The position numbers were made by a program, and so were the translations under genes. Source: an uncultured Candidatus Saccharibacteria bacterium (GTDB lineage Bacteria; Patescibacteriota; Doudnabacteria; UBA920). From it: DNA of 64,000 nt. A model generated the notes under the pieces. That model was not told the origin of the DNA and did not search any database. It saw nothing but the letters and a program-made list of their open reading frames with translations. The DNA is taken from positions 6,501 to 70,500 of the forward strand of contig CAZYQT010000004.1 of assembly GCA_964650255.1 (NCBI GenBank), in the 5' to 3' direction. Below are positions 1 through 64,000 of the stretch, piece by piece (the first letter of the stretch is position 1; each line of letters opens with the position of its first letter).

Positions 1-969
1 ATTCATACCAATATTAATTAACACTTGGGTGAGAAATAAAAACAAAATGCCGCCGGTAATGTACATAGCCAAGTCATCACGGGCGTACTTCATAATTTTT
101 AAGAGCCGTCGGAACAACACGTAATACAAAAATAGTAGCACCCCCGCACCAACAAAACCAATCTCCTCCGATGCGGAGGCAAAAATAAAGTCAGTCTGTC
201 TTTCTGGCAAAAACTTAAGTTGACTCTGCAGACCACGACCTAATCCACGCCCAAACACTTCCCCACTACCTACAGCGATGATCGCTTGCCGCACATTATA
301 ACCCTTCCCCTTAGGGTCCTTGTCTGGATTTAAAAATACTTCAACGCGCTCCTTCTGATAATCGCGTGCAGCAAACTGCCACGTTAATCCAGCAGCCACG
401 AGCATGAAAGCTAAAAATATTAATATATAAGTCTTCTTCAACGGGCTAATTAACATGATGCCGAACCATACTGCCATCACAATTGCCGACGACCCCAAGT
501 CAGGTTCAAAGAAAATTAACCCTGCTGGCACTGCAGCGTAAAAGAACATCAGCAAAAAGTTTTTCCAAGAATTAATTTGCCCTCGGTTTAAATATAGCCA
601 TCGCGAAAGACCAATCCCAACAATCACCTTGGCTAATTCTGCAGGCTGCAACTGGAAGAACCCAAAGTCGATCCAACGAGCACTCCCACGAATTGGGTCA
701 CCAAAAGCAATCAGATAAATTAAAAATAAAATTAGTATCAAATAACCCCAACGGTTAAGCTTTGCCAAGCGGTGATAATTGTATGAAGCAAAAAGTAAAA
801 ATAAAATTACCCCTGCGATCGAAAAAACCAGTTGGCGATAAAATATATTTAAAGTCCCGCCCGACAAAGATACAGCGTATTGAACAGCGAGCCCTATTAA
901 GAGCAACAAGCCGCTGACAATTAGCAGCGGCGTGTCAAAGTATTTTAACCGGTTAAAAATTGAGGTCAT
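1..969 (-). CDS. SEDS-family cell-wall polymerase (FtsW/RodA-like), C-terminal part beyond window edge
   Basis: Minus-strand ATG at 967-969 opens MTSIFNRLKYFDTPLLIVSGLLLLIGLAVQYAVSLSGG..., a multi-TM N-terminus typical of RodA/FtsW. Reading frame stays open to position 1. Absent from ORF track because truncated. Confidence 0.65.
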   Translation of the reverse strand, partial: MTSIFNRLKYFDTPLLIVSGLLLLIGLAVQYAVSLSGGTLNIFYRQLVFSIAGVILFLLFASYNYHRLAKLNRWGYLILILFLIYLIAFGDPIRGSARWIDFGFFQLQPAELAKVIVGIGLSRWLYLNRGQINSWKNFLLMFFYAAVPAGLIFFEPDLGSSAIVMAVWFGIMLISPLKKTYILIFLAFMLVAAGLTWQFAARDYQKERVEVFLNPDKDPKGKGYNVRQAIIAVGSGEVFGRGLGRGLQSQLKFLPERQTDFIFASASEEIGFVGAGVLLFLYYVLFRRLLKIMKYARDDLAMYITGGILFLFLTQVLINIGMN

Positions 970-1852
970 CGTCGAATGGATTGTCTGTTGGAGGAGAATT
1001 GTCCACTGGGACTTTATCTGTAGTGATATTCTGCGGGTCTAAAGGGTTAGTAAAAGGTATCACCTGGACCTTTTTTACTTGAGACTTGTACAGTCCTGGC
1101 CAAAGTTGTTTGTAAGCCCGACGACCATTAGGTTTGAGCTGGTTTTCATCACGCTGACTTACTCCAATAATTTTCCCCGATTCATCGTAAAGCAAAAAGA
1201 CAATTCTAGCTGTACTAATTTGGTATGGGCTGTCATTTATAATCGAACCTTCTACAATGAAAGTAAGAGGATTGGCTTCGTCAGTCAAAATTGGCTCAGA
1301 AGCACGGAGTTTTACCTCGGGAACATTGAGCTTCTTTTGCCACTTTACTTCAGACAGCTTTATGGTGCCGGAGGTAATTGCAGTAGAGCTATCAATTTTT
1401 GGGAATACAATATATTTTTTGTCATTCGGGACCAAGAAAAACGTCCCGCTCGGGTTATAAACAGTTTGCTTATTGCTATTAAAAAAGGAGGCTGTGTAAC
1501 TAATGTTTGCAGCCGAAAGCTCGATGTTCGGATTAGTTATCATCACCACAGCGCTATAAGTACCGTTAGGATTTTGCAATATGGTCATAGGACCGACTAC
1601 GGGCTGCTGGGTATTTTTCTTTGCAGGATGTGCAACTAAAGATTGTCGCCCATACTTTTGAGCAAGATATTGCTCTGTGCCTATTCTGGCAATTAGATAT
1701 GCGGGAACAATACTTATTGCCACAATCAAAATAACCCACTGTTTCCAGCGAGGCATATTCTTGAACTGCGTTACAAACGAAAATCCCCCCTCTTGGACCC
1801 CGAGTAGTGCGCCTTGAACATTAACTTGAACAGACTCTTTTATACCAGCCAT
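953..1852 (-). CDS. hypothetical membrane-anchored protein (N-terminal TM helix, large extracytoplasmic domain)
   Basis: 299-aa ORF with a single N-terminal TM segment (WVILIVAISIVPAYLIA). Overlaps the downstream SEDS gene by 17 nt. No family recognised. Confidence 0.5.
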   Translation of the reverse strand: MAGIKESVQVNVQGALLGVQEGGFSFVTQFKNMPRWKQWVILIVAISIVPAYLIARIGTEQYLAQKYGRQSLVAHPAKKNTQQPVVGPMTILQNPNGTYSAVVMITNPNIELSAANISYTASFFNSNKQTVYNPSGTFFLVPNDKKYIVFPKIDSSTAITSGTIKLSEVKWQKKLNVPEVKLRASEPILTDEANPLTFIVEGSIINDSPYQISTARIVFLLYDESGKIIGVSQRDENQLKPNGRRAYKQLWPGLYKSQVKKVQVIPFTNPLDPQNITTDKVPVDNSPPTDNPFDDDLNF

Positions 1853-1903
1853 TTGGTTATGTTATGATAGATTTAGTATATCAAAAAATCCTTTGTTTTT
1901 CTA

Positions 1904-4900
1904 ATGTTTACCCATCTCCACTGCCACTCTCATTACTCCCTATTAGACGGATTATCCAAAATCCCCGATTTAGTCGAAGCAGCCAAGGCCGATGGCCAAA
2001 CAAGTCTGGCGATCACAGACCACGGGGTTATGTATGGGGTGATCGATTTTTATAATGAGTGTAATTCTGCGGGCATAAAACCGATTATTGGGATGGAAGC
2101 GTACATTGCGCCACGCTCTATGGCAGACAAGGAAGGAAAAAGTGATGCCGATTACTTCCACATGACTCTGTTAGCAGAGACATATCAAGGATACTTAAAC
2201 CTAATTGCCCTGACTAGCATTGCCCATCAAGAAGGGTTCTACTACAAACCCCGCTTAGACTTAAAAACTTTAAAAGAAAATGCTACGGGTCTGATTGCGC
2301 TGTCAGGCTGTCCTAGAGGACACATTCCTCGTGCATTCGGACAAAGCGATGCTGCAGCTGAGGACCAGCTCAGGATAATGTTAGACATATTCGGCCCTAA
2401 CAACTTTTTTTTGGAACTGCAGAGAAACGCGAATGATGGTCATGAAATTCAGCCTAATGAAAAGTTAGTAGAACTCGGTAAAAAATTTGGAGTTCCAACC
2501 GTAGCAACCCAAGATTGCCACTACATAAGCAAAGATGATGTCGAAGCCCAGGACATTATGGTCTGTATTGGTACCGGCAAGACCGTAGATGACCCGAAAC
2601 GCCTGGACATGCGCGGTCACGACTTAAGCTTGCGTTCTCAACACGAGATGGCAGAAGTTTTTAAAGATTTACCTGAGGCCATTGCGAACACTCAAGTAAT
2701 TGCTGACCGATGCAACGTAACTATTCCAATTGGGCAAAGATTATTTCCGAAAGTAAAGCTCCCGCCGGGGACTACACCAGAAGAGCAGCTCACTAAAGTT
2801 GTAAATCAACTCGCCGGCCCACTCTATGGAGTGAACAATGTTGTCCCGCTTGAGATTCAAGAACGAATTGACTACGAACTAGATATCATCAACCAAAAAG
2901 GATTTGCTCCTTACTTTTTAATGGTGGCAAATGTGGTAAAAGGTGCGCATGAATTAGGTGCAATTACCAACACTAGGGGTAGTGCTGCGGGTTCGATTGT
3001 TGGAAAGATTTTGGCAATTACTAATATTGACCCGCTGTACTATCAACTACCATTCGAACGATTCCTTACAAAAGACCGTCCGACTCCACCAGATATTGAT
3101 TTGGATATTGCTGATGACCGTCGCGATGAAGTAATCGCTTGGATGACCAATGAATATGGACACGATAAAGTCGCGCAAATTATTACCTTTGGGACAATGA
3201 AGGCACGCGCTGTTGTTCGCGATGTTGGTCGTGCCTTAGCTATTCCGTACGGCAAATGTGACCGCATTGCCAAAATGATCCCAATCGGCAAACAAGGTTT
3301 TGAAATGACTCTAGAAAAAGCCCTTGGCTTAAGTGTTGAACTCAAAACTATATACGACACGGACGCAGAGACCAAACATATTATTGATGTTGCTCGCAAA
3401 CTAGAAGGGTGCGTTCGTCATGCTTCAGTGCATGCGGCTGGAATCGTAATTACACCAACACCGTTAATCGATAACATCCCGGTACAAACTGAACCAGACG
3501 GTAATCGATTAATCACACAATACGACATGTACGCGCTCGACCCTAATGCCAATATTGAAGCGATAGGTGCAATTAAGATTGACCTTCTCGGAATCCGCAA
3601 TCTTTCTATTTTAGAAAAAGCGGTTAAGCTTGTAAAAATCCGTCATGGTATCGATATTGATATTTTGAATCTCCCCCACCCCGACCCAAAAACTTTCGAC
3701 ATGCTATGTAAAGGGTTAACGTTTGGCGTGTTTCAATTAGGATCATCTGGTATGACTCGCTACTTAAAAGAATTGCGGCCAAGCAACATTTTTGAGATCT
3801 CCGCTATGGTCGCACTATATCGCCCAGGTCCAATGCAATTTATTCCTGACTACATTGCTCGCAAACACAATCCAAAATTAATTTCCTATCTTGACCCCGA
3901 ACTGGAACGTATCCTTAGTCGTACCTATGGGATTTTAATCTACCAGGATGACCTTTTGATAATTGCGCATGATCTAGCTGGATATTCCTGGGAAGAGGTG
4001 GATAAATTCCGTAAAGCAGTGGGTAAAAAAATTCCTGCAGAAATGGCCAAGCAAAAAGAGAAATTCATCAAGGGGTGTATTTCGACTTCAGGCTGGACTG
4101 AACAAAAAGCCAATCAAATCTGGACATGGATTGAACCGTTTGCAGCTTATGGTTTTAACAAATCACATTCAGCCAGCTACGCACTGGTTGGGTATCAGAC
4201 TGCTTACATGAAAGCCAACTTTGGGGTGGAGTTCATGGCCGCACTTATGACCGCTGAGTCTGCTGATGAAGATAAAATTTATGCCGCCGTTGAAGAGTGC
4301 AAAAAAATGGGCATAGCAGTTTTACCGCCAGACGTAACAGAAAGCTACGGTGACTTTACTGTTGTTGGCGATACAACTATTCGCTTTGGATTACGTGCGA
4401 TAAAAAACCTGGGTTCTGATGTTGTTCGAAAAATTATTGATTGTCATAAAGCGAAAATTAAATTTGACAGTTTAGAAGATTTTTTGATTAATTGTTATAC
4501 AAAAAACTTAAACAAAAAATCTTGGGAAGCCCTGGTTAAATCGGGAGCAATGGACAGCTTTGGAGAGCGCGGTCAACTCCTTGCTAGCACCGAACGAGTG
4601 CTCGACTTTTTACGAGACCATTTTAAACAAGATAATTATGGCCAAAACTCATTGTTTGGAGCCAGTTTACAAATTGGTAAGTTAAAACTGCAGGATAATT
4701 TTACGCCAGCCACCAAAGAAGAAAAACTGGGTTGGGAAAAAGAGCATCTCGGATTATTTGTATCCGCTCATCCTTTAGATTCCTATGCAGATGTACTCAA
4801 AGGATTTACCCCAATTAGTTCACTGATAGCTTCAGAAGATGGACGCAATGTGTTGATAGGCGGACTAATCTCTAAGTTTAAACGGACCCTAACTAAAAAG

Positions 4901-5359
4901 AACGACCCCATGGCTTTTTTTACCCTCCAAGATTTAACCGGAAACATGGAAGTACTGGTATTTCCAAAAATTATGGTCCAAGCCCTACCATTTTTGGACC
5001 TAGATAGAGTCGTGCAAGTTAAAGGTCGGATTTCAGATAAAGATGGAGAGCGCAAAATTATCGCCGAAGAAATTAAAGATATCGTGAGTGACGAGCTCTA
5101 CACGATGGCACTGTCAGAAATGGAAAAACACAAACAAATTGTTATCCATATGCACAACATTCACAACACCGATGCTCTCAATCAAATTAAGGATTTACTG
5201 GCAGCCAATCCTGGGAATGCCCAGGTGTACTTAAATGTTGGCGAAGCCGGAGCTGGGAAAACTATTAAAACTCAGTCCCAAGTCAGAATTTCGCAAGAGT
5301 TGCTCGTTGAGTTGCGGCGAGTGCCAGATGTGGTGACGATTACTGACACATTAAATTAA
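1904..5359 (+). CDS. dnaE: DNA polymerase III alpha subunit
   Basis: 1151 aa. N-terminal PHP motif HLHCHSHYSLLDG. Length and overall layout typical of DnaE. Confidence 0.95.
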   Translation: MFTHLHCHSHYSLLDGLSKIPDLVEAAKADGQTSLAITDHGVMYGVIDFYNECNSAGIKPIIGMEAYIAPRSMADKEGKSDADYFHMTLLAETYQGYLNLIALTSIAHQEGFYYKPRLDLKTLKENATGLIALSGCPRGHIPRAFGQSDAAAEDQLRIMLDIFGPNNFFLELQRNANDGHEIQPNEKLVELGKKFGVPTVATQDCHYISKDDVEAQDIMVCIGTGKTVDDPKRLDMRGHDLSLRSQHEMAEVFKDLPEAIANTQVIADRCNVTIPIGQRLFPKVKLPPGTTPEEQLTKVVNQLAGPLYGVNNVVPLEIQERIDYELDIINQKGFAPYFLMVANVVKGAHELGAITNTRGSAAGSIVGKILAITNIDPLYYQLPFERFLTKDRPTPPDIDLDIADDRRDEVIAWMTNEYGHDKVAQIITFGTMKARAVVRDVGRALAIPYGKCDRIAKMIPIGKQGFEMTLEKALGLSVELKTIYDTDAETKHIIDVARKLEGCVRHASVHAAGIVITPTPLIDNIPVQTEPDGNRLITQYDMYALDPNANIEAIGAIKIDLLGIRNLSILEKAVKLVKIRHGIDIDILNLPHPDPKTFDMLCKGLTFGVFQLGSSGMTRYLKELRPSNIFEISAMVALYRPGPMQFIPDYIARKHNPKLISYLDPELERILSRTYGILIYQDDLLIIAHDLAGYSWEEVDKFRKAVGKKIPAEMAKQKEKFIKGCISTSGWTEQKANQIWTWIEPFAAYGFNKSHSASYALVGYQTAYMKANFGVEFMAALMTAESADEDKIYAAVEECKKMGIAVLPPDVTESYGDFTVVGDTTIRFGLRAIKNLGSDVVRKIIDCHKAKIKFDSLEDFLINCYTKNLNKKSWEALVKSGAMDSFGERGQLLASTERVLDFLRDHFKQDNYGQNSLFGASLQIGKLKLQDNFTPATKEEKLGWEKEHLGLFVSAHPLDSYADVLKGFTPISSLIASEDGRNVLIGGLISKFKRTLTKKNDPMAFFTLQDLTGNMEVLVFPKIMVQALPFLDLDRVVQVKGRISDKDGERKIIAEEIKDIVSDELYTMALSEMEKHKQIVIHMHNIHNTDALNQIKDLLAANPGNAQVYLNVGEAGAGKTIKTQSQVRISQELLVELRRVPDVVTITDTLN

Positions 5360-5584
5360 CACTTGACTTTAACGAGGAAATTATATATTATGTGACTGAA
5401 ACAGACTTACTGTCTATTTCTTCTCAAAGTGTCAATTCGTTGACCATCTCGATTGTTGTACCCCGTGTCAGGGTTCAATAGGTAATTTGCAGCAATCGAG
5501 TTGCACTATTTGTTTCTATCATATTTCAAGAGGGTTTATATTCTTTGCCACGTTCAGTTTACTGTTCGTTTATGTTCTCCGCTT

Positions 5585-5620
5585 GCCCGCCATTCAAGTC
5601 CATTAGGCGGGCCTTTTTTT
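5585..5620 (+). terminator. rho-independent terminator (GC hairpin gcccgcc...ggcgggc plus T8)
   Basis: Inverted repeat followed by ttttttt, seen directly in sequence. Lies about 225 nt past the dnaE stop. Confidence 0.6.
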
Positions 5621-5863
5621 GCCCAAATTTTAGGTATATGCTATATTTACATTAGCCTTTTAAGGTAAGTTCATTGAGTGGTGATGCGACTACCAACCGC
5701 GGAGCTCAAACGAATTGAATATCTAAAAGTCCTAGCTATAGAGCTGGGAGAACTGGGACGGAACCGTCTATTAAAAAAGACCCCGGGAGATACTGATCAA
5801 CAAGTCCTCAATAATTGATCAATATCTTTTGGAGTCTTTTTGTTTTATTAACTAATTTATTGT

Positions 5864-7642
5864 ATGCCAAACCAACAATCTACAAACTCTGGCAATCTTA
5901 CCAACAAAAGACATTCCCTGGCGCATCTTCTCGCTAGCGCGCTTTTAGAAATGCAGCCGGAAACACAGCTTGGCATTGGTCCGGTTATTGATAATGGTTT
6001 TTATTACGATGTCATTACCCCCAAACCAATCACTCCGGACGATTTGCCGAAACTACAAAAACGTATGCAGGAATTGGCTAAGAGCAAACTCGGCTTTGAT
6101 CGCGAGGAAATGTCTTTTGAAGATGCCAAAAAGTTTTTTGAAGAACGCAAACAACCGTTTAAAGTTGAACTGATTTCCGATTTAGAAAAATCAGGTGAAG
6201 TGGATAACGTTAGCTTGTATAAAACTGGTAGTTTTGTGGACCTCTGCCGTGGTGGTCACGTTGAAAATACATCAGACATTGATCCGAACAGTTTCCAGTT
6301 AGATAAAATCGCTGGGGCTTATTGGCGCGGGGATGAAACCAAGCCTATGATGACCCGTATATACGGACTAGCCTTTAACAATGTTGATGAACTTGGCGGT
6401 TACTTAACCATGCGTGAGGAAGCTGAGAAGCGCGACCACAAAAAACTTGGACCGGAATTAGACTTGTTTTTATTCTCAGACTTAGTCGGTTCTGGATTAC
6501 CACTCTGGACACCGAAAGGGACCTTAGTACGAGACTTACTAGATAACTTTGTTTGGGAAATGCGCCAAGCGCGCGGTTACGAACGAGTTACTATTCCCCA
6601 CATCACCAAAAAAGATCTGTACGAAAAAAGTGGTCACTGGGACAAATTCAAAGATGAGTTGTTTCGCATTAAAACTCGTGAAGGCCATGAGTTTGCAATG
6701 AAGCCTATGAACTGTCCGCATCATACCCAAATATACAACCGCAAACGCTGGAGCTACCGCGAATTACCACAACGCTATGCCAACACCACCATGGTTTATA
6801 GAGATGAACAATCCGGAGAACTTGGCGGATTGAGCCGTGTGCGCAGCATCACCCAAGATGATGCTCATGTCTTTTGCCGAATGTCGCAGGCCAAAGAAGA
6901 AAGTAACACCATTTGGGATATTATTGAAACCCTATACAAAACTCTCGGATTTTCTGATTTAAAAGTGCGACTTTCTAAGCGTGACCCTGAGGCACCGGAA
7001 AAGTACCTTGGCAGCACCGAGTCCTGGGATTCAGCAGAAAAAACTCTACAAGAAGTAGCTGATAGCCGTGGAGTGGAGGTTATTGAAGGGATCGGTGAAG
7101 CAGCATTTTACGGACCAAAGTTAGACTTCATGGCAAAAGATGCCTTGGGCCGAGAACATCAAGTAGCTACAATTCAGTTAGACTTTAACCAGCCGGAACG
7201 ATTCGATTTATTCTGTATTAATGAGTCTGGCGAACAAGAACGCATCGTGATGATCCACGCAGCGATTATGGGTTCCTTGGAACGATTCTTGGCTGTTCTA
7301 ATTGAACACACAGCTGGTAATTTCCCAACTTGGCTCTCGCCTATTCAAACAGTTGTTGTGCCAGTTTCGGAAAAGCAAAATGATTACGCGCAAAGTGTGG
7401 TTGAAAAACTTAAAATGCAAATTCCTGATTTGCGCATCGAGCTTGATCTTCGCAGTGAATCTATGGGCAAACGAATTCGCGAAGCATCAAAACAAAAAGT
7501 ACCGTACATTTTGGTTGTTGGCGATAAAGAAATTGAAAGCCAAAGCGTTTCTGTGCGCGGCCGCGGTGATGAAGATTTAGGTACTCAACCGCTGGATGAT
7601 TTTGCTCAAAAATTAAAAATAGAAATTTCTGAAAAGCAATAA
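5864..7642 (+). CDS. thrS: threonyl-tRNA synthetase
   Basis: 592 aa. Class II aaRS core with a ThrRS-like catalytic region (RDHKKLGPELDLF, zinc-site region) and a C-terminal anticodon-binding domain. Lacks a long N-terminal TGS extension. Confidence 0.85.
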   Translation: MPNQQSTNSGNLTNKRHSLAHLLASALLEMQPETQLGIGPVIDNGFYYDVITPKPITPDDLPKLQKRMQELAKSKLGFDREEMSFEDAKKFFEERKQPFKVELISDLEKSGEVDNVSLYKTGSFVDLCRGGHVENTSDIDPNSFQLDKIAGAYWRGDETKPMMTRIYGLAFNNVDELGGYLTMREEAEKRDHKKLGPELDLFLFSDLVGSGLPLWTPKGTLVRDLLDNFVWEMRQARGYERVTIPHITKKDLYEKSGHWDKFKDELFRIKTREGHEFAMKPMNCPHHTQIYNRKRWSYRELPQRYANTTMVYRDEQSGELGGLSRVRSITQDDAHVFCRMSQAKEESNTIWDIIETLYKTLGFSDLKVRLSKRDPEAPEKYLGSTESWDSAEKTLQEVADSRGVEVIEGIGEAAFYGPKLDFMAKDALGREHQVATIQLDFNQPERFDLFCINESGEQERIVMIHAAIMGSLERFLAVLIEHTAGNFPTWLSPIQTVVVPVSEKQNDYAQSVVEKLKMQIPDLRIELDLRSESMGKRIREASKQKVPYILVVGDKEIESQSVSVRGRGDEDLGTQPLDDFAQKLKIEISEKQ

Positions 7643-7645
7643 CTA

Positions 7646-7670
7646 AAACCCCGCATATGCGGGGTTTTTA
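7646..7670. terminator. bidirectional rho-independent terminator (aaaaccccgcatatgcggggttttt)
   Basis: Perfect hairpin flanked by A-run and T-run, between convergent thrS and the 7680-8636 gene. Confidence 0.65.
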
Positions 7671-7679
7671 AATTGTTAA

Positions 7680-8636
7680 TTATTCACTTTGACCACTTCT
7701 ATATTCTACCGGGACAGCCTTACCTTGCGCATCTATAAACTTGCCCTTATCTAAGGGCAAAAGTCCTGTCTGGGCAGCCCATACAACTCCTACTATTACT
7801 AAAATCATTGCGATAGGCGCAAAGATCGCTAACCCTATCATCATGCTTCGACCTGTGTTTGGAACTTCAATGTCAGCCTTCAAAGTTTTAAATTGTTTGA
7901 ACAACACATAACTAAACGCAACATAAAATGGAGCGGTTGCAAGACTAACAAGATAATTTAAAATATCACCGGCACCATTGGCACCAGATGCGTCTAATAT
8001 TTTCGTAAAAATCGAAACAACGATTGAGACACCGATAGCAACAAGGATTAACACAATAATCCGACCGAACACTGGCCACCAATACCCTTTTACATATTCT
8101 TTGCTGGCCAATAGAGCGTTTAGACCTTGCTTATGATCGAGTAGTGCAAAATAAGTACTGAAAACCAAGAACACAGACATTATAATCCCTGGGATAACTA
8201 GCAAGGCAAAGGCACCAAAGGTTACCAAGCCCTGCAGGATTATGACGATGAATAGCGAACGGATAAATGCTTTAGATTTGTGCAAAGCTTTCTGCAAACC
8301 AACTTCGCCAGCAGGCAAATCATAAACAAATATTTGCGCGCCTTGGACCCAAATAGAATAGGCAATTACTGCGACTACAAACACCAAACCAATCAACACT
8401 GAAATAATTATTGTACCAGGATTAGTGGGGTCTTTTTGCAACCAATAACCTAGTCCAATAGCAACTAGCCCGGCAACAACCCAAACAGCAATATTCAACA
8501 GTTGCAATAAGAAAGAAGTCTTAAATCGGGAGGTGTATAAATCCCACGTATCTTTAAACAGGATGCCGACACCGGGTAATTTGCCTTCAAAAGCACTGAA
8601 TTGCCCATCTGAATTTTGGTTGTTTTCGTTGCTCAT
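7680..8636 (-). CDS. hypothetical polytopic membrane protein
   Basis: 318 aa with multiple hydrophobic helices. No recognisable family. Confidence 0.45.
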   Translation of the reverse strand: MSNENNQNSDGQFSAFEGKLPGVGILFKDTWDLYTSRFKTSFLLQLLNIAVWVVAGLVAIGLGYWLQKDPTNPGTIIISVLIGLVFVVAVIAYSIWVQGAQIFVYDLPAGEVGLQKALHKSKAFIRSLFIVIILQGLVTFGAFALLVIPGIIMSVFLVFSTYFALLDHKQGLNALLASKEYVKGYWWPVFGRIIVLILVAIGVSIVVSIFTKILDASGANGAGDILNYLVSLATAPFYVAFSYVLFKQFKTLKADIEVPNTGRSMMIGLAIFAPIAMILVIVGVVWAAQTGLLPLDKGKFIDAQGKAVPVEYRSGQSE

Positions 8637-8684
8637 ATAATTATGTTGTTTACTAATCAGTAAGTTTATTATAGCACTTTTGGC

Positions 8685-9443
8685 CTAGGTAAGCACTTTT
8701 ACCCCGGTTTTAGTAACCGCGATTGTATGTTCAAAATGCGCAGCTAACCCGCCATCGTGGGTGCGGACAGTCCAGCCATCGGTATCAAAAAATACCCTGG
8801 GTTTTAATTGGCAAACCATTGGCTCAATGGCCAATACCATGTTTTCAACTAACTCAATCCCCTTACCAGGCTTGCCGTACCCTGGCACAGACGGGTCTTC
8901 ATGCACAGCATAACCAACGCCATGCCCAACAAGATCGCGAACTGTAGAAAAATCTGCATCTTCCACAGTGCTTTGAATGGCAAACCCAATATCACCAATG
9001 TGATTTCCTGGCTTAACAACCTTCAAAGCATTTTCTAATGCTTGCTCCGTAACTTTAATAAGCCGTTCAGCTAAATGCGAAACTTTACCCACTGGCACAG
9101 TTATTGCTGTGTCCGTATACAACCTTTTATATTCCATGCCTATGTCGAGGCCAAGGATGTCCCCTTCTTCTAAAATATCCTGTTTTGATGGCACGCCGTG
9201 GACCACTGCGTCGTTAATCGAAGTGCACAAACCAGCAGGGAATGGATTTCTGCGATCGCCATAACCAATAAAGCTAGGGCGGCCGCCGGCTTTGATCATT
9301 TCCTTTTCTGCGAACTCGTTAATTTCCCAAGTGGAAATACCGGGTTTGGCCTTGGCGGCCGCCCGGTGCAGAATATCACGAAGGATCTTACCACCTTCGT
9401 TTATTAGTTTTATCTCATCGGGAGTTTTAGTATATCGTTTCAT
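8685..9443 (-). CDS. map: methionine aminopeptidase type I
   Basis: 252 aa with pita-bread fold motifs (HGVGYAVHEDP, LAIEPM). Confidence 0.9.
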   Translation of the reverse strand: MKRYTKTPDEIKLINEGGKILRDILHRAAAKAKPGISTWEINEFAEKEMIKAGGRPSFIGYGDRRNPFPAGLCTSINDAVVHGVPSKQDILEEGDILGLDIGMEYKRLYTDTAITVPVGKVSHLAERLIKVTEQALENALKVVKPGNHIGDIGFAIQSTVEDADFSTVRDLVGHGVGYAVHEDPSVPGYGKPGKGIELVENMVLAIEPMVCQLKPRVFFDTDGWTVRTHDGGLAAHFEHTIAVTKTGVKVLT

Positions 9444-9449
9444 AACTCG

Positions 9450-10073
9450 CTAACTTTGTCTGGACAAATATTCATCAATGGCTTTTTGAATACGCTTGCG
9501 CACTTCTGTGCGCGTACCTAAACCATCAATATATTTAAAATCGTATTTTGATTTAAAAAACTCAACCACTTCAGCGATATTTTTTCGGTAATACTTTGCC
9601 CGATTGCGAAGTGCTGTAATGCTATCATCAGCGCGTCTATTGAATTTAGTGTTGTAATAGCCTTTGCGCGCTTGAATTCTTTTGATAACTTCAGCCGCTG
9701 GAATTCGCAAATATATTACTAACGGATCTTTGCGTTGGGTTTGTTTTAAATACTTAGCTACAAGTTTTGCTTCGCCAACCATTTTTGGGTGGCCATCAAA
9801 TAAAATTGATTTCGATTGTGGCAACCCCAGCACTACATCACGATTTATTTTTCGAACAATGTTAGTAGGAGTTAATTTCCCTTGGTCATTATTCTTTTCC
9901 ATGACTAACTCAGCAGCTCGATCCTTTTCACGCAGCAAAGTTAGTGCTCGCCCCATGTCGTGATCATACATTTTATACTTCTTGGCAAAATAAGCTCCTT
10001 GAGTGGCCTTTCCCGCACCAGGATCTCCCAAAAGAATCATATTCAGATGCAATTTTTTGCCAGTATTTTTCAT
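9450..10073 (-). CDS. adenylate-kinase-family paralog (divergent NMP kinase)
   Basis: P-loop GDPGAGKATQG resembles the Adk motif GxPGxGKGTQ. DGHPK and RADDS resemble the Adk DGFPRT and RxDD motifs. Divergent compared with the upstream canonical adk. Confidence 0.55.
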   Translation of the reverse strand: MKNTGKKLHLNMILLGDPGAGKATQGAYFAKKYKMYDHDMGRALTLLREKDRAAELVMEKNNDQGKLTPTNIVRKINRDVVLGLPQSKSILFDGHPKMVGEAKLVAKYLKQTQRKDPLVIYLRIPAAEVIKRIQARKGYYNTKFNRRADDSITALRNRAKYYRKNIAEVVEFFKSKYDFKYIDGLGTRTEVRKRIQKAIDEYLSRQS

Positions 10074-10075
10074 GA

Positions 10076-10663
10076 TTAGACGTCCAGCGCCGCATTTATG
10101 CGATCAGTAATTTCTTGAATTGTGCCAACGCCATCTATAGTATGTAGATCACCAATACCTTCTAAGAACTTTAGCACTGGCTTTGTTTCTTTATCATAAG
10201 TATCCAGCCGAAAGTTGATTTTTTCTGGAGTGTCATCTGTTCGGAACTCATGATGAGCGCGCTCAAGCAAACGCTTCACCGATTCCTCGCGAGGAACATC
10301 AATGTGAATAGCAGCAAACTGTTTGTAACCATTCTGGCCCAGATAATTGATTAAATGCAGGCCCTGCGGCACAGTGCGCGGCACACCATCAAACAACAAC
10401 CGTTTGTGCTTAATTACTTCAGGAAGTTCGGTATTTAAAACGCGGAATAGTTCTTCATCTTCAAGTAGTTTGCCATTATCAATTAAATCTTTAACTTTAC
10501 GGCCAAATGGTGTGCCTTTCTTGGCTTCCTCGCGCAAGATAGCACCCATTTCCCAATAAAAATAGCCCAGACGCTCAGCCAGAACTTTTCCTTGAGTTCC
10601 TTTTCCTGAACCTTGCGGCCCGATCATGAATATAGCGTCGTATTTTGGTATGTCCATTGCCAT
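10076..10663 (-). CDS. adk: adenylate kinase
   Basis: GPQGSGKGTQ P-loop, FDGVPRT and RTDDTPEKI lid motifs. Start is probably the internal MAMDIP rather than the ORF-track start at 10693. Confidence 0.85.
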   Translation of the reverse strand: MAMDIPKYDAIFMIGPQGSGKGTQGKVLAERLGYFYWEMGAILREEAKKGTPFGRKVKDLIDNGKLLEDEELFRVLNTELPEVIKHKRLLFDGVPRTVPQGLHLINYLGQNGYKQFAAIHIDVPREESVKRLLERAHHEFRTDDTPEKINFRLDTYDKETKPVLKFLEGIGDLHTIDGVGTIQEITDRINAALDV

Positions 10664-10768
10664 AATTATAAAGTTTTTACAGCCTTTCTGCAAATTAAGT
10701 GAAACAGTGCGCTGAGTAACTAATTATGGTATAATATAAAAAATTTCTAACGAAACTAAAACAAAAAC

Positions 10769-12490
10769 ATGAACCAGATGTTCCTGGAACTCACCGGCAT
10801 TCTGATTGTCGCGGGAATCATTGCTTATGTGCTTCACTTTTTAAGGCAACCTAGCATTATTGCTTACATAATTACCGGTTTACTGATCGGCCCTTTTGCA
10901 TTGTATCGTTTGCAACACGGAGAAATTTTACACAGCCTTTCGGAAATTGGTATCACACTCCTGTTGTTCATGGTGGGGCTAGATCTAGATATCTCCCAAC
11001 TAAAAAAAATTGGCAAATCTGCGGTCCTAGCAGGGGTTGGTCAGGTTATTTTCACCTGCGCTGCTGGTTTTGGCATTGTGACTCTGCTCGGCTTTTCTCT
11101 AGTACCGGCGATATATATTTCCCTGGCACTAACTTTTTCATCAACGATTATTGTAGTGAAGCTGTTGTCGGAAAAGAAGGATATGCAAAGCTTGTATGGC
11201 AAGCTAGCAGTGGGAATTTTTTTAGTCCAAGATATCGTTGCAATATTTACACTAGTTTTAGTTTCCAGTTTTACCAATACTGGCGCTACTGTACTGACTA
11301 GTTCTGGAATATACGGCAGCATCATATTAAGCCTAGCCAAAGCTTTTATGATCGGTGTGGTTGTGATCACCTTGAGTCGAGTGGTTTTTCCACGGTTACT
11401 AAAAACTTTAACCAAATCCGATGAGCTAACCTTGCTCTTTTCCTTAGGATGGGCTTTGGGCTTAGCATCGCTGTTCAGCTCCTCTTTTATTGGCTTTAAC
11501 GCTGCCATAGGTGGGTTTGTGGCAGGTCTTGCATTGGCAAATACTGGTGCTCATTACCAAATTAGCGGGCGAATTAAACCTCTCCGAGACTTCTTTATAA
11601 TTATTTTCTTTATTGTCTTGGGTTCGCAATTAGTGTTTACAGAAATCCATGCGGCGATTTTTCCGGCGCTCATACTGACGGTCTTTGTGCTTATTGGCAA
11701 CCCGCTAATTGTCACTATTATCTTAGGATTTCTGGGTTACAAGCTGCGGACTTCGTTTATGACTGGGGTTACGGTAGCGCAAATTTCTGAATTTAGTTTA
11801 ATCCTAATGACATTGGCCCAAGCTTCTGGTAGCGTAACCGAAACGCATGTTACCATCGTCACTCTTGTCGGAATTACCACAATCGGTATCTCATCATACG
11901 GAATTTTATTTTCTAATAGGCTATACGAGAAGTTAATCAGCCGAGTTGCGCAATTCTTTGAAGGGCGCACCAAACCAACCGAACGTGCGCTGGGTGACAC
12001 TGTGTACAAAAGACATATTTTAGTAGTAGGTGCGCATCGCTTAGGGGCCCACATGATTAACGCTCTAATAAAACAAAAAGAGCAATTTATTGTTGTTGAT
12101 TTTAACCCAGACGTTACCAGCCACTACGAAGAACAAGGCATACCAGCAGTTTGCGGAGACATTTCCGACCCGTATATCCAGGAAGTAGTAAATTTAGAGG
12201 ATGCCAGAATGATAATTTGTACTATCCCCGACTTCCATGACACCCTCGCTTTAATCGAGGCTGTTCGAAATAACTTCCGAAAACGTCCTAAACTAATAGT
12301 GGCGGCAAGTGACGAAGAAGAGGCTTTAGAACTTTATAACAAAGGGGCTGGCTATGTATTGTTGCCCCACTTCGTTGGAGCCATGCATTTAGTGCATGTA
12401 GTTGAGCAGAGCGCCGATGCCCGCAGTCTAGCTAAACTCAAAGATCGCCATCTTAAAACCTTACAACGATCCATCAAGTCCACTACATAG
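10769..12490 (+). CDS. monovalent cation:proton antiporter (CPA2, Kef-type) with C-terminal RCK/TrkA-N domain
   Basis: About 390-aa polytopic N-terminal transporter domain plus a Rossmann-like RCK domain (ILVVGAHRLG...). Confidence 0.75.
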   Translation: MNQMFLELTGILIVAGIIAYVLHFLRQPSIIAYIITGLLIGPFALYRLQHGEILHSLSEIGITLLLFMVGLDLDISQLKKIGKSAVLAGVGQVIFTCAAGFGIVTLLGFSLVPAIYISLALTFSSTIIVVKLLSEKKDMQSLYGKLAVGIFLVQDIVAIFTLVLVSSFTNTGATVLTSSGIYGSIILSLAKAFMIGVVVITLSRVVFPRLLKTLTKSDELTLLFSLGWALGLASLFSSSFIGFNAAIGGFVAGLALANTGAHYQISGRIKPLRDFFIIIFFIVLGSQLVFTEIHAAIFPALILTVFVLIGNPLIVTIILGFLGYKLRTSFMTGVTVAQISEFSLILMTLAQASGSVTETHVTIVTLVGITTIGISSYGILFSNRLYEKLISRVAQFFEGRTKPTERALGDTVYKRHILVVGAHRLGAHMINALIKQKEQFIVVDFNPDVTSHYEEQGIPAVCGDISDPYIQEVVNLEDARMIICTIPDFHDTLALIEAVRNNFRKRPKLIVAASDEEEALELYNKGAGYVLLPHFVGAMHLVHVVEQSADARSLAKLKDRHLKTLQRSIKSTT

Positions 12491-12520
12491 CCGCCCTGAT
12501 AGCCTGAGGCGGCTTTTTTT
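12490..12520 (+). terminator. rho-independent terminator (gccgcc..ggcggc plus T7)
   Basis: Hairpin and T-run immediately after the antiporter stop and before the cysS start. Confidence 0.6.
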
Positions 12521-12534
12521 GATACAATCTGTCT

Positions 12535-13881
12535 ATGTTTAACCTCTACAATACACTCACCCGCAAAATTGAACCGATCGAACCTACTGACGGCAAAACC
12601 ATCAATCTCTACACTTGTGGCCCAACGGTTTACAATTTTGTGCATATTGGGAATTTGCGCTCGTACATTGCAGCCGATTTGCTTTATCGTGCACTGGTTT
12701 ACAATGGCTACGATGTAAAATATGTCATGAATATTACAGATGTTGACGACAAGACTATAAAAGGTGCGATTGAAGAATTTGGCCCTGAAGCTACTGTGCA
12801 AAATTTACATGAATTTACTACGCGCTATTTGGAAGCTTTTCTGGAAGATTTAGGAGCGGTTAATATTGATGCAAACAACATTCGCATGATTCGCGTGTCA
12901 GAAGTAATTCCGGAAATTCAAGCTTTCATTTTAGAGCTTATTGAAAAAGGCTATGCCTACCAAACCGATGACGGGGTTTACTTTAGTATCGAAAAGTACC
13001 AAGCGGATTTTCACGACTACGGCGCTTTGGTCGGAGAAAAATTTCTTGATGGCAAAAAAATTGGTGCCCGCGTTGCTGTTGATGAATACGACAAGGACAA
13101 TTTGTCGGACTTTGCGCTTTGGAAAAAACACACCGATGCTGATGCAAACATTTTTTGGGATCACCCAACTTTAGGTAAAGGCCGCCCTGGTTGGCATATT
13201 GAGTGTTCGGTAATTAACAAAGTTGGTTTTGGCAATAGCGCGATAGATATTCACACTGGTGGTGTTGATTTAATTTTCCCTCATCATACCAATGAGATTG
13301 CTCAGTCGCAACCACTGGGTCCATTTGTAAAACACTGGTTCCATGGCGAGCACTTGCAGGTGGCGGATGAAAAAATGGCCAAGTCCAAGAAAAACTTTTT
13401 CACACTTCGTGATATCGAAGAAAGAGGTTTTTCTGGCTTAGACTTGCGTTACACATTCCTACAAAGCCATTACCAAACTCAAAGCAACTTTACATGGGAA
13501 GCCTTGGAAGCTTCGCATGCGGCTTTAACAAAGTTAAAAAATACTGCAAAGACTTTGTCACAATCCGATACAAGTGATTCCGAAACAAATGACCCAGCTT
13601 TTACCAATAACTTAAACGATAATTTAAATATCCCAAAGGCCCTAGCTACTGCTTGGGAAAATAAATCTAACCTACTTGAGTACGATACAGTTCTTGGCCT
13701 TGGCTTAAGCGATTCAAGCCACCTGGAAGTGCCAGATGAAATTCAAGTCCTATTGAACGAAAGGCAAATGGCCCGCGACAATAAGGACTTTGCGAGATCC
13801 GACGAGCTCCGCGACAAGATTGCCACCCTAGGTTTTGAAGTTAAAGACACTAGTGAGGGGCAACAAATAAATCAGATATAA
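12535..13881 (+). CDS. cysS: cysteinyl-tRNA synthetase
   Basis: Class I aaRS with HIGH-like (VHIGNLRSY) and KMSKS-like (KMAKS) motifs. 448 aa. Confidence 0.9.
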   Translation: MFNLYNTLTRKIEPIEPTDGKTINLYTCGPTVYNFVHIGNLRSYIAADLLYRALVYNGYDVKYVMNITDVDDKTIKGAIEEFGPEATVQNLHEFTTRYLEAFLEDLGAVNIDANNIRMIRVSEVIPEIQAFILELIEKGYAYQTDDGVYFSIEKYQADFHDYGALVGEKFLDGKKIGARVAVDEYDKDNLSDFALWKKHTDADANIFWDHPTLGKGRPGWHIECSVINKVGFGNSAIDIHTGGVDLIFPHHTNEIAQSQPLGPFVKHWFHGEHLQVADEKMAKSKKNFFTLRDIEERGFSGLDLRYTFLQSHYQTQSNFTWEALEASHAALTKLKNTAKTLSQSDTSDSETNDPAFTNNLNDNLNIPKALATAWENKSNLLEYDTVLGLGLSDSSHLEVPDEIQVLLNERQMARDNKDFARSDELRDKIATLGFEVKDTSEGQQINQI

Positions 13882-13885
13882 AAAA

Positions 13886-13910
13886 ATAAAGGTCCGAAGG
13901 GGCCTTTATT
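13886..13910. terminator. hairpin terminator after cysS (aaaggtccgaaggggccttt)
   Basis: Stem-loop with flanking A and T runs. Confidence 0.5.
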
Positions 13911-13930
13911 CATAAGTGATCTTGTCATGT

Positions 13931-14302
13931 TCATTGCGGCTCAAGGCAGGAGACATTGCGGGCAATGTTTCTTACTTCGGAATTCGCAAGAGTATTTTGG
14001 TCGTACTCAATTCGGCAAATCTTGCCTACTATGCTTTTTCCGAGAGCACTTTGATTTTCAAAACGGATGCTCCCCTGTCCCTCAAAAGTCACTACTGAAG
14101 TAACGTGAAGTGGTTTATAATCTGTTTTGTTGACCATCCTTAGGATCAAACCAGAGATTACTTTCTTCTGTGTGGTTACGTTCGGTGATTCCATCGGAGC
14201 AACAGTGCTATTTTGTGGTAGCTCCACCCGATTCGATTGCTTGCTTAAGCAGCAACTCGAAAATAAAACAACTAAAATTACAAAAGCTAAAGCAATTCGC
14301 AT
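13931..14302 (-). CDS. small secreted/lipoprotein, hypothetical
   Basis: N-terminal signal peptide with Cys cluster (VVLFSSCC). 123 aa. Confidence 0.4.
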   Translation of the reverse strand: MRIALAFVILVVLFSSCCLSKQSNRVELPQNSTVAPMESPNVTTQKKVISGLILRMVNKTDYKPLHVTSVVTFEGQGSIRFENQSALGKSIVGKICRIEYDQNTLANSEVRNIARNVSCLEPQ

Positions 14303-14408
14303 AACTGTTCATCATCCCCTTTTAAATTGTTGTGAAGTTTTTGCAATTATATGACATTTTATGCCTTCCGTCAAGGACGAAATAATTCAATATTTATAAG
14401 CGCTTAAA

Positions 14409-14442
14409 TAAAAAACTGAGGCAACTGTTTAAGTCGCCTCAA
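14409..14442 (-). terminator. rho-independent terminator for the 14464-15621 gene
   Basis: tgaggc...gcctca hairpin. On the minus strand it is followed by a T-run (A6 on the plus strand). Confidence 0.5.
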
Positions 14443-14463
14443 GTTTAATAAAACAAAGGTTGT

Positions 14464-15621
14464 CTAACGATTATGCTCGACTCTCAATTCGAGACCGTAC
14501 TCACTCAAGTACTGAACCACCTCTTGAAGGCAAACCCGACCAAAGTTCTTCGTGCCCATAAGGTCACGGGGTGTCCGCCTAACCAGATCAGCACCAGTGC
14601 GAATATCAGCATTAAGTAGACAGTTCGTTGTCCGTTGGGAGAAATCAAGATGCCTGGTCTCGGTGTCCAAAAATTGCTCAGTCGTAAGTTTGGCAAATTT
14701 TATTACCTTTTCCACGACCTTTTCTGACTCCGCGTCAGCCACACTTCCAAGCTCAAGATAACGATCGGCCAAAGAACTCCTGCTCGCTTTCAAAATCAAA
14801 GCGCGCTTATTGCCACGCTTTAATGAATCAAGAGCATGCCACTCGGCCGACCTAATCATACTCGCACTTACCTTGTAAATCCGGCTAAGTTCAGCGTAAG
14901 TTTTAGGGTTGCACCCAAAACCAAACCTGTGAACCAACAAACTTTTACGTTTAGGTTCAAGCATGTTCAATGCCGCATCTATCAATCTGTGGTCGACCGG
15001 ATTTTGGATTGTTGACCAACGACCGTTAATCATTTGTTCAACCACCCGAGCAAACATATCCTTAGATTGTTCAGAGATTTTTTCTCGAGCCAGAATCATG
15101 GAATCGAGCTGTTCTCTTACTGCGGTACTCAGCTTTGGAGTTTCCGATGGAAACAAAGCTTCCGCAAGATTAACATACGGGTCACTTGATGCTACCCGCT
15201 TCGGCATCGCCTGCACGATCTGGCGCCAAGCTGGTGCAAAATCATCACCAGGTCGTTCGAATTGCCAATAGTCAAAATAGAGCTTTTCGAACAACTCAGT
15301 TGCCAAATCGGCGTTGATCTTACCTTTCACCCTAATATAGGGCACTAAGTTTGATGGAGCCTGCAAGACATTGGCATAGGCCCGCAGTGTGTTAATAAAA
15401 GTGAGCGGGTATGGGATGGATGGCAGATTTAATATTCTGCGCAATTGAGCCCACCTTCTGCGCACCTCATCGCGGTTGAACTTGCCATATAGAACGATTA
15501 GGTTCATAGGCACCCCCAGGGTTATAAAACAAGATAACGAATCTCTTAATGAATCTTCCTTAGACATAATTTCCTCCGTGTAGTTTGAATTTTGTACGAT
15601 TAGTACTTTTGATTTTACCAA
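14464..15621 (-). CDS. putative transcription factor: unknown N-terminal domain plus sigma-70 region-4-like HTH plus RNAP alpha-subunit C-terminal-domain-like HhH
   Basis: The segment KRKSLLVHRFGFGCNPKTYAELSRIYKVSASMIRSAEWHALDSLKR fits the sigma-70 region 4 pattern. The segment LDFSQRTTNCLLNADIRTGADLVRRTPRDLMGTKNFGRVCLQEVVQYLSEYGLEL closely fits the alpha-CTD consensus (LSVRSYNCLKRAGI..GDL....EDLLKIRNFGRKSLEEI...L...GL.L). Confidence 0.5.
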   Translation of the reverse strand: MVKSKVLIVQNSNYTEEIMSKEDSLRDSLSCFITLGVPMNLIVLYGKFNRDEVRRRWAQLRRILNLPSIPYPLTFINTLRAYANVLQAPSNLVPYIRVKGKINADLATELFEKLYFDYWQFERPGDDFAPAWRQIVQAMPKRVASSDPYVNLAEALFPSETPKLSTAVREQLDSMILAREKISEQSKDMFARVVEQMINGRWSTIQNPVDHRLIDAALNMLEPKRKSLLVHRFGFGCNPKTYAELSRIYKVSASMIRSAEWHALDSLKRGNKRALILKASRSSLADRYLELGSVADAESEKVVEKVIKFAKLTTEQFLDTETRHLDFSQRTTNCLLNADIRTGADLVRRTPRDLMGTKNFGRVCLQEVVQYLSEYGLELRVEHNR

Positions 15622-15690
15622 CTATACCACAAGAGTATGCGATAGTCAACTCTACCACGCTACCCAAAAATCCGCTACAATGAATAAACT

Positions 15691-17100
15691 ATGGCTACTA
15701 CAGGCAACAACTCCATAGACCGGCTGCCGCCTCAGAATCTAGAAGCAGAAACTGCTCTTTTGGGCTGTTTAATGCTAGATAAAGATGCGATTATCCAAAT
15801 TGCTGACCAAATAATAACAGATGATTTTTACGACTATCGTCACCGCCTTATTTACGAAGCAATTTTAGAATTATTTGAACGAAGCGTTTCCATCGATGTG
15901 CTTACTGTTTCCAACTCACTGGCTGAAAAGGGCCAAACAGATAAAGTCGGCGGCACCAGCTATTTAACTACATTAGTGAGCGCTGTGCCATCTGCCGCGC
16001 ACGCCACTTACTACGCCAGCATTGTTCGCAAAAAAGGCACGCTTCGTCGCTTAATTCAGTCTGCATCAGAAATTACTAACTTGGCATTCACCGAAGAAGG
16101 TGAGATTGAAAATATTTTGGATAGCGCTGAACAAAAACTGTTCAACATTTCCCAAAAGCATTTAAAGCAAAACTTTGTCTCTATTAGCAACGTGCTTCAC
16201 GAAACTTTTGAGCGCATTGATCTTTTGCACAAAGATAAAGACCAAGGTCGATTGCGAGGCCTCCCAACTGGCTTCTTCGACTTAGATAAAAAACTTGGCG
16301 GCCTGCAAAAATCTGACTTGATTATTCTTGCTGCGCGTCCTTCCATGGGTAAAACTTCTTTGGCTTTGGACATTATGCGCTACGTGGCAGTCCACACCAA
16401 AACTCCGGTAGGAATTTTCTCTTTGGAAATGAGTAAAGATCAGTTGGTGGATCGTCTACTTGCTGCACAAACCGATATTGAGTTTTGGAAAATTCGTACT
16501 GGCCAACTTGAGGATGCAGATTTTGAACGCCTTCAAGAAGGTATGGGTATGCTAGCTGACTCGCCTATTTATATTGATGACACTGCTAGCGGTAACATTA
16601 TGGAAATTCGCACCAAGGCGCGTCGTCTTCAGGCTGAACACAATTTAGGATTGATTATTGTCGACTATTTACAGTTAATGGCTGGCCGAAACACGGAAAA
16701 CCGCGTACAAGAAGTTTCTGAAATTTCTCGTTCGTTGAAGATTTTAGCTCGTGAGTTAAACGTTCCGGTATTAGCTCTATCTCAGTTGTCTCGTGGGGTG
16801 GAAAGCCGTCCAGACAAACTACCTCAGTTATCTGACCTCCGTGAATCTGGTTCGATTGAGCAAGATGCAGACATTGTTATGTTTATTTACCGCGAAGATA
16901 TGTACAAAGCTCCGGATTCTCCAGACACGGGTGTAGCGAAGATTTTAATCAAGAAACATCGTAACGGTCCGACTGGTGATATTGACCTTAACTTTGATGG
17001 CAGCAAGACCAGTTTCAGCAACCGCACAACTGCGTTCGACACAAGTCCACAAGCAGTTATGGAGACTCTGGCCACTAGCAGTGCTGAAGAAGAAATTTAA
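15691..17100 (+). CDS. dnaB: replicative DNA helicase
   Basis: 469 aa. N-terminal DnaB domain (LPPQNLEAETALLGCLM), Walker A (RPSMGKTSLAL) and RecA-like C-terminus. Confidence 0.95.
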   Translation: MATTGNNSIDRLPPQNLEAETALLGCLMLDKDAIIQIADQIITDDFYDYRHRLIYEAILELFERSVSIDVLTVSNSLAEKGQTDKVGGTSYLTTLVSAVPSAAHATYYASIVRKKGTLRRLIQSASEITNLAFTEEGEIENILDSAEQKLFNISQKHLKQNFVSISNVLHETFERIDLLHKDKDQGRLRGLPTGFFDLDKKLGGLQKSDLIILAARPSMGKTSLALDIMRYVAVHTKTPVGIFSLEMSKDQLVDRLLAAQTDIEFWKIRTGQLEDADFERLQEGMGMLADSPIYIDDTASGNIMEIRTKARRLQAEHNLGLIIVDYLQLMAGRNTENRVQEVSEISRSLKILARELNVPVLALSQLSRGVESRPDKLPQLSDLRESGSIEQDADIVMFIYREDMYKAPDSPDTGVAKILIKKHRNGPTGDIDLNFDGSKTSFSNRTTAFDTSPQAVMETLATSSAEEEI

Positions 17101-17112
17101 ACAAAATTTTTA

Positions 17113-17712
17113 ATGTTAAAACTCCCATCATCGCTTGAACGAGTGATAAATGAATTTGGCAAACTTCCTGGCATTGGGCCTAAAACTGCCCAACGCCTAG
17201 CTTTTTATTTGCTCAAAAAAGAATCTGTAGATATTAACGGCTTGTCAGATGCTGTCCGCGCTTTGAAGACAGATATTACATTTTGCACGCAGTGTCACAA
17301 TATGGCCGAAACTGATCCATGCAGTATTTGCGCAGACCAAAACCGTGACCACACTTTAATTTGCGTTGTAGAAGAACCTTTAGACGCCCTTGCTTTAGAC
17401 AAAACCGGGCAGTTCAAAGGTGTTTTCCACATTCTTGGCGGCGTTCTTAACCCAATGGAAGGGATTGGTCCAGAACAACTCAACATTGCATCGCTTCAAA
17501 AAAGAATTACTGACCTTGGTGTAAAGGAAATTATTATTGCTACTAACCCAACTCTTGAAGGTGAAACCACTGCAATGCACATTTCGAAATTTTTGAAAGA
17601 CACAGATGTGCGCGTAACCCGCATTGCCCGCGGCCTACCAATGGGCGGCGACCTCGAGTATGCAGACGAAATTACCCTATCTCGAGCACTTGAAGGGCGA
17701 AGAGAATATTAA
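17113..17712 (+). CDS. recR: recombination protein RecR
   Basis: HhH (LPGIGPKTAQRLAF), C4 zinc finger (CTQCHN...CSIC) and Toprim domain. Confidence 0.9.
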   Translation: MLKLPSSLERVINEFGKLPGIGPKTAQRLAFYLLKKESVDINGLSDAVRALKTDITFCTQCHNMAETDPCSICADQNRDHTLICVVEEPLDALALDKTGQFKGVFHILGGVLNPMEGIGPEQLNIASLQKRITDLGVKEIIIATNPTLEGETTAMHISKFLKDTDVRVTRIARGLPMGGDLEYADEITLSRALEGRREY

Positions 17713-17738
17713 AAAACCGCCAACTGGCGGTTTTTTTA
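17711..17738. terminator. bidirectional terminator (aaaaaaccgccaactggcggttttttt)
   Basis: Perfect hairpin with A6/T7 flanks between convergent recR and the HtrA-like gene. Confidence 0.65.
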
Positions 17739-18833
17739 TTACAACTGCTTCGGAGTAATAGTAATAGTTATGGTTTGGCCGTTTCTCTGAACTTGAAACA
17801 CCTGCGGTTGATTTGGTGGAGTGTTGGATAGTGCGTCAACCAATAAGAAATCATCATCAATAGTTTCACTACTAATATCTGTTATAATGTCACCCTTTTG
17901 TAGTCCGCCAACTGCAGCCGGACTCCCCACAACAACAGATGTAATTTGCGCACCTGGAGTTAGCTGCAATGCGCGCGCCTCAGCAACAGACAAGTGCTTG
18001 TAACTAAAACCGTAACTAGGGCGCAAAGCTTGGTTGTTGTCGCGGAAAAAATTGTTTGCAAACAATCTGATAGCATCAGCCCCAAGCACATCTGTTCCAT
18101 CCCACATTCCGGCCAGCTTGCCGCTTAAGTCTATAGCGGCTTGACCTGGTGCCAGGACTCCAACAGGCTGAATACTTATTGTGCGCTGGTCTCTATCGCT
18201 ATTAAATTCCTTACCAGAGACATCTGCAGAATAAGCGTGCATGTAGCTTTCTAAGAAAGTGGACTTATTTTGCGCCATAGCATTTAAGATTAACAGAATT
18301 TTTTCACCTGGCCTTAAATCTGCGCCGCTGACTGGTTCAATTGTAGATAAATTATTTGCATCGGTGTCGAGCATTACCAAGTTCGTAGCTGTGTCTGGAT
18401 AAGCTTTTTTAACCGGATAAATATCGCCGTTATTAAGAATAACTGCATAAGTTTTATTGGGTACAGGCAAAGCGGATTTCGATGTGACAAAATAACCATC
18501 CGCAGTCCAATTAATTGCCCCACCTGACAAAACAACCTTAGCATTTGACCCAGTGCCATCGTAATACACGACTAAAGACAACTTAGATTTTACTGCACTT
18601 GCCGTTTCTACCGCATCATTGGCATCACTAACGCGCACTGTTTCGCGGTTGGTAACAACGATTGGCGCCCGTGGGTTAAATACATTCCAATTACGCAGAC
18701 CTGGAAGCGTAGCCAGTCGGGCAGACAAAAAATTTCCAAACAGAATCTGTACAGCCAAAGCAATCAAGCTAGCGACTAAAATAACAATAACGATTTTATA
18801 TTTGCGCATAAAAATTAAGTTTGAATACTCCAC
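17739..18833 (-). CDS. membrane-anchored HtrA/DegP-like trypsin-fold protein with C-terminal PDZ domain, apparently lacking the catalytic Ser/His
   Basis: N-terminal TM, trypsin-like core and PDZ (GAQITSVVVGSPAAVGGLQKGDIITDI). The GNSGG serine motif position reads APGQAA. The His position appears substituted. Confidence 0.5.
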   Translation of the reverse strand: MEYSNLIFMRKYKIVIVILVASLIALAVQILFGNFLSARLATLPGLRNWNVFNPRAPIVVTNRETVRVSDANDAVETASAVKSKLSLVVYYDGTGSNAKVVLSGGAINWTADGYFVTSKSALPVPNKTYAVILNNGDIYPVKKAYPDTATNLVMLDTDANNLSTIEPVSGADLRPGEKILLILNAMAQNKSTFLESYMHAYSADVSGKEFNSDRDQRTISIQPVGVLAPGQAAIDLSGKLAGMWDGTDVLGADAIRLFANNFFRDNNQALRPSYGFSYKHLSVAEARALQLTPGAQITSVVVGSPAAVGGLQKGDIITDISSETIDDDFLLVDALSNTPPNQPQVFQVQRNGQTITITITPKQL

Positions 18834-19564
18834 GGCGTAGAAATAAACATTATCAGAGCCAAAGTTAATGCTAACACCAAATGGAATTGAACTTGTTTCC
18901 GTGTGAGGGTTTTATATAAGTAATGATAGTAAATAATCCAAAGAACGTACAGTAAGTTAAAAGTAAAGATGGCTAAAGCGCTGTAATGAAGCGGTAGGAA
19001 ACTAACTGCCCAAAATAATTCAGTGACAAAAAGGCCTAAGGACAAAGACGCGATCCACTTAATTAAGGGTGGGTCTGGAACTAATTCAAAGCTGGAACGT
19101 ACTAAAACCGACACACTCACAAAGACAATGAATAAATATAACACCCCGGGCAAAAGAAAATAATAACTAGAGCCAAAGATGGTTAAAAGCAACGCGGCGC
19201 TGGTTAATAAAAATTCATTCCACCCTAATTGCTGGCCAGTATTCCCAGCCAAACTTTCGAAGAAAAAAATAATGGGCACGCTTATGAGTAAAAACAAACC
19301 GCGTCCTACCCCGGATGGAATTAAAAAGAAAATCCCAAACCAAGTTACCAAAAAGTAAGGCAAGCGCAACCACACCCAAACATTCCATTGCTCCTGCTTG
19401 CGCATGTACCATCGGTTATAAAGAGCTACCGACACTACAAACAATGTAAATGCAACGACCATAAATCGAAACACAGGATTTGGGGAAGCATAAATTTGCG
19501 CACTCACCAAAAATAGGATTGCTATAACTGCACTGATTATTAAATGTAGACGTTTTAGAGACAT
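18815..19564 (-). CDS. hypothetical polytopic membrane protein
   Basis: 249 aa, highly hydrophobic with multiple predicted TM helices. Overlaps the downstream gene start. Confidence 0.4.
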   Translation of the reverse strand: MSLKRLHLIISAVIAILFLVSAQIYASPNPVFRFMVVAFTLFVVSVALYNRWYMRKQEQWNVWVWLRLPYFLVTWFGIFFLIPSGVGRGLFLLISVPIIFFFESLAGNTGQQLGWNEFLLTSAALLLTIFGSSYYFLLPGVLYLFIVFVSVSVLVRSSFELVPDPPLIKWIASLSLGLFVTELFWAVSFLPLHYSALAIFTFNLLYVLWIIYYHYLYKTLTRKQVQFHLVLALTLALIMFISTPWSIQT

Positions 19565-19567
19565 AAG

Positions 19568-20437
19568 TTATGTTTGAGATTTCCGATTTCGATGAATCCA
19601 CAGCACGGCCGCAAAAATGGCCAAGACCATTGCGACCACTGCATTAATGCGAATATTGGCATAGGTAATGCTCCCTACTCGCAAAAATTCCAGGAAAAAC
19701 CTCATCACATTATACAGGAATAGCCACAGTAGGAAAAGCTGCCCAGGTCGCAATTTTAAGCGTAATAATAGCATCAAAATAACGATTGACCCGGATGCTT
19801 CGTACAGAAATAATGGATGGAAAAATTGGGCATTTTCGAAAGGGGCCAAACGAAACTGCTCGGGCACAAACATTTTCCAAGGCAGGGTGGTTGGATTACC
19901 AAACAATTCGTAATTAACAAAGTTTCCAAAACGTCCAATAATTTGACCAAGAACAACGCCGGGAGTAATCCAATCCAACAATTGCATCATTGAGTATTTA
20001 GAAAAGTACTTCCGATACGCCACCAAACCAATAAAACCTCCCAAGTCTGCTCCGAAAATACTCAACCCACCATTCCATACTGCAATAATTTGCCTGGGAT
20101 GTTCGAAGTAAAATGGGGCCTCAGAAAATACATGATACAACCGTGCGCCAACAAAACCACAGACAAGCACCAAAAACAAAAGGTTGTCCGCATCGGACTT
20201 TTCTATGCGGTACTTATGCCGAAGCTTCATTAGCAACCAATACCCAGACAGAGCTGCCAACCCAATTAGCAAACCATAGTATTGCAAATGTAAGCTACCT
20301 AGAGTTAAACTTTGTGGCAATATAATTTGACCGGAAAAGATCGGTTGAAGGATTAAAACAAAGCTAAAAAAACCGACTCCTCCTAAGGCAAGAGCGGTTG
20401 CCACTACGCTGAATATTTGTTTTTTGTCTGAAATCAT
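19568..20437 (-). CDS. lgt: prolipoprotein diacylglyceryl transferase
   Basis: Lgt signature motifs (GARLYH, GRFGNFVNYELFG, HPLFLYE). 289 aa, polytopic. Confidence 0.85.
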   Translation of the reverse strand: MISDKKQIFSVVATALALGGVGFFSFVLILQPIFSGQIILPQSLTLGSLHLQYYGLLIGLAALSGYWLLMKLRHKYRIEKSDADNLLFLVLVCGFVGARLYHVFSEAPFYFEHPRQIIAVWNGGLSIFGADLGGFIGLVAYRKYFSKYSMMQLLDWITPGVVLGQIIGRFGNFVNYELFGNPTTLPWKMFVPEQFRLAPFENAQFFHPLFLYEASGSIVILMLLLRLKLRPGQLFLLWLFLYNVMRFFLEFLRVGSITYANIRINAVVAMVLAIFAAVLWIHRNRKSQT

Positions 20438-20446
20438 AACAATTGA

Positions 20447-21025
20447 TTAAAACAACACTTCTTGTCTTAATACTCCAACCCGACTAATAGGTTCTTGGCA
20501 ACTAATTTGAACTTCACGAACACTAAAATAATCACGGTATAATACCTTTTGATTTTTTAGTGCGTAGTCATACACTTCTTTTGTGACCCTTACATCATCA
20601 AGACAATATTTCTTTAGGAGATCAATACGCCCATTACGAAAGTACAACAACGCTTCCAACCCATTACCGGATTTGCCGGAACCAATCGTCCCTTGAGCGA
20701 CTGCCTCTAATTTAATCCTATGACCTATTGCGGTTTCAATCTCTTCTAAAAGATCGTATGCTGGCAGTTGAGAGAGATCAAAATTCATATATGGCTGCAA
20801 GACTGGGAAATCAAAATTCTTGATGTTAAAACCAATCACTTGGTCTGCGCTTTGCAGTAACGGTGCCAAACGTGGAAGTTCCTGTTCTTCATAAATAGAA
20901 TACTGATCTTGGCTATAGTCATAGACCCCGCACACGGACACCTTCATAAGGTGGTGCTTGCCACGACCGCCGACTTCTTCAAAAGATTTTTGAGTTTCCA
21001 AATCCAAGACCAGTTTTTTGAGCAT
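20447..21025 (-). CDS. DEDD-type 3'-5' exonuclease, RNase H-like fold (YprB/PolB-exo-like)
   Basis: Exo motif I LVLDLET. Motif II GFNIKNFDFPVL. Motif III YCLDDVRVTKEVY. Confidence 0.5.
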   Translation of the reverse strand: MLKKLVLDLETQKSFEEVGGRGKHHLMKVSVCGVYDYSQDQYSIYEEQELPRLAPLLQSADQVIGFNIKNFDFPVLQPYMNFDLSQLPAYDLLEEIETAIGHRIKLEAVAQGTIGSGKSGNGLEALLYFRNGRIDLLKKYCLDDVRVTKEVYDYALKNQKVLYRDYFSVREVQISCQEPISRVGVLRQEVLF

Positions 21026-21671
21026 TTTTTGTTTTTGTTTCTTTTATTTCTCTAACTTAACTTTATTATAACTTGATCTAGGTACTAAGTGAATTGTGGA
21101 CAACTATTTATGGCTTAAATAAGCCATATTTAATAATTATTAATTTTATTGCAAGGATCTCTTGACAATTGAGAGTTTTTGAAGTAATATATCAGTCCAT
21201 AGTGGCTGATGGTTCGCGATGCCAATTGCGGCCGCAGTTGCTCCGGGGGCAACGGTGTGGGAGACGTTGCCCCTAAAAAATCACAAACAAGATGGAGGTA
21301 AATAAAATCGGAACGCCAATTAGTTTCAAATCGCTTGTCAAGCAACAGCAGATAGGAAAATTGGCGAACCTGAGTCAGGCACGTTTTATGAAGAGCTGCT
21401 AATTTTGCTCCTCATGTGCCTGGCTCTTTCTTTTTGCCTATTTTTATTGCTTCTGCTATAATAACTCTGGCTATGAAGCTTATGACACAGCTGAGCCTAA
21501 CTAAATATATCCCCCACCAGGGATACTAAGGCTTGTCCGGCAACGGCAAAGCGAAGTAAGGTGGCACAGCGCAGCTATCCAAAGATTAAGCGCCCTTACA
21601 AACTACTCAAGTTGGGTATTTTGTAAGGGTTTTTAATTTAAACTTTATTTATCAACATTTTATAAAAATAT
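21026..21671 (+). promoter_or_regulatory. about 650-nt non-coding region upstream of aspS containing a T-box-like motif and terminator hairpin; candidate leader/ncRNA
   Basis: No credible ORF. aaggtggcacagcg at 21557-21570 resembles the T-box consensus AGGGUGGNACCGCG. Hairpin cccttacaa...ttgtaaggg plus T5 at 21594-21634 lies 37 nt before the aspS ATG. Confidence 0.3.
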
Positions 21672-22982
21672 ATGGAAAGAACTTTAATAGCAGATTTAAA
21701 ATCCCAAGCTGGCCAAAAGGTCCGGCTCGAGGGTTGGGTGCAAACAATTCGTACTCAAGGCAGTATTCAATTTATTGTGTTGCGAGATATTTCTGGCACC
21801 GTCCAAGTTGTGGTTTTTGATAAAACTCTTCTCGAACAAACTAAACACCTCTCTTTGGAAAGTGTGGTTGAGATTATCGGTGAGGCTAAAATCGAAGAAA
21901 AAGCATTCTCTGGTGTAGAAGTTGCGGCGGAGCAAGTAAAAGTGCTATCTGCTGCTGAGCCAGAACTACCGATTCCGATTGTGGAAAAAGGCAACATGAA
22001 CGAAGCCGATCGGGAAGTTCGCTTGGACTGGCGTTTCTTGGATTTGCGCAAACCCGAAAAACAACTTATTTACAAAGTTTGGACAGAAATGGAACGCGCG
22101 TTTGTAGATTTTCTGACAGAACGTAGATTTATTGAAATTCACTCTCCGAAGATGATGAGCACTCCTAGCGAAAGCGGCGCCGAACTTTTCGAAGTAAAAT
22201 ACTTTGATCGCAAAGCTTACCTTGCTCAATCCCCTCAGTTTTACAAACAAATGGCCATGGCTGCGGGCTTCGAACGAGTCTTTGAAATTGGGCCAGTGTT
22301 TCGAGCAGAACCATCATTTACCACTCGCCACGCCACTGAATTTCAAGGTTTTGACTTTGAAATGTCATTTATTGATTCCCACAAAGACGTCATGCTAATG
22401 GAGGCTGAAATGCTTGCTTACGCAATCGCCAAAGTGAAGGAAAAGTATGGCGAGCAAATTAAGGAAGCGTTCGACCGCGAAGTTGTTGTTCCAACTACAC
22501 CATTCCCAGAAATTACCTTTGCAGAAGCAAAGAAGATGTTGGCTGAAAAAGGTATTTCATCAGAAAAAGAAAATGATATTAGCCCAGAAGAAGAGCGCGG
22601 AATTTCTGAGTACATTAAGGAAACTCAGAACCATGAATTTGTGTTTATTACAGAATTTCCACATGCTGGCCGGGCTTTCTATCATATGCGCCCAGATGAT
22701 AAGCCAGAATTAACCAAAGGCTTTGACTTGCTATGGAATGGTATTGAAGTCACAACTGGTGCACAGCGCGAACACCGCTACGATATTTTGGTAAAACAAG
22801 CTGAAGAAAAAGGCTTACCACTGGAATCGCTGCAAACATATTTAAACTACTTTAAGTACGGCTGCCCTCCACATGGCGGTATTGGCGCAGGCCCTGAGCG
22901 TATGATTATGAAGCTTTTGGGACTGGAGAGCATCCGCGAGGTTTCTTACTTGTATCGCGGAGTTAAGCGGTTAACCCCTTAA
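21672..22982 (+). CDS. aspS: aspartyl-tRNA synthetase, archaeal/type-2 (possibly non-discriminating)
   Basis: 436 aa. N-terminal OB fold. IHSPKMMSTPSESGAELFEVKYF...AYLAQSPQFYKQ matches type-2 AspRS. Class II motif 2/3 present (FRAE..., GxGxERM). Confidence 0.8.
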   Translation: MERTLIADLKSQAGQKVRLEGWVQTIRTQGSIQFIVLRDISGTVQVVVFDKTLLEQTKHLSLESVVEIIGEAKIEEKAFSGVEVAAEQVKVLSAAEPELPIPIVEKGNMNEADREVRLDWRFLDLRKPEKQLIYKVWTEMERAFVDFLTERRFIEIHSPKMMSTPSESGAELFEVKYFDRKAYLAQSPQFYKQMAMAAGFERVFEIGPVFRAEPSFTTRHATEFQGFDFEMSFIDSHKDVMLMEAEMLAYAIAKVKEKYGEQIKEAFDREVVVPTTPFPEITFAEAKKMLAEKGISSEKENDISPEEERGISEYIKETQNHEFVFITEFPHAGRAFYHMRPDDKPELTKGFDLLWNGIEVTTGAQREHRYDILVKQAEEKGLPLESLQTYLNYFKYGCPPHGGIGAGPERMIMKLLGLESIREVSYLYRGVKRLTP

Positions 22983-23013
22983 GTTTTTTGAACAAAAATT
23001 ATTTAAAAACAAA

Positions 23014-23313
23014 ATGTTTACCCCATTCGACGAAAACAACAAACCAGCGGCCTCTCAAAAATCTGTTTTAAAAAATGTGTTTGTTGTAATTGGTATTCTA
23101 GCCGTATGCTGGTTGTTACTGTTTTTGTCGCCAATTGGTCTATTAGCAGTACTGCTGTTAGTGCCAATACTTTATTTTGGATTACCGATCGCTGTTATTG
23201 GAACAGTAATTTATCTTGTTTATAAACACTCTCAAAGCTCAAAGCAATCTAAAAATATTGTCCAGCCTCAAGACATAAATAGCCAGGATCAAAACAAAAT
23301 TGTCACACGTTAA
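23014..23313 (+). CDS. small membrane protein (2 TM), hypothetical
   Basis: 99 aa with two hydrophobic helices. Overlaps the scpA start. Confidence 0.4.
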   Translation: MFTPFDENNKPAASQKSVLKNVFVVIGILAVCWLLLFLSPIGLLAVLLLVPILYFGLPIAVIGTVIYLVYKHSQSSKQSKNIVQPQDINSQDQNKIVTR

Positions 23314-24142
23314 AATCCAACAATTTGAAGGACCGCTAGATCTTCTGCTATCGCTCATCGAGCAGCAGCAGTTGAACATTACGGAAATTTCTCTGGCCGA
23401 AGTCACAGAGCAGTTTTTGGCGTATGTTAAAGAGTTGGAAAAAATTGATGCCACTCAACTTGCTGACTACTTAGGAATTGCAGCCAAGCTCTTAGTAATA
23501 AAATCCAAGGCGATTTTACCAAGTCTTGAAGTAGAAGCCGTCGAAGAAGAGCAAGAAGAAGATTTGGCCAGCAAGTTGTTGCGCTACAAACAATTTAAAG
23601 AGGCTGCAAAATACTTTAAACAACTTGATGCTCGCGGCCTTCAGAGCTTTACCCGTACCAGAGTTTTCTCCGAACGCATCAATTTTTGGCCAGACCCGGC
23701 CGTGGATGCCCCAGCCTTGCGCCAATCGATTGCCAAAGTCCTCGATTCCTTGCGGGAATTAGACAATCTACCGAAAGCAAAAATCCGAGAAGCTATTTCT
23801 ATTCAAGAAAAAATTCAAGGACTTCAAGCACAGCTGTCTGGACAAATTGAAACAAAGCTCAGCGAGCTTATCGGCAGCGCAAAAAATAAAGAAGAGGTCA
23901 TCATCACTTTTCTAGCATTGCTAGAATTAATTAAACAGCGCATGTTTACTGTATCGCAAAGCGACCTATTCTCAGATGTGACCATCACCAAATTTAAACC
24001 TACTGAGGTTGAGATGGTCGTGGAAGAGATTGCTGTTGCCGACGAAGAGAGTAGCGACGATGAAATAGAAGAAGACAAGGAAGAGGATGACGAAGAAGAC
24101 GACGAAGAAGACGAGGAAGAAGACGAAGATGAAGAACAATAA
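23300..24142 (+). CDS. scpA: segregation and condensation protein A with poly-acidic C-terminal tail
   Basis: ScpA N-terminus (EGPLDLLLSLIEQQQLNITEISLAEVTEQFL). C-terminal DEEDDEEDDEEDEEEDEDEEQ encoded by a GAA/GAC-rich simple repeat. Confidence 0.85.
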   Translation: MSHVKIQQFEGPLDLLLSLIEQQQLNITEISLAEVTEQFLAYVKELEKIDATQLADYLGIAAKLLVIKSKAILPSLEVEAVEEEQEEDLASKLLRYKQFKEAAKYFKQLDARGLQSFTRTRVFSERINFWPDPAVDAPALRQSIAKVLDSLRELDNLPKAKIREAISIQEKIQGLQAQLSGQIETKLSELIGSAKNKEEVIITFLALLELIKQRMFTVSQSDLFSDVTITKFKPTEVEMVVEEIAVADEESSDDEIEEDKEEDDEEDDEEDEEEDEDEEQ

Positions 24143-24157
24143 TGATATAATTTCTTT

Positions 24158-24751
24158 ATGAACGAATTGACCAGCAAAATTGAAAGCCTCTTGTTTGTTT
24201 CCAACAAACCACTAACACTAAAACAACTAGTGAAATTTACGGGAGCTGCAGAACCACAAGTTAGTAAGGCCTTAGAAGAATTAGGTAACATGAGAATAAA
24301 TACCGGCATTGTGCTATTAAATGCAGCCGATGGGTATCAGCTCGCTACGAACAGCGTTAACAGCGAGGCAGTAAAAGATTTTCTCAATGCAGACTTACGC
24401 GAATCCTTAACTGAAGCTACAGTTGAAGTACTGGCTATTATTGCTTACAGACAACCAATTTCTAAAGCAGAAATTGAATCCATTCGTGGGGTTAATTCAC
24501 AATACTCTTTGCGCGCCCTCTTAATGCGAGGCCTTATTGAAAAAATCCCAAATCCTAGTGATGCTCGGGGGTCTTTGTATCAAATTACTACTGAATTTTT
24601 GCAGCAGATGGGCATTACATCTGTTGCCGACCTGCCAGACTTTGCTGAGCTAGTTAGCAAAATCCAGCTTCCTGAAGTTGTTGGCTTAGCCGAGCAGCCT
24701 GTTGAAATGGTTGAGGATGAAGTAACGCATACCGAAGAACCAGCTGAATAA
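24158..24751 (+). CDS. scpB: segregation and condensation protein B
   Basis: ScpB winged-helix pattern (IESLLFVSNKPLTLKQL...GYQLAT...ISKAEIESIRGVNS). Directly downstream of scpA. Confidence 0.85.
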   Translation: MNELTSKIESLLFVSNKPLTLKQLVKFTGAAEPQVSKALEELGNMRINTGIVLLNAADGYQLATNSVNSEAVKDFLNADLRESLTEATVEVLAIIAYRQPISKAEIESIRGVNSQYSLRALLMRGLIEKIPNPSDARGSLYQITTEFLQQMGITSVADLPDFAELVSKIQLPEVVGLAEQPVEMVEDEVTHTEEPAE

Positions 24752-25097
24752 AATTGGAGGGCTGGTTTTCAAAAAGAAAACGCAGCCCAAGTAAATTTTG
24801 AATTGGCGGTGAGAGAAAGCTAGATAGCTTAGTTGCCGACATAATACTCTTAATGCCGTAGGTAGGTTAACATGAAAAGTTTACCAGCCTCTAACAACCT
24901 TACACAAGTAATGTACTAAAACAGCAAGCCGTCTTGCGTTTACTTGCACTATCGGCCAATCCAAAAGACCTTCGTAGGTCATCCCCCTTGTTATTCAACA
25001 CCACCCCTGTCTGGGATAATTGTCAACACCATCATAATACACAAATTTCAAAAATAAATGAAAATCGATTTTAAATCCCGCTCGGGGCAGGATTTAA

Positions 25098-25220
25098 TTA
25101 TTGTGGCAGTTGTTCATAGGATTCTTTTGGCGAGCTTGGCACCTCCCTATCGAGATGTACATTTTCGCACCCAACGGCTAACAGGCTAAAAATAGCGATG
25201 GCAAATAGTATTGGTTTCAT
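25098..25220 (-). CDS. tiny lipoprotein (40 aa), hypothetical
   Basis: Manual translation of the minus strand gives MKPILFAIAIFSLLAVGCENVHLDREVPSSPKESYEQLPQ, a signal peptide plus a lipobox-like LAVGC. Below the ORF-track size cutoff. Confidence 0.3.
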   Translation of the reverse strand: MKPILFAIAIFSLLAVGCENVHLDREVPSSPKESYEQLPQ

Positions 25221-25297
25221 TTGAGTAGCTTATATAAGCAGTATGGCATATTTTGTAGTTTTTTGGTAGAATATACTGGTTAAATATTAAATAATTT

Positions 25298-25372
25298 GGC
25301 GCCATCGTCTAGTGGTTAGGACACATGGTTCTCATCCATGTAACCGGAGTTCGATTCTCCGTGGCGCTACCA
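25298..25372 (+). tRNA. tRNA-Glu (anticodon CUC), CCA encoded
   Basis: Cloverleaf built by hand: acceptor GGCGCCA/TGGCGCT (G1-U72), D-arm GTCT/GGAC, anticodon stem CATGG/CCATG with loop TTCTCAT, T-arm CGGAG-TTCGATT-CTCCG, discriminator A, CCA. Extended -10 (tgGTAGAAT) at 25265-25272. Confidence 0.85.
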
Positions 25373-25377
25373 AAAGA

Positions 25378-25397
25378 AAACCCCAGCTGGGGTTTTC
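25378..25397. terminator. bidirectional terminator shared by tRNA-Glu and the convergent mod-res-kinase operon
   Basis: aaaacccc-agct-ggggtttt hairpin with A/T runs on both sides. Confidence 0.6.
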
Positions 25398-25416
25398 TTT
25401 GATTGCTGTAAATGGA

Positions 25417-25608
25417 TTAGTTGGCTATCTGAATTTGACGAGCCTTTTCAATTATCTTTCTTTGATCTTTATTGGATTTCTTAATTACAACCTCAATAAT
25501 TCGCTTCTTTTTCGTTGAAGATAAGTCATGAGAAAAGACCGAGAACTTACTTTGCTTCAGTTCCTTTTTGGGTTTGATATCAAAAATGTAGCGAATTATT
25601 CTATTCAT
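25417..25608 (-). CDS. small highly basic protein (63 aa), translationally coupled (TAATG) to the upstream zeta-like kinase
   Basis: MNRIIRYIFDIKPKKELKQSKFSVFSHDLSSTKKKRIIEVVIKKSNKDQRKIIEKARQ. Its start codon overlaps the kinase stop. Ends at the shared terminator. Partly overlaps the tRNA 3' region on the opposite strand, so could be spurious. Confidence 0.35.
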   Translation of the reverse strand: MNRIIRYIFDIKPKKELKQSKFSVFSHDLSSTKKKRIIEVVIKKSNKDQRKIIEKARQIQIAN

Positions 25609-26324
25609 TACTTTAGAAGTTCATTTAAATCATCTTCATTATACTGTTCTCGGATGTGGTTGTCAATTTCATCAATATTTAGCTCGGTTTTGCCTATGTC
25701 TCCATTAGCATCTTTGATCACTAAGTTAAGGGTGATTTGCTCTCTAAATTCTTCCTTAATAGCAGAAACGGTTTGCTTAGAAGCAAAATAGGCAGAAATA
25801 AATACAGGTTTAGTAATATTCCTTCCTTCAACTAACTCACGAGCTTTGGTAAACTCCCATGACACACGTGGATCTTGATAAATAAAATAGATTTCAGCAA
25901 TACCTCTTGCCTCTATCACTTTCTTAATATTCTTTCTAGATATACCTTGATTGGCCATGGTTCCATCAAGTACAAAATTCTGTTGATTTTTTAATACCGC
26001 ATGGAAAATTTCATCAACTGCAATACTTACTGCATTTTGAAATAGCCACGCATTTTTACCCTCATAAAATGAAATTTCTTTTCTAATCTCATCTGCGTCA
26101 ATTCTAATAATCCTGCCATTAAACTCTTCAATCAAATTAATAGAAAATTCGGTCTTTCCCGCTCCAGGAGAACCGGCCATAAAAACCGAGGCTGGTTTTA
26201 AGTCAGCCGGGAAATCCTTGGAATCAGCATATTTAGCAATAAGATAATTCTTTTTTGCTCTGATTTCCTTGCTGGCAGCGGAGCTAATTTCTTCATCTGT
26301 CATTTGAGTTTTCTTAATTAGCAA
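25608..26324 (-). CDS. zeta-toxin-family P-loop kinase-like protein
   Basis: Walker A GSPGAGKT around residue 50. IIRIDADEIRKE resembles the zeta IIIDGDSFR catalytic Asp region. VLDGTMAN resembles the zeta LIIEGTLR. Third gene of the mod-res operon. Confidence 0.55.
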   Translation of the reverse strand: MLIKKTQMTDEEISSAASKEIRAKKNYLIAKYADSKDFPADLKPASVFMAGSPGAGKTEFSINLIEEFNGRIIRIDADEIRKEISFYEGKNAWLFQNAVSIAVDEIFHAVLKNQQNFVLDGTMANQGISRKNIKKVIEARGIAEIYFIYQDPRVSWEFTKARELVEGRNITKPVFISAYFASKQTVSAIKEEFREQITLNLVIKDANGDIGKTELNIDEIDNHIREQYNEDDLNELLK

Positions 26325-26395
26325 GATTCAATAATTACACTTTATGACAAATTATGCAAGTGCCTCATTCCAAAACAATAGTTAAATATATAGAA

Positions 26396-29080
26396 TTAGC
26401 GAAGAATTTTTTCATTAAAGGTTGATTCAAAATCATCCCGCAATTCCATATTCCCTTCATTGTAGAAGGGTAAACCAATCAAGCGAAAATCTTCATTTTC
26501 AATTTTTATATCTACACTATATCGGTTTTCTATTTCTAGAAGAAATTTTTCTTTCCAACCTTCCTTGGAATTATTAAACGTATCTTCAGAGTCTAAAAAC
26601 TGGTCTCCTTTGGGTTCAATAAAAATTTGATAAAAATTTTCTTTTTGCGATTTTATCTCTCTTAAAAAGAGAACGAAGTCTGGCGAGAAAGCCTGTCCAT
26701 CAGAAAAATTATAAATCTTAAAAAATTTTTCATTTCGAAATAGGATTATATCTTTAAACTTATTTTTTAACAAACTTATAGAGCTTTCAATAAAACGCAA
26801 TAGAGATTCCTCTTCACTAGTTCCCCAGATTTCATTTTGAGCAAACCAATCATGGGAAGAAAAGTCAAAATCTCGCATTTCTAAAGCTCTTGCACTTTCA
26901 CCGTCCAGGTTTAAGACTTTGTCATTTTCAAATACCTCTCGGATTAAATGTGCCTTAAATTCAGATGTCCCCGAGTATTCTTTTTTCTCCTTGCTTGCGT
27001 TTTCTAAGACCTTTCCAATAACAAACCCTGCAATGCTTAGCTTTTCGCTTTGTGATAACTGGTCCAGCTGTTCAGGGATGCCTTTTACCTTTACCTTGAC
27101 CCCTCCGAGATACTGCTCGTTCAATATAAAATCCTTGACTGATTCTAAATTCCCAAAGATTTTCTTTAGTTCATCAAATCTACCGGTAGTGATTTTTGCC
27201 AAAGCTGTTCGTAAAATATGGGCCTCAAAATCAGTAATTTTAAATTCTCTTATCTCAGTTTTGACTTTAATCCCTTTTCCCTCACCAGTCACAAATAGAT
27301 CCTTTTCTATTGCTTCTCTGGTTGGTAATTGAAAAATGTTCATTTCAGAATGATGGTCGTATCCTGCGTTAGCATCGGCAAGTGTGAAGACGTCGTCTCC
27401 TAGATTTTCTTTTCTAGAATTCAAAAAAATGTAGCCATTCTTCCACAACTCTGTTTCCTTAATCTCGCTTTTAACTTTAATTTCCTTCTCCACGGTTCGG
27501 GAAGATATGATTCCTTCCTTAATTAGTACACTTTCCAATTCTTGTATATAACGCGGATTAGTTACGCTATGATAGTAAAGCTGTTCCAAAATACGTAATT
27601 CATTCTGCGCGTCAGTATCAAACTTTCTTGTATAGGGATCAGTAAATTCGCCAACCGTGAATGGGTAATAGCGCGCACCACGGCCAATCAGCTGAGCCTC
27701 CTGTACTGTAGTTTTACCCGGTTTATTATTGGCAGCATCCCGACTATTATAAAGCCTTACAATATCAAAAAGATTTAAAACGTCCCAGCCTTCATTTAAT
27801 TTTTCAGTCGCAAAAATAGCACGAACTTCATTACTGGATTCTTCTAAGGAGTTAAGTAATATCTGCTTTTGCTCTAAGTCTTTATCATCATCCACCGTTA
27901 AACAGTGTTCAGGTGCAAAGTCATGTTTAATTTCTTCCACTAAATCCTTTAGTGTTATTTTATGCTGATCGAAAAATAGAAAGGCTTTTTGCAAAGTTTC
28001 ATCTTGTATATTTGATTGTTGCTCTAATAATTTTTTATTTAACCCTTCAATGAAGGAATGGAATACTGTTTTGAACTCGCTCGAAACAACTATCTGAGGA
28101 TTGTCATTTGTTCGTTCATCTCTCTGTTTTGGCGAAGTTACTCTATTCGCTTTAAACATAATGACCGGCTTAAGCGCAATCTTATACTTCTCAGCTATTT
28201 TCCGACGATATTGAGAAATAATAACAGCTGAAAGCACGCGTTCCATCATTGGAGCATTAATTTGCAAGGTTCGTACATCTTTTGAAAATCCATCTAAACG
28301 GTACTCTTTAAGATCATAACGATAGATAGCTTTATCCTGGTATTTCTCTAAAATTTCTGGGTATTCTTGCTCTAGCCTAGCGGTTGCTGTGAATTCTAAA
28401 AGTACATTTTCATTTGCACTATTAGCATTCAAAATGCGCATAACCGTATTTTCCCAGTTACTTCGATCTTCTTCTTCAGTTTTGCTTAGTCGGCTATTAG
28501 TCTCAGCTGACAAATTATGCGCTTCATCTGCCATTAAAACAATTTTCTTGTCAGCAAAATCTTCATACGTCAGTACATTTTCGCGTGCTAAAGTAAATCG
28601 AGAATGCAGAAGCGCGGTGGTTGAAAAAATAATATTAATGTCATCATCATTCACCGCTTCGAAGTTTTCTACTTCTTTTATCTTTATTTCCTTAGTCCCT
28701 AAAATAATTTTATCGGCAAATAAATACTTTTGAGAATTAGAATCGGTGAAATTAGTCTTGGTTTTTTGGATGATATTTCCAAGTCTAGTAAAAAAAATAA
28801 AATTACGGAACCCTTGTTCATATAAATACAAAATATTAGCGGCCATTATTAATGTTTTACCTGAACCAGTAGCCATATTAAACATCAAATGAATAGGTTT
28901 TTGTTTTTGATGATAATCCTCGTAATAATAATAGAACCTACCCAATGCTTCTTTTTGATATTCACGCAATGAAAATGCTGGATTAAGATTGTTCAAAATA
29001 TCAATCCTTTCCATTGTCTTGTCCTTAAAAACATCCGCTCCCGCAAAATCTTTGAGAACGTTAAACTTTTCGTACAGCAT
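26396..29080 (-). CDS. res: type III restriction endonuclease Res subunit (SF2 helicase, DEAH)
   Basis: 894 aa. Motif I GSGKT, motif II MADEAH, helicase C-terminal motifs. Immediately downstream of mod. Confidence 0.85.
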   Translation of the reverse strand: MLYEKFNVLKDFAGADVFKDKTMERIDILNNLNPAFSLREYQKEALGRFYYYYEDYHQKQKPIHLMFNMATGSGKTLIMAANILYLYEQGFRNFIFFTRLGNIIQKTKTNFTDSNSQKYLFADKIILGTKEIKIKEVENFEAVNDDDINIIFSTTALLHSRFTLARENVLTYEDFADKKIVLMADEAHNLSAETNSRLSKTEEEDRSNWENTVMRILNANSANENVLLEFTATARLEQEYPEILEKYQDKAIYRYDLKEYRLDGFSKDVRTLQINAPMMERVLSAVIISQYRRKIAEKYKIALKPVIMFKANRVTSPKQRDERTNDNPQIVVSSEFKTVFHSFIEGLNKKLLEQQSNIQDETLQKAFLFFDQHKITLKDLVEEIKHDFAPEHCLTVDDDKDLEQKQILLNSLEESSNEVRAIFATEKLNEGWDVLNLFDIVRLYNSRDAANNKPGKTTVQEAQLIGRGARYYPFTVGEFTDPYTRKFDTDAQNELRILEQLYYHSVTNPRYIQELESVLIKEGIISSRTVEKEIKVKSEIKETELWKNGYIFLNSRKENLGDDVFTLADANAGYDHHSEMNIFQLPTREAIEKDLFVTGEGKGIKVKTEIREFKITDFEAHILRTALAKITTGRFDELKKIFGNLESVKDFILNEQYLGGVKVKVKGIPEQLDQLSQSEKLSIAGFVIGKVLENASKEKKEYSGTSEFKAHLIREVFENDKVLNLDGESARALEMRDFDFSSHDWFAQNEIWGTSEEESLLRFIESSISLLKNKFKDIILFRNEKFFKIYNFSDGQAFSPDFVLFLREIKSQKENFYQIFIEPKGDQFLDSEDTFNNSKEGWKEKFLLEIENRYSVDIKIENEDFRLIGLPFYNEGNMELRDDFESTFNEKILR

Positions 29081-29082
29081 AT

Positions 29083-30831
29083 TTATTTTCTACTATAAAA
29101 ATCCTGATTAAGCGCTTTATCATCTTTGCTTACTCTATATTCTTTATCATCAATTTCGCTTAGATTGACGTAAAGCTGGTTTTTATCCAAACACTCCATC
29201 AGAAACTTCTTTTTATTTTCCAAACTAAGTTGGATAAAATCCTTAATATTCGCATCAATTGTTTTTGGTTTTATTTTAAAACTTAAAAAGGCACTTTCTT
29301 TCATTGAATGCCAAAATTCTAAAAGTTCTTTATCATTTTTAGCTTTCTGTATTTTTTCTACCCACTCATCATTCCATTTTGCAAGTTCCATATAGATAAA
29401 ATCACCGCCACCATTCCATTGAACTAAGCTAGAAATTCCTTCTTGCTCTCCTTGAACCACAGAGTTCAGTCTATTTTTTAAAATTTCTATTTGCTCATCA
29501 ATTTGTTCGAGTGTTATATATTGCCTGCCCATTTTGTGCGACACTGCTGCAGTCGTACCGCTGCCAGAAAAAAAATCTAGCACAATATCACCCTCATCAG
29601 TCGCAGAATTAATAATTCTTCTTAGTAAACCCTCGGGTTTCTGTGTCCTGAAATCCAAAAACTCATTGGAACCACTAATCAGTGGTTTTGTTATGTCATG
29701 GTCCCAGACATCTCTAACATAAACTTCTGAAAAATATCTATTAAATAGCTTATCCTTGTACCTATCAGGGACTGCTTGGTTATTTTTTATACTATCTGAA
29801 ATTACTTTACGGTCTTTTTCAGAAAGTTGAGATAGATCTGGAGCGGTAACCTGAGTGTCTATAAAGGGTTTTTCATACTTTACTACTTCTTTTTCTGGAT
29901 TAAATTTATAATTTTCAGTTTTACTATAAATAAAAATATTGTCATGCTTCTTAGGCCACGCCCCTTTACCCACACCTTGAATACGGTATCCCCAAATAAC
30001 TTCATTAACAAAATTGTCTCTACCTAATACTTCATCACATAACACTTTAAAATAATGTGCCTCGTTGTAATCTAAATGAATATAGATAAGTCCTGTTGAA
30101 GACAACAACTCTCTAGCAATTTTTAAACGATCTTTTATAAATGTAAGCCAAGAAGAATGGTTAAATCTATCATTATATTTAAAGGAATCCTTTTCCGTAT
30201 TAAATGGTGGATCAATGTATATTAATTGAATTTTCCCACCGAATTCTTTTTTAAGCGAAGCAAGTGCGAGAAGATTATTACCTTTAATAATTAAATTGTC
30301 AGTGATTATACCTTTTTCATTGCGGTTAAAGCCAACTAATTTATTCTCCCCGTTTTTATCTATGCGTTTGAAATTAGTAAAGACCTTTGGATCAAACAAA
30401 CTATTAATATCATCAGAAGCTAATGTTTCATTATAAAAAATTTCATCGCGTTTTTGGTCTTCCTTAGTCATTCCGCCTTCTAGAACACAATCCTTGTATG
30501 GCCAAGCTAAAACTACTTCATTATTTTCGCTTAAATAATTGTTACCGCTAATAAGGCCGATTTTATTTTTAAAAGCAGTATAGGAATCTGGTAAAAATTG
30601 CTTATTCGACACAAAGCTAATAAACTTCTCTTTATCAAAAATTAGTGTTTTTTCTACTTCAAAAAAGAAATTCTGCTTTATGGCTTTATCGGAAAGTAAA
30701 AGTTTAATCAGGTCTGCATCGTTCTTGCGTGCCAATTCTTGTATTTGGTTTTTCAATAACACTCCGTCCTGAGAAACAAGACGCTCATCGCTTTTCAGTA
30801 AACCTGTAACTTGCTCAAAAATATTATTCAT
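29083..30831 (-). CDS. mod: type III R-M Mod subunit, N6-adenine/N4-cytosine DNA methyltransferase
   Basis: 582 aa. Catalytic IYIDPPFNT (DPPF/Y) motif and AdoMet motif FFSGSGTTAAV. 2-nt gap to res. Confidence 0.85.
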   Translation of the reverse strand: MNNIFEQVTGLLKSDERLVSQDGVLLKNQIQELARKNDADLIKLLLSDKAIKQNFFFEVEKTLIFDKEKFISFVSNKQFLPDSYTAFKNKIGLISGNNYLSENNEVVLAWPYKDCVLEGGMTKEDQKRDEIFYNETLASDDINSLFDPKVFTNFKRIDKNGENKLVGFNRNEKGIITDNLIIKGNNLLALASLKKEFGGKIQLIYIDPPFNTEKDSFKYNDRFNHSSWLTFIKDRLKIARELLSSTGLIYIHLDYNEAHYFKVLCDEVLGRDNFVNEVIWGYRIQGVGKGAWPKKHDNIFIYSKTENYKFNPEKEVVKYEKPFIDTQVTAPDLSQLSEKDRKVISDSIKNNQAVPDRYKDKLFNRYFSEVYVRDVWDHDITKPLISGSNEFLDFRTQKPEGLLRRIINSATDEGDIVLDFFSGSGTTAAVSHKMGRQYITLEQIDEQIEILKNRLNSVVQGEQEGISSLVQWNGGGDFIYMELAKWNDEWVEKIQKAKNDKELLEFWHSMKESAFLSFKIKPKTIDANIKDFIQLSLENKKKFLMECLDKNQLYVNLSEIDDKEYRVSKDDKALNQDFYSRK

Positions 30832-30936
30832 AATTTTACTCTAAATATACTTAATAATAACATTTCTTCATGTGTTGGTAAATCCTTCATAAACAAGCAA
30901 AAGCACCTATCCTATCAGTGATGCTATAATCAACCT

Positions 30937-31356
30937 ATGAACATCTACCTCGACATCGATGGAGTGCTCCTGACAGATTCCCTATCTGACCGTGGCAATC
31001 CTACCCCGCACTCCCTGGAGCTCCTCAATACGATTACTGACCACCACACAGTCTATTGGCTCACTACCCACTGCCATGGCGGGGAAAATCGCGCTCCCGA
31101 ACTTCTCTACCCAAAATTCCCTCCTGAAGCCAAAGCTTACATAGACAAAATCTTGCCTACAGATTGGGGTACTTGGAAAACTGATGCCATCGATTTTTCC
31201 GAAGACTTCCTCTGGCTCGACGATGACGTCTACGGAACAGAATACACAGCCCTAGCCAAACACAACTGTTCAGAAAAACTCATAAAAATTAATCTACAAG
31301 AGAATCCGGAGCAGTTGAAAGATATTATTCAAAAATTAACAGATAAAAATATATGA
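30937..31356 (+). CDS. HAD-superfamily phosphatase-like protein, compositionally atypical (GC-rich, C-ending codons)
   Basis: Motif I LDIDGVLL, motif II WLTT, motif IV LWLDDD. The first roughly 300 nt are visibly richer in G+C than the flanking genes. Confidence 0.45.
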   Translation: MNIYLDIDGVLLTDSLSDRGNPTPHSLELLNTITDHHTVYWLTTHCHGGENRAPELLYPKFPPEAKAYIDKILPTDWGTWKTDAIDFSEDFLWLDDDVYGTEYTALAKHNCSEKLIKINLQENPEQLKDIIQKLTDKNI

Positions 31357-31544
31357 AATGGTTAAAAGAGAATTGGTTTAAAATAGCTATTTTGCTCTCA
31401 GTGCTACTTATATTCTTTAGTTGGTTATATGTGGCAAAAATAAAACCATCGAATATTCGTAAATTTTGTTTTAATATAGCTAAGGAAAATCCCTACGGTT
31501 ACAACTATAAAGAATGTATTATTAGTTACGGGTTAACCCAATAA
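31353..31544 (+). CDS. small membrane protein (1 TM), hypothetical
   Basis: 63 aa. ATGA overlap with the HAD-like gene. Hydrophobic segment IAILLSVLLIFFSWLYV. Confidence 0.3.
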   Translation: MKWLKENWFKIAILLSVLLIFFSWLYVAKIKPSNIRKFCFNIAKENPYGYNYKECIISYGLTQ

Positions 31545-31762
31545 TATCATGTCCAATAAATAGAACACCACCATAGGTTTGAGCCTTGGAATGATCCTGC
31601 TTGGATTGCTTATTGCTGCTATAGCTGTAATTGTAGCTGTGGCGATAAAAAGCTTCGTGAATGGTTTAAAAAACCATACTGTCTCGAAAAAAATATTAAT
31701 GAGAAAAGTGTTGCTCAAATAGTCAAAGATTATCTATTAACACAACAATCCTGGTTATAGCA

Positions 31763-32305
31763 TTATTTCTCAATACCCAGGGCTATGTATAAACTGGAAT
31801 ACACTAAGCCTTCATAGAATTGGCATGACATGTACTCTGGGTCTTCTTTAGTTGCTTTTTGATACCAATCCCACGATGCCATTGGATCGGAAACTATTGG
31901 CATCGTCGTAACTTTATAGCCAAGCTGAATAATTTTCTCAATGATTGGTTTTAAAAGGTTGAGATTATCTCCAATTATTTCAATTACTATATTCTTCTTA
32001 TCTGCGATTGCCGTGCTTACCACATACTCACCTGCAAAGGATAAATAGGCTGACATTTTTGGATCTTCAGCATCGAATAGCTTATTCATCTCGAGAACTA
32101 TATCGCCACCATCAAAATGTACGTAACCTGTCGGGAACTCTTGACGACGAGCAGTAGTTTTTCCAGCGGCTGGACCACCGGACACAATTACAAACTGCGG
32201 ATGGTCTTCGGTCCTACCCCGTTCACAAAACTGTTCTACTAGTTCAAGAATTTTCAGCGTAGCATCGGTCTCAAATTGTACTATTTTTGGCTGTGATTCT
32301 GACAT
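31763..32305 (-). CDS. second zeta-toxin-like P-loop kinase (short form)
   Basis: Walker A SGGPAAGKTT. VHFDGGDIVLE matches the Asp-containing catalytic segment. IEIIGDNL matches the zeta-like third motif. 180 aa. Confidence 0.45.
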   Translation of the reverse strand: MSESQPKIVQFETDATLKILELVEQFCERGRTEDHPQFVIVSGGPAAGKTTARRQEFPTGYVHFDGGDIVLEMNKLFDAEDPKMSAYLSFAGEYVVSTAIADKKNIVIEIIGDNLNLLKPIIEKIIQLGYKVTTMPIVSDPMASWDWYQKATKEDPEYMSCQFYEGLVYSSLYIALGIEK

Positions 32306-32591
32306 ATATATTAATTATATCTTAATCCCGCTTATCTGTAACCTAAAACGAAAAATTGCTCCGCTTAGTACCCCACCCTAATAATAAAAAACTTTTTCAA
32401 AAAAGGGTCTCCCCCCTTCGGGTTGCAATTTTACTGAGCTACCGTCAGTAACGTCAGTTCTTTTCTAACTTGCTGCCATAATCATGGCAATAATGCCTCT
32501 CCAATGCTTGATTTCCTGAATAAGGGGGTTGTAATTCTCTTTCATGAAGACTACCAGCCGGCCCTTGGGCCGGTTTTGCTATAATACTAAT

Positions 32592-32867
32592 ATGACTATC
32601 CCCCAACTTTTTATAATCTTTATTGCAATACTAAATCTTGTTTCATTCATCCTGGTATATATTGATAAGCAAAAAAGCATTACTCACAGCGAACGATTGC
32701 CAGAAGTGGATTTCTTCGTTTGGGGAATCTTCTTTTCTTCATTTGGTGTACTAGCGGGGATGTTTGTATTTCATCATAAAACCCAAAAGCTAAACTTTGT
32801 TTTTGGTATTGGACTGTTATTACTCCAGCAAATTGCTTTGGCATACTTGATTATAAATCAGTTCTAA
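32592..32867 (+). CDS. DUF1294-family small membrane protein
   Basis: MTIPQLFIIFIAILNLVSFILVYIDKQKS...FHHKTQK matches the DUF1294 pattern. ORF-track start at 32544 would include an upstream hairpin (agccggccc..gggccggtttt) and a TATAAT, so the internal ATG is preferred. Confidence 0.45.
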   Translation: MTIPQLFIIFIAILNLVSFILVYIDKQKSITHSERLPEVDFFVWGIFFSSFGVLAGMFVFHHKTQKLNFVFGIGLLLLQQIALAYLIINQF

Positions 32868-32924
32868 ACGTATCCAATAAAAAAAAGCCCGCCCCAGCAT
32901 AGCTGAGGCGGGTAAAACGAAAAG

Positions 32925-32993
32925 TTATTCTTTTTTAGCATCGGCTGCTGCGCCGTTTGCTGGCTTGTTTTGAGTTCCTTGATTATCAGACAT
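32925..32993 (-). CDS. 22-aa peptide ORF with SD and strong terminator (MSDNQGTQNKPANGAAADAKKE)
   Basis: Manual translation. Purine-rich SD (aaaggg) 5-6 nt upstream. Followed by the cgcctcagctatgctggggcgggc hairpin plus T8 (minus strand, 32885-32915). Confidence 0.25.
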   Translation of the reverse strand: MSDNQGTQNKPANGAAADAKKE

Positions 32994-33177
32994 TTTTTCC
33001 CTTTCTCTGCTTTCACAGGGTTAATACATCCCTACCTAAAACCAGTATAGTCCTCCCATATGAGCGGTACATGAAAATAGCTATACCTTGCATATTGCTA
33101 GCTTATTTCAAGGCATTATTTTCCATTTGCAAACCAAAAAGGTGTATAATTAAAGCAGATCATTAACCCAACAAAAA

Positions 33178-33477
33178 ATGATATTAGTCCACGATATTTT
33201 TGTCTGCAAGCCAGGCAATGCTTCAAAATTAGCCAAACTGTTCAAAGAAATTATGACTAAGGATACCAATCCAGAGCTAGTCAACATTTTGACCGACATG
33301 ACTGGCCAATACAATCGCGTTATTATGGTATCCCAGTACGACAGCTTGGCCGCCTACGAGGAGGCTTTCAAAAAATACATGAACCCTACCCCTGAAATGC
33401 AGGAAGCCATGAAAAAAATGGATGGTTACACAGACCTATATTTATCTGGGAGCCGGGAAATATATAAAATTTGGTAA
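33178..33477 (+). CDS. small alpha/beta protein, hypothetical (possibly Dabb/NIPSNAP-like)
   Basis: 99 aa. Promoter-like TTGCAA...TGTATAAT upstream at about 33128-33160. Family assignment is weak. Confidence 0.35.
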   Translation: MILVHDIFVCKPGNASKLAKLFKEIMTKDTNPELVNILTDMTGQYNRVIMVSQYDSLAAYEEAFKKYMNPTPEMQEAMKKMDGYTDLYLSGSREIYKIW

Positions 33478-33491
33478 TTAATTAAACGATC

Positions 33492-33968
33492 ATGAAAAAG
33501 ATATCAATAGTATGGCTTGAGATAATCCAGCTAATCATTGGCTTCGAATGGTTAAAATCATCTTACGAGAAGTTGTTTGAGCCTGAGTTTATAGCGAACT
33601 ATCCTAAAACCATGGAAGTTTTCGCCACCAAAACTCAATACCATTGGTATGGTAATTTTCTGAGCGGTTTTGTCTTGGATCACAGTAATCTATTTGGCAA
33701 TTTAATTAGAATTGGCGAATTTGCAACCGGGCTGGGTTTGGTTATTGCTGCGATATTGATTATGTCGAACAAGGCCCTTCCCTTACTGGCAACTTGGGTA
33801 TTGGTGATTGTTTGTTTTGCTGGTGCGTTTATGAACCTAAACTTTTACCTGGCCTCCAGTTGGTCCGGCCCGGCCGCAGCAGGTATTAATTGCACAATGG
33901 GCTTAATTCAAGTTGCTCTAGGAATTTTCTACATCACTAACCGACACAATTTAAAATCTAACATATGA
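33492..33968 (+). CDS. DoxX-like membrane protein, hypothetical
   Basis: 158 aa, 4 predicted TM helices. Overlaps the downstream dehydrogenase start. Confidence 0.4.
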   Translation: MKKISIVWLEIIQLIIGFEWLKSSYEKLFEPEFIANYPKTMEVFATKTQYHWYGNFLSGFVLDHSNLFGNLIRIGEFATGLGLVIAAILIMSNKALPLLATWVLVIVCFAGAFMNLNFYLASSWSGPAAAGINCTMGLIQVALGIFYITNRHNLKSNI

Positions 33969-34978
33969 ACATTATTCACTTTGAGACGACCGATGAGGAT
34001 CGCCAACTACTATCTTCCCTTGGCGACAACGGACAACACCTGGAAGACAAGCTAACCGCAGATACTGTGTCTAAAGCTAAGGACGCAGAAATAGTTAGCA
34101 TCTTTGTTAATTCAGTGGTGGACCAAGCCGTTATCAATCAGTTACCTAACCTAAAATTGTTAATAACCAGGTCGGTTGGGTTTGACCATATCGATAGTGC
34201 CTATGCGCAATCAAAAGGAATTACTATCTGCAATGTGCCAGGATATGGCTCGTGTACTGTTGCAGAATTTGCTTTTGCTTTAATCCTCGGACTCTCGCGC
34301 AAAGTCTATCATGCGATTGAACAAGTAAAAGAAAAAAACGATTGGAGCATGTCGCAATTCAAAGGTTTCGATTTACAAGGAAAAACTTTGGGGCTTGTGG
34401 GTACAGGAAGAATTGGTTTAAACGTTGCGCAAATTGCCAATGGTTTTGGGATGTCAGTCATTGCCCACGATGCCTTCCCGCAAGCCGAAAAAGCCACTCA
34501 ATACAATTTTTCATATACTGCTTCTTTAGATGAATTACTCTCTAAATCCGATGTTGTCACCTTGCATGTTCCTGCAACCAAAGAGACTCATCATTTAATT
34601 AATCAAACCAACATCGATAAATTTAAACCTGGTGCCATTTTAGTCAATACTGCTCGTGGCGATGTAGTCGATGCCGAAGCCATTTTGCATGGGTTCAACA
34701 GCGGTATCTTGAGCGGAGTTGGGTTAGATGTACTTGAAGGCGAGCACGAACTTAAGGAAGAAGCTGAGCTCATGTCGAAAGATGACCACATGAGCTATGA
34801 AAAATTAAAAGTACTACTTGAAGACCACGTACTGATTAATCATCCTAAAGTAATTATTACCCCACATATCGCTTTTAATACCGAGGAGGCAAAAAAAGAG
34901 ATTATGACAATTACGCTAGACAATATTAAAAGCTTCGAACAAGGGCAACCTAAAAACGTAGTGCAAATTCAAAAATGA
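33965..34978 (+). CDS. D-isomer-specific 2-hydroxyacid dehydrogenase (glycerate/hydroxypyruvate/lactate dehydrogenase family)
   Basis: NAD-binding GLVGTGRIGLNVAQIANGFGM, catalytic-domain layout and conserved R/E/H region (TARGDVVD...HIAFNT). Confidence 0.8.
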   Translation: MNIIHFETTDEDRQLLSSLGDNGQHLEDKLTADTVSKAKDAEIVSIFVNSVVDQAVINQLPNLKLLITRSVGFDHIDSAYAQSKGITICNVPGYGSCTVAEFAFALILGLSRKVYHAIEQVKEKNDWSMSQFKGFDLQGKTLGLVGTGRIGLNVAQIANGFGMSVIAHDAFPQAEKATQYNFSYTASLDELLSKSDVVTLHVPATKETHHLINQTNIDKFKPGAILVNTARGDVVDAEAILHGFNSGILSGVGLDVLEGEHELKEEAELMSKDDHMSYEKLKVLLEDHVLINHPKVIITPHIAFNTEEAKKEIMTITLDNIKSFEQGQPKNVVQIQK

Positions 34979-36246
34979 GTAAAAATTGGGTTAAAAATAA
35001 GGAACAGCTGTCCACCTCTGAGGAACGGAAAATAGTACTCGACATTGTCGAAGCTGGGTTAGACGCAATCGATACCGAGAAGGTTATTCGCGCAAGCGTA
35101 ATCTTAAAGGACAACGAGCTCCGAATTAAGAACCAAACTTTCAGCCTAGAAAATGTTCAAAACATTTACATAGTTGGTTTTGGTAAGCCGTCTTGCTTAG
35201 CAGCATCGGTTTTAGATGAAATATTGGGAAACGAAATTAAAGGCGGTGTGGCGATTGGACTTGCCCCCATCGCCTGCGAGTATGTTCAAACATATGGTGG
35301 AACCCATCCCCACCCTTCAGTGCAAAACGTGGAGGTATCAGAAAAAATCTTAGAACTAAGCAAGAAGTTAACAGAGAAGGATTTAGTTATTGTCATTGTT
35401 TCAGGGGGCGGATCCGCTTTACTCTGCTGGCCCATGGCAGAGTGTGAGCAAGCCAATCGCCTATACAACGACTTTTTAACCACAGGCGGAGATATTAAAG
35501 AGCTCAATACTATTCGCAAACACATTTCCTTGCTAAAAGGTGGTGGACTTGCCAAGCAACTTTACCCAGCAACTGTAATTGGTCTAATTTTCTCTGATGT
35601 CCCGGGAAATAACTATGACTACATTGCCTCCGGGCCAACGTATAAAGACAGTACTACTGTTGCTGATGCGCAGGCAATTTTAGATAAATATAATCTTACC
35701 GGGTACACATTAAACGAAACTCCAACGGACGATAGATACTTTGAAAAGGTCACGAACATTCCATTGGTTTCTAACATGGAAGCAGAACAAGCTATGTCCG
35801 AAAAGGCAAAAGAGCTTGGCTTAAAATCAAAAATTTTATCGTACGAATTATACGACCCTCCAGAGCAAGTCGCTAAGAAATTAATTGCATCAGTAGATGC
35901 GGGCACGGTAGTTGTGGCTGGCGGCGAGCCTAAATCCATTGTCACAAAAAAAGACGGCAAAGGTGGCCGCTGTGAACGATTGGGAATAGAAATGTTGCCA
36001 TTGCTCACTGAACAAGATACTTTTGCTGCAGTGGCCTCAGACGGACTAGATAATGGCCCAGCCGCAGGAATAATTGAGGATTGGTCAACTGCGCAAAAAG
36101 TTACTGCGCAAAATATTGATATTTCTGACTTCAAAGACAGGTGGGACAGCCTGGGGTTTTACAAGGAAACAGGCAATGAGTTGCTAGAGACAGGCCCAAC
36201 CAATGAAAATGTTTCTGACTTAATGATTTTGTACCGGAAGGGTTAA
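34975..36246 (+). CDS. glycerate kinase, MOFRL family (glycerate 2-kinase/TtuD-like)
   Basis: 423 aa. N-terminal DUF4147-like region (IYIVGFGKPSCLAASVL) and IVIVSGGGSALL. 4-nt overlap with the upstream dehydrogenase. Confidence 0.7.
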   Translation: MSKNWVKNKEQLSTSEERKIVLDIVEAGLDAIDTEKVIRASVILKDNELRIKNQTFSLENVQNIYIVGFGKPSCLAASVLDEILGNEIKGGVAIGLAPIACEYVQTYGGTHPHPSVQNVEVSEKILELSKKLTEKDLVIVIVSGGGSALLCWPMAECEQANRLYNDFLTTGGDIKELNTIRKHISLLKGGGLAKQLYPATVIGLIFSDVPGNNYDYIASGPTYKDSTTVADAQAILDKYNLTGYTLNETPTDDRYFEKVTNIPLVSNMEAEQAMSEKAKELGLKSKILSYELYDPPEQVAKKLIASVDAGTVVVAGGEPKSIVTKKDGKGGRCERLGIEMLPLLTEQDTFAAVASDGLDNGPAAGIIEDWSTAQKVTAQNIDISDFKDRWDSLGFYKETGNELLETGPTNENVSDLMILYRKG

Positions 36247-36255
36247 AAATTTAAT

Positions 36256-37155
36256 TTAACTAATGCGGGTTTTTTCTTTGTGCCCAAGCTCGGGTGGGCA
36301 TAAAAACGCGTCACCTAGACGACTTTGGCACTCTTGGCAGGCGATCATCTTGCGATTACAATCATCAATAACACAGTTTGTATAACGTTCACTGGTTTTC
36401 CCGCAAACCCAGCACTTCCCTACTATCTCGTGCTTAGGATCATCAGTATAAAACCCGACTGCGATGCGGCTATCAAAAACGTAGAGCTTCCCAACAAAAT
36501 CTTCATTGGGATATTTACGCATGTATGAGACGATGCCACCATCAAGTTGATAGACATTTTTAAAGCCTTGTTGTAATAAATAGCCACTGGCTTTCTCACA
36601 GCGCACGCCACCAGTACAAACAGTAAGCACAGTCTTGTCTTTTAGGTGCTCAATATTTTTCAAAAAACGTGGGAGGTCGCGGAAGTTATCCATTGGCGGT
36701 AAAATCGAACCCTTAAAATGACCGACCAAATGCTCATAAGCATTGCGCATATCAATAATATAGAACTCTTTATCTTCGGTAATCCAGGTATGCAATTCTT
36801 CTGGCTTTAAGTGAATCCCTGTTAACTTGTTAGGATCAATATCACATTCTTTTGGCAAACCGAGCGAAACCAATTCGTTCCGAAGCTTTACCGAAGTTTT
36901 TGGAAAGGCGTGTCCGTTACCTGGATCGCGCTTTATATGCGTGCCGGCAAATCTAGGGTCGCTAAATAAGTCCTCGAGGTATAAATCGATATTCTCAGTC
37001 GTACCCTCCATAGTGGCATTAATCCCCTCGCTGGCAATAATCGTGCGCCCTTTAAGACCCAGGCGTTCTTGAAGCTCTTTTTGATGAAGCATCATTTTGC
37101 CAGGGTTATCTATATGGACGTATTTGTAAAATAGTATTATTTCGTAATTGCTCAT
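36256..37155 (-). CDS. trhO: rhodanese-domain UPF0176 protein (tRNA U34 hydroxylase TrhO-like)
   Basis: 299 aa. ILFYKY N-terminus, rhodanese active-site Cys loop CTGGVRCEKAS, C-terminal Cys cluster. Confidence 0.75.
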   Translation of the reverse strand: MSNYEIILFYKYVHIDNPGKMMLHQKELQERLGLKGRTIIASEGINATMEGTTENIDLYLEDLFSDPRFAGTHIKRDPGNGHAFPKTSVKLRNELVSLGLPKECDIDPNKLTGIHLKPEELHTWITEDKEFYIIDMRNAYEHLVGHFKGSILPPMDNFRDLPRFLKNIEHLKDKTVLTVCTGGVRCEKASGYLLQQGFKNVYQLDGGIVSYMRKYPNEDFVGKLYVFDSRIAVGFYTDDPKHEIVGKCWVCGKTSERYTNCVIDDCNRKMIACQECQSRLGDAFLCPPELGHKEKTRIS

Positions 37156-37273
37156 ATTCTTGAGTATTTCAAATCATATTGTACTGTTTTTTGTTGTCAA
37201 AGTCAATAAAAACCGCATCTTTAGAATGCGGCCAAAAGCTTGTTCAGCAATTGTGGGTTATTTTTTGCGTTGA

Positions 37274-37888
37274 TTAATTTCGGGCTGGTACCAGCACCTC
37301 ATCAACATAAAGCTGGCGGGGGTCAACCGGTTTCCAACCTGGTTGCGACTGGTCATCGTCGTCAATCTCGGCCAAGTAAAAATTAAAAATTTTACTAAAA
37401 TCTTTACTGTGGCCATGCCGATTATTTGCCCATTCTGCCCAGTCTTTCAGAGACATACTTGTTTCTGTTGCTGGGATAAAGTGAACATGAAAATTTTCAG
37501 CGTACTCTTGCATTACCAACGGCGGGAGCCGCAGGAAGTCTCGCAAGAACACTTCTGATAATTCCTTTTCCGCAAGCTCAAACATTGACTTAAGAGCGAG
37601 GAAAAAGTTCGCGTAATAATCGGATACGATGATCACGCAATGTTGGTTCTTAACGGCCTGTTCTAAGAACTTGAACATCACCACCCGGAACTGTCCAGGA
37701 TTGGCTTTGGTCTTGGCCTTATATTCCGACCAGGCTTTTTGGAACGGTGACTGGTTTGAAAAGTTCCTTCGCGAGCCATGACCCGCAAGAGTTTCTAGGC
37801 AAACCCTGATTAGCTGGACAAAATGCCAGCAGTGAGGTGTACTCCCAGGCTCAAGGCCTTTACGAAAGTTCGTCTTGATTACTGGCAT
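37274..37888 (-). CDS. hypothetical protein (possible HIT-like fold; weak)
   Basis: 204 aa. FHVHFIP resembles a degenerate HIT HxHxH/HxHxQ motif. Adjacent to galE. Confidence 0.35.
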   Translation of the reverse strand: MPVIKTNFRKGLEPGSTPHCWHFVQLIRVCLETLAGHGSRRNFSNQSPFQKAWSEYKAKTKANPGQFRVVMFKFLEQAVKNQHCVIIVSDYYANFFLALKSMFELAEKELSEVFLRDFLRLPPLVMQEYAENFHVHFIPATETSMSLKDWAEWANNRHGHSKDFSKIFNFYLAEIDDDDQSQPGWKPVDPRQLYVDEVLVPARN

Positions 37889-37970
37889 AATTAACTCCTC
37901 CTATTTCCCATTCGGGCCTTTATAATAACTGATCCTAATAAAAAATCAAGGGCTAATCTTGCCCTTGATT

Positions 37971-38945
37971 TTAGTGCCAGCTGGTTTTAACAATTGTTTC
38001 CAAGTCCGAATATTGGGGTGCAAAGCCTAGCTCTTTTTTTATTTTGGTATTATCTGCTACTGCGATAGCTACATCCACTGGTCTCCTGCCCACAAAACTT
38101 ACAGGCAACTTCTTGCCAAGATGTTTTTCAGTTGCAGCAATTACTTGTTTTACAGACCAGCCGGTACCTGTGCCAATGTTATACAATTTAAATTTGTGTT
38201 CTGAGGTTTCAAACAAATATTTTACTGCACTAACAATTGCTTCAGCAATATCTAAAACATGGATATAGTCTCTCACCCCACTGCCATCGATGGTATCGAA
38301 GTCTGTTCCGTAAACGGTTAGTTGTGGAACCTTCCCATTTAGTACATTAGCTATGCTGCTAAACAAACTGCTTTCATGTTTAGAGTAAATCTGTTTGTCG
38401 AAATCTGAGCCGCTGGCATTGAAGAAGCGGAAAGCAACTGCTCGTAAATCCGTAGCTTGGGTAAAACTTTCAATGATTTTCTCTGCCAATAATTTAGATT
38501 GGCCGTATGGAGCCAGATTCTCACCGAGCGCTGATTCAGGAATCGGGCTAGTTTTTTGCACTCCGTATACAGCGGCCGTAGATGCAAACACGATCTTCTT
38601 AATTCCTGCATCCATAATGCTTTCAAGTAAGTGGGCGGTTTTAACTGTATTAGTATCAAAATATTCTAAAGGCTTTTCCAGAGACTCATTGAGATCGATT
38701 TTGGCTGCTAAATGAATAACAGCACCAATGTTGTAATTACTAAAAATTTTCTGCAGCATTTTCGGATCTGCAAAATCTCCTTTAAAAAATATGGTAGCCT
38801 TGTTTAAATTCTCCCTTTTTCCTGATGATAAATCATCGACAACCACGGGAACAAAACCAGCCTTGTTCAATGCCCGAACAACATGGGCCCCAATATATCC
38901 GGCCCCACCGGTTACGAGAATATGCGACTGCTCTAAGTTTGTCAT
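37971..38945 (-). CDS. galE: UDP-glucose 4-epimerase
   Basis: N-terminal Rossmann VTGGAGYIGAHVV. YxxxK region. 324 aa, SDR-extended. Confidence 0.85.
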   Translation of the reverse strand: MTNLEQSHILVTGGAGYIGAHVVRALNKAGFVPVVVDDLSSGKRENLNKATIFFKGDFADPKMLQKIFSNYNIGAVIHLAAKIDLNESLEKPLEYFDTNTVKTAHLLESIMDAGIKKIVFASTAAVYGVQKTSPIPESALGENLAPYGQSKLLAEKIIESFTQATDLRAVAFRFFNASGSDFDKQIYSKHESSLFSSIANVLNGKVPQLTVYGTDFDTIDGSGVRDYIHVLDIAEAIVSAVKYLFETSEHKFKLYNIGTGTGWSVKQVIAATEKHLGKKLPVSFVGRRPVDVAIAVADNTKIKKELGFAPQYSDLETIVKTSWH

Positions 38946-39041
38946 ACAGGTAATATAACAAAAAACACCCCTTCACTCCATAAGGAGCGAGGGGTGAGTT
39001 TTGAATTTAGGGGCCCGGTTAGGGGTCTGTCAACAAACTGA

Positions 39042-41099
39042 TTAAGCGAAGATAAACTTGAAGATTGAATTACGCTTACGCATAACTACGAATCCAGCAG
39101 TTACAAGACCTGCGAAAGTTACAGCAGAGGTACCTGCAGCACCTGTCTTAGGGGCTTGGTAAACTTTTTCACCAGGAACATTAATTACAATGGTGTTACC
39201 ATATGTATTACGTAATTGGTAAGAAAGGTTTTTGTCCAAAGTTTGCTTAATGCGAACCTTGAAAGTCTTCGTTACGGTTTCACCTTCGTGGATAGTCATG
39301 GCTGGGAAATTAATCCAATTGCCAGAGATCGTACCACCGTTGGTGGAAACTATATCAGCTAACGGTAACACCTGAGACAAGTCGTCTTCGAAGCGGTAGT
39401 TAGTTTCATCAGCAGAACCGTTATTGGTAGCCACTAAAGTGTAAGTAATGTAGTCGCCACGACCAGCATTTACCGATGTAGCGTCAACATTCTTAGTGTC
39501 GTTCCAAGCACGCTTGGAGATAACAATTTTCGGAGTACCTGGGTTTGTGTTCTTTACAACCACTTTAACACAAGCGTCGTCTTCTACTTGGCTAACATTG
39601 TTAGCAGTAGCTTTGGCAGTGTTACAGATAGTAGTTGAATGATCAGCATCAACTTTAGCGCGGAATTCTACAGTCTTGCTAGAGTTTGCAGAAATAGAAC
39701 CAAAGTCTACAGAGAAGGTGGTGCTAGAAAAACTAGGAGTACCGTCACCAGATACGTTGTCATCAAAGCGCAAGCCATCTGGAATGCGGTCAGTCATACG
39801 AACGTTAGACAAAGTAGAGTTACCAGTATTAGATACAGTGATTTTGAAAGCCACTTTATCGTTGTCGTGGGCATTAACCTGAGAATCATCATAAGAAGTA
39901 GAGTCAGTAATATTCTTCACCCACTTCTGAATTTTAATCTTTGGGTTGCTAGTACCGCGACAGTCAGTAACATTTACTTGAGCAGTATCAGATACTGCTG
40001 AACCACCATTTACTTGAGCACGAGCAGTGTTAGTCAAGGTTGTACAGTCAGATGTATTCACAGTTCCGGTGTATTTCACAATCCGAACTTCACCAGGTTG
40101 CAATGTACCCAAATTCACAGTGCCTGGCAAAGAACCAGTCCAACCAGAAATTTGAGAGTCATCAGAAATTCCAACTGTAGTAGAACCACTATTCACGGAA
40201 ATACCACTAACTCCATTGTCAGAAACAGTGACGTTAGTAGCGGCAGTAGTGCCAGTGTTAGTTACAGCAATGCGGTAACCAACACTTTCGTTGTGCTTAG
40301 CATTTACAGAATCGTAATATACAGCGCCACGACCAGTGTTTGGGTCTACTGTAAGGTTTTTAACCTTTTTTTCAATAGTTAGAGCTGGAGCAGTATCGTT
40401 AACAGCAACTACCTTAAACTTAAAAGTTAAAAATAGACTGAATTCGAAACAAGCATCCAAGTCACCAATACCATCGTAGTCTGAGTTACCAAGATTTAGG
40501 TGTTCGTAACCAGGGATTACATTACCCTGGAAGTCGTACATAGTACCGCTGTTAGGTGTCACCTGCAGCTTAGCGTTCGCTGGAGTATGTACTGTAAACG
40601 CCTTTGTGTAAGTATCCATCGGATTACCATCAGAATCCTCACCTGTGAAAGTCACCTTAATTTGATGATGACTACCTACAGTAGTGTCAGTCTGTGTAAT
40701 TACGTGGACATTGCGAGCAACTGTCTGGTCTGGGTCTAAGTTGTTTGCAGCGCCGTTGTGGATATAAATCCCAGCAGCAGCTTCATCGTTAACATTTAGA
40801 GTTAAACCATCGTTCCAATCAGCTTCAGATTGAGACCACTGAGCGTTATCTGGGTGAGCAGTTGCATCAATAGCTGGGAAGTCATGACATAACGGTGTGT
40901 TTACGTCATCGTAAGTTACAGGCCAGTAGTTGAAGGTTGGGGTGCTACGAGGATTAGGACAATCCTCAGCCAAAGTATTAGCTGCACCATGAGTAGGCGC
41001 AAGAGCCATTACAGAGGCAACAACACTAACCATTACCAGGCTCGCAAAGATGCTGCGGCGTGGTACCAAACTTGCCTTTAACATTTGCATAAATTGCAT
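39042..41099 (-). CDS. large secreted surface protein with DUF11-type repeats and C-terminal LPXTG-like sorting signal
   Basis: Signal peptide (MLKASLVPRRSIFASLVMVSVVASVMALA). Repeated ...VTNTGTTAATNVTVSD / ITVSNTGNSTLSNVRMTD / LVATNNGSADETN units. C-terminal QAPKTG plus hydrophobic stretch plus RKRNS. The ORF-track start at 41216 is probably too far upstream. Confidence 0.6.
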   Translation of the reverse strand: MQFMQMLKASLVPRRSIFASLVMVSVVASVMALAPTHGAANTLAEDCPNPRSTPTFNYWPVTYDDVNTPLCHDFPAIDATAHPDNAQWSQSEADWNDGLTLNVNDEAAAGIYIHNGAANNLDPDQTVARNVHVITQTDTTVGSHHQIKVTFTGEDSDGNPMDTYTKAFTVHTPANAKLQVTPNSGTMYDFQGNVIPGYEHLNLGNSDYDGIGDLDACFEFSLFLTFKFKVVAVNDTAPALTIEKKVKNLTVDPNTGRGAVYYDSVNAKHNESVGYRIAVTNTGTTAATNVTVSDNGVSGISVNSGSTTVGISDDSQISGWTGSLPGTVNLGTLQPGEVRIVKYTGTVNTSDCTTLTNTARAQVNGGSAVSDTAQVNVTDCRGTSNPKIKIQKWVKNITDSTSYDDSQVNAHDNDKVAFKITVSNTGNSTLSNVRMTDRIPDGLRFDDNVSGDGTPSFSSTTFSVDFGSISANSSKTVEFRAKVDADHSTTICNTAKATANNVSQVEDDACVKVVVKNTNPGTPKIVISKRAWNDTKNVDATSVNAGRGDYITYTLVATNNGSADETNYRFEDDLSQVLPLADIVSTNGGTISGNWINFPAMTIHEGETVTKTFKVRIKQTLDKNLSYQLRNTYGNTIVINVPGEKVYQAPKTGAAGTSAVTFAGLVTAGFVVMRKRNSIFKFIFA

Positions 41100-41379
41100 A
41101 ATGTGTTGTTCTCCTTGCTTTAACATACTGGTTGCCCGGCATGAAAAGTTAAGATAATTAATAAATTGGTTAATAATAACCGATTCATTGAAATTTCGAC
41201 TTTTCAACAAATCCAATAAGTATACCTTATTTTATGATTTTTGTCAAGGCTATAACAGTATAATTGGTAATTTTGAAATTGATGTGAAAATCGGCTTAAA
41301 CATAGGTAATTTAGTATTTACAAGATGAGTATTGTCTGCTAAAATTGCTAGGAAATTTAACTAATAGGGGGATCTTATC

Positions 41380-41988
41380 GTGAATAATTTAAAGGGTATA
41401 GGCATAATTGGGCCGACTTGTTGTGGTAAAAATGAAGTTGCCAGCACCATCACTCGTTACATTGGCACAAGAGAAAAAACCGCGGATTATCGGCCGAGAA
41501 CATTTAGTACAAAAGATAAGTACGACGCCTTGTCTAAGGCGATTTACTATCGTAATTCTGACGAAACAGTACGCCGAGATCTTCGGCTGGCACTGGAAAC
41601 AATATCACCAGGCACCTTTGTGGGCAGTCTCTTCTATGGAGCCATGCTTTTTAAGGATAGGAGCAACGATGAACGCACGCCGGTTGCAATAATTAATTCC
41701 ATCGAAACACAGTCGCAGGCGGAACAATGGAAAGAACTTATTCCAGACTTTCATTTCATCTACGTGGAGTCGGATCTCGAAACCAGGTTGCACAATCACA
41801 ACCTCTACAGAACCGACCCACACTCTGCGGAGCAATTTCTCAAATTATGCGAAATAAACGATGATGAGAGGATCGGTGCAATGAAGGGTCTAGCCACACC
41901 GACCAACATTGCAATTAACATCGGAGTGGACACCGGACTTAAAACTCTTCGGGAAGGTGTTCATAAAATTTTAGATCGAATTCTTTAA
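41380..41988 (+). CDS. hypothetical protein with degenerate P-loop (GIIGPTCCGKNE)
   Basis: 202 aa. Walker-A-like segment lacking the S/T. No confident family. Confidence 0.4.
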   Translation: MNNLKGIGIIGPTCCGKNEVASTITRYIGTREKTADYRPRTFSTKDKYDALSKAIYYRNSDETVRRDLRLALETISPGTFVGSLFYGAMLFKDRSNDERTPVAIINSIETQSQAEQWKELIPDFHFIYVESDLETRLHNHNLYRTDPHSAEQFLKLCEINDDERIGAMKGLATPTNIAINIGVDTGLKTLREGVHKILDRIL

Positions 41989-42004
41989 ATTCACACTAAC
42001 AAAA

Positions 42005-42045
42005 AAGGCTCGAGTGCAAATAGCGCTTGAGCCTTTTATCTTTTA
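42005..42045. terminator. bidirectional terminator (aaggctcgag...cttgagcctt)
   Basis: 10-bp stem flanked by A6 and T-rich tail, between convergent genes. Confidence 0.55.
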
Positions 42046-42052
42046 TTAATAT

Positions 42053-42241
42053 TTACATTGCGTGCTTCCACAAAACTCCTTTGAACTCGTTGTTCACAAT
42101 TAATGGCACGCCGGAAATAGAACGCACTTGCCGAGCAATGGTTTGCATTGGACAAGAGTGATTAATCCCAGTCTGGCAATGAGCACACAGACCTTTTAAC
42201 TGGTTAACAATATTCTTTTTTGAAATCTCTAATTCAGACAT
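42053..42241 (-). CDS. small Cys-containing protein co-transcribed downstream of lexA
   Basis: 62 aa. CAHCQTGINHSCPMQ cluster. 10-nt gap to the lexA stop. Confidence 0.35.
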   Translation of the reverse strand: MSELEISKKNIVNQLKGLCAHCQTGINHSCPMQTIARQVRSISGVPLIVNNEFKGVLWKHAM

Positions 42242-42251
42242 TTTATTTCCT

Positions 42252-42863
42252 TTATTCTAAGTTACGGATTACTCCGACTACTTTTCCCTGAACCATCCAC
42301 TCCTCTTTTGGATAGATGTTTTGGTAATCAGGGTTTTCGGCCTTTAGGTACGCACGATTTTTTATTTGAACGAATCTCTTAACAGTAGCTTCGTCGTGCA
42401 GTAAAGCTACCACAATATCATTATTTTTAACCTCGCGGGTCGGACGAACAATTACCAAATCGCCTTCGTGGATGCCAGCGTTTATCATACTGTCTCCCCT
42501 AACCTTCAAAAGGAACACATCGCGCCGGCCTTTTACCAGACTTTGAGGCAGGTTAATCCACTCTTCAATATACTCTTCAGCTAAATGCGGAGTACCAGCC
42601 TGAATGGAGCCAAGTAAGGGCACGCGAACTAATCCTTTAGAGATGCTATCGGTTAAACTGTTTAGAACTGTGATTCCCCTAGCTTTGCCATTGGTGCGAA
42701 TATATCCGCCATCTTCCAAAGAGTTCAATAGCTTAGCGACCGCATTCTTAGATTTAACTTCCAAGTACTCAGCCATCTCAGAAACTGAAGGTGGCATATT
42801 GTTTTCGCGAATCTCGCGAACTATGAACTTGAGAAGCTCTTTTTGTCGATCTGTAATACTCAT
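42252..42863 (-). CDS. lexA: LexA repressor
   Basis: N-terminal winged HTH. Ala-Gly cleavage region. S24 peptidase Ser/Lys dyad (VRGDSMINAGI...LLK). Confidence 0.9.
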   Translation of the reverse strand: MSITDRQKELLKFIVREIRENNMPPSVSEMAEYLEVKSKNAVAKLLNSLEDGGYIRTNGKARGITVLNSLTDSISKGLVRVPLLGSIQAGTPHLAEEYIEEWINLPQSLVKGRRDVFLLKVRGDSMINAGIHEGDLVIVRPTREVKNNDIVVALLHDEATVKRFVQIKNRAYLKAENPDYQNIYPKEEWMVQGKVVGVIRNLE

Positions 42864-42986
42864 GTCTTTATAGTATACAATCGTTCACCCTGTGTCAAAT
42901 ATATAAAAAATCACTAAAAACAACAAATTTGATAAGTTATCCACAATTCCATATACTAGATAAAACCATACGTTCACGGAGGAAAA
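42864..42986. promoter_or_regulatory. divergent promoter region of lexA and the 42987 gene, with candidate operator repeats
   Basis: On the minus strand, TTGACA (42893-98), a 17-nt spacer, TACTAT (42870-75), then 6 nt to the lexA ATG, so the mRNA would be leaderless or nearly so. The spacer contains GTGAACGATTGTATAC. CGTTCAC occurs twice in the region (42882-88 and 42972-78). Confidence 0.35.
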
Positions 42987-43472
42987 ATGAAACAATCAAA
43001 AGGAAAATTATTGGATGAATTTAGAAAGGGTTTTCTAAATCTGTTAGGAGACGTGTCTTTCCCCGATCGGCAAGACAAAGCTATTAGTTTTATGACACCC
43101 AGGAAACGACACCCGGCTGGTCTTAAGATGCTTAATGTCGGCAACCGATTGGCTATATTAACAATTTTAGCCAAGGAATATCCGGAAAAAAAGAACTCTA
43201 GCCAGCACATCTCTCAGATTATTATATTTCGGCGCTACATATCTTCGCACTTAAAGTACGACCAGAAACCAATTCTGCGAATGTCGAAAAACCGCTCTGG
43301 CAAAATTGGGTTTGAAGCCCAATGCCCAGATGCTACCTACTCAGTCATCAGCACCTTTCATAGCCAGAAAACCCCGCTACAACTCTGGGCTGAAGTGTTT
43401 AAGTGTTTGAAGGTGGTCTTCGAAATTCCTAACTTTGAAGGCGAAGAGCTTCTCAAAGAAATTCCACGCTAA
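42987..43472 (+). CDS. hypothetical protein divergent from lexA
   Basis: 161 aa. GGAGG SD 6 nt upstream. No family recognised. Confidence 0.4.
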   Translation: MKQSKGKLLDEFRKGFLNLLGDVSFPDRQDKAISFMTPRKRHPAGLKMLNVGNRLAILTILAKEYPEKKNSSQHISQIIIFRRYISSHLKYDQKPILRMSKNRSGKIGFEAQCPDATYSVISTFHSQKTPLQLWAEVFKCLKVVFEIPNFEGEELLKEIPR

Positions 43473-43486
43473 TTCCTGCAGATACT

Positions 43487-43524
43487 AAAGACGAACTACC
43501 TAACCAGTAGTTCGTCTTTTATTT
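43487..43524. terminator. terminator (aaagacgaactac..gtagttcgtctttt)
   Basis: 13-bp stem plus T-run. Confidence 0.6.
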
Positions 43525-43525
43525 C

Positions 43526-43762
43526 TTAACCTTGCCCCAATAGCCATTTAATAAACTTTATCAGTACATCCACCACTGTCTTTAAAACTGGTATCGAGGC
43601 TGGGAGCAAAATTATTAACAAGATTAACCAAATAAAATTGCGCTTTACAGTTTGTATAATCGAATAGACTAAAAATACAACGACTGCAATCGAAATTATT
43701 GGGTGCAAGAAGCTAGGAAAAAATCCCAAAAACTGATTATATAAATCCTGCAAAAATTGCAT
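43526..43762 (-). CDS. small membrane protein (2 TM), hypothetical
   Basis: 78 aa, two hydrophobic helices. Follows the 43762-44340 gene with 1-nt overlap. Confidence 0.35.
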   Translation of the reverse strand: MQFLQDLYNQFLGFFPSFLHPIISIAVVVFLVYSIIQTVKRNFIWLILLIILLPASIPVLKTVVDVLIKFIKWLLGQG

Positions 43763-44340
43763 TACTTTTTCTTTGGCTTATTAACCTTATCTACAATTAC
43801 AATATGTGGATAATCTGAAATATCTTTGATGAAGCGGTCAAAAGTATCGCTACGAATTTTATATTCCTCTGGGGACATAATGGTGTAGTTAACATCAAAA
43901 CCCATCATGGCTTTACACTGTTTTAAAAACACATCCAACTTCGGCAAGCTAATCTTTCCAACTAACAGCAAGTCTACTGGTAATTGCGGCTGTCCAGTGA
44001 ATGCACCAGACAAAACTGCAGCTTTTACTTCGCCCAGTTTTTGAATCGCAACAAATAATTCATCTTCGTACCCTTTTTGGTTCTTTGTTAGGGAGACTTT
44101 AATTTGCGGTAAAAGTTTGTGCCGCTGGTTTACAATGTAGAGCTTAGCCCGGTCGCGAGTAAACTGCTTTATCATGCTGTCATGCAAAAATTCGCGAAGC
44201 AGTGGAGCAAGGGTGCGATCGGTAAGGTGCAAGCGCTTAGAAAGCTCTTTTGATGAAAAGCTGCGCTGCGGGGCAAGAAGCAAAAAAGCTAACAATTCAG
44301 ACCCGTGTTTTGAGTCTAAGATATCTGCGTGTGTCATCAT
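43762..44340 (-). CDS. hypothetical protein, putative winged-HTH regulator-like N-terminus
   Basis: 192 aa. N-terminal ELSKRLHLTDRTLAPLLREF helix-turn-helix-like segment. Weak assignment. Confidence 0.35.
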   Translation of the reverse strand: MMTHADILDSKHGSELLAFLLLAPQRSFSSKELSKRLHLTDRTLAPLLREFLHDSMIKQFTRDRAKLYIVNQRHKLLPQIKVSLTKNQKGYEDELFVAIQKLGEVKAAVLSGAFTGQPQLPVDLLLVGKISLPKLDVFLKQCKAMMGFDVNYTIMSPEEYKIRSDTFDRFIKDISDYPHIVIVDKVNKPKKK

Positions 44341-44384
44341 TAATCTAGTATATCATAAACAGACCTAGATTTTCAGACCCAATT

Positions 44385-44774
44385 CTACTTCTTTAATGTT
44401 CCAATTTTGAAATTAGCCAATTCAGCTTCGGGCTTGGGCTGGCCGTTATGCTGGCCGGAAAAAGCACTGGTTCCATCCTTACCACAAAGGCTTAGAATTT
44501 TCTGGCTACCACCTTTGTGTTTAAAAATATATTTAGTTACATCGTAAACCGATCCATTAATAACAGTCCAGCATTTTTGAGTGCTATTGGCTGCCGCAAC
44601 TTCCGCCATGGTGTATTGCTTATCCGCTGTTGCAACGTTTGAATTTGATGAGCTCTTATTAACAACTGGGGTATTCGTATTTGCAGAATTTGAGTTTGAG
44701 TTTGATGTTGCCGCTGAATTACAACCAGCTGCGAGAAGTGCTATTAAAGCAAAACTTAAAAAGTACTTTTTCAT
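44385..44774 (-). CDS. lipoprotein with cytochrome b5-like heme/steroid-binding domain
   Basis: Signal peptide with lipobox LAAGC, low-complexity Ser/Asn linker. Cyt-b5 pattern (CWTVINGSVYDVTKY...HKGG...CGKDGT..F...H). Confidence 0.55.
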   Translation of the reverse strand: MKKYFLSFALIALLAAGCNSAATSNSNSNSANTNTPVVNKSSSNSNVATADKQYTMAEVAAANSTQKCWTVINGSVYDVTKYIFKHKGGSQKILSLCGKDGTSAFSGQHNGQPKPEAELANFKIGTLKK

Positions 44775-44861
44775 TGTTGTTGATATTATTCAATACCCCG
44801 CGGTGCGGGGTATTGAATAAACGGAGTAAATAAATTATGAATAAATTGAGATTGGTTTTTG

Positions 44862-45182
44862 TTACTGGCGGTCGTGCTCACCAAAGCTCTGCTGGCCATC
44901 TTCTGTGATGGTATCAGGTACAGCTGAGGGTTTAACATTTTCCCCAGTTTCGCCGGTTAACAATTCTTCCTTAACCCCATCCTGGCTCATGTAGCCGCTC
45001 TGGGTTCGGTCAAACTGTTTATCCTGCATTTGTGCTTCTGACTGTTCGCTAGTCTGCACACTCTGCAATGTAGCATCGGCAGTTGTCTGCGCATGAGACT
45101 GATAAGCTATAGTTGAAGCTGCTCCTGCGGCAATTAATGCAAACGCCGCAAGTGGTATAGTGAATTTCTGAGATAATTTCAT
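44862..45182 (-). CDS. small secreted protein, hypothetical
   Basis: 106 aa with signal peptide (AAFALIAAGAASTIA). Followed by the strong hairpin caataccccgcggtgcggggtattg at 44791-44815. Confidence 0.4.
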   Translation of the reverse strand: MKLSQKFTIPLAAFALIAAGAASTIAYQSHAQTTADATLQSVQTSEQSEAQMQDKQFDRTQSGYMSQDGVKEELLTGETGENVKPSAVPDTITEDGQQSFGEHDRQ

Positions 45183-45269
45183 AAATTCCTTTCGTATTAA
45201 TTTTTAACTGGAACGCTCCTAGGTGTTCATCTATTATTACAGCGCAACTGAAAAATTATTTCATTATTT

Positions 45270-46022
45270 TTAAGGTCTATCATCTACATCATTATCATTA
45301 TCCTGGCGAAACATCCGCTCATCAGGCTCGAACTCGCGCACGCCAGTAGCCACTATTACATTACCGTTCCTGGTACCCAAAACAACAACTTTATCATTTA
45401 CATCAAAATCTGAACCATATGGCAACCTGGTTTGATGATTAATCATCACCTCAAAAACCTGACCATTTGGATCTTTAATAAAAAAGCTGTGGTCTAAAAT
45501 TTTGATAATCCTTCCCGGGGTAGTATTGTTTGCTGGAGCTGCCCCAAACTGAATATAAAACCGTCCTGCCACAGGCAAATTGTCATCTTGGGCTTGTTGA
45601 TACAAACCGTTGTGAATGTGGCTGCGCTCCACCAAAAGGCTACCCGCACCAACTAAAATTATTATGCCGACAACGGTATATAAAGTTGGCTTGCCGTAAG
45701 CAAAGGCGTATCTGCGTACTAATATTTGCAAAACAATAATAAACACTATTGCAAATAAAATTAGCAAAATTGGTAGAGTAGTGAACAATTCTTTGATGCC
45801 AGGGCCGCCGAAAGCCATAGCAAACCAAGCCCCATTCTGATGCAGCATAAATAGTATGAAGCTGCCTACAAAAATTGATGCCAAAACTATTAAGATCCCA
45901 CCCAACACGTAAAGCACAGCTTGCAATACAAAATGCCAGCGCGGTCGCATGTGTACCTTGCCCGCTTCTATGGCTTTGAGAATATTCTCCTGAATTGTTT
46001 TAGGGTCATTATGTTCTGACAT
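45270..46022 (-). CDS. putative anti-sigma factor / membrane protein co-transcribed with ECF sigma
   Basis: 250 aa. Cytoplasmic N-terminus, multiple TM, C-terminal extracytoplasmic domain. 14-nt overlap with the upstream ECF sigma gene. Confidence 0.4.
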   Translation of the reverse strand: MSEHNDPKTIQENILKAIEAGKVHMRPRWHFVLQAVLYVLGGILIVLASIFVGSFILFMLHQNGAWFAMAFGGPGIKELFTTLPILLILFAIVFIIVLQILVRRYAFAYGKPTLYTVVGIIILVGAGSLLVERSHIHNGLYQQAQDDNLPVAGRFYIQFGAAPANNTTPGRIIKILDHSFFIKDPNGQVFEVMINHQTRLPYGSDFDVNDKVVVLGTRNGNVIVATGVREFEPDERMFRQDNDNDVDDRP

Positions 46023-46578
46023 TTGGGTGTAGTGATTGGTAAATTTTTTGGAGCATGGCTTTACCGCGGTTAATTCTTACGCCCACTGTGGAAGTTGGGA
46101 TGTGCATAATTTCGGCAATGCTTTGATAATCCAAATCTTCAAAATAATAGAGCACCAGTGGTTCACGATATTTTGGATCTAATTTGTCCAAGCATTCATC
46201 GAGCATAGTTTTTAGTTCTTGCTCATGTAGCTCTGTGTCCGGACGCTCCTTTGCAATCGGATGCGGGAAAAGTGTATCGGGGTCAAAAAAAGATAACGGC
46301 TCTCTCCCCTTTTTCTTAATCGCGTTAATAAATTCATTGTGAGCAATGCGGTAAATCCATGGAGAAAATTTTTGACTAGTATCGAAGCTCTGTAAATTTG
46401 TATATGCTTTCAAAAAAACATCCTGCACCATGTCCTGCGCATCTTCGTATCCGAACAAAAAGCGTTGCGCATAACGCTTAAGCTTGGCCTCGTATCGTTC
46501 CACCAGGGTTCCAAATTTTTGGACATCCCCTTGTTGAACTTCCAAAGCCACAGATTCATCAGTTAGTTCTTCTACCAT
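46009..46578 (-). CDS. ECF-type RNA polymerase sigma factor
   Basis: Region 2 (DAQDMVQDVFLKAY...WIYRIAHNEFIN) and region 4 HTH (YQSIAEIMHIPTSTVGVRINRGK). 189 aa. Confidence 0.85.
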   Translation of the reverse strand: MVEELTDESVALEVQQGDVQKFGTLVERYEAKLKRYAQRFLFGYEDAQDMVQDVFLKAYTNLQSFDTSQKFSPWIYRIAHNEFINAIKKKGREPLSFFDPDTLFPHPIAKERPDTELHEQELKTMLDECLDKLDPKYREPLVLYYFEDLDYQSIAEIMHIPTSTVGVRINRGKAMLQKIYQSLHPNVRT

Positions 46579-46662
46579 CCTAGTAATAATACAACAAACT
46601 TCTGAGTTTATTTCAAGGCTTGGTAGATTTTACAGACCCAAAAGTGGTATAATGATGGCAAT

Positions 46663-48669
46663 ATGGCTGAATTAGAAACACAAGTCGTTAAAATCCAGCT
46701 GGGAGACAATAAACAGGCGACCAGCTATGTTTTTACTATGGCTGAGACTGTGGACAGCTCGCAGGCCGAATTGTATATGATTTGCGAATTGCCTTTGTTT
46801 AACCCTGCTGCAGCTGATGAATGTCAGCGCATTGCCGAAGCTATTGGCGCTTCCCTGCGACGTTCTTACCGCAGACCAGCTTCTGCGAATACCTTTGAAA
46901 ATGCCCTAACAGACATTAACGAAGAATTAGGTAAATTGCAGAACTTGGGCAAAACCCACTGGCTAGGAAAACTAAATGCGGTTATTGCAGTAAAATCAAA
47001 AAATAAATTATCTGTTACATCGGTTGGGAAAATTACTGCGCTCCTCCACCGTGACGGCAACTTCGCACCAGTAGCTGAGCCGAGCACGCCGCATCATCCT
47101 TTAAAAACTTTTGAAAACTTTTCTGAAGGCAAAATTCGTTTGGGTGATTTACTTGTGTTGTCGACTTCGCAATTGTTTAATCATATTTCGATTGATCGTT
47201 TCAAAAATATTTTGAAGCGGAACGATCTACCCGACACTGCTCAAGAAGTCATTGCCACTCTACAAGATGTAATGGGACCGGAAGCTGCTTGCGGCACAAT
47301 TCTTGCCAAACAAGTTGCGGCCGGCAGCCTTGACCCACAAGAAGAAACTGACCTTGGTGCTTACATGGCTGCGCCAAAAGTTATCTCCCGTAGTCAAGGG
47401 TCTGACTGGCTTGATAAATTAAAAGACGTTAGCTCGACTGCGGCTGTAATTGGTAAAAATGCCGGAGCGAGCTTAAAGCAAAAAATTAAATCGCGCCCCA
47501 AGCTAGCCGATGTTGTTAATAAGCGCGACGGCGCGCTACAAGTAGTCCAAAGCCAATTCAAAAAGGTGGGCAAAAGTTTACAGCCCGAAACAATAAAAGG
47601 TTATAGCAAGCAAAAGAAAATCTTTATGATTGCTGCTGCTATTTTATTAGTCGCCGTAATTGCTAACATTGGAGTGGCGAAATACTTAGGTAGCAAAACC
47701 AAAACTGTTACTTTGGCAAATGACAAGATTGCTTCTTTAGAAAAATTGCTGACCGATGCCGACTCTGCCCTGCTATACAAAGATGAGTCTCAAGCAGAGC
47801 GACTGCTGACCGATTTAGAAAATCAATTAAGCAGCTTAGGTGAAATAGATAAAGAGCAACAAGGTAAAATTGATGAGATAAAAACCAAAGCCACCGCTCT
47901 CCGAAACAAGCTAAGTGGTGTTGAGGAAGCCAAAGTTGAGACTCTTGGCACGCTCAGTAACAGCAATAATTTAATTGCCTTACCAACATATTTTGCCACC
48001 GAGTCTGGTCGCACAGTTACTAGTTTTAACCGCTCTACCAAGAGCATTTCCAATGATACTCTTCGTTCTAGTGAATCAATTGTATTAAGTGCATTCGTCA
48101 AAGACAACCAAGCGGTAATATTCAATGGCGATGAACTACAGCTTTGGGATTTTAAAACCGGGATTGTCGGTGGATCTTTTTCTGACAATGTCCCTTCTGC
48201 AGAAAACGCTCGCGGTCTAACTGTTTACAATAATAAAGCCTACCTATTAGATCGCGCCGGTAAAAAGGTGATGAAATACACTGTTGGCGATAGTAGCTTT
48301 AGTCAGCCAACTGCCTCTCTGGAGAATGTTTCGGAAATTAGTAAGGCTTCGGACATGGCAATTGATGGCAATATTTATATTGCTGGCAATGGCACGATTG
48401 TTAAATACAACTCTGGCACTAAGCAAGAATTTAATCTTGGCTTAAGCAATTTGCCGGATAACACCAAACTTTACACTGAAAATAGTTTTACCAACCTTTA
48501 TGTATTAGATCCAGCTGGCAAGCGAGTGGTAGTACTCAGTAAAGACGGCGCAGTTGTTCGCACTTTAAACAGCAGCCGGTTTAACGATCTAAAAGACTTT
48601 TACGTTGATGAAAAAGGGAAAGCTGTTTACGTGCTGAATAATAATCAGTTATTAAAGGTTAGTTTGTAA
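46663..48669 (+). CDS. large bitopic protein, hypothetical (possible degenerate PP2C-like cytoplasmic domain, TM, extracytoplasmic C-terminal domain)
   Basis: 668 aa. TM at IFMIAAAILLVAVIANIGVA. N-terminal segments loosely PP2C-like (GKLNAVIAVKSKNKLSVTSVG, GDLLVLSTSQLF). Weak. Confidence 0.4.
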   Translation: MAELETQVVKIQLGDNKQATSYVFTMAETVDSSQAELYMICELPLFNPAAADECQRIAEAIGASLRRSYRRPASANTFENALTDINEELGKLQNLGKTHWLGKLNAVIAVKSKNKLSVTSVGKITALLHRDGNFAPVAEPSTPHHPLKTFENFSEGKIRLGDLLVLSTSQLFNHISIDRFKNILKRNDLPDTAQEVIATLQDVMGPEAACGTILAKQVAAGSLDPQEETDLGAYMAAPKVISRSQGSDWLDKLKDVSSTAAVIGKNAGASLKQKIKSRPKLADVVNKRDGALQVVQSQFKKVGKSLQPETIKGYSKQKKIFMIAAAILLVAVIANIGVAKYLGSKTKTVTLANDKIASLEKLLTDADSALLYKDESQAERLLTDLENQLSSLGEIDKEQQGKIDEIKTKATALRNKLSGVEEAKVETLGTLSNSNNLIALPTYFATESGRTVTSFNRSTKSISNDTLRSSESIVLSAFVKDNQAVIFNGDELQLWDFKTGIVGGSFSDNVPSAENARGLTVYNNKAYLLDRAGKKVMKYTVGDSSFSQPTASLENVSEISKASDMAIDGNIYIAGNGTIVKYNSGTKQEFNLGLSNLPDNTKLYTENSFTNLYVLDPAGKRVVVLSKDGAVVRTLNSSRFNDLKDFYVDEKGKAVYVLNNNQLLKVSL

Positions 48670-48673
48670 AATT

Positions 48674-48702
48674 AAAAGACCCTCAATCGAGGGTCTTTTT
48701 TA
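48674..48702. terminator. bidirectional terminator (aaaagaccctcaatcgagggtctttttt)
   Basis: Perfect hairpin between the convergent 46663 gene and rplL. Confidence 0.65.
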
Positions 48703-48728
48703 AATCAGAATTATTTCTGAAGGTGTAG

Positions 48729-49148
48729 TTACTTAAGAGTAACGGTACCGCCAGCTTCTTCCAATTTCTTCTTCAATTCTTCAGCTTCAGCTTTAGGAGC
48801 GCCTTCCTTGATTGCTTTAGGAGCGCCATCTACGATGTCTTTAGCTTCCTTAAGACCAAGGCCAGTTACTTCGCGAACAACTTTAATCACATTGATCTTG
48901 TTGTCGCCAGCTGCTGTAAGTTCAACAGTGAATTCATCTTTTTCTTCAGCTGCTGCGCCACCGGCTGCAGGTGCTGCACCAGCCATCATCATAGGAGCGG
49001 CTGCGCTAACACCAAATTTATCTTCTAATACTTTTACTAGTTCTGAAAGTTCTAGAACAGAAAGCTTTTCAATAGAGCTTACTAGATCTGCAAACTTTGC
49101 AGGAACACTAACTTTTTCTTCGGCTTTTGTAGTTTCTTCGTCTGCCAT
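48729..49148 (-). CDS. rplL: 50S ribosomal protein L7/L12
   Basis: Ala-rich hinge and conserved C-terminal domain ([30 protein letters not shown]). Confidence 0.95.
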
Positions 49149-49168
49149 GTGTTTGAATAGTTAATTAA

Positions 49169-49681
49169 TTATTTTTGTGCGACTGCGTTCAAGACGTTAA
49201 TCAATGAACGGAGGTTGCCGGCCATCACATTAACGAAGCCAGATACTGGAGCGTTAATTGTACCGACCAATTTCGCACGGAGTTCATCTTTACTCGGAAG
49301 ATCAGCGAGAGCCATCATTTGCTCTTTGGAAGCAAAGCTGCCATCTAAAACTCCGGAAAGAATGCCAACAGTTTTGACTTCTTTACCAAATGTTTTGATG
49401 ATGCGAGCTGGAGCTACTTCATCTTCAGAGAAAGATACGATTACTGGAACTTTGTAGTCAAGATCCGTAGCATCAATACTAGCAGCTTCAAAAGCTTTCT
49501 TAATTAGAGGGCTCTTGTAAACTTTAGTTTGAATTCCTTCGGCAGAAAGTGCGCGACGGAATTTATCCATATCTTTTACGGTTGTACCGCGATATTCAGA
49601 CAAGACTACTGACTTAGCGCCTTTAAGGCGATCTGACAATTCCTGAAAATCGATTTCTTTTTGTGAACGTGTTTTTGCCAT
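49169..49681 (-). CDS. rplJ: 50S ribosomal protein L10
   Basis: 170 aa, L10 family, immediately upstream of rplL. Confidence 0.9.
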   Translation of the reverse strand: MAKTRSQKEIDFQELSDRLKGAKSVVLSEYRGTTVKDMDKFRRALSAEGIQTKVYKSPLIKKAFEAASIDATDLDYKVPVIVSFSEDEVAPARIIKTFGKEVKTVGILSGVLDGSFASKEQMMALADLPSKDELRAKLVGTINAPVSGFVNVMAGNLRSLINVLNAVAQK

Positions 49682-49932
49682 ATTTTAAATATGTTTCTTT
49701 GTGCGACCTCGCATAAAACGAGGAATTCGACCTTTATTAATGGCTACTATCCAGTGTTGAGAAAAAATAAAAGCTCGGTTTCCCGAGTACAAAATTGCGC
49801 TCTCCAAAAGGAGGCGGTTGTTGTTCCTCGGCGGGCCGCTGGGCTAGAAAGTCCAACATTTAAGGCCATTTTCTTGCGAATTTAGCCGCCAACTGTCTTG
49901 GGATATGTAGTTAATTGAATTATAGCATATTG
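49682..49932 (-). promoter_or_regulatory. rplJ promoter and about 200-nt untranslated leader (candidate L10-leader autoregulatory element)
   Basis: Minus-strand TTGACT, N16, TATAAT at about 49898-49930. GC-rich structured segment (ggcggttgttgttcctcggcgggccgctgggc) in the leader. Confidence 0.4.
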
Positions 49933-50022
49933 ACAGAAATAGTCAAATATAGTAGATTATTGAAACTAAAATACAAATCCGTTACTTAAATTTATTATGA
50001 TGCAAAGGCAAAAGGAGGGCCT

Positions 50023-50307
50023 ATGTCAAAGATTGTTTTAGGACTCGGGCATAAGCCCGGAAAGAGATACAACTTCACTAGAGATGCGGAGCCACTCGAA
50101 ATGTACCAAACCGCACAGGTGGGACAATTCGTGGAGCTAACCAATGAAATTGAAGGCTGGATCGAGAGGATCACCCTTAGCGAAAATCGAGATGTAAAAT
50201 ACATTTTCATCTCTGCGAATAACAAAGAAGAGTTCGAAAAAATTCTCCAAGCAGATTCGCGTTGGGTATTACGAGATAATCCGATCGTCGAAGCTGGCGA
50301 AGACTAG
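50023..50307 (+). CDS. small hypothetical protein
   Basis: 94 aa. GGAGGG SD. Promoter-like TTGACA, N17, TAGATT at about 49930-49960. Confidence 0.4.
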   Translation: MSKIVLGLGHKPGKRYNFTRDAEPLEMYQTAQVGQFVELTNEIEGWIERITLSENRDVKYIFISANNKEEFEKILQADSRWVLRDNPIVEAGED

Positions 50308-50329
50308 CTTCTTAACAACAATCCAAACG

Positions 50330-50362
50330 AAAATCCGCGTCTAAAATCAGACGCGGATTTTT
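50330..50362. terminator. bidirectional terminator (aaatccgcgtct..agacgcggattttt)
   Basis: 12-bp stem plus T5. Overlaps the stop codon of the convergent minus-strand gene. Confidence 0.65.
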
Positions 50363-51440
50363 AATATACCTGATTTCTTATTACCGCCATTAATTTACCC
50401 ATATCATCACCTTTAACAGTTTGGTGGACATCATTCCGAAGATAATCGAACCTCGCTTGGCGATCTTTCTCATTCTTTTCGCTCTGTATCGTTGTCATTT
50501 TCATATGCCAATCTTCATTCTGAGAAATAAGCTTCATGACCATGTTGAATCTCATTTTCAAAAACATCATATAATTTTGACGGTAAATTTCTGAAGCAGC
50601 CGGATCCTTTTCTTTAAAATACCTATAAAAAGTGTCGGCTTGTTTTTCCATCTGATACAAAATCCGATACCAAATTTTATTACTCGTTAGATTTGTCTTT
50701 TTAAGAAGCTCATTTTTTTCGGTTGATGTTGTGGCAGAATTAAAATTGTCTCGCCACATTTTCCAGCCTTCAATCATCTCCATCAACTCTTCTGGTTTGG
50801 CATTAATAATATAGCGAGGAATCTTCACTGCACCCATAATTGGCAACCGAGTCCCATCTAGACCATCATTGGCTTCTCGATAATATTTAATTTCTGTAAG
50901 CGACTGAGTCTTAAATCTCTCATATAAATCTCTGAACTTTTTGCGATGTCCACTTTTACTAATGGTAACATCGACCCCAACCGCAAAATTCCCTGGTTTA
51001 GCCTCTGGGTTCTTTTGCTGGGGAAATTCTAGAACTAAATCAATTTTTCGCATGATATCATCAAAATCAGATGTTGATTGCGCCCTAATCTCTCCCCGCT
51101 TCATCCCGAAACCGCGAGACAAAATTGTATGGTCAGAACATATCGCTTCGAATTCTCTGGCTAAAATATCCAATTTCTTTTGAGTTTCGCGCTCCTCGTC
51201 TGTCATCTCAGACGCCTGTAAAGCTCTAGCGAAGTCTAATTTCCTTCCCTCAACCTTTTTCTTATCAAACTCTATTACGCTTGAATCATAAACATTTGCG
51301 AACTCGTCTTCATCAATCTGATTGCGCTCAACGTTGGGGGTAATATATTGATCAGAAAAAGACTCCAGGTCTTCTAAAGACAAGGTTTTATGTTCAGGAC
51401 CGACTCTAAAAAATTCTTCACTATGTACTCTTCTCATCAT
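50361..51440 (-). CDS. hypothetical protein, last gene of ATL-DUF218 operon
   Basis: 359 aa, soluble, charged. No family recognised. 4-nt overlap with the upstream gene. Confidence 0.45.
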   Translation of the reverse strand: MMRRVHSEEFFRVGPEHKTLSLEDLESFSDQYITPNVERNQIDEDEFANVYDSSVIEFDKKKVEGRKLDFARALQASEMTDEERETQKKLDILAREFEAICSDHTILSRGFGMKRGEIRAQSTSDFDDIMRKIDLVLEFPQQKNPEAKPGNFAVGVDVTISKSGHRKKFRDLYERFKTQSLTEIKYYREANDGLDGTRLPIMGAVKIPRYIINAKPEELMEMIEGWKMWRDNFNSATTSTEKNELLKKTNLTSNKIWYRILYQMEKQADTFYRYFKEKDPAASEIYRQNYMMFLKMRFNMVMKLISQNEDWHMKMTTIQSEKNEKDRQARFDYLRNDVHQTVKGDDMGKLMAVIRNQVY

Positions 51441-52018
51441 CCAGTTATAAATTTAGGAATATAATTCAACATAGCCACAAACTCACGCCAGTAATAAAAT
51501 CGTAGTTCACCGCGACGATAATAGCCAGAACTGGGAGCGCTCCAATATACATCATCAAATCCTGCTCGCTTGGCCATCAATACACCGCGAGCCAAATGAA
51601 ACGCATCGCTTACGATAATAATCGAATCATGAGCTTTCCCCTCTTCTACTAATTTAGCCTTTGAGTTCTTAATATTCTCATAAGTATTATGCGAGTCTTG
51701 CTCTAAAATATAATCTACCTTTTCTTTAGCGTTCTTCTTGATTACTTTCTCCATATACTGAGCTTCTGAAATGTCGGCGTCAGAAATCTTGCCGCCGGAC
51801 AGAACCATGACGTCTACATTGTCTTGCTCGTAAAGCCCCAACCCTTCCATTGTTCTATTTGTTAAAGCAGGAGTGTTAATGGCCGCGCCCAATATAATGA
51901 CCGCATCGGCATGTTTTATTTCTGGACGAACGTGAGCAATTCCCCACACCAAAGCCACGTCTGCTACAACCAGCAAACCTAAAAATATACCAACGGAGAT
52001 TAAAATTTTCTTGATCAT
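51437..52018 (-). CDS. DUF218 (YdcF/SanA/ElyC-like) protein with N-terminal membrane anchor
   Basis: N-terminal TM. DAVIILGAAI...VMVLSGG...NTYEN...IIVSDAFHLAR is characteristic of DUF218. Confidence 0.6.
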   Translation of the reverse strand: MIKKILISVGIFLGLLVVADVALVWGIAHVRPEIKHADAVIILGAAINTPALTNRTMEGLGLYEQDNVDVMVLSGGKISDADISEAQYMEKVIKKNAKEKVDYILEQDSHNTYENIKNSKAKLVEEGKAHDSIIIVSDAFHLARGVLMAKRAGFDDVYWSAPSSGYYRRGELRFYYWREFVAMLNYIPKFITG

Positions 52019-52371
52019 TTTTTATGAGATTCTTTGAGCAGCTTTTTTAAAGCTCTGACAGGGGAGAAGTAATAGCGAAATTTTTCAATATCAATTTTGA
52101 GATCTTTGCTCACCACAACGCCTTCATTTTCTAAAAATTTTTTCTGAGCTAGGGGAGTGGACATTACATTTCCTTTAATACTAATGTAGCCAGCGTTGTT
52201 TATCACCCGCCACCACGGAACGGAATTGTTGCCATCTAAAGTATGCAGCATCCAGCCGACTTGGCGGGCCGCCCTGGGCGAGCCGCATTCTGCTGCCACC
52301 TGGCCATAACTAACCACTTTTCCTTTCGGCACCTTCCCCACCACCTGCATGACCTTATCCTTGAAATTCAT
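52015..52371 (-). CDS. alkyltransferase-like (ATL) protein: MGMT-fold DNA-binding domain with Trp in place of the acceptor Cys
   Basis: VVSYGQVAAECGSPRAARQVGWMLH...PWWRVIN corresponds to the Ogt motif ...PCHRV... with Cys replaced by Trp, as in ATL proteins. Confidence 0.6.
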   Translation of the reverse strand: MNFKDKVMQVVGKVPKGKVVSYGQVAAECGSPRAARQVGWMLHTLDGNNSVPWWRVINNAGYISIKGNVMSTPLAQKKFLENEGVVVSKDLKIDIEKFRYYFSPVRALKKLLKESHKK

Positions 52372-52412
52372 ATACCTTTATTATATAATACTTGCATTAG
52401 TAAAAGAAATTT

Positions 52413-52931
52413 ATGGGATTCAAACATGTACCTTACGGCAGCCTAGAAGAATTTAACGTGATCGTAGAAATTCCACAAGGCAGCCAAGATAAATACGAAT
52501 ATCGCGAAGACCTAGACTTAATTGAACTAGATCGCGTGCTTTTCACTGCCCAGCGCTACCCTTGTAACTATGGATTCATTCCGCAGACTCGGGCTGAAGA
52601 TGGTGATCATTCTGATGTATTGCTTTTCTCAACAAACCCATTCTTCCACGGAGCAATGGTTAATGCCCGCGCTATTGGCTTTATGAAAATGGATGACAGT
52701 GGTGAAGTTGATGATAAAATTTTAGCAGTGCCTGTGCACGATGCACGGTTCGCTCACGTTAAATCACTTGAAGACCTACCAGACCATTCACCAAAAGAAA
52801 TTGCCAACTTCTTTGAGACCTATAAATTGCTACAGAACAAGGAAGTAAAAGTAACTGGATTTGAACCGAAGGAAAAAGCTTTGGAATATATTCAAAAGAC
52901 ACTGGACATTTACGCAAACGAGAAGAAATAG
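52413..52931 (+). CDS. ppa: inorganic pyrophosphatase (family I)
   Basis: 172 aa. Conserved Asp cluster region (EDGDHSDVLLFS, DDKILAVPVHD). Confidence 0.9.
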   Translation: MGFKHVPYGSLEEFNVIVEIPQGSQDKYEYREDLDLIELDRVLFTAQRYPCNYGFIPQTRAEDGDHSDVLLFSTNPFFHGAMVNARAIGFMKMDDSGEVDDKILAVPVHDARFAHVKSLEDLPDHSPKEIANFFETYKLLQNKEVKVTGFEPKEKALEYIQKTLDIYANEKK

Positions 52932-52958
52932 AAAAAACCGCCAGATGGCGGTTTTTTA
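52932..52958. terminator. bidirectional terminator (aaaaaaccgccagatggcggtttttt)
   Basis: Hairpin with A6/T6 flanks. Confidence 0.65.
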
Positions 52959-52969
52959 TTTAAAATATT

Positions 52970-53629
52970 TTACTTAATCGAGCTTAAACACTGTTGTTTC
53001 TCAACTCCAGAGAGAGAATTGCAAACTTGGGCGCGAATGGCTGCCTGTTGGTCTGCAGGGCTTAACGGGCTTGCCGCACCTGACCCCGCTGCGGCTCCCG
53101 CAGAGAAGTTTGGCAACTCATTGAAAGTCACCCCGCTTGGTAATTCAAACTTACTACCATCTATAGTCCAACCCTCACATTTAAAATCATGATTTTCTTC
53201 TAGGCTGGCTTGTTGCTGTGAGTTGGCATTGGTGTTAGCAACTGCCGCATTTGGATCAAATGCCATTTTAATGGCCATCTTGCCATCATCACTCCACATA
53301 TAAGTAGTGTTGCCCATGTTAATCATATGACTTTGACCAGACATAGAACTAGCGGTAAAATCTCCGCGCATCTTGCCATCGCCAACATAGATAGTGCCTT
53401 CAGAAGTAGCGCCGCTTTCGCCCTGCACTGAATATGTACACTTTTGACTCTTCCCTGCTGCGATCAACGACTTAATCGAGCCGCTTTCTGTGCTTGAACT
53501 ACTTGCTTGGGAAGCTGTTTCGGAATTGGAAGCCACCTCCGCTTTTTGACCCTTGTTGCGAGTCACAAGGAAAACACCGGCGACTATAACAATCACCACG
53601 ATAATCCCTGTAATAATTTTACTGTTCAT
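52970..53629 (-). CDS. membrane-anchored Ser/Ala-rich hypothetical protein
   Basis: 219 aa. N-terminal TM, low-complexity Ser-rich linker, C-terminal domain with 4 Cys. Confidence 0.4.
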   Translation of the reverse strand: MNSKIITGIIVVIVIVAGVFLVTRNKGQKAEVASNSETASQASSSSTESGSIKSLIAAGKSQKCTYSVQGESGATSEGTIYVGDGKMRGDFTASSMSGQSHMINMGNTTYMWSDDGKMAIKMAFDPNAAVANTNANSQQQASLEENHDFKCEGWTIDGSKFELPSGVTFNELPNFSAGAAAGSGAASPLSPADQQAAIRAQVCNSLSGVEKQQCLSSIK

Positions 53630-53703
53630 TGTTTTGATGAATTACTAATCTTGGCTCCAGTATAACAAAAAATCGCCGCGAGGGCGATTTTTAAAACAGT
53701 CGA

Positions 53704-56169
53704 CTAAATAACCAAGTTAACAATTCTCCCCTTTACATAGATGAACTGTTTTGGTTGTTGCCCAAGCAAGTGCTTAGTGACTGTTTCGTTGCTCAAAACC
53801 AATTCTTTCAATTCATCCTCGGAGATGTCTGGGCTCACTTCAACATCGGTGCGGCGCTTGCCGTTAATTTGCACTGGTAAAGTAATGACTTCTTCTTTTA
53901 CTAATTCCTCATTAAACTTTGGCCACTGGGAAATATGGATTGACTCTTCCCCACCCATTTGTTGCCACAACTCTTCAGTCATGTGTGGGGCGAATGGAGC
54001 AAGCAGAGAAATGAATAATTTAAAATCAGCGACACTAACTGGTAGTTCTTGAATTTCATTCAAGCACATCATCATTTTTGAAACTGCAGTGTTGAATTTA
54101 AAACTTTCAATGTCTTCACCCACTTTTTTGATAGCTTTATGAATTGATGCCACTGCGTTTGCATCTGACTCACTCACCTGTTCCTTAACAACTCTTTCTG
54201 CCAAGCGCCAAACGCGTTCTAAGAAACGACGACTGCCCATAAGATCATTGTCATTCCAAGGAGCTGGTTTTTCGAATGGTCCAATAAACATTTCGTACAA
54301 ACGGAATGCATCTGCGCCTGCGGCTTCAACCACTTCTTCTGGCGAACGGCTATTGCCTTTGCGCTTGGAAATTTTTGTACCATCAGAAGCTAAAATATAA
54401 CCCAAAAATTCCAGGCGCTCAAAAGGTTCAGGGAAATCTATCATGCCAGCGTCTTGCATCACTTTATGCCAAAATCTCCCATAAATAAGGTGAGCCACGG
54501 CATGGTCTGCACCGCTATAAACGTTCACTGGGCCCCAATAGTTCGCTGACTCCTTAGAAAATGGCTCCTGGGAGTTCTGAGGGTCCATGTAGCGCAGCCA
54601 GTACCAAGATGATCCTGCCCACTGCGGCATAGTGTTAGTTTCGCGACGTACTGGAATCCAATCTACATCTTCAGCACCAGCCACGTATGCAGTTTTGACT
54701 TCGCCTGTTGTTGGATTAATTTGCGCATTCACCCACTGCGGGATTCCCGCTAAAGGTCCTTCAATATTTCCGGTTGGCTGATAGCTTTCCACTTTAGGTA
54801 GCTGCATGCTCTTCAAAAATTCTGGAATAACCGGCACTGCAAAAAATTCTTCCAGCTCACTAGACCCTTCTGTATCTTCTTTGTAAGTCACTGGTTCTTT
54901 GGGTAACCAATCTTTTGCTGGACCGGATGCAATTTTTTCGTAAGCCTCTTTCCCCTGCACCCAAACAATTGGGAAAGGTTCACCCCAAAAACGCTGACGA
55001 GAAAATACCCAATCACGAATTTTGTAACGCTTCTTGGCGCTTGCTCCAACCAACTTAGCCGCAGCATCAATTTGCATTGGCTCAAAAGGTTCCACAGCCC
55101 AACCCATAACTGCAGCCATTTCTTTATCGCGTTCATCTAAATGGGGAACAGCCATAATCGCACCTGTGCCATAACTATTCAAAACATAATCAGCTACCAC
55201 AATTGGGATTTGCTGGTTAGTCACCAAGTTAGTTGCTGTAACACCATCAATTACAACTCCTGTTTTTTGATTCAAAGTTTGGCGATCAAGTTCAGTTTTC
55301 TGTTTGGACTGTTCAATGTAATCTTCGACTTCTTTAACATTGCTAGCGTGAGCAAGTAGTTGCTGCACCAATTCATTTTCTGGAGCAAGCGCCAAGAAAG
55401 TAGCACCGGGAAGAGTTTCAATCTTAGTTGTGTAAACTGGAATACTAATCCCCGCGCTTGTTGCAAATTCAAACTCATGTCCTTCACTCCGGCCGATCCA
55501 CTGTCGCTGCGCATTCTTAACTTTCTCTGGCCACTTTGGAAGGAGTTCTAAATCATCAACTAAACGATCCGCATACTCAGTAATTTTTAGCACCCACTGA
55601 CGCATTGGCGTTTGGATAACCGGATAACCACCGCGCTCACTCTTACCATTAACGATATCTTCATTGGCAAGCACAGTACCCAAGTCTGGACACCAGTTCA
55701 CAGTTGTAATTTGATTGACCGCTAATCCCCTTCGGAAAAATTCCAAAAAGATACGCTGGGTGTGTTTGTAATATTCCGGATCAGTAGTGTTAATTTCGCG
55801 AGACCAATCATAACTAATGCCAAGCATTTTTAGCTGGCGTTTAAAGGTCGTGATATTTCGCTCAACAGTTACACTCGGATACTCTTTATTTTCGATCGCA
55901 GTTTCTTCTGCAGGCAAGCCAAAAGCATCCCACCCCATTGGATGGAGCACGTCATAGCCTTGCATGCGCTTCATGCGCGAGTAAACATCGGTGGCAACGT
56001 AACCGCGCGGATGCCCAACGTGCATAGAGCTACCTGATGGGTAAGGGAACATGTCGGCAACGTAAGCGCGAGGCTTGTCGGCCGTATCAAAATTATCGAC
56101 TTCGTAAATACGGTCGGATTCCCACTTTTCCTGCCATTTTTGCTCAAATTTTTTGGGTTCGAATTTCAT
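53704..56169 (-). CDS. leuS: leucyl-tRNA synthetase
   Basis: 821 aa. HIGH-region (HVGHPRGY). KMSKS-like KISKRKGN. Editing-domain insertion. Confidence 0.95.
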   Translation of the reverse strand: MKFEPKKFEQKWQEKWESDRIYEVDNFDTADKPRAYVADMFPYPSGSSMHVGHPRGYVATDVYSRMKRMQGYDVLHPMGWDAFGLPAEETAIENKEYPSVTVERNITTFKRQLKMLGISYDWSREINTTDPEYYKHTQRIFLEFFRRGLAVNQITTVNWCPDLGTVLANEDIVNGKSERGGYPVIQTPMRQWVLKITEYADRLVDDLELLPKWPEKVKNAQRQWIGRSEGHEFEFATSAGISIPVYTTKIETLPGATFLALAPENELVQQLLAHASNVKEVEDYIEQSKQKTELDRQTLNQKTGVVIDGVTATNLVTNQQIPIVVADYVLNSYGTGAIMAVPHLDERDKEMAAVMGWAVEPFEPMQIDAAAKLVGASAKKRYKIRDWVFSRQRFWGEPFPIVWVQGKEAYEKIASGPAKDWLPKEPVTYKEDTEGSSELEEFFAVPVIPEFLKSMQLPKVESYQPTGNIEGPLAGIPQWVNAQINPTTGEVKTAYVAGAEDVDWIPVRRETNTMPQWAGSSWYWLRYMDPQNSQEPFSKESANYWGPVNVYSGADHAVAHLIYGRFWHKVMQDAGMIDFPEPFERLEFLGYILASDGTKISKRKGNSRSPEEVVEAAGADAFRLYEMFIGPFEKPAPWNDNDLMGSRRFLERVWRLAERVVKEQVSESDANAVASIHKAIKKVGEDIESFKFNTAVSKMMMCLNEIQELPVSVADFKLFISLLAPFAPHMTEELWQQMGGEESIHISQWPKFNEELVKEEVITLPVQINGKRRTDVEVSPDISEDELKELVLSNETVTKHLLGQQPKQFIYVKGRIVNLVI

Positions 56170-56219
56170 ATTACCTAAGGATTATAGCAAAAACTCGCCT
56201 TGGCGGCGAGTTTTATTGT

Positions 56220-57437
56220 TTATGCAGGTTCGACTGATCCGCGCTTCCACTTATGTAAAACCGCAAGACCAATAATCATAAAGACGGTCATTGATGCCAT
56301 AGCGATTCGATATGAAGTCGGATGACTACCTAGAGTCAATAGAATACCACCCCAAGTTAATGGACCCACAAAAGTGGCAAAGCGTTCGGCAATAGTGTAA
56401 AAAGAAAAACCATAACCTAATTGTTCCTTCGGCAGAACCGTACTCAAATAAGAACGAGTCACGGTCCATACCGAACCAATCAACAAACCACTAATTGAGC
56501 CCATGGCTACAAACATTACAAAAGTGGATGATAAAGCTAGTAATGGAATCACAAGAATCCACATAAGTAAAATTATTTTCAAAGTCTTCAACGCACCGAT
56601 CTTATCTCCTAGCCAACCAGCGATAATACCACCAACGGCTGAACCAAGTAAAATAACCATTAATAAAATTGATTTAGTGGTGTCTGCGGTATGGAAGACT
56701 CGCTCCATATATATCGAGTAGTTATTGCTAATAGTTAGCAAAGCGTCATTAAAAAAGAAGAACGCGACCAACATTGGAGTTGCAGCAGAGACTGCAAAAA
56801 AAGCAAACATCTTTTTAAGATAGGATTTAGTTTCTGCTTCTATATTTTCTTTCGACTCTTGTGTATTGGCTTCTCTCGGAGATTCTTTGTAAAAAATCAT
56901 CATTGGTAAAGCGAGCACAAAGAAGACTCCCACTGCTGGCAATAGCGGAGCCAAATGTGAATGCGCTAATGGCAAACTCATCGCAATGCCGAGAATCAAA
57001 CCCATGGTGTTAGCAAATTGACCAATACCTGAAGCGCGAGTACGATGAGCTTCATCAGCAATTTCTGTAAGCAGCGGATTATAAAAAACAAATGACAACT
57101 GGTAGAAATACTGTCCGACCAAAAATAGTAAAGCAATAATCCAAACATTTATTCCATGACCAGCGAGCACAGCAACCAAACCGTAACCAATAAATGTTCC
57201 AATAGTTGCAATGTTGACCATGCGCTTTCGACCGCCATGCTTATCAGTATGAGCAGCTAAAGGCGGTGCGGTGAGTAGCAAGATAATTGTAACAATGGCA
57301 AAAATAGCGTTATACCAAAAATCAGAAAAGCCAGCATCGATAACTATCCACTGCGCAAAATAAAGAACAAAGTTAATGTAAATAAACGAATTGGCAAAGT
57401 CGTACAGAGCCCAAAAAAACAATTGTTTTTTGTTCAT
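56220..57437 (-). CDS. MFS-type transporter
   Basis: 405 aa, about 12 TM helices with MFS-like periodicity. Confidence 0.65.
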   Translation of the reverse strand: MNKKQLFFWALYDFANSFIYINFVLYFAQWIVIDAGFSDFWYNAIFAIVTIILLLTAPPLAAHTDKHGGRKRMVNIATIGTFIGYGLVAVLAGHGINVWIIALLFLVGQYFYQLSFVFYNPLLTEIADEAHRTRASGIGQFANTMGLILGIAMSLPLAHSHLAPLLPAVGVFFVLALPMMIFYKESPREANTQESKENIEAETKSYLKKMFAFFAVSAATPMLVAFFFFNDALLTISNNYSIYMERVFHTADTTKSILLMVILLGSAVGGIIAGWLGDKIGALKTLKIILLMWILVIPLLALSSTFVMFVAMGSISGLLIGSVWTVTRSYLSTVLPKEQLGYGFSFYTIAERFATFVGPLTWGGILLTLGSHPTSYRIAMASMTVFMIIGLAVLHKWKRGSVEPA

Positions 57438-57880
57438 GTGGTTAATTTAATAAACTCACTTCTTAATTTCATCCAAATTTTGCCCATTTTATTTTGACCC
57501 GAGCCGTCTTTGCCAGTACCCCAATAGCTGTCGGTCTCGCTCACTTTTAGCAATTCCCTATCTCTGGTCTCAGTTAAGACTTTGAGGATGTCTGGATGCT
57601 GATTTATTTTAGCACGAAACAATTCTTCCATGACTGCCTCTTTATCAAAATTTTCAATTAACAAATTCAAATCTACCTTATGTCTCTGTGCAATTGCCCA
57701 AGCTTCTAGCGGACTAGTTGCGTTCTTGATACTATCCCTTTCCGCCCCTGGTTTTATTCGCGCGCACTGGTAAGCATGTTCAACTGTTGCAAACTTTTCG
57801 CCCCAAATCGAAATTTGATGTGCAGAAAATGGCGACAAATAGTTAAACCGGTTTTCTAGAAAATTGATGGGTTTGTCCAT
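57434..57880 (-). CDS. NADAR-domain protein (YbiA-like N-glycosidase, DUF1768)
   Basis: FLENRFNYLSPFSAHQISIWGEKFATVEHAYQCAR... matches the NADAR signature (F.SNF....F....F.S.EH.YQ). Confidence 0.65.
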   Translation of the reverse strand: MDKPINFLENRFNYLSPFSAHQISIWGEKFATVEHAYQCARIKPGAERDSIKNATSPLEAWAIAQRHKVDLNLLIENFDKEAVMEELFRAKINQHPDILKVLTETRDRELLKVSETDSYWGTGKDGSGQNKMGKIWMKLRSEFIKLTT

Positions 57881-57922
57881 ACCTCCATAATATCAAAAAC
57901 TCGCACTAAGGGCGATTCACTA

Positions 57923-58180
57923 TTATTTATCAATTTCAAACACCTTTCGCTTAGATGTTTTCCCAGACACTAATTTAATCAAACTCTTTGGCACTTTAAA
58001 GTAGCTAGCCAATGCCCTTACAATAGCATCGTTGGCTTGCCCGTGGATTGGCAGTTCTTTTACCGCAACTATATATTCAACAAGATCTGGCGTATCTTGC
58101 TCAAAACCCAAAGCAGGCTGACTTACCCTCTGAACCTTCTCTTCTCTGGAATTTGGTTTAGACTTTACGACAATCTTCAT
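57923..58180 (-). CDS. DUF167 (YggU-family) protein
   Basis: 85 aa. VKPNSREEKV...IAVKELPIHGQANDAIVRALASYFKVPKS matches UPF0235/DUF167. Confidence 0.55.
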   Translation of the reverse strand: MKIVVKSKPNSREEKVQRVSQPALGFEQDTPDLVEYIVAVKELPIHGQANDAIVRALASYFKVPKSLIKLVSGKTSKRKVFEIDK

Positions 58181-58557
58181 TGCAACTTCCTGCGAGCCAA
58201 ACTTTTGGATATCTGCTCATGATTTAAACCAAAATGATGGCCAATCTCATGCCAAACAGTATCAGCTACCTGTTTCCTGATAATTTCAGGGTCTGATGAT
58301 ATAGCTAAAAGAGGTTTTTTAAAAATAGTAATTTTGTCAGGTAAAGCCATGAAGTAATAATTACCTCGAGCGCTTTGTGGCACACCTTCATACAGCCCCA
58401 ACAACGTGCGATGTTTATCGAGGTTCATTAATTTGCGCTGACGTGGAGTGGGCTCATCTTCAATAACAAAAGCCAGATTACTCAGCTTGTCGCGAAAAAT
58501 CTCCGGTATTGCACCTATGCCATCTAAAACTAATTGTTCGAATTCTGAATCATCCAT
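58177..58557 (-). CDS. zincin-like metallopeptidase family protein (HExxH)
   Basis: 126 aa. WHEIGHHFGL HExxH motif. Resembles the DUF1025/Zincin_1 small peptidase family. 4-nt overlap with the downstream gene. Confidence 0.55.
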   Translation of the reverse strand: MDDSEFEQLVLDGIGAIPEIFRDKLSNLAFVIEDEPTPRQRKLMNLDKHRTLLGLYEGVPQSARGNYYFMALPDKITIFKKPLLAISSDPEIIRKQVADTVWHEIGHHFGLNHEQISKSLARRKLQ

Positions 58558-58630
58558 AGATATTATATGAGTACTATAACAAAAACTCGCCCTTCAGGCG
58601 ATTTTAAGAGAAAAGACGAAAGTATCAACC

Positions 58631-59170
58631 TTAAGAAAAAACTATTTGCCTTGTCTGCCGCTGAGAAAAATGTATGACTAATTCAAACGCACAAACCAAA
58701 ATGGCTAAATAAGCCAAATCGCCTATCAACATGTTGCGAAAAAATGGTAACCCGAGCTGATATGCAAACAAAAGTCCAGCAAAATTCTTTTCGTACCAAG
58801 GCGAGAACATCCATACTGCTGCATTGGTCACTAGAAAAAAGAATACTGATGAACCCATCACCGATAGTCCCCCGACCAATACTGAACCGGATTTTGTTGT
58901 CATCCACGCCAGAAAACCGATTGCCAAAAATGACCCATAGACTGTAAGCATAATTGGCCAAGAATAAAATCCAATCATTAAATCAGATATAAACATAACT
59001 GATACGGGCAATATAACCGCCCAGCGTTTTCCTAGATACAACCCTCCCACAAAAGCAATGGCAGTAACAGGGGTTAAATTTGGTAAATGAGGCATTGATC
59101 TAATCAACACACCAAATACAACCAAAGCCACCGCTGTAAGAAATATTGTTTTATTATTTTTAAAATGCAT
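58631..59170 (-). CDS. polytopic membrane protein, putative substrate-capture component associated with DUF4430 (cobalamin uptake context)
   Basis: About 180 aa with 5-6 TM. Start probably at MHFKNNK rather than the ORF-track start at 59215. Immediately downstream of the DUF4430 gene. Confidence 0.4.
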   Translation of the reverse strand: MHFKNNKTIFLTAVALVVFGVLIRSMPHLPNLTPVTAIAFVGGLYLGKRWAVILPVSVMFISDLMIGFYSWPIMLTVYGSFLAIGFLAWMTTKSGSVLVGGLSVMGSSVFFFLVTNAAVWMFSPWYEKNFAGLLFAYQLGLPFFRNMLIGDLAYLAILVCAFELVIHFSQRQTRQIVFS

Positions 59171-59174
59171 AAAT

Positions 59175-59618
59175 TTATTGCGTTGATTTGCCAAAATACC
59201 AATCCACAGAATCACCGTTTTTTAGTTTATATTGATCTGCGCCAACCTGTGGCATAACACCATTTACTTTATATTGCCAATATTCATCAGTCGTTCCATT
59301 GCTTAAATTACCCATCCCAACGACCAAAGTACCCATACCGGAATATTCTTTAGTAACCAGCTTTATTTCAGGATTAGATCGGTTGAGAGAGTTCAGCAAA
59401 TCTAACAAACTTGAATTTTCAGCAATAGTGACCGGTTTGTTCTGAAATAGACCCTCAACGGTCAAATTAACATTCAGAGTTTGGGGGGTACGCACTTCCT
59501 GTAAATTTTGACTGTCTGACGAAGCGTCTTTTTTTATAATTTGTGGTGCTCCAAAAATTAAAGCCGCTACTATGACAGCAATTCCTAGAAATGGTAAAAG
59601 TGTTTTTTTGTTCATCAT
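59175..59618 (-). CDS. DUF4430-domain secreted protein (transcobalamin-like B12-binding fold)
   Basis: Signal/anchor (TLLPFLGIAVIVAALIFGA). C-terminal GDSVDWYFG characteristic of DUF4430. Confidence 0.5.
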   Translation of the reverse strand: MMNKKTLLPFLGIAVIVAALIFGAPQIIKKDASSDSQNLQEVRTPQTLNVNLTVEGLFQNKPVTIAENSSLLDLLNSLNRSNPEIKLVTKEYSGMGTLVVGMGNLSNGTTDEYWQYKVNGVMPQVGADQYKLKNGDSVDWYFGKSTQ

Positions 59619-59622
59619 TGTT

Positions 59623-60180
59623 TTAATTAATTCTATACGAAGGAGAGACTTCTGCAGCGTTTTCTAACTCAGCGGAATAACGAGCTAAAACATAGAGCAG
59701 GCTAGACAACCGATTAAGATATGCCATTGTGGATTCGGATAATGTTCGAAAGTTCCTTGAATTAATTACTGCTCGCTCAGCCCTGCGAGATAAAGCCCTT
59801 GCATAGTCGCACAGTGCTGATGTAAAGTTTGCCCCAGGTATTACAAAGCCATTAGGTTTTACAATAATCTTCTCCATGTAATCAATGGTGTCTTCTAACT
59901 CATCGACATGGGCTTTTGTCAGGGTTTTGTCTGCACCAGCTAATTCTGCTTGAACTAAAAATAAACACTCTTGAACCTTAAGTAACTCAGGAAGCACTTC
60001 TCCAGATATTCCAGGAGACATTCCGTTACAAATTGCTTTACTTGCTCTGCACAAACCTAACAAAGAATTAAGTTCATCAAGAGTTCCGAGAGCTTCGTAA
60101 ATTGGGCTATTCTTTGGAAACCGATCTCTAGTTCCAAACAAACCCGATGTTCCAGTATCACCTTTGCGAGTGTATAACAT
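59623..60180 (-). CDS. pduO: ATP:cob(I)alamin adenosyltransferase, PduO-type
   Basis: MLYTRKGDTGTSGLFGTRDRFPKNSPIYEALGTLDELNSLLG matches the PduO/MMAB N-terminal signature. Confidence 0.8.
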   Translation of the reverse strand: MLYTRKGDTGTSGLFGTRDRFPKNSPIYEALGTLDELNSLLGLCRASKAICNGMSPGISGEVLPELLKVQECLFLVQAELAGADKTLTKAHVDELEDTIDYMEKIIVKPNGFVIPGANFTSALCDYARALSRRAERAVINSRNFRTLSESTMAYLNRLSSLLYVLARYSAELENAAEVSPSYRIN

Positions 60181-60182
60181 AA

Positions 60183-62528
60183 TTATGTGGTTACTTTAGT
60201 CTTATCAACAGTAATAACTTCCATAGATGGGATGATTTCTATTTCACAAGCACCACCTGCACAAGCCAGCTCCCGTTTTTGTTCCGTTTCGTCGGTCCGT
60301 TCATAAATTAACAGTTTAGAATAATCGATATCCGGGAATGCTGCGCTTAATTCCTCAAATCGCTTTTGGTCAATTGCCTCATACGGGGCTAATTGATATA
60401 CATGATCGAACCTTGGTAAAAAAGACAACCCGCCAATAATATCCCAATTTTTTTGCAGCCAATCCACTACCCCAACCCACTCATCTTCACCAATTGAAAT
60501 GGTTGCTGACGGATTATGCTCAGTGTAATTAAGTTTCACTGTTTTCCAATATTCTAATTGCTCCAAGGCAGTGAAGTCGTCTTTGAATTTTGCTTTGCCT
60601 GGTGATTGAACTGGAAATTCTAAAACATAGGTGGTGGCATTATCTGGATTTTGTCCAACTTCGGGATAATAAGGCACCCCTTGATCACGCAGCATCTTAA
60701 ACAACGAGTCTGTAGCTGAGATGCGAACGCGGCGAATATAATATTTTGAGTGTCGAGGATGAATTCCTGAAGAACAATTAAAGGTTTGCGATACTGTACC
60801 CGAAGGTTTAACAGCAGTAACTGCCAGTGCTGGGTTAATACCAAATCGCTTAGCGTACTCCTCATTTGTTGTTATAGCTATTTCCCTCATATCTGAAAGG
60901 GTTTTTGGGTCACGAGCTGCGCTAGAGTCCCATTGACCAGTAACCGACACGCCGAGCAAGGACTCTGCGCGGCAATGTTCAGCCCATTCTTTTGAAATAT
61001 AATTAAACTTAGTAAGCGAGGCTTGATAGGTTCCTAAAATCGCAGCCAAACGGGTTTTGCGAATAAGGCTGTCATGAGTATCATCTGCGCGAGCAATAAC
61101 TTCGGTAAGATTGCAAAACTGTTTAGACTGCAAAATGATTTCTCCACAAGGATTTGTGCCAATGGGTCCGGTAACCACTCCATCGCTATTCAAAAATCCT
61201 TTGGTTTGGAAATACTTTGCTCTACGCTTTGGTAATGTGGTGTGGAGAAAGCCGCGATTAAAAATCCCGCGTTCCCCAGACCCACTTTTCATCAGTGCCA
61301 ACCACTCTTCCATAAGTTCAGTATTAGTAGGACGATTTTCGTAGACCGCGGAATTATTAGCAACCATGCGATGAGGATCTGACAAAAAGAACTGCCCTTT
61401 TTTGGCATCTCGTAATTCGATGTCATCAAAGTCAGACAAACTAATCATAGCGGTACGACGCACGCCACCGGCAACAACACACTCGCCTATTTTACAAATA
61501 ATATCATGGGCATCTATTGGACGCAGTCTCCTACCTTGACGGCGTAAAATCTTCTCCCTCGAGAATTGCAACAATGATCGTAACGGCTCTGGACCAGATG
61601 CTTTACCACCCATCACCTTCAAGCGAACTCCTGCTGGTCGAATTTGAGAAAAATCAAACTCAATATCTTTACCGTCATACCAGGTCTTTAATCCTGCAGT
61701 TAAGGCATCGCACCAACCCTCCTTTGAGTCACCGACTACGAAGGTTGTAATATGGCCATTAGTTTGTTTTTTTATTTGTGGTAGCTGCTCAATATTCTCA
61801 CTTTCAACTGCAAAACCCACACCGCAACCCTGCATTGATAAATACATAATTTCGGCAAAGTCTTCTATTTTCGTTGGAGCTATGAAAGTACAGTTATAGG
61901 CACAAGCGTTACATCGGCGGGCTGGCTCGCCAGAAAACTGCATCAGTCGCATAGAAGGCATAACCTCTTGACTTAAAATCGCTTGGCGCAGGTCTACATA
62001 TTCAGATTCACTTAACTTGTTAGCTAAATTTTCTTTCATAAAGGAGATGTACCGATCAACTGTTTCTATCCAGGTCTCCCGTCGATTTTCAGATTCAATC
62101 CACCGCGCATATGAACGCAAATAGATAAATTCGCCTAATGGGTTGTTAACAAAATATTTTTTACTTTCCGCGTTAAGTAATCGTACATGCTCGGGTACGT
62201 CTCCGTGCTCTAATCGTTCCTGCTCTCTTTCTGCTCTATAGAGAATATAAGCCTTGGCGGTAGCAGTAAATCCTTGGTGCATTAATTCCTTTTCCACTTC
62301 GTCCTGCACCCCCTCAACACTCGCTGTAAATTCAACATCCACTGTCTTTTTCGCGATTAATTCCTTAGTAACAGCGACGGCAACTACCTGAGCTGATCTA
62401 TCATTAAATTCTCCTGCCGCCTTCATTGCTTTAGTGACTGCGGTGACAATTTTTGCTTGATCAAATGGAACTAGATTGCCATCACGTTTACGGATGTTGA
62501 TAAGTTGACCTTCATTTACTTGCTTCAT
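60183..62528 (-). CDS. nrdJ: ribonucleotide reductase large chain with N-terminal ATP-cone; inferred class II (adenosylcobalamin-dependent, NrdJ-type)
   Basis: 781 aa. ATP-cone (INIRKRDGNLVPFDQAKIVTAV). RNR catalytic core. C-terminal CAGGAC redox pair. No nrdB/nrdG adjacent, but pduO and a B12-binding protein are. Confidence 0.75.
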   Translation of the reverse strand: MKQVNEGQLINIRKRDGNLVPFDQAKIVTAVTKAMKAAGEFNDRSAQVVAVAVTKELIAKKTVDVEFTASVEGVQDEVEKELMHQGFTATAKAYILYRAEREQERLEHGDVPEHVRLLNAESKKYFVNNPLGEFIYLRSYARWIESENRRETWIETVDRYISFMKENLANKLSESEYVDLRQAILSQEVMPSMRLMQFSGEPARRCNACAYNCTFIAPTKIEDFAEIMYLSMQGCGVGFAVESENIEQLPQIKKQTNGHITTFVVGDSKEGWCDALTAGLKTWYDGKDIEFDFSQIRPAGVRLKVMGGKASGPEPLRSLLQFSREKILRRQGRRLRPIDAHDIICKIGECVVAGGVRRTAMISLSDFDDIELRDAKKGQFFLSDPHRMVANNSAVYENRPTNTELMEEWLALMKSGSGERGIFNRGFLHTTLPKRRAKYFQTKGFLNSDGVVTGPIGTNPCGEIILQSKQFCNLTEVIARADDTHDSLIRKTRLAAILGTYQASLTKFNYISKEWAEHCRAESLLGVSVTGQWDSSAARDPKTLSDMREIAITTNEEYAKRFGINPALAVTAVKPSGTVSQTFNCSSGIHPRHSKYYIRRVRISATDSLFKMLRDQGVPYYPEVGQNPDNATTYVLEFPVQSPGKAKFKDDFTALEQLEYWKTVKLNYTEHNPSATISIGEDEWVGVVDWLQKNWDIIGGLSFLPRFDHVYQLAPYEAIDQKRFEELSAAFPDIDYSKLLIYERTDETEQKRELACAGGACEIEIIPSMEVITVDKTKVTT

Positions 62529-62585
62529 AATCGTAAATATTATATATTGATAGTGGTCTATTCATTATAATATAGATGGTCATCT

Positions 62586-62927
62586 ATGAACAAGAAAAAA
62601 ACTGGGGATAAAACCCAAACCACTTACCCACGCCCTAAATGGGTGCCGCAAACCGTCTCCCAAGAGGAAGAGCTTTGCCCAGATTGCTTCAAAGTTGTTG
62701 GCGAAAGAAGTCGATATAAGCTAGTGTGTATGCTCGGAAAGACCAAAACCGGCATGACCGTTGGTGAATTGACTGAGAAAATGAATTTGCGACAGCCTAC
62801 TGTCACCCACCACCTGCAAACTTTGCAATCTGTGCAGGCCGTCCATAGCGAACAGCGCGGTCGGGAGCGAATCTACACCCTCAACCGCAAGGCGCACTGT
62901 TTTGAGGAATGCAACATCCCATATTAA
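62586..62927 (+). CDS. ArsR/SmtB-family metalloregulator
   Basis: Winged HTH (RYKLVCMLGKTKTGMTVGELTEKMNLRQPTVTHHLQTLQ). N-terminal CPDC and C-terminal Cys/His residues. Confidence 0.65.
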   Translation: MNKKKTGDKTQTTYPRPKWVPQTVSQEEELCPDCFKVVGERSRYKLVCMLGKTKTGMTVGELTEKMNLRQPTVTHHLQTLQSVQAVHSEQRGRERIYTLNRKAHCFEECNIPY

Positions 62928-63109
62928 AACTTAATATGAAAAAGTCTCGGAGGAAATATGCAAGACGAAAAAATAACGACTGCGAACATCTGCCTGAAGA
63001 TTGCACTACATGGACATCCAACTCAGCATCGGGCTGCGGTGGCGTTCAAGATAGAAAGCTAACTACTTGCAATAAATGCGGCTCACTCGTCCAGTCAATT
63101 CAGGTTTAA
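62909..63109 (+). CDS. small Cys-rich protein downstream of ArsR regulator
   Basis: 66 aa (possibly shorter from an internal Met). 7 Cys (DCEHLPEDC...GCGG...CNKCG). Overlaps the ArsR gene end. Confidence 0.3.
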   Translation: MQHPILKLNMKKSRRKYARRKNNDCEHLPEDCTTWTSNSASGCGGVQDRKLTTCNKCGSLVQSIQV

Positions 63110-63119
63110 TTATAATTAA

Positions 63120-63160
63120 AAAACAGGGCAATTCTCTTTCGAAAATTTCCCTGTTTTAAT
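63120..63160. terminator. bidirectional terminator (acaggg...tttcgaaa...ccctgt plus T-run)
   Basis: Hairpin between convergent genes. Overlaps the stop of the 63156 gene. Confidence 0.5.
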
Positions 63161-63548
63161 TTTTATTAACCTTGGTGACCACAGCCCGGGTAGATTCGCG
63201 CGTTTTCCGTGGCGGCCTAATTGTAAATGAAGCCTGTTTAGCCATTTCCAGAATGTGCGCTAACTGTTCACTTTTGTCTGCAAAATGCTTGCGGTCATCA
63301 GTTTCGCTCTCATCACCTTTTAATATCGGCTTAGCCTTCTGAACAAATTCATTCAAATTATTAGACAAATCTACATACTCAGATTTACCATTTACCAACC
63401 CTAGCAGCATAGCAATTACCTCATCTTCTAGATTGCGGTACTCGATTAACAGATCATTCATGCCAGGGTTAGCAAAAACATCCGGGAGTTCATCCAGGTG
63501 ATATTTGCGTAATTCCGTATATATTTGCTCTTTTTGGACTGCTGACAT
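63156..63548 (-). CDS. hypothetical protein
   Basis: 130 aa, soluble, charged. No family recognised. Confidence 0.4.
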   Translation of the reverse strand: MSAVQKEQIYTELRKYHLDELPDVFANPGMNDLLIEYRNLEDEVIAMLLGLVNGKSEYVDLSNNLNEFVQKAKPILKGDESETDDRKHFADKSEQLAHILEMAKQASFTIRPPRKTRESTRAVVTKVNKN

Positions 63549-63633
63549 ACATGCAGTATACTCCTATGTCTAAGATATAGATAGCCCTTTTAAAATACTC
63601 GTATTTATTTAAGCCAAAAAGTTTTGGAACCCA

Positions 63634-63885
63634 TTATTTTGTATTTTTTGGAAAGACGATATCAATCAACTCTTCCCTATGCCCACCACGACTTTTTGAG
63701 CCGGGTGCAGAAATATCAATATCAATCGTGTGATTATCATCGGATACTCTCACAGTGGAAATGGCTGCATCAGAACCCAACAACCACTCTAATTCATTGG
63801 CACTAGTCGAGAAGTGCTGTTTTTTAGGGAAGTGTTGTGTTTTTCGCTTTTCAGCATGCAAAGTTGTCATATAATTCCCTTTCAA
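63634..63885 (-). CDS. hypothetical small protein
   Basis: 83 aa. No family recognised. Confidence 0.3.
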   Translation of the reverse strand: MKGNYMTTLHAEKRKTQHFPKKQHFSTSANELEWLLGSDAAISTVRVSDDNHTIDIDISAPGSKSRGGHREELIDIVFPKNTK

Positions 63886-64000
63886 TATATTAATGATAAA
63901 AATTTTAGCTACGCCCTCTGCCTAAATTTTAAATTTGATGACTCTGAGTTAGAGTCTGCTGTGACTCGACCTGAACTAATGGAGTTAAGAACACGAGTGC

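Follow-up and report, generated by a model that had tools for sequence, protein, structure and literature searches.

What could a protein do that carries, on a single chain, a sigma-70 region 4 domain (sigma-4) and a domain resembling the C-terminal domain of the RNA polymerase alpha subunit (alpha-CTD)? A gene for such a protein lies on the minus strand of the window (the whole 64,000-nucleotide stretch of DNA analyzed here), in the interval between cysS and dnaB. Sigma-4 and the alpha-CTD, like the beta flap tip, are textbook components, each of a different polymerase subunit, and the three come together only at a promoter's upstream edge. We find that the window protein is stand-alone and all-helical and belongs to a fast-evolving accessory family of homologues of the polymerase's promoter-recognition parts. 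With respect to its function, we infer, with a probability of about 50%, that it is a DNA-binding transcription regulator that is independent of RNA polymerase.

Gene structure and genomic slot

The first-pass annotation had proposed a minus-strand open reading frame at 14464..15621, and this frame is present, with both of the peptide segments quoted for it found verbatim in the translation. Its presumed start at TTG 15621 has to be moved to ATG 15567, which is preceded by GGAGGA and agrees with public gene calls, giving a coding sequence (from the ORF list) of 367 amino acids (aa) plus the stop codon at 14464..15567 of the minus strand. The Shine-Dalgarno sequence GGAGGA (15572..15577, minus strand; direct sequence reading) stands 4 nucleotides (nt) 5' of the ATG. 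A consensus scan places a promoter-like site at 15621..15649 of the minus strand (TTGACT, 17 nt, TATAGT, with TG upstream; 10/12 matches), at a suitable spacing to ATG 15567 and back-to-back with the dnaB promoter region; three such sites were found in the scanned region, against 3.9 expected by chance, and TTG 15621 overlaps the -10 element of this one. Downstream of the stop codon, a scan detects an intrinsic-terminator-like hairpin followed by a T-run (14406..14442, minus strand), with an 11-bp stem at 14442..14416, a 5-nt loop, and then TTTTTTATTT, so that the terminator claimed earlier for this gene is confirmed. The gene is monocistronic, with its own promoter-like site and terminator, and it is not, as had been thought, the sole occupant of the gap between cysS and dnaB: on its cysS side, a second small ORF encodes a lipoprotein-like product of 123 aa (13931-14302, minus strand) and likewise has a promoter-like site to itself. 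Gene calls on three independent metagenome contigs yield exactly this 367-aa product, a fourth contig carries a version with one residue changed, and two near-identical alleles of the gene differ by one nucleotide.

By its DnaB protein the organism is placed in the Patescibacteria: identity is 92% to a metagenome-assembled genome (MAG) bearing the label uncultured Candidatus Saccharibacteria and 70-77% to MAGs under the label Candidatus Doudnabacteria. We observe a conserved gene order of Na/H exchanger, cysS, slot, dnaB, recR, and PDZ protease, with the content of the slot being hypervariable: the closest relatives (L004, L005, L008, L009, L014, L021, and L022) have little or nothing in it, L006 and L012 have a family member of 330-333 aa there, and the other genomes have unrelated ORFs. 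The slot proteins of L006 and L012 share 38% identity, and the window protein is 24% identical to that of L006, over the C-terminal half from sigma-4 to alpha-CTD only, compared to 84-92% identity for the flanking DnaB proteins. This difference indicates that the slot gene is accessory and either fast evolving or repeatedly replaced and, as far as these genome comparisons go, the window gene is dispensable, its slot being empty in the nearest relatives. Its base composition is unremarkable, no convincing flanking repeats were found as mobile-element signatures around the insert, and a profile search of the rest of the window returned neither a paralogue nor rpoA or rpoD.

Domain composition

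Both domain assignments made in the first pass are correct by Pfam scan and AlphaFold modelling. The sigma-4 domain comprises regions 4.1-4.2 plus the tail (14794..14994, minus strand; aa 192-258), with the Pfam Sigma70_r4 match (aa 199-250, 24.2 bits, E = 2.3e-5) barely passing its cutoff of 24.1, and with the NCBIfam RpoD_Cterm model matching aa 145-256. The alpha-CTD-like helix-hairpin-helix domain (14482..14679, minus strand; aa 297-362) is matched by Pfam RNA_pol_A_CTD over aa 297-356 (57 bits, E = 1.6e-15; gathering cutoff, 23.8), and a PDB sequence search with the window protein returns alpha-CTDs down to E = 1.8e-9. Only the last ~80 positions of the NCBIfam rpoA models match, at 34-54 bits versus cutoffs of 228-523. 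An AlphaFold2 model built on 16 sequences gives pLDDT values above 90 for both sigma-4 and alpha-CTD, and the matches of both domains are far beyond chance. The two are joined by a helical linker (14680..14793, minus strand; aa 259-296) with a pLDDT of 44-59 in the window protein; in the relative P0092, this linker is predicted as a single 46-residue helix with a pLDDT of 83-96.

The polypeptide had been regarded as not being an RNA polymerase subunit, and this holds: no Pfam match to Sigma70_r2 (PF04542) or Sigma70_r3 was obtained even at E values up to 10, nor any to the alpha subunit N-terminal domain (alpha-NTD), and an hhalign comparison of a 27-sequence family profile with RpoD reached 99.7% probability over regions 4.1-4.2 plus the tail and zero confidence upstream. 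Given the absence of sigma-2, sigma-3, and alpha-NTD, the protein can be classed neither as a sigma factor nor as an alpha subunit, and a degenerate full sigma factor was rejected on the lack of r2/r3 matches together with the confinement of the hhalign match to region 4. PADLOC anti-phage defence profiles gave no match, PHROGs gave only a weak sigma-factor match (E = 0.0011), and a viral structure library returned weak matches only, none at E ≤ 0.001. There was no match to the GerE Pfam profile at E values up to 10, the likeness to that group being at the level of the fold only.

DNA-contacting residues

To compare individual residues, the window protein and 26 relatives were mapped onto RpoD and RpoA of Escherichia coli MG1655. 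The sigma-4 of the relatives is, in sequence, nearly identical to RpoD region 4.2. Among the -35-reading residues, R586 is present in 24/26 relatives, R588 in 21/26, Q589 in 20/26, and E585 in 16/26, and the other RpoD residues are similarly frequent (K593, 18/26; R596, 23/26; K597, 22/26; R599, 21/26; H600, 20/26; R603, 20/26). An RpoD-type region 4.2 with an HPSRS tail is typical of these relatives, and the window protein has SASMIRSAEWHALDSLKRGNKR there instead. The near-perfect RpoD surface in relatives is also compatible with a role on the polymerase.

In the specific case of the window protein, the positions of RpoD R584, E585, R586, R588, and Q589 are occupied by A235, S236, M237, R239, and S240, so that R588 (as R239) is the sole -35-reading position kept, and H244, D247, S248, K250, R251, and K254 stand at RpoD 593, 596, 597, 599, 600, and 603. 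The RpoD core is retained (L551, R562, F563, G564, T572, E575, V582, I587, E591, A594, L595, and L598). The helix-turn-helix is thus that of sigma region 4, as had been stated, and the accompanying label of a -35-contacting module goes too far for this copy, in which the reading residues are mostly replaced. By this replacement a consensus -35 element is an unlikely target of the window copy.

In the alpha-CTD, the DNA-contact residues R265, N268, and G296 are each present in 25/26 relatives and correspond to R312, N315, and G343 of the window protein, which also keeps RpoA C269 as C316. K298 and S299 are replaced by V345 and C346, and E261 by D308. Judging from this alignment, the DNA-binding residues of the alpha-CTD are mostly kept in the window copy. 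In E. coli, alpha-CTD E261 contacts sigma R603, and both partners of this contact are conserved across the family.

Taken residue by residue, the window protein is a divergent family member, whose binding site probably differs from that of its relatives; the changed recognition helix argues for either a new specificity or a weakened function. Since most of the -35-reading and activator-patch residues are lost and the alpha-CTD has replacements at K298 and S299, DNA binding is less certain for the window copy than for the relatives.

A family of sigma-4 plus alpha-CTD proteins

The architecture had been called unusual. The pairing of sigma-4 with alpha-CTD stands, and it is not unique, as the homologue survey reveals a recurrent family. 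A word-indexed homologue search returned the window protein itself as its only match, and an exhaustive search returned 2565 matches, mostly alpha-CTDs. All 10 of the distant matches that were scanned combine Sigma70_r4 with one RNA_pol_A_CTD domain or two and have no other sigma part, and, according to separate HMMs for the two domains, 48 of the best 150 cluster representatives join sigma-4 to one to six alpha-CTDs, in either order. Relatives with arrays of up to 10-11 alpha-CTD-like repeats exist, and one sigma-4 plus alpha-CTD member is fused to an SNF2/ResIII helicase. This multiplication and shuffling of alpha-CTDs suggests that the modules serve in DNA targeting.

The window protein fits the family layout, in which a helical linker connects sigma-4 to one or more alpha-CTDs following it and both sigma-2 and alpha-NTD are missing. 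It matches the family HMM at E = 3e-88 (this HMM includes the window protein itself), and the slot proteins of L006 and L012, neither of which is in the HMM, match at about 1e-60. A family profile search with alignment A1 was swamped by RpoD, and a metagenome scan recovered no family member, its matches being swamped by rpoA and rpoD. The single domains are known already; for the combination of sigma-4 with alpha-CTD, as for alpha-CTD-like fusions, no description was found in the literature searched.

The family extends to phages, with a viral contig scan finding ten phage contigs that encode proteins of 207-343 aa with the order sigma-4, linker, alpha-CTD. The neighbours of the phage members include RecE-like, Sak4-like, helicase, replication-initiator, SSB, and Dam genes, that is, an early DNA-metabolism module, as well as DUF6378, dGTP diphosphohydrolase, and ThyX-like genes. 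The idea of a split sigma factor was rejected, no sigma-2-like partner gene adjoining the phage members. Elsewhere, member genes lie beside mreB and murA, beside type IV coupling proteins and a Sigma70_r4 plus HARE-HTH protein, and on a Firmicute contig carrying SpoIVA. One motif-bearing member (P0024) is found in two independent assemblies on an archaeal contig, amid UPF0147, prefoldin, Pcc1, L37ae, and thermosome genes. In this archaeal context no bacterial core enzyme would be expected for it to dock on, although this is a single case.

The region N-terminal to sigma-4

With the start at ATG 15567, the part preceding sigma-4 is about 190 aa long rather than the roughly 230 aa given originally. 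It had also been described as an uncharacterised domain, and it is not featureless, holding a putative, degenerate copy of the family's flap-tip-like helix and perhaps an N-terminal helix-turn-helix. Most of aa 1-190 is modelled by AlphaFold2 with low confidence; for the first ~115 aa the exhaustive search returned no homologue, and a profile of the N-terminal regions recovered the L006 protein only. The possible helix-turn-helix is a three-helix segment (15430..15561, minus strand; aa 3-46), tentatively read as such, with AlphaFold2 helices at 3-16, 21-28, and 32-46 (pLDDT 64-81). This segment aligns with the N-termini of the longer relatives P0011, P0050, P0114, and P0125, and the N-terminus of P0011 matches Pfam HTH_11 with 28.4 bits; aa 3-46 of the window protein itself have no Pfam match.

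The one conserved feature N-terminal to sigma-4 in Patescibacteria-type members is GYxxLLxxIFG, seen in MAFFT alignments that predate any flap-tip hypothesis. The family consensus YxxLLxxIFG resembles the flap-tip helix of the beta subunit (RpoB 898-908, EEKLLRAIFGE; confirmed in the E. coli sequence). The flap tip is the natural docking partner of sigma-4, with RpoB L901, L902, I905, and F906 forming the patch that docks it. To our knowledge, a flap-like helix upstream of sigma-4 is unreported. In the window protein, translation and alignments place a putative, degenerate copy of YxxLLxxIFG, DPYVNLAEALFPS, at 15145..15183 of the minus strand (aa 129-141), with YVNLAEALFPS (LAEALFP being the degenerate part) standing at the aligned motif position.

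A position-specific scoring matrix (PSSM) was built from 12 MAFFT-aligned instances of the motif and compared to a background of 1.08 million windows. Its top window in E. coli RpoB is 898-908, with 15.2 bits versus 4.3 for the runner-up, and only 6 of the 1.08 million background windows reach 15.2 bits (three family members, two RpoB flap tips elsewhere, and one unrelated). Among 22 sigma-4-first proteins, 13 have the motif at 10 bits or more 20-65 aa to the N-terminal side of sigma-4, 10 of them being sources of the PSSM, and at the same 10-bit threshold none of the alpha-CTD-first proteins has it. For the window protein, a leave-one-out PSSM gives 12.0 bits, a level that is reached by about 16 or more of the 1.08 million background windows and that lies slightly under the 12.9 bits of the protein's own region 4.1 segment; LLxxIFG-type helices are therefore not unique to the flap tip. 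The phage-type motif YPFNLaxxvMG is a weak flap-tip match (7.5 bits), yet it too has the flap tip as its top RpoB window. MAFFT sets the phage motif helix opposite aa ~166-178 of the window protein, while a motif-level comparison favours equivalence with the Patescibacteria motif, and the positional equivalence of the two motifs is, on these alignments, uncertain.

With respect to structure, AlphaFold2 predicts a motif helix at 130-138 of the window protein with a pLDDT of 86 (131-140), versus 63 and 55 for its flanks. In the P0092 model (mean pLDDT, 92), the motif helix has a pLDDT of 80-88, and the sigma-4 of this model superposes on SigA at about 2 Å rmsd with 39-48% identity. From these pLDDT values, which constitute the structural support, we infer that the motif helix may contact sigma-4.

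Proposed function and alternatives

Our best reading is that the window protein would bind DNA and regulate transcription while detached from the polymerase. Its sigma-4 would read a site in the major groove, and the tethered alpha-CTD would grip the adjacent, probably A/T-rich, minor groove. The upstream helix, with YxxLLxxIFG copying the hydrophobic face of the flap tip, would fold back into the flap-binding groove of sigma-4, and sigma-4 capped in this way would be stable and competent for DNA binding without the core enzyme. For canonical relatives, the RpoD-type recognition helix implies that the target should be a -35-like site plus an upstream A/T tract. We favour this regulator reading because a member occurs in an archaeal context, alpha-CTDs are multiplied, a helicase is fused to one member, and the DNA-contact residues are conserved.

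A wider proposal, which we put forward as possible but tentative, is that the family copies, self-contained on one chain, the unit by which the bacterial holoenzyme recognizes the upstream part of a promoter; this copy would have been freed from the polymerase, would have spread horizontally, and would occupy or mark promoters. Here a flap-tip mimic would cap sigma-4, the RpoD-type sigma-4 would read a -35-like site, and the alpha-CTD would read an adjacent UP-like tract while touching sigma-4 through the conserved E261/R603 pair. Such a unit would have spread among candidate-phyla bacteria, Firmicutes, phages, and even archaea, promoter occupation would serve, for example, host shut-off or global repression, and the window gene would be a re-specified descendant of the module.

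The alternative that fares best, although we consider it rather unlikely, is a polymerase-docking factor, whose sigma-4 would bind the beta flap and/or whose flap-like helix would capture sigma-A region 4 in trans, so that the holoenzyme is re-targeted or inhibited in the manner of phage sigma-appropriation or flap-binding factors, with the alpha-CTD adding an extra upstream DNA contact. This would fit the RpoD surface that relatives keep, including the activator patch (K593, R596, K597, R599, and H600), R603, and the hydrophobic residues L598 and L607, as well as the location of phage members in early replication and recombination modules, a common place for host-takeover regulators. The flap-tip-like helix could equally bind another sigma-4, and phage proteins that target sigma-4 are known, such as G1 ORF67 (4g6d_A) and T4 AsiA/MotA. 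However, one member is found in archaeal genomic surroundings, the helicase fusion and the copies bearing up to six alpha-CTDs resemble DNA-targeting modules, the phage members have no adjoining sigma-2-like gene, and most of the conserved RpoD surface residues are gone from the window copy.

This loss in the window copy touches a second alternative, which appears improbable: a general, low-specificity DNA-binding or nucleoid-associated protein in which helix-hairpin-helix and helix-turn-helix provide avidity only and no dedicated regulon exists. The window recognition helix no longer has the specific RpoD contacts, relatives have arrays reaching 10-11 alpha-CTD-like repeats, and the alpha-CTD, as in UP-element recognition, senses minor-groove shape rather than base sequence. 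A complete sequence-reading helix-turn-helix is nevertheless retained in the family, and the gene is missing in the closest relatives, which would be unusual for a structural chromatin protein.

The same absence could suggest a decaying or neutral accessory copy, a diverged leftover of the family that drifts within the hypervariable slot; we regard this as very doubtful. The slot is empty or filled with unrelated ORFs in most relatives, and the window protein is the most divergent member (24% to L006 over the C-terminal half only), with Sigma70_r4 barely at its cutoff and key residues gone. Decay would have to be reconciled, though, with an intact 367-codon frame that has a Shine-Dalgarno sequence, a promoter-like site, and a terminator, with pLDDT values above 90 for both domains, with the retention of the structural core and of the R/N/C/G residues of the alpha-CTD, and with the same sequence occurring in four assemblies with one substitution. 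Finally, a true alternative sigma factor, with an N-terminal half that is an unrecognisably divergent sigma-2, can practically be dismissed, given the missing Sigma70_r2/r3 matches at E values up to 10, the zero hhalign confidence before region 4, family members (207-231 aa) too small for a sigma-2, and a first 115 aa with no detectable homologue.

Significance

The main interest lies in the family-level hypothesis, the window gene being a divergent and dispensable member. A natural family carrying two (perhaps three) such polymerase parts on one off-polymerase chain would show that these modules are detachable and reusable as a transcription-factor toolkit, and that sigma-4 can be independent of the core enzyme. 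The family would also offer a testable route to promoter control or hijacking by genome-reduced candidate-phyla bacteria and their phages, and a compact natural scaffold from which promoter-binding proteins could be engineered. In annotation, sigma-4 plus alpha-CTD genes should be called neither sigma factors nor alpha subunits.

Comparison with known systems

The window protein shares the region 4 helix-turn-helix (PF04545) with RpoD/SigA and differs from them in lacking regions 1.1-3 and in having an alpha-CTD after sigma-4, where RpoD/SigA have the end of the protein; without regions 1.1-3, no -10 recognition or DNA melting is expected of it. To the RpoA CTD (PF03118) it shows a strong sequence and fold match, keeping the "265 determinant" residues R265, N268, C269, and G296, with V and C in place of K298 and S299. 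It has no alpha-NTD and hence cannot assemble into the core enzyme.

Phage proteins annotated "RNA polymerase, alpha subunit, C-terminal" are likewise stand-alone and alpha-CTD-containing, and they are uncharacterised; they came up among the weak matches in the viral structure library, and they are about 130 aa long and mostly without sigma-4. WhiA and regulators of the LuxR/GerE type are non-sigma proteins with a sigma-4-like helix-turn-helix, but they combine it with other partner domains, none of them with an alpha-CTD, and the window protein has no GerE match. T4 AsiA/MotA, T4 gp33, and G1 ORF67 (4g6d_A) are, like the family, small and often phage-encoded accessory proteins, and theirs is the sigma-4/flap interface. 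They have no kinship to the family in sequence or fold, the window protein being a homologue of sigma-4 and not a binder of it.

By analogy, the family may be the natural counterpart of the sigma-4/beta-flap-tip chimeras engineered for structural work, for example PDB 6ono_B, an entry whose description gives a fusion of rpoD with RNA polymerase subunit beta. It differs from these chimeras in that its flap-like helix, resembling the flap tip at the motif level alone, lies N-terminal to sigma-4, and in that an alpha-CTD is added.

Genomic setting of the sigma-4 and alpha-CTD gene

When the window is compared with related genomes, we observe that the gap between cysS and dnaB (13882-15690) is a hypervariable slot within this Patescibacteria lineage (loci L004-L022 and L076), with no content in some genomes and unrelated small ORFs in others, for example lipoprotein-like and membrane ORFs and one ORF of 360 aa. 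Beside the gene for the sigma-70 region 4 (sigma-4) and alpha-CTD protein, the slot encodes a 123-aa lipoprotein-like ORF (13931-14302, minus strand; signal MRIALAFVILVVLFSSCC...), which has its own promoter-like site (TTGACG-17-TATAAT, 14374..14346) and is co-inherited with the sigma-4 and alpha-CTD gene in the near-identical strain L246. This ORF had no match in Pfam or PADLOC and no significant match in PHROG. On the other side, the promoter-like -35 of the sigma-4 and alpha-CTD gene (15649..15644, minus strand) and the dnaB -10 are arranged back-to-back (region 15621-15690); approximately 30 bp are therefore common to both divergent promoters. The dnaB -10 (gctacaat) is conserved, being found in L004 and L005 too.

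Elsewhere in the window, a low-GC island (25298-32305; GC 0.335-0.35 versus ~0.42), probably a defence island of acquired origin, adjoins a tRNA gene (25298-25369). Res (26396-29080) and Mod (29083-30831), which form a type III restriction-modification pair, are encoded on this island together with two zeta-toxin-like genes (25608-26324 and 31763-32305). In addition, two tandem adenylate-kinase-family genes (9450-10693, minus strand), both matching Pfam ADK, lie upstream of map, an arrangement that is kept in relatives.

Polymerase-derived modules in other proteins

Alpha-CTD repeats occur in a large set of non-RpoA proteins (including the representatives P0015, P0002, P0076, and P0020), in arrays reaching 10-11 repeats. 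P0015 combines TPR repeats with two alpha-CTDs, and ~80 further two-alpha-CTD representatives are of similar length (~435-460 aa), a grouping based on alpha-CTDs and length alone. Also in the set are SNF2/ResIII helicases that carry three to five fused alpha-CTDs, with or without sigma-4. The family member P0024, with sigma-4 and two alpha-CTDs, is encoded among archaeal genes (L250, 5905-7260; neighbors L37ae, Pcc1, prefoldin beta, UPF0147, and thermosome), which implies that an archaeon acquired a bacterial module derived from the polymerase.

The metagenomic representative P0094, a 959-aa mosaic protein, is a further chimera of polymerase pieces, in which two alpha-CTDs are combined with fragments of RpoB (domain 6) and RpoC (N-terminal domain 1). 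Its RpoB fragment contains the exact flap tip (EEKLLRAIFGE), and the protein could act as a sigma-binding decoy. Another recombination of polymerase-derived modules is the 324-aa Sigma70_r4 and HARE-HTH protein encoded next to family member P0011 (L248, 1004-1978), whose gene adjoins two type IV secretion coupling-protein genes and whose HARE-HTH domain has the same fold as the delta subunit of Gram-positive RNA polymerase.

Follow-up and report, generated by a model that had tools for sequence, protein, structure and literature searches.

The window examined here, a stretch of 64,000 nucleotides, holds between positions 30937 and 32305 a gene for a HAD-fold protein and, on the opposite strand, a gene for a second zeta-like kinase, which raises the question of whether a kinase and a phosphatase encoded so close together work against one another or share a piece of foreign DNA as independent passengers. 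The original prediction took them for an opposing toxin/antidote or nucleotide-modification pair, recently acquired by horizontal transfer. Comparison of the locus with ~130 related loci offered no indication of a dedicated toxin/antidote pairing. The reading that we favor, and hold to be probably correct, is that the segment from 30937 to ~32560 is a decaying fragment of a Saccharibacteria/Patescibacteria-type mobile element in which the HAD protein and the kinase are independent cargo.

The kinase gene (zeta2; 31763 to 32305, minus strand) encodes an orphan P-loop kinase of 180 aa with a predicted zeta/PezT fold, and the three motifs that had been claimed for it are present: GGPAAGKTT (Walker A), VHFDGGD, and IVIEIIGDNL. 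Against the Pfam family Zeta_toxin (PF06414), which the precomputed annotation likewise lists, it scored 25.5 bits (E 1e-5, residues 32 to 146), narrowly passing the gathering cut-off of 22.3 bits. The profile of its family aligned to PezT with low similarity (E 3.7e-4) and placed K48, D64, and E108 (counted from the residue after the initiator Met; K49, D65, and E109 when Met is included) on the GAGKTT, IID, and LIEG segments of PezT; the PezT Asp aligned to D64 is presumably the catalytic D66 (D66/D67 of PezT/zeta). Among 36 members of the zeta2 family, neither the Walker A Lys nor the Glu varies, and either D or E occupies the Asp position. When the AlphaFold model was searched with Foldseek, the top eight matches were zeta/PezT entries (3q8x, 1gvn, and 2p5t; E 3e-5 to 1.5e-4, TMq 0.54-0.58), and PNK kinases came lower, at ranks 9, 18, and 21. 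Identity to the kinase of the neighboring operon (zeta1) was 22%, with a pairwise E of 3e-6. No match for zeta2 was returned by PADLOC or NCBIfam, nor by tblastn against INPHARED phages and PLSDB plasmids, and the PHROGs gave a generic ATPase match alone.

Zeta/PezT toxins (epsilon-zeta and PezAT type II toxin-antitoxin systems; PF06414) are UDP-GlcNAc 3'-kinases of ~250-290 aa. Zeta2 resembles them in its P-loop phosphotransferase fold, in the aligned Walker A, Asp after strand 2, and Glu-containing strand, and in being carried on a mobile element; from fold and context, we infer that it phosphorylates a hydroxyl of a small molecule or nucleotide sugar, as zeta does. It differs from them in its 180-aa length with a shorter C-terminal part, in the low profile similarity given above, and in having W/Y at the R-H position of its own family. 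These changes, R147W and H148Y, affect residues that are R in 34 and H in 32 of the 36 members. The lost Arg, which is 94% conserved, lies just past the end of the profile alignment to PezT, so that its correspondence to zeta R158 or PezT R157 falls outside the aligned part. With the near-invariant R-H replaced by W-Y, activity of zeta2 cannot be assumed, and it may be attenuated in the clade without this pair.

Unlike epsilon-zeta and PezAT, zeta2 has no upstream epsilon/PezA-type antitoxin and is not part of a bicistronic TA operon. There is no intact ORF upstream of the gene, and no protein antitoxin gene was found there; the sequence holds the end of a truncated gene and a promoter-like site, GTTACA-17-TATAAT (32314 to 32342, minus strand), 8 nt upstream of the kinase ATG. 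This site matches at 10 of 12 positions, is the best promoter-like match in 30700-32700, and lies in a region conserved in the related contig L010. Across 48 kinase-family loci, no conserved upstream partner was seen. Orphan pezT/zeta homologues without a cognate antitoxin were reported in a 2023 survey of PezAT (PMC10532202), and zeta2 is like them in being a zeta-family kinase without PezA or epsilon that is chromosomal and lies within mobile DNA. Inclusion in the survey called for a hit spanning 80% or more of the Pfam profile with an E value of 1e-10 or better (PMC10532202), so zeta2, at E 1e-5 with partial coverage, is outside the set surveyed.

The HAD gene (30937 to 31356, plus strand) encodes a protein of 139 aa, and here, too, the fold that had been predicted was upheld. 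Its four motifs (DIDGV, WLTT, WKT, and LDDD) are invariant or nearly so among 47 homologues: D6, the nucleophile of motif I, is invariant and D8, the general acid, is kept in at least 90%, T43/T44 provide motif II (WLTT), K81 of motif III (WKT) is invariant, and D95 and D96 of motif IV are at least 90% conserved. The AlphaFold model (pLDDT 95.5) has a Rossmannoid HAD core fold whose top Foldseek matches are HAD proteins (probability 0.95-1.0, TMq up to 0.59); these matches are weak (E 9e-3 or worse, 10-18% identity) and include the capless HADs SCP/FCP, GmhB, and phage PseT. By its motifs and modeled fold, the protein is predicted to be a catalytically complete, capless phosphatase with an Asp nucleophile. 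The SCP/FCP1 CTD phosphatases and GmhB, its best PDB fold matches, likewise have no cap domain and the same four motifs, and they act on large substrates, but every match is weak, and there is no sign of a protein or heptose substrate. Its fold and context suggest that its role for the element would be to dephosphorylate a bulky substrate, with nucleotides or the 3'-phosphate ends of nucleic acids as the likeliest candidates.

The HAD family comprises 1,676 homologues, mostly from Patescibacteria and ~135 aa long. Their neighborhoods are variable and of a mobile or defense character, with FtsK/HerA/TrwB translocases, ResIII helicases, and PLD, NYN, and HD nucleases (counts by neighbor family: FtsK_SpoIIIE 6, FtsK_gamma 5, DUF87 5, TrwB 3, ResIII 7, PLDc_2 11), and at three loci a Cytidylate_kin2-family gene lies upstream. 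PADLOC and NCBIfam gave no match for the HAD protein, a PDB sequence search with it gave nothing significant, and tblastn against INPHARED phages and PLSDB plasmids gave no match.

The nearest Pfam family of the HAD protein is HAD_SAK_2 (PF18143), which comes from the 'Swiss Army Knife' RNA-repair proteins, and this bears on another explanation, a split Pnkp-like end-healing system in which the kinase would phosphorylate 5'-OH ends and the HAD protein would remove 3'-phosphates, so that breaks made in RNA or DNA by ribotoxins, or by the element's HNH nuclease, would be repaired. The match spans profile positions 2-69 and reaches 18.7 bits (E 0.0024), below the gathering threshold of 27.5 bits; HAD_SAK_2 is also the best Pfam match of 33 of the 47 HAD relatives at E ≤0.05 (best 9.7e-6), again below threshold. 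Like HAD_SAK_2 and the phosphatase domain of T4-type Pnkp/PseT, the protein is a small capless HAD of the DxDGV type, and its family shares with HAD_SAK_2 a nucleic-acid- or conflict-related context. PseT and PNKP phosphatase domains are among the weak viral fold matches of the HAD model, the kinase domains of Pnkp1 and of T4/Clostridium PNK are among the fold matches of zeta2, and one HAD locus (L052) has a gene for a PNK-like P-loop protein of 149 aa just upstream. However, the best matches of zeta2 in both sequence and fold are zeta/PezT and not PNK, the HAD protein stands alone and is not fused to a kinase or ligase, no ligase, Hen1, or other repair partner is encoded nearby, and the two genes are convergent and do not co-occur across their families. 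We regard end healing by this pair as quite unlikely. A literature search on HAD_SAK_2 found nothing directly relevant.

What the two genes do share is the segment in which they lie. From 30937 to ~32560, it is collinear with metagenomic contigs (L008, L009, and L010) that carry genes for an FtsK/SpoIIIE-like ATPase, predicted to be a DNA translocase, the HAD protein, a 63-aa membrane protein, and an HNH nuclease, converging on the kinase gene, in what would be the order of the intact element. In intact elements, the translational coupling of the HAD gene is with FtsK and not with the kinase gene. In the window, homology to L008 and L010 begins precisely at the HAD ATG, the FtsK gene is absent, and the HNH gene has a 118-nt deletion. 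The 63-aa ORF (31353 to 31544, plus strand), with an N-terminal membrane helix, is conserved in all three contigs, and its start overlaps the HAD stop (ATGA); it is absent from 80 more distant HAD loci and had no Pfam, PHROG, PADLOC, or NCBIfam match. The HNH endonuclease pseudogene (31549 to 31760, plus strand) was recognized by alignment with the intact gene of L010, whose 109-aa product matches HNH endonuclease PHROGs; it has an ATG followed by a stop after four codons, its N-terminal half was taken out by the deletion, and its C-terminal 66 codons are still open. The kinase gene thus converges on the HAD gene, as had been noted, but is not directly adjacent to it, with the 63-aa ORF and the HNH remnant in between. 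At the right-hand end (32306 to 32560, minus strand), a conserved noncoding stretch is accompanied by what is left of a truncated upstream gene, its final ~30 codons, ending ...KENYNPLIQEIKHWRGIIAMIMAAS and a stop codon, and homology to L010 fades near a hairpin at 32558-32573.

With FtsK gone and 118 nt of the HNH gene lost, we read the segment as a decaying mobile-element fragment. The mobile origin that had been predicted for it is borne out by the collinearity with FtsK/HNH-bearing contigs, together with its adjacency to a tRNA gene and its composition. The FtsK-HAD-HNH element is sampled solely as short metagenomic contigs, and neither a complete copy nor an integrase or att sites were seen. 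In the window, we found no convincing direct repeat flanking 25.4-32.6 kb, no convincing att-like copies of the 3' end of tRNA-Glu repeated directly around the island, and no recombinase-like ORF among those listed for 24-36 kb. The literature on Saccharibacteria FtsK elements held nothing directly relevant.

The genes that remain intact in this fragment (HAD, the 63-aa ORF, and zeta2) are all under purifying selection, with dN/dS of 0.058 for HAD against L010 and 0.116 for zeta2, each over dS above 1, and 0.11 for the 63-aa ORF, where dS is just 0.235. If the HAD protein and the kinase were both nonfunctional relics retained by chance, this would fit the visible decay of the surrounding element (FtsK lost, HNH deleted) and the loss of the 94%-conserved Arg from zeta2, but the ratios (0.06 and 0.12 in round figures) hold over a dS above 1, and the frames are intact, the catalytic motifs complete, and promoter-like sites present, making this explanation extremely unlikely. 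The site in front of the HAD gene is an extended -10 box, TGCTATAAT (30922 to 30930, plus strand), read from the sequence, that ends 6 nt before the ATG. It sits at the junction, in sequence that stands where related elements have their FtsK gene, and the same 9-mer precedes a DUF1294 gene at equal spacing (32577-32585). This is likely a promoter for a leaderless HAD transcript, in which case the formation of the junction would have supplied the gene in this genome with a leaderless-type TGnTATAAT promoter.

The HAD gene also stands out by its composition. As the original prediction had it, the first 300 nt are GC-rich with C-ending codons (GC 0.507, GC3 0.57, C3 0.44); the mean GC of the window is 0.408 (sd 0.040), and just 0.2% of its 300-nt intervals reach 0.507. 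No stretch of the window uses C-ending codons more extremely than these first 100 codons (C3 0.44 versus 0.20 ± 0.055), and the top four C3 values among 1,275 intervals of 100 codons all fall inside this gene. The zeta2 gene is compositionally ordinary (GC 0.40), and the neighboring cassette (25417 to 30831) has a GC of 0.32-0.35. Host translational selection for C-ending codons was rejected as the source of the bias because C3 is average or low in the genes for ribosomal proteins L10 and L7/L12. A GC-rich 5' part as a trait of the whole HAD family was also rejected (mean difference from flanks +0.002, p 0.69, 76 loci); it is confined to the closest clade, which retains raised GC3 in different hosts. 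A six-sequence alignment of the HAD 5' region showed ordinary third-position variation and no nucleotide-level conserved element. The C-rich codon usage is common to the sister copies despite dS of 1.2-1.4, at which synonymous sites are saturated, and is a long-standing trait of the gene's lineage, foreign to the host. Because sister copies at dS >1 have the same usage, it predates the divergence from the sister element; the proposed recent acquisition is therefore only partly right, in that the foreign composition stands and the word recent is doubtful.

On its other side, the HAD gene faces a low-GC cassette (25417 to 30831, minus strand), identified with Pfam and PADLOC, which consists of a type III R-M system, mod (29083-30831) and res (26396-29080), and a zeta module, all on the minus strand. 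The module comprises zeta1 (25608-26324), by Pfam a canonical zeta-toxin-family kinase and the one in which the R-M operon ends, and downstream of it an overlapping 63-aa partner ORF (25417-25608); it recurs elsewhere, with a conserved overlapping downstream ORF of 58-66 aa. The left edge of the low-GC island is formed by tRNA-Glu(CTC) and then a perfect 14+14 palindrome (25298 to 25400, plus strand), and the tRNA was the sole match in an Rfam search. The element fragment adjoins the R-M cassette at what is probably a tRNA-Glu hotspot.

Could zeta2 then be an accessory or backup effector (abortive infection or addiction) of this R-M system, with the HAD protein as unrelated cargo? Its family is small (674 cluster representatives), and members are usually found in defense islands, often at the 3' end of restriction operons and without a conserved antitoxin; their neighbors include Mod-Res, GmrSD, MutH-like, DpnII, OLD, AbiV, Fic, and resolvases. 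Co-oriented family members come last in units of several kinds: Mod-Res (L095, L096), GmrSD (L125), MTase/MutH-like (L006), DpnII (L093), and OLD-like (L098). The R-M operon of the window itself ends in another zeta-family kinase, and there is a precedent in Pez-Ham, a PezAT fused to a Hachiman defense operon (PMC13064477), which, like zeta1 and the zeta2 relatives in L095, L096, L125, and L006, is a zeta-family module attached to a defense system. Pez-Ham retains its PezA antitoxin, however, whereas the zeta2 of the window stands outside the R-M operon, 1.4 kb past its other end and with its own promoter, and the collinearity places it in the FtsK-HAD element rather than in the R-M cassette. 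An effector role for zeta2 in this system is hence improbable. Beyond the PezAT survey and the Pez-Ham paper, a search of the literature on zeta toxins in type III R-M operons found nothing directly relevant.

There remains the pairing itself. In an enzymatic toxin-antidote pair, the kinase would phosphorylate an essential metabolite, for example UDP-GlcNAc, and the HAD protein would remove the phosphate; such a pair would stabilize the element, which would account for the survival of these genes alone. Zeta2 retains the zeta/PezT fold with Walker A, Asp, and Glu and has no protein antitoxin gene upstream, and in both known copies of the element (the window and L010) the HAD and kinase genes are linked, intact, and subject to purifying selection, although the window has lost FtsK and HNH. 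An addiction pair would produce the same pattern of joint linkage and survival. Against it, a tblastn screen, which could overlook very distant P-loop kinases, found no zeta1- or zeta2-like gene within 8 kb at any of 80 species-representative HAD loci, and the genomic loci with the most similar HAD proteins (L013-L015, at 78-84% identity) do not have the kinase. Conversely, a HAD gene is lacking at 47 of 48 other kinase-family loci, the sole exception being the sister element (L010). The two genes run toward each other from separate promoters with two further genes in between, the HAD gene of intact elements is coupled to FtsK instead, orphan zeta/PezT toxins are already documented (PMC10532202), and zeta1 has its own conserved overlapping partner ORF. 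The dedicated toxin-antidote or modification pair of the original prediction was thus not supported, and we consider it unlikely; the comparison argues for independent cargo.

Coupling of a kinase to a phosphohydrolase does exist somewhere in the zeta2 family, since at three loci (L127, L128, and L135) a histidine phosphatase gene (His_Phos_1) adjoins the family member and L128 has an HD hydrolase in addition, and this adjacency is analogous to the proposed pairing. Small zeta-fold kinases of this family might, by extension, be restriction-associated effectors held in check by interchangeable phosphohydrolases (HAD here, histidine phosphatase and HD in those three loci) that reverse the phosphorylation, rather than by a protein-binding antitoxin. 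We think this distinctly unlikely; if true, they would form a previously unrecognized class, and mobile elements of Patescibacteria would use a toxin-antidote logic that is enzymatically reversible.

Kinase/phosphatase pairing would matter only if experiments overturned the comparative evidence. Read as a decaying element fragment with independent cargo, the locus is a worked example of how a defense and mobile-DNA hotspot is assembled and decays in an ultra-small Patescibacteria genome, where what is left of an FtsK-HAD-HNH element now borders an R-M cassette that arrived with a zeta module of its own. Two families emerge as by-products: a large, catalytically complete HAD family without an above-threshold Pfam family or solved relative, and a small family of zeta-like kinases that repeatedly come last in restriction operons. 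If either proves to act in defense or anti-defense, it would enlarge the known set of conflict systems from uncultured lineages.

The window has a mean GC content of 41%, and every element named in the original prediction (the kinase, the HAD phosphatase, their convergence and the unusual composition) was found in it. A tRNA-Glu(CTC) gene (25298-25372) is directly followed by a perfect 14+14 palindrome (AAAGAAAACCCCAG/CTGGGGTTTTCTTT; 25373-25400), which is probably the tRNA-Glu terminator and which coincides with the left edge of a low-GC island. The 5.4-kb low-GC operon (minus strand; GC 0.32-0.35) carries the type III mod (29083-30831) and res (26396-29080) genes, the canonical zeta-toxin-family kinase zeta1 (25608-26324; Pfam Zeta_toxin 5.6e-34) and a 63-aa ORF overlapping zeta1. 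Divergent from mod is the 139-aa ORF (30937-31356, plus; HAD), whose stop overlaps the start of a 63-aa membrane ORF (31353-31544, plus), and the 180-aa ORF (31763-32305, minus; zeta2) converges on both.

Comparison with related loci suggests how this arrangement arose. In L008 and L009, where the HAD protein is 87% identical, the operon consists of a 294-aa FtsK/SpoIIIE-like ATPase whose stop overlaps the HAD start, HAD, a 63-aa ORF and a fourth ORF ended by the contig edge, the start of which aligns to a 109-aa HNH gene in the sister element L010. The L010 contig has the order FtsK end, HAD, 63-aa ORF, HNH and a convergent kinase 79% identical to zeta2. The window is collinear with L010 exactly from the HAD ATG (30937) to about 32556, and upstream of 30937 the identity is 37%, i.e. 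random; compared with the L008, L009 and L010 contigs, the FtsK gene is absent. The HNH endonuclease is a pseudogene in the window (31549-31760, plus): relative to L010, a 118-nt deletion, which looks recent, has taken its N-terminal half, leaving an ATG and four codons before a stop; the 66 C-terminal codons beyond it are out of frame but open, and about 88% identical to the intact gene. Because of the collinearity with L010, the absent FtsK gene and the half-deleted HNH gene, we infer that the segment from 30937 to about 32560 is a mobile-element stump abutting the R-M cassette. Neither a recombinase nor att repeats were found around the element or the island, so the case for a mobile element is built on the genes present, their patchy distribution, the adjacent tRNA and the composition. 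Two contigs, one from Logan (SRR8893623, 23.7 kb) and one from ENA, encode an identical HAD protein.

Relative to L010, dN/dS is 0.058 (HAD), 0.112 (63-aa ORF) and 0.116 (kinase), values which argue that selection maintains all three genes. Nucleotide identity to L010 is 90-100% within 31303-31722 and about 80% in the flanking HAD 5' part and kinase, and dS is only 0.235 for the 63-aa ORF against 1.2-1.4 for the other two genes; this identity jump and the unequal dS point to recombination between related elements.

An extended -10 box, TGCTATAAT, lies at 30922-30930, 6 nt ahead of the HAD ATG, and the identical 9-mer is found with the same spacing at 32577-32585 before a DUF1294 gene (30922-30939 and 32577-32594 with the ATG included), the true start of which is likely 'MTIPQLF'. 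Since box and spacing are identical at the two genes, leaderless mRNAs may be transcribed in this genome. Of the sigma-70-like sites in the region, the best is GTTACA-17-TATAAT, which stops 8 nt short of the kinase ATG; like the sites at HAD and DUF1294, it is a consensus match and not proof of expression.

The 139-aa protein is a bona fide member of the HAD superfamily, as had been predicted. All four HAD motifs are present and show little or no variation across 47 homologues, the AlphaFold model has a pLDDT of 95.5, and the weak yet consistent fold matches are to capless HADs (GmhB, SCP/FCP1 CTD phosphatases and phage PseT). No curated Pfam family covers the protein (HAD_SAK_2 scores 18.7 bits, below the 27.5-bit threshold), and no solved relative was found by sequence search. 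It has 1,676 homologues at an E-value of 1e-3 or better; the named ones are mostly from Patescibacteria (Saccharibacteria, Staskawiczbacteria, Komeilibacteria, Uhrbacteria and others), and none was found in cultured phages or plasmids. Four predicted viral contigs (L138-L141; IMG/VR) bear HAD homologues with 37-40% identity, and the 56-kb UViG L137 bears one relative of the zeta2 kinase.

The compositional anomaly of the HAD gene is real and extreme. Windowed analysis bore out a GC-rich, C-ending start: the first 300 nt have a GC of 0.507, a GC3 of 0.57 and a C3 of 0.44, against a C3 background of 0.196 +/- 0.055 (1,275 100-codon windows). The four highest C3 windows all fall inside this gene, which also ranks first in C3 when the 62 ORFs of 90 aa or more are compared. 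A host high-expression signature was rejected as the source of the bias because C3 is average or low in two ribosomal protein genes, L10 and L7/L12. Two other short genes, one zinc-ribbon/HTH-like (62586-62927, plus) and one NIPSNAP-like (33178-33477, plus), have a raised but less extreme C3 of 0.30-0.31. The C-rich 5' part has the same GC (0.50-0.51) in L008 and L010 despite saturated synonymous sites, and the next-closest relatives in genomes (L013-L015) show elevated GC there too. The gene's sub-lineage has therefore carried this odd composition for a long time; it is foreign to the present host and does not signal a very recent transfer. Of the recent horizontal acquisition originally proposed, the foreign origin stands and the recency is doubtful. 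Over 76 more distant loci, HAD is no richer in GC than the DNA on either side (+0.002 on average, p 0.69), and a nucleotide alignment of six sequences shows the usual variation at third positions and no conserved DNA or RNA element inside the coding sequence.

For the second zeta-like kinase, several comparisons agree with the prediction. Zeta2 narrowly passes the Pfam Zeta_toxin threshold (25.5 bits against a gathering score of 22.3), shares 22% identity with zeta1 across the Walker A, acidic motif and Walker-B strand, and, as a profile of its nine closest relatives, matches PezT (E 3.7e-4), with GGxAAGKTT, hFD and IVIEIIG pairing with the PezT segments GAGKTT, IID and LIEG. The top eight PDB fold matches of its AlphaFold model (pLDDT 83.9) are zeta/PezT structures (E 3e-5 to 1.5e-4), followed by Pnkp1 and nucleotide kinases. 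Zeta2 therefore narrowly qualifies as a putative P-loop phosphotransferase of the Zeta_toxin family. At residues 147-148 (initiator Met counted; ...EAYKRHLKAVEED...), 34 of 36 family members have Arg and 32 of 36 have His, whereas zeta2 and its L010 sister have Trp followed by Tyr/Phe; the PezT profile alignment stops just short of this Arg, which cannot be mapped to the zeta/PezT catalytic arginines. Four other conserved positions in the C-terminal helix are also altered in these two kinases, and the clade may be attenuated or re-specialised.

This family of kinases is small: an indexed search gave 9 matches, scans of metagenomes and viruses 45 loci, and a profile search 674 cluster representatives at an E-value of 1e-3 or better. 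Its neighbours are defence and mobile genes, and the kinase is often the co-oriented last gene behind restriction genes: Mod-Res-kinase(-kinase) (L095 74-5948; L096 439-6546), DUF2779-GmrSD-kinase (L125 1796-6561), C5-MTase, MutH-like nuclease and kinase (L006 55-2739), PDDEXK-DpnII-kinase (L093 3483-6750), and OLD-like ATPase and kinase (L098 2275-6582). GmrSD/SLFN lies near the kinase in L106, and HEPN_AbiV, Fic and resolvases occur at other loci. Tandem kinase pairs were seen in L094, L095, L098, L099 and L123. Unlike epsilon-zeta and PezAT, where an upstream antitoxin is the defining operon feature, zeta2 has no such gene, and no conserved one was seen across the family loci. Orphan zeta/PezT genes have been documented (PMC10532202), and a PezAT module joined to a defence operon is a known precedent (PMC13064477).

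Zeta1 belongs to a large, typical family (2,161 matches). A 58-66-aa ORF always overlaps its downstream end (window 25417-26324, minus; L143 8001-8887; L145 7001-7989; L147 7001-7881). The setting varies: the two genes are attached to type III R-M in the window and to a type ISP enzyme in L143, and stand on their own behind ribosomal genes in L145 and L147. They look like a portable toxin plus downstream-antitoxin module.

The original prediction suggested that HAD and zeta2 may form an opposing toxin/antidote or nucleotide-modification pair. The two genes are linked in both known copies of the element and are the survivors of its decay, and in L127, L128 and L135 a histidine phosphatase adjoins a family kinase. 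In L128 (149-1664), His_Phos_1, the kinase and an HD-domain protein form a tight operon (gaps of 5 and 8 nt), which places the kinase between two phosphohydrolases. The family-wide data speak against pairing as a general logic: no zeta1 or zeta2 relative lies within 8 kb of HAD at any of 80 loci (tblastn, species-representative genomes), and HAD is near the kinase only in L010 among 48 non-window kinase loci. Zeta1, with its overlapping small ORF as its own partner, does not need HAD. Of 516 ORFs neighbouring HAD, just four encode small proteins with a Walker A at the N-terminus (two FtsK-like, one PNK-like, one guanylate-kinase-like), and a Cytidylate_kin2-family gene is upstream at three loci. 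The PNK-like case (L052 7476-7925) lies directly upstream of the HAD homologue; this P-loop protein of 149 aa, whose Walker A (GLPGSGKST) is PNK/AAA_33-like, provides the only split-Pnkp-like arrangement in 75 loci. The most frequent single neighbour is a convergent gene of about 165 aa (L024, L027, L030, L033, L034, L039, L047, L050, L057, L069, L075, L080, L086), a PLD-like nuclease to which the PLDc_2 matches of 11 scanned downstream neighbours were assigned by size and position, not locus by locus. Translocases and helicases recur (ResIII/DEAD 7, FtsK_SpoIIIE 6, FtsK_gamma 5, DUF87/HerA 5, TrwB 3), as do DUF2779 (6), NYN, HD and methylases. We consider a dedicated pair unlikely.

Taken together, motifs, models and C3/GC statistics confirm what was originally observed, while the proposed mechanism is largely unsupported by family-wide co-occurrence. 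The preferred reading of the locus is that a mobile-element stump within a defence hotspot carries these genes as independent cargo. The kinase and HAD are modestly new, as additions to known kinds, and the two under-described families that they represent may deserve a systematic census.

Follow-up and report, generated by a model that had tools for sequence, protein, structure and literature searches.

A probable corrinoid salvage operon for deoxyribonucleotide synthesis in a Patescibacteria bacterium

A four-gene operon of a Patescibacteria (CPR) bacterium probably serves corrinoid salvage dedicated to deoxyribonucleotide synthesis, a reading to which we give a probability of roughly 0.78. 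Within the window, by which we mean the whole 64-kb stretch of DNA analysed, the minus strand carries nrdJ (60183..62528, 781 aa), pduO (59623..60180, 185 aa), a gene for a CbrS-like DUF4430 protein (59175..59618, 147 aa) and a gene for a DUF6580 protein (58631..59170, 179 aa). The longest open reading frame of the last gene spans 58631-59215, and its real start, judged from the sequence and an alignment with 24 homologues, is the ATG at 59170. With the start set there, neighbouring genes are separated by 2, 4 and 4 nt, and the original prediction of four adjacent minus-strand genes with gaps of 5 nt or less was correct. An intrinsic-terminator-like hairpin on the same strand (58587..58601; TCGCCTGAAGGGCGA then GTTTTTGTTA, a T run) marks the end of the operon, 30 nt 3' of the DUF6580 stop codon. 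The genes had been read as a scavenge-adenosylate-use pathway for dNTP synthesis. This is supported, as all four gene assignments passed their tests. Among open reading frames of at least 100 aa in the window we found no cob/cbi, btuFCD or ECF-module genes, and the window holds no cobalamin riboswitch. About 1.2 Mb of flanking DNA from relatives likewise yielded no ECF module and no corrinoid synthesis genes. Neither a cob(II)alamin reductase nor a thioredoxin was recognised among the operon genes. Genes for an ECF module or a cob(II)alamin reductase may lie outside the 64 kb, which makes the label "self-contained" uncertain.

The DUF6580 protein (PF20221, 140 bits), predicted as a polytopic membrane protein, has six helices in its AF2 model (pLDDT 90.3) and adopts there the fold of ECF S-components. 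In Foldseek its best match is BtuM with CNCbl (8C7P, TM 0.67), followed by ThiT, RibU, FolT and CbrT; the 18 best matches are all S-components. At the sequence level, a search of its profile against the PDB returned CbrT as the sole match (6FNP_A, E=1.5e-4) and none to BtuM. Comparison with CbrT fragments by hhalign gave a probability of 89%, with the similarity restricted to TM1-3 and the motif R..PN(L/V)xPVT common to both families. The nearest relatives are thus cobalamin-specific, BtuM by structure and CbrT by sequence. Membership of either family was nevertheless ruled out. The protein does not match the Pfam families of CbrT (PF12822/PF07155), the near-invariant alanines A16 and A20 of CbrT TM1 align with variable hydrophobic residues, and the invariant cobalt ligand that defines BtuM, Cys80, is absent, the sole cysteine (C160) not being conserved. 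DUF6580 lies outside both families because their defining motifs are missing. We propose that it is a corrinoid translocator.

In proteobacteria, BtuM serves as a solitary S-component for cobalamin (Rempel et al. 2018, PMC6072759; PDB 6FFV/8C7P). Its gene adjoins an adenosyltransferase gene, a linkage that suggests metabolic trapping, as has been proposed (PMC6072759). DUF6580 is of similar size and its gene is likewise linked to a cobalamin adenosyltransferase gene and not to an ECF module, whereas BtuM works behind the outer-membrane protein BtuB and without a DUF4430 partner, with which DUF6580 is almost always paired. On balance we lean slightly towards a DUF6580 protein that acts alone, as BtuM does; adenosylation and NrdJ binding would then pull uptake by metabolic trapping. 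It is possible, if doubtful, that DUF6580 is instead a group II S-component that docks on a shared EcfA-EcfA'-EcfT module encoded elsewhere, with ATP-driven uptake as in ECF-CbrT. CbrT, its only sequence relative in the PDB, is inactive without the ECF module, and group II S-component genes are usually unlinked to their module. Nonetheless, neither an EcfT-like gene nor a pair of ABC ATPase genes occurs in the window, and no ECF module adjoins DUF6580 in any of 80 DUF6580 loci, for which about 1.2 Mb of relatives' flanks hold nine scattered ABC ATPase open reading frames and no tandem pair. The lack of the two CbrT alanines, the top structural match to an ECF-independent protein and an adenosyltransferase linkage that resembles BtuM-BtuR also count against a shared module.

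The translocator's proposed partner is the DUF4430 protein (PF14478, 57 bits), a putative corrinoid capture protein. It had been described as a B12-binding fold, and a search of its profile (A3) against the PDB indeed led to the beta-domains of three cobalamin carriers, intrinsic factor (E=8e-8), haptocorrin (1.4e-6) and transcobalamin (1.7e-4). The homology to these eukaryotic carriers (IF/HC/TC; 2PMV, 4KKI, 5NO0) runs across the whole roughly 100-residue domain, YWQ motif included. A low-confidence model (pLDDT 57) points to the same beta-domain, as each of its top 19 Foldseek matches is either a TC/IF/HC entry or 3U7Z, a DUF4430 structure. The hydrophobic N-terminus is kept in 36 homologues; in the predicted layout it anchors the protein in the membrane, and the rest forms an extracytoplasmic domain that resembles the beta-domain of transcobalamin. 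Unlike in the eukaryotic carriers, the CPR domain sits alone on its anchor, without an alpha-domain in the window. In related CPR loci the alpha-domain is supplied by a separate alpha/alpha-toroid protein of 600-900 aa that itself contains DUF4430.

Gene neighbourhoods in relatives tie these two proteins to each other and to B12 enzymes. Directly upstream of DUF6580 on the same strand, a DUF4430 or alpha-toroid protein is encoded in at least 69 of the 80 loci, or about 76 allowing for over-extended open reading frame calls. One fusion protein joins DUF6580, a transmembrane anchor and DUF4430 in a single chain, and a second joins DUF6580 to an alpha-toroid domain. An adenosyltransferase gene lies near DUF6580 in 25 loci, PduO in 18 and the non-homologous CobA/BtuR in seven, so that two families alternate beside the pair; nrdJ was found in 20 loci. 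Loci located via DUF6580 show the order nrdJ-pduO-DUF4430-DUF6580 in about 20 related genomes. Independent sampling via the reductase recovered it in two of three loci and adjacency of the reductase and PduO genes in all three. DUF4430 and the membrane gene, whose absence from homologous loci would have told against the original prediction, are thus present there. The four-gene arrangement is not a chance juxtaposition.

We consider it very unlikely that DUF4430 and DUF6580 handle another ligand or play a structural part at the cell surface, with B12 entering otherwise and the proximity of nrdJ and pduO a lineage-specific accident. Such a reading would fit the 55 of 80 loci that have no adenosyltransferase or reductase gene nearby, and the large alpha-toroid partner proteins, which are closer to squalene-hopene cyclase repeats than to transcobalamin. 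Against it stand the significant homology of DUF4430 to cobalamin-binding beta-domains, the alternation of two unrelated adenosyltransferase families beside the pair, and translational coupling together with a gene order kept across genomes whose reductases are 57-80% identical. In addition, lactobacilli combine DUF4430, an S-component, PduO and an RTPR as well, and B12 transport by their S-component is proven.

The enzymes of the operon point to use of AdoCbl. By homology, the pduO product is a PduO-type ATP:cob(I)alamin adenosyltransferase, as predicted. It scores 141.5 bits against PF01923 and 129.6 bits against the equivalog TIGR00636, above the cutoff of 108, and in the PDB it matches solved enzymes such as L. 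reuteri PduO (3CI1) and human MMAB (2IDX), with which its single Cob_adeno_trans domain aligns at full length. Nothing notable sets it apart from these enzymes, although some CPR lineages use a CobA/BtuR-type enzyme instead.

The reductase, presumed to be a class II NrdJ, groups with the monomeric RTPR/NrdJm lineage of AdoCbl-type class II enzymes. Pfam recognises an ATP-cone (69 bits; aa 10-102, about 62223-62501) at its N-terminus, RNR_Alpha, the barrel domain and the RNR-II insertion domain. Its top match among NCBIfam models is TIGR02505 (RTPR) at 314 bits, below the trusted cutoff of 340, compared with 15.7 bits against NrdE_NrdA, which argues against class I. Its top PDB match is the Lactobacillus leichmannii RTPR (1L1L, E=7e-48); class I and III entries match through the ATP-cone only. 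From aa 112 to 764 it aligns end to end with a Lactobacillus RTPR at 26% identity, and all catalytic residues are kept in the alignment: C213, N459, C461, E463 and C472 correspond to C119, N406, C408, E410 and C419, and C756/C761 to the C-terminal redox pair C731/C736 (CxxxxC). The apical loop, P-S-M-R where the L. leichmannii enzyme has P-S-G-R, is triphosphate-type in both, P-S-M-R having been found NTP-type by experiment (PMC8365446). Unlike that enzyme, the CPR reductase has a core about 70 residues shorter and the additional ATP-cone. The window holds no second reductase and, as predicted, no partner gene (nrdB/nrdF or nrdD/nrdG) among open reading frames of at least 100 aa. An AdoCbl-independent reductase, for example a class I-like alpha chain with a distant partner gene, which would leave the operon no B12-use module, could appeal to the score under the trusted cutoff, to an ATP-cone unusual in the RTPR type and to a partner search that spanned 64 kb, but is highly improbable given the class I score, the PDB matches, the insertion domain, the RTPR-type CxxxxC and a PduO gene directly after the reductase gene in every related locus sampled.

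The operon also has a candidate regulator. A gene for an ArsR/SmtB-family protein (62586..62927, plus strand; NF033788, 59 bits, above its cutoff) diverges from nrdJ, and the two share a control region of 57 nt (62529..62587). This region contains a perfect palindrome, ATAGA-N6-TCTAT, at 62572-62587 and an imperfect second site at 62546-62561 beside a conserved TATCAATATA. Across 12 loci both sites and TATCAATATA are unchanged, whereas the non-coding bases around them vary. Support for the palindrome is this conservation and not its count, as the pattern occurs across the window at chance-level frequency. At least 12 loci encode the regulator divergently from nrdJ, at 62-78% identity, and C31, C34, H104, C105 and C109 of its CxxC...HCxxxC pattern are invariant in 13 sequences. 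In relatives its gene shares an operon with a multicopper oxidase, and its target is therefore uncertain.

S-components typically move their ligand across the membrane by toppling. In the pathway that we propose, the membrane-anchored DUF4430 protein would capture extracellular corrinoid and pass it on to DUF6580, which would carry it across the membrane by toppling. In the cytoplasm, PduO would adenosylate cob(I)alamin, and the resulting AdoCbl would serve the RTPR-type reductase, over which the ATP-cone would give ATP/dATP on-off control.

The cbrT cluster of Lactobacillales and ECF-CbrT reportedly go back to a prediction by Rodionov in 2009. CbrT of L. delbrueckii is located in an nrdJ-cbrS-cbrT-pduO cluster, and ECF-CbrT is a vitamin B12 transporter in which CbrT needs the ECF module (Santos et al. 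2018, PMC5997447; PDB 6FNP). In three Lactobacillus loci (L087-L089) we confirmed RTPR, two DUF4430 genes, CbrT and PduO, and CbrS is DUF4430. The operon is the CPR functional counterpart of this cluster. Both combine an RTPR-type NrdJ, an extracytoplasmic DUF4430 protein, a six-helix protein of roughly 180 aa with the S-component fold and PduO, and Lactobacillus locus L088, like the window, has no cobalamin riboswitch. The CPR operon differs in its gene order, in having one DUF4430 gene instead of two, in a membrane protein of PF20221 instead of PF12822/PF07155 that does not keep the TM1 alanines, in its distant, ATP-cone-bearing reductase (the Lactobacillus enzyme has no cone), and in that no counterpart of the ECF module used by CbrT was found in the 64-kb window. 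The functions of the lactobacilli cluster would be met in CPR with a different membrane protein family, DUF6580. Most likely, B12 is taken from outside, brought across the membrane, activated and put to work making DNA building blocks in a bacterium with a tiny genome.

The four minus-strand genes nrdJ, pduO, DUF4430 and DUF6580 are best described as a CPR form of the cluster for B12 salvage and NrdJ that is known from Lactobacillus. The reductase gene nrdJ occupies 60183-62528 (781 aa), pduO 59623-60180 (185 aa) and the DUF4430 gene 59175-59618 (147 aa). The longest open reading frame of the DUF6580 membrane protein runs over 58631-59215, and alignment with 24 homologues places its start at the ATG at 59170 (MHFKNNK...), giving a protein of 179 aa. 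With this start the intergenic gaps are 2, 4 and 4 nt, within the 5 nt of the original prediction, and the genes are thus probably translationally coupled. At 58587-58601, 30 nt past the last stop codon of the operon, there is a hairpin with a T run after it. The reductase had been predicted to lack an nrdB or nrdG partner, and in the 64-kb window (ORFs of at least 100 aa) there is indeed no nrdB/F, nrdD/G, cob/cbi, btuFCD or ECF-module gene. Close homologues of all four proteins come, every one, from Patescibacteria/CPR metagenome-assembled genomes. The original prediction had read these genes as a pathway that scavenges a corrinoid, adenosylates it and uses it for dNTP synthesis; both the observation and its interpretation hold.

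The rest of the window is ordinary housekeeping, including DnaE, DnaB, several aminoacyl-tRNA synthetases and ribosomal proteins L10 and L7/L12. Past the terminator, on the same strand (57434-58557), lie genes for a zincin-like metallopeptidase (PF06262), a DUF167/YggU protein and a NADAR-domain protein, followed by an MFS transporter; among these, DUF167 alone was found in related loci (L002 and L053), away from the operon. A low-GC island at 25608-32305 (33-35%, against ~41% elsewhere) adjoins a tRNA (25298-25369) and carries the res (26396-29080) and mod (29083-30831) genes of a type III restriction-modification pair, with a zeta-toxin-like gene on either side (25608-26324 and 31763-32305). 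It is probably a mobile defence island. Two adenylate-kinase-family genes, of 207 and 205 aa, stand in tandem at 9450-10693.

The reductase belongs to class II, as had been presumed from the missing partner. Its best NCBIfam model by far, TIGR02505 (AdoCbl-dependent ribonucleoside-triphosphate reductase), scores 314.3 bits, under the equivalog cutoff of 340.05, and we therefore file the protein as a divergent RTPR relative, not as an equivalog. The class I model NrdE_NrdA, by comparison, reaches 15.7 bits, and matches to class I and class III enzymes are confined to the ATP-cone. Pfam resolves an ATP-cone (aa 10-102, 69 bits), RNR_Alpha, the barrel domain and the dimer-mimicking class II insertion domain, the last of these (PF21995, aa 259-320) being marginal at 28.5 bits against a cutoff of 27. 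Among solved structures, the RTPR of L. leichmannii matches best (1L1L, E=7e-48). In BLASTP, aa 112-764 align end to end with a Lactobacillus RTPR at only 26% identity, so a recent transfer does not explain the shared cluster. The catalytic residues are kept in this alignment: C461 corresponds to C408 of RTPR, the site of the thiyl radical, C213/C472 to the redox pair C119/C419, N459/E463 to N406/E410, and C756/C761 to the C-terminal CxxxxC pair C731/C736. The apical phosphate loop reads P-S-M-R, and the P-S-M-R enzyme assayed by Schell et al. is a triphosphate reducer (PMC8365446). Together with the adjacent pduO gene, the loop points indirectly to an enzyme that would depend on AdoCbl and reduce NTPs. 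At least 8000 candidates were scored in the homologue search, the best 120 of which share 73-80% identity with the window protein, exact match aside. NCBI names members of this very large family 'ribonucleoside-triphosphate reductase', so the enzyme itself is already annotated and not new.

The ATP-cone of this enzyme (62223-62501) bears KRDG...F...KI, which we take to be the usual ATP-cone motifs; it looks canonical and is kept across the thousands of CPR homologues retrieved. Known ATP-cones turn activity off via a changed oligomeric state, and RTPR-type enzymes are described as monomeric. An ATP-cone on a supposedly monomeric enzyme of this type raises the question of how such an off-switch would operate; no biochemical study of the combination was found in the literature searched. 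In one related locus (L004:2726-6247) the RNR open reading frame is 1173 aa long, ~390 aa above its orthologues, with a partial tblastn match to the window protein, and it may contain an intein or other insertion.

The second gene encodes a PduO-type cob(I)alamin adenosyltransferase, as predicted. It scores 129.6 bits against TIGR00636, above the equivalog cutoff of 108.45, and 141.5 bits over its full length against PF01923 (cutoff 24), and its alignment with PduO-type enzymes of solved structure, L. reuteri PduO and human MMAB among them, spans the whole protein. In a related locus, L049:8944-9537, a CobA/BtuR-type adenosyltransferase (PF02572, 180 bits) sits in the place of PduO beside DUF4430-DUF6580, and the same exchange is seen in L051, L031, L069, L022, L042 and L057. 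This is a non-orthologous replacement in some CPR lineages. That two unrelated adenosyltransferase families occupy one position is a textbook sign of a connection to corrinoids.

The DUF4430 protein consists of a hydrophobic N-terminal segment without a lipobox cysteine, followed by a domain of ~100 residues, a layout kept in all 36 aligned homologues. It matches PF14478 at 57 bits (cutoff 23.8). Searched against the PDB, the DUF4430 profile retrieves the C-terminal beta-domains of intrinsic factor (8e-8), haptocorrin (1.4e-6) and transcobalamin (1.7e-4), with no comparable match outside the beta-domain of these animal carriers. An AlphaFold model built from the single sequence has low confidence (pLDDT 57) and serves as supporting evidence only; each of its top 19 Foldseek matches is one of these three carriers or 3U7Z, a DUF4430 structure from R. 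gnavus, and its TM-score to the isolated transcobalamin beta-domain is 0.68. Profile and fold thus agree with the B12-binding fold proposed for this protein. By profile comparison, DUF4430 is homologous to the cobalamin-binding domain, and this homology, together with gene context, suggests that it binds cobalamin.

Larger proteins accompany the DUF4430-DUF6580 pair in many CPR genomes. Proteins of 570-970 aa with an alpha/alpha-toroid, usually carrying an N-terminal DUF4430, are encoded between the small DUF4430 gene and DUF6580 (L018:7191-9032, L004:7248-9443, L023:7933-9993, L044:7779-9989, L058:7167-9953 and ~35 others); the window has none. Two of them pass the cutoff of the Pfam family 'Eukaryotic cobalamin-binding protein' (Cobalamin_bind). 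The name 'transcobalamin alpha-domain' was dropped because a profile of the family matches squalene-hopene cyclase repeats far more strongly (E=3e-32), and we call them alpha/alpha-toroid proteins for that reason. The combination of toroid and DUF4430 may represent bacterial relatives of B12 carriers such as those of animals, which have two domains, here in the opposite order. These proteins may bind B12.

The polytopic membrane protein had been predicted as a component of the B12 module, and its fold fits this reading. An AlphaFold (AF2) model built from a 25-sequence alignment has six helices and a pLDDT of 90.3. Foldseek against the PDB returned BtuM with cyanocobalamin (8C7P, E=8e-3, TM 0.67) at the top, followed by S-components for thiamin, riboflavin, folate, cobalamin (CbrT) and pantothenate; the best 18 matches all have the S-component fold, and scores collapse beyond them. 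At the level of sequence, the DUF6580 profile has a single PDB match, chain A of 6FNP (CbrT, 182 residues; E=1.5e-4, over TM1-3), and profile-profile comparison with CbrT relatives (hhalign) gives 89% probability and a common motif, R...PN(L/V)xPVT. DUF6580 therefore has the S-component fold, and its nearest relatives are the two B12-specific S-components. It matches PF20221 only, the Pfam families of CbrT relatives (PF12822 and PF07155) being absent. A small-residue AxxxA-type motif in TM1 has a role in docking of S-components to EcfT. In the CbrT alignment, dependable over its first ~100 columns only and with fragment-query relatives that are mostly truncated proteins, A16 and A20 are nearly invariant; they are not kept in DUF6580, where the aligned positions 14 and 18 are variable V/I/L/G. 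The BtuM family requires an invariant cobalt-ligating cysteine, Cys80 in loop 3 (PMC6072759). DUF6580 has no counterpart and no conserved cysteine, the sole cysteine of the window protein being C160. DUF6580 is thus a distant relative, not a member, of the CbrT and BtuM families. Its invariant residues include R24, H28, N31, D63, Y69, N116, W120 and Y126, which lie in or near loops 1, 3 and 5; by the positive-inside rule these loops would face outward, the side on which S-components bind substrate. They are the likely binding site. DUF6580 was not mentioned in the literature searched.

How general the arrangement is can be judged from other genomes. A pattern scan with one genome per species gave no fewer than 580 DUF6580 loci, and the 80 top-scoring ones were analysed; nearly all of these 80 are labelled Patescibacteria, and the taxon labels of the few others are probably wrong, so that sampled DUF6580 is almost entirely patescibacterial. 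The concern that DUF4430 and the membrane gene might be missing from homologous loci did not materialize. A DUF4430 or alpha-toroid protein is encoded directly upstream of DUF6580 on the same strand in at least 69 of the 80 loci, or ~76 when over-extended ORF calls are allowed for, and the linkage is near-universal. Two of the four partnerless loci have DUF6580 at or near a contig end. By strict count, 37 of the 80 carry an alpha/alpha-toroid protein of 600-900 aa, usually with its own DUF4430, and there are 40 toroid ORFs in total. An adenosyltransferase lies within the cluster in 25 loci, the window included (PduO in 18, CobA/BtuR-type in 7), and nrdJ in 20. A search of 1.84 billion representative proteins recovered 4,384 DUF6580 clusters at E<=1e-10 (~4,400 at 50% identity), some of them fusions. 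One database protein (P0303, 337 aa) joins DUF6580, a TM anchor and DUF4430 in a topology suited to placing DUF4430 outside the cell; another (P0358, 1062 aa) joins DUF6580 to an alpha-toroid, a peptidoglycan-binding domain and an Ig-like domain. A third (P0297, 372 aa) resembles the end of an alpha-toroid protein whose reading frame runs on into DUF6580, perhaps through an error in gene calling. When genomes were sampled by their RNR instead, the same four-gene order was found in two of three and RNR beside PduO in all three. The complete genome CP174359.1 is one that carries the operon. In a complete Campbellbacteria genome (L090; CP064977.1, 330772-345102), pduO is adjacent to the orthologous RNR gene and convergent with it, and there are no DUF4430 or DUF6580 genes within 6 kb of the RNR, indicating that the uptake genes can be unlinked or absent. 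The literature searched contained no mention of an nrdJ-pduO-DUF4430-DUF6580 module in CPR.

The precedent comes from L. delbrueckii, whose cbrT gene is part of an nrdJ-cbrS-cbrT-pduO cluster; ECF-CbrT was shown to be a transporter of both cobalamin and cobinamide (Santos et al., PMC5997447). In the three Lactobacillus loci retrieved (L087-L089) the order is RTPR, two DUF4430 genes, a CbrT-type S-component and PduO, which identifies CbrS as DUF4430. Both DUF4430 proteins are extracytoplasmic, one being a lipoprotein, and the RTPR, at 743 aa, has no ATP-cone. The four functions are alike in the Lactobacillus cluster and the window operon, whereas the gene order and the S-component family differ. 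In L088 (6001-7095) the cbrT ORF is 135 aa, against 182 aa in the crystallised protein, and the longest PduO ORF is 166 aa, against a gene call of 186 aa in the near-identical L089. Many database CbrT relatives are likewise short or carry frameshifts, a hint that the cluster is decaying in some strains.

Regulation was approached through the non-coding DNA. Rfam scans at gathering thresholds found tRNAs only, with no cobalamin riboswitch (RF00174) in the window or in seven related loci, the Lactobacillus one included. Between nrdJ and an ArsR-family gene in divergent orientation (62586-62927) there are just 57 nt. This spacer (62529-62587 region) contains a perfect palindrome, ATAGA-N6-TCTAT, at 62572-62587, an imperfect second site at 62546-62561 and a TATCAATATA block, and all three are invariant in 12 loci while other non-coding bases vary. 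The TATCAATATA block resembles the NrdR consensus core in a few loci. A reading as NrdR boxes was rejected, as this resemblance is inconsistent and the two sites lie anywhere between 26 and 34 nt apart. We prefer to interpret the sites as a putative ArsR-type operator and a -10 element. The ArsR/SmtB-type regulator is 62-78% identical across related genomes and has an invariant CxxC...HCxxxC pattern (C31-x2-C34, H104-C105-x3-C109). It may control the operon. In relatives a multicopper oxidase gene, missing in the window, comes after the regulator, making its true target uncertain.

These components suggest a route for the cofactor. DUF4430 would capture a corrinoid outside the cell and pass it to DUF6580, which would topple across the membrane and free it inside. 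PduO would then adenosylate the corrinoid once a reductase has reduced it, and may give AdoCbl straight to NrdJ. What would power uptake is a separate matter. An ABC-motif scan of the 80 loci found no tandem ATPases of an ECF module, although these loci amount to ~1.5 genome equivalents and the scan has low power for unlinked modules. DUF6580 could instead be driven by a shared ECF module encoded away from the operon, which we consider the less likely case. We favor, at a probability of roughly 55%, a solitary DUF6580 that works as BtuM does, with metabolic trapping: no ECF gene is linked in the window or the 80 loci, the TM1 alanine motif is missing, BtuM is the best structural match, and the BtuM gene is likewise paired with an adenosyltransferase. 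A more far-reaching proposal, which we offer tentatively as a whole, is that DUF6580 would be a third, ECF-independent lineage of corrinoid S-components beside CbrT and BtuM. In that proposal the invariant, extracytoplasmic H28, R24 and D63 would replace the BtuM cysteine, and cargo would come from membrane-tethered transcobalamin-like binders, a DUF4430 beta-domain that may or may not be joined by an alpha-toroid protein. With a monomeric NrdJ regulated by its ATP-cone, and with ArsR acting on conserved ATAGA-N6-TCTAT operators, these parts would form a minimal system for obtaining B12 from a host or community, and DNA synthesis in many CPR bacteria would depend on that source.

To a specialist these results are plausible more than surprising. 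They supply functional hypotheses, with DUF6580 as a corrinoid S-component and bacterial DUF4430 as the capture protein, so that there is now a specific function to test for the transporter component, an uncharacterised family. They also open the questions of whether DUF6580 transports without an ECF module and how an ATP-cone would control an RTPR-type enzyme. CPR bacteria are abundant and mostly uncultured, with tiny genomes and poorly defined host dependencies. Judging by this operon, the sole deoxyribonucleotide route that is visible in them needs a cofactor that they probably cannot make. This bears on host dependence as a testable nutritional link to corrinoid producers, and on cultivation as a hint to add cobalamin or cobinamide.
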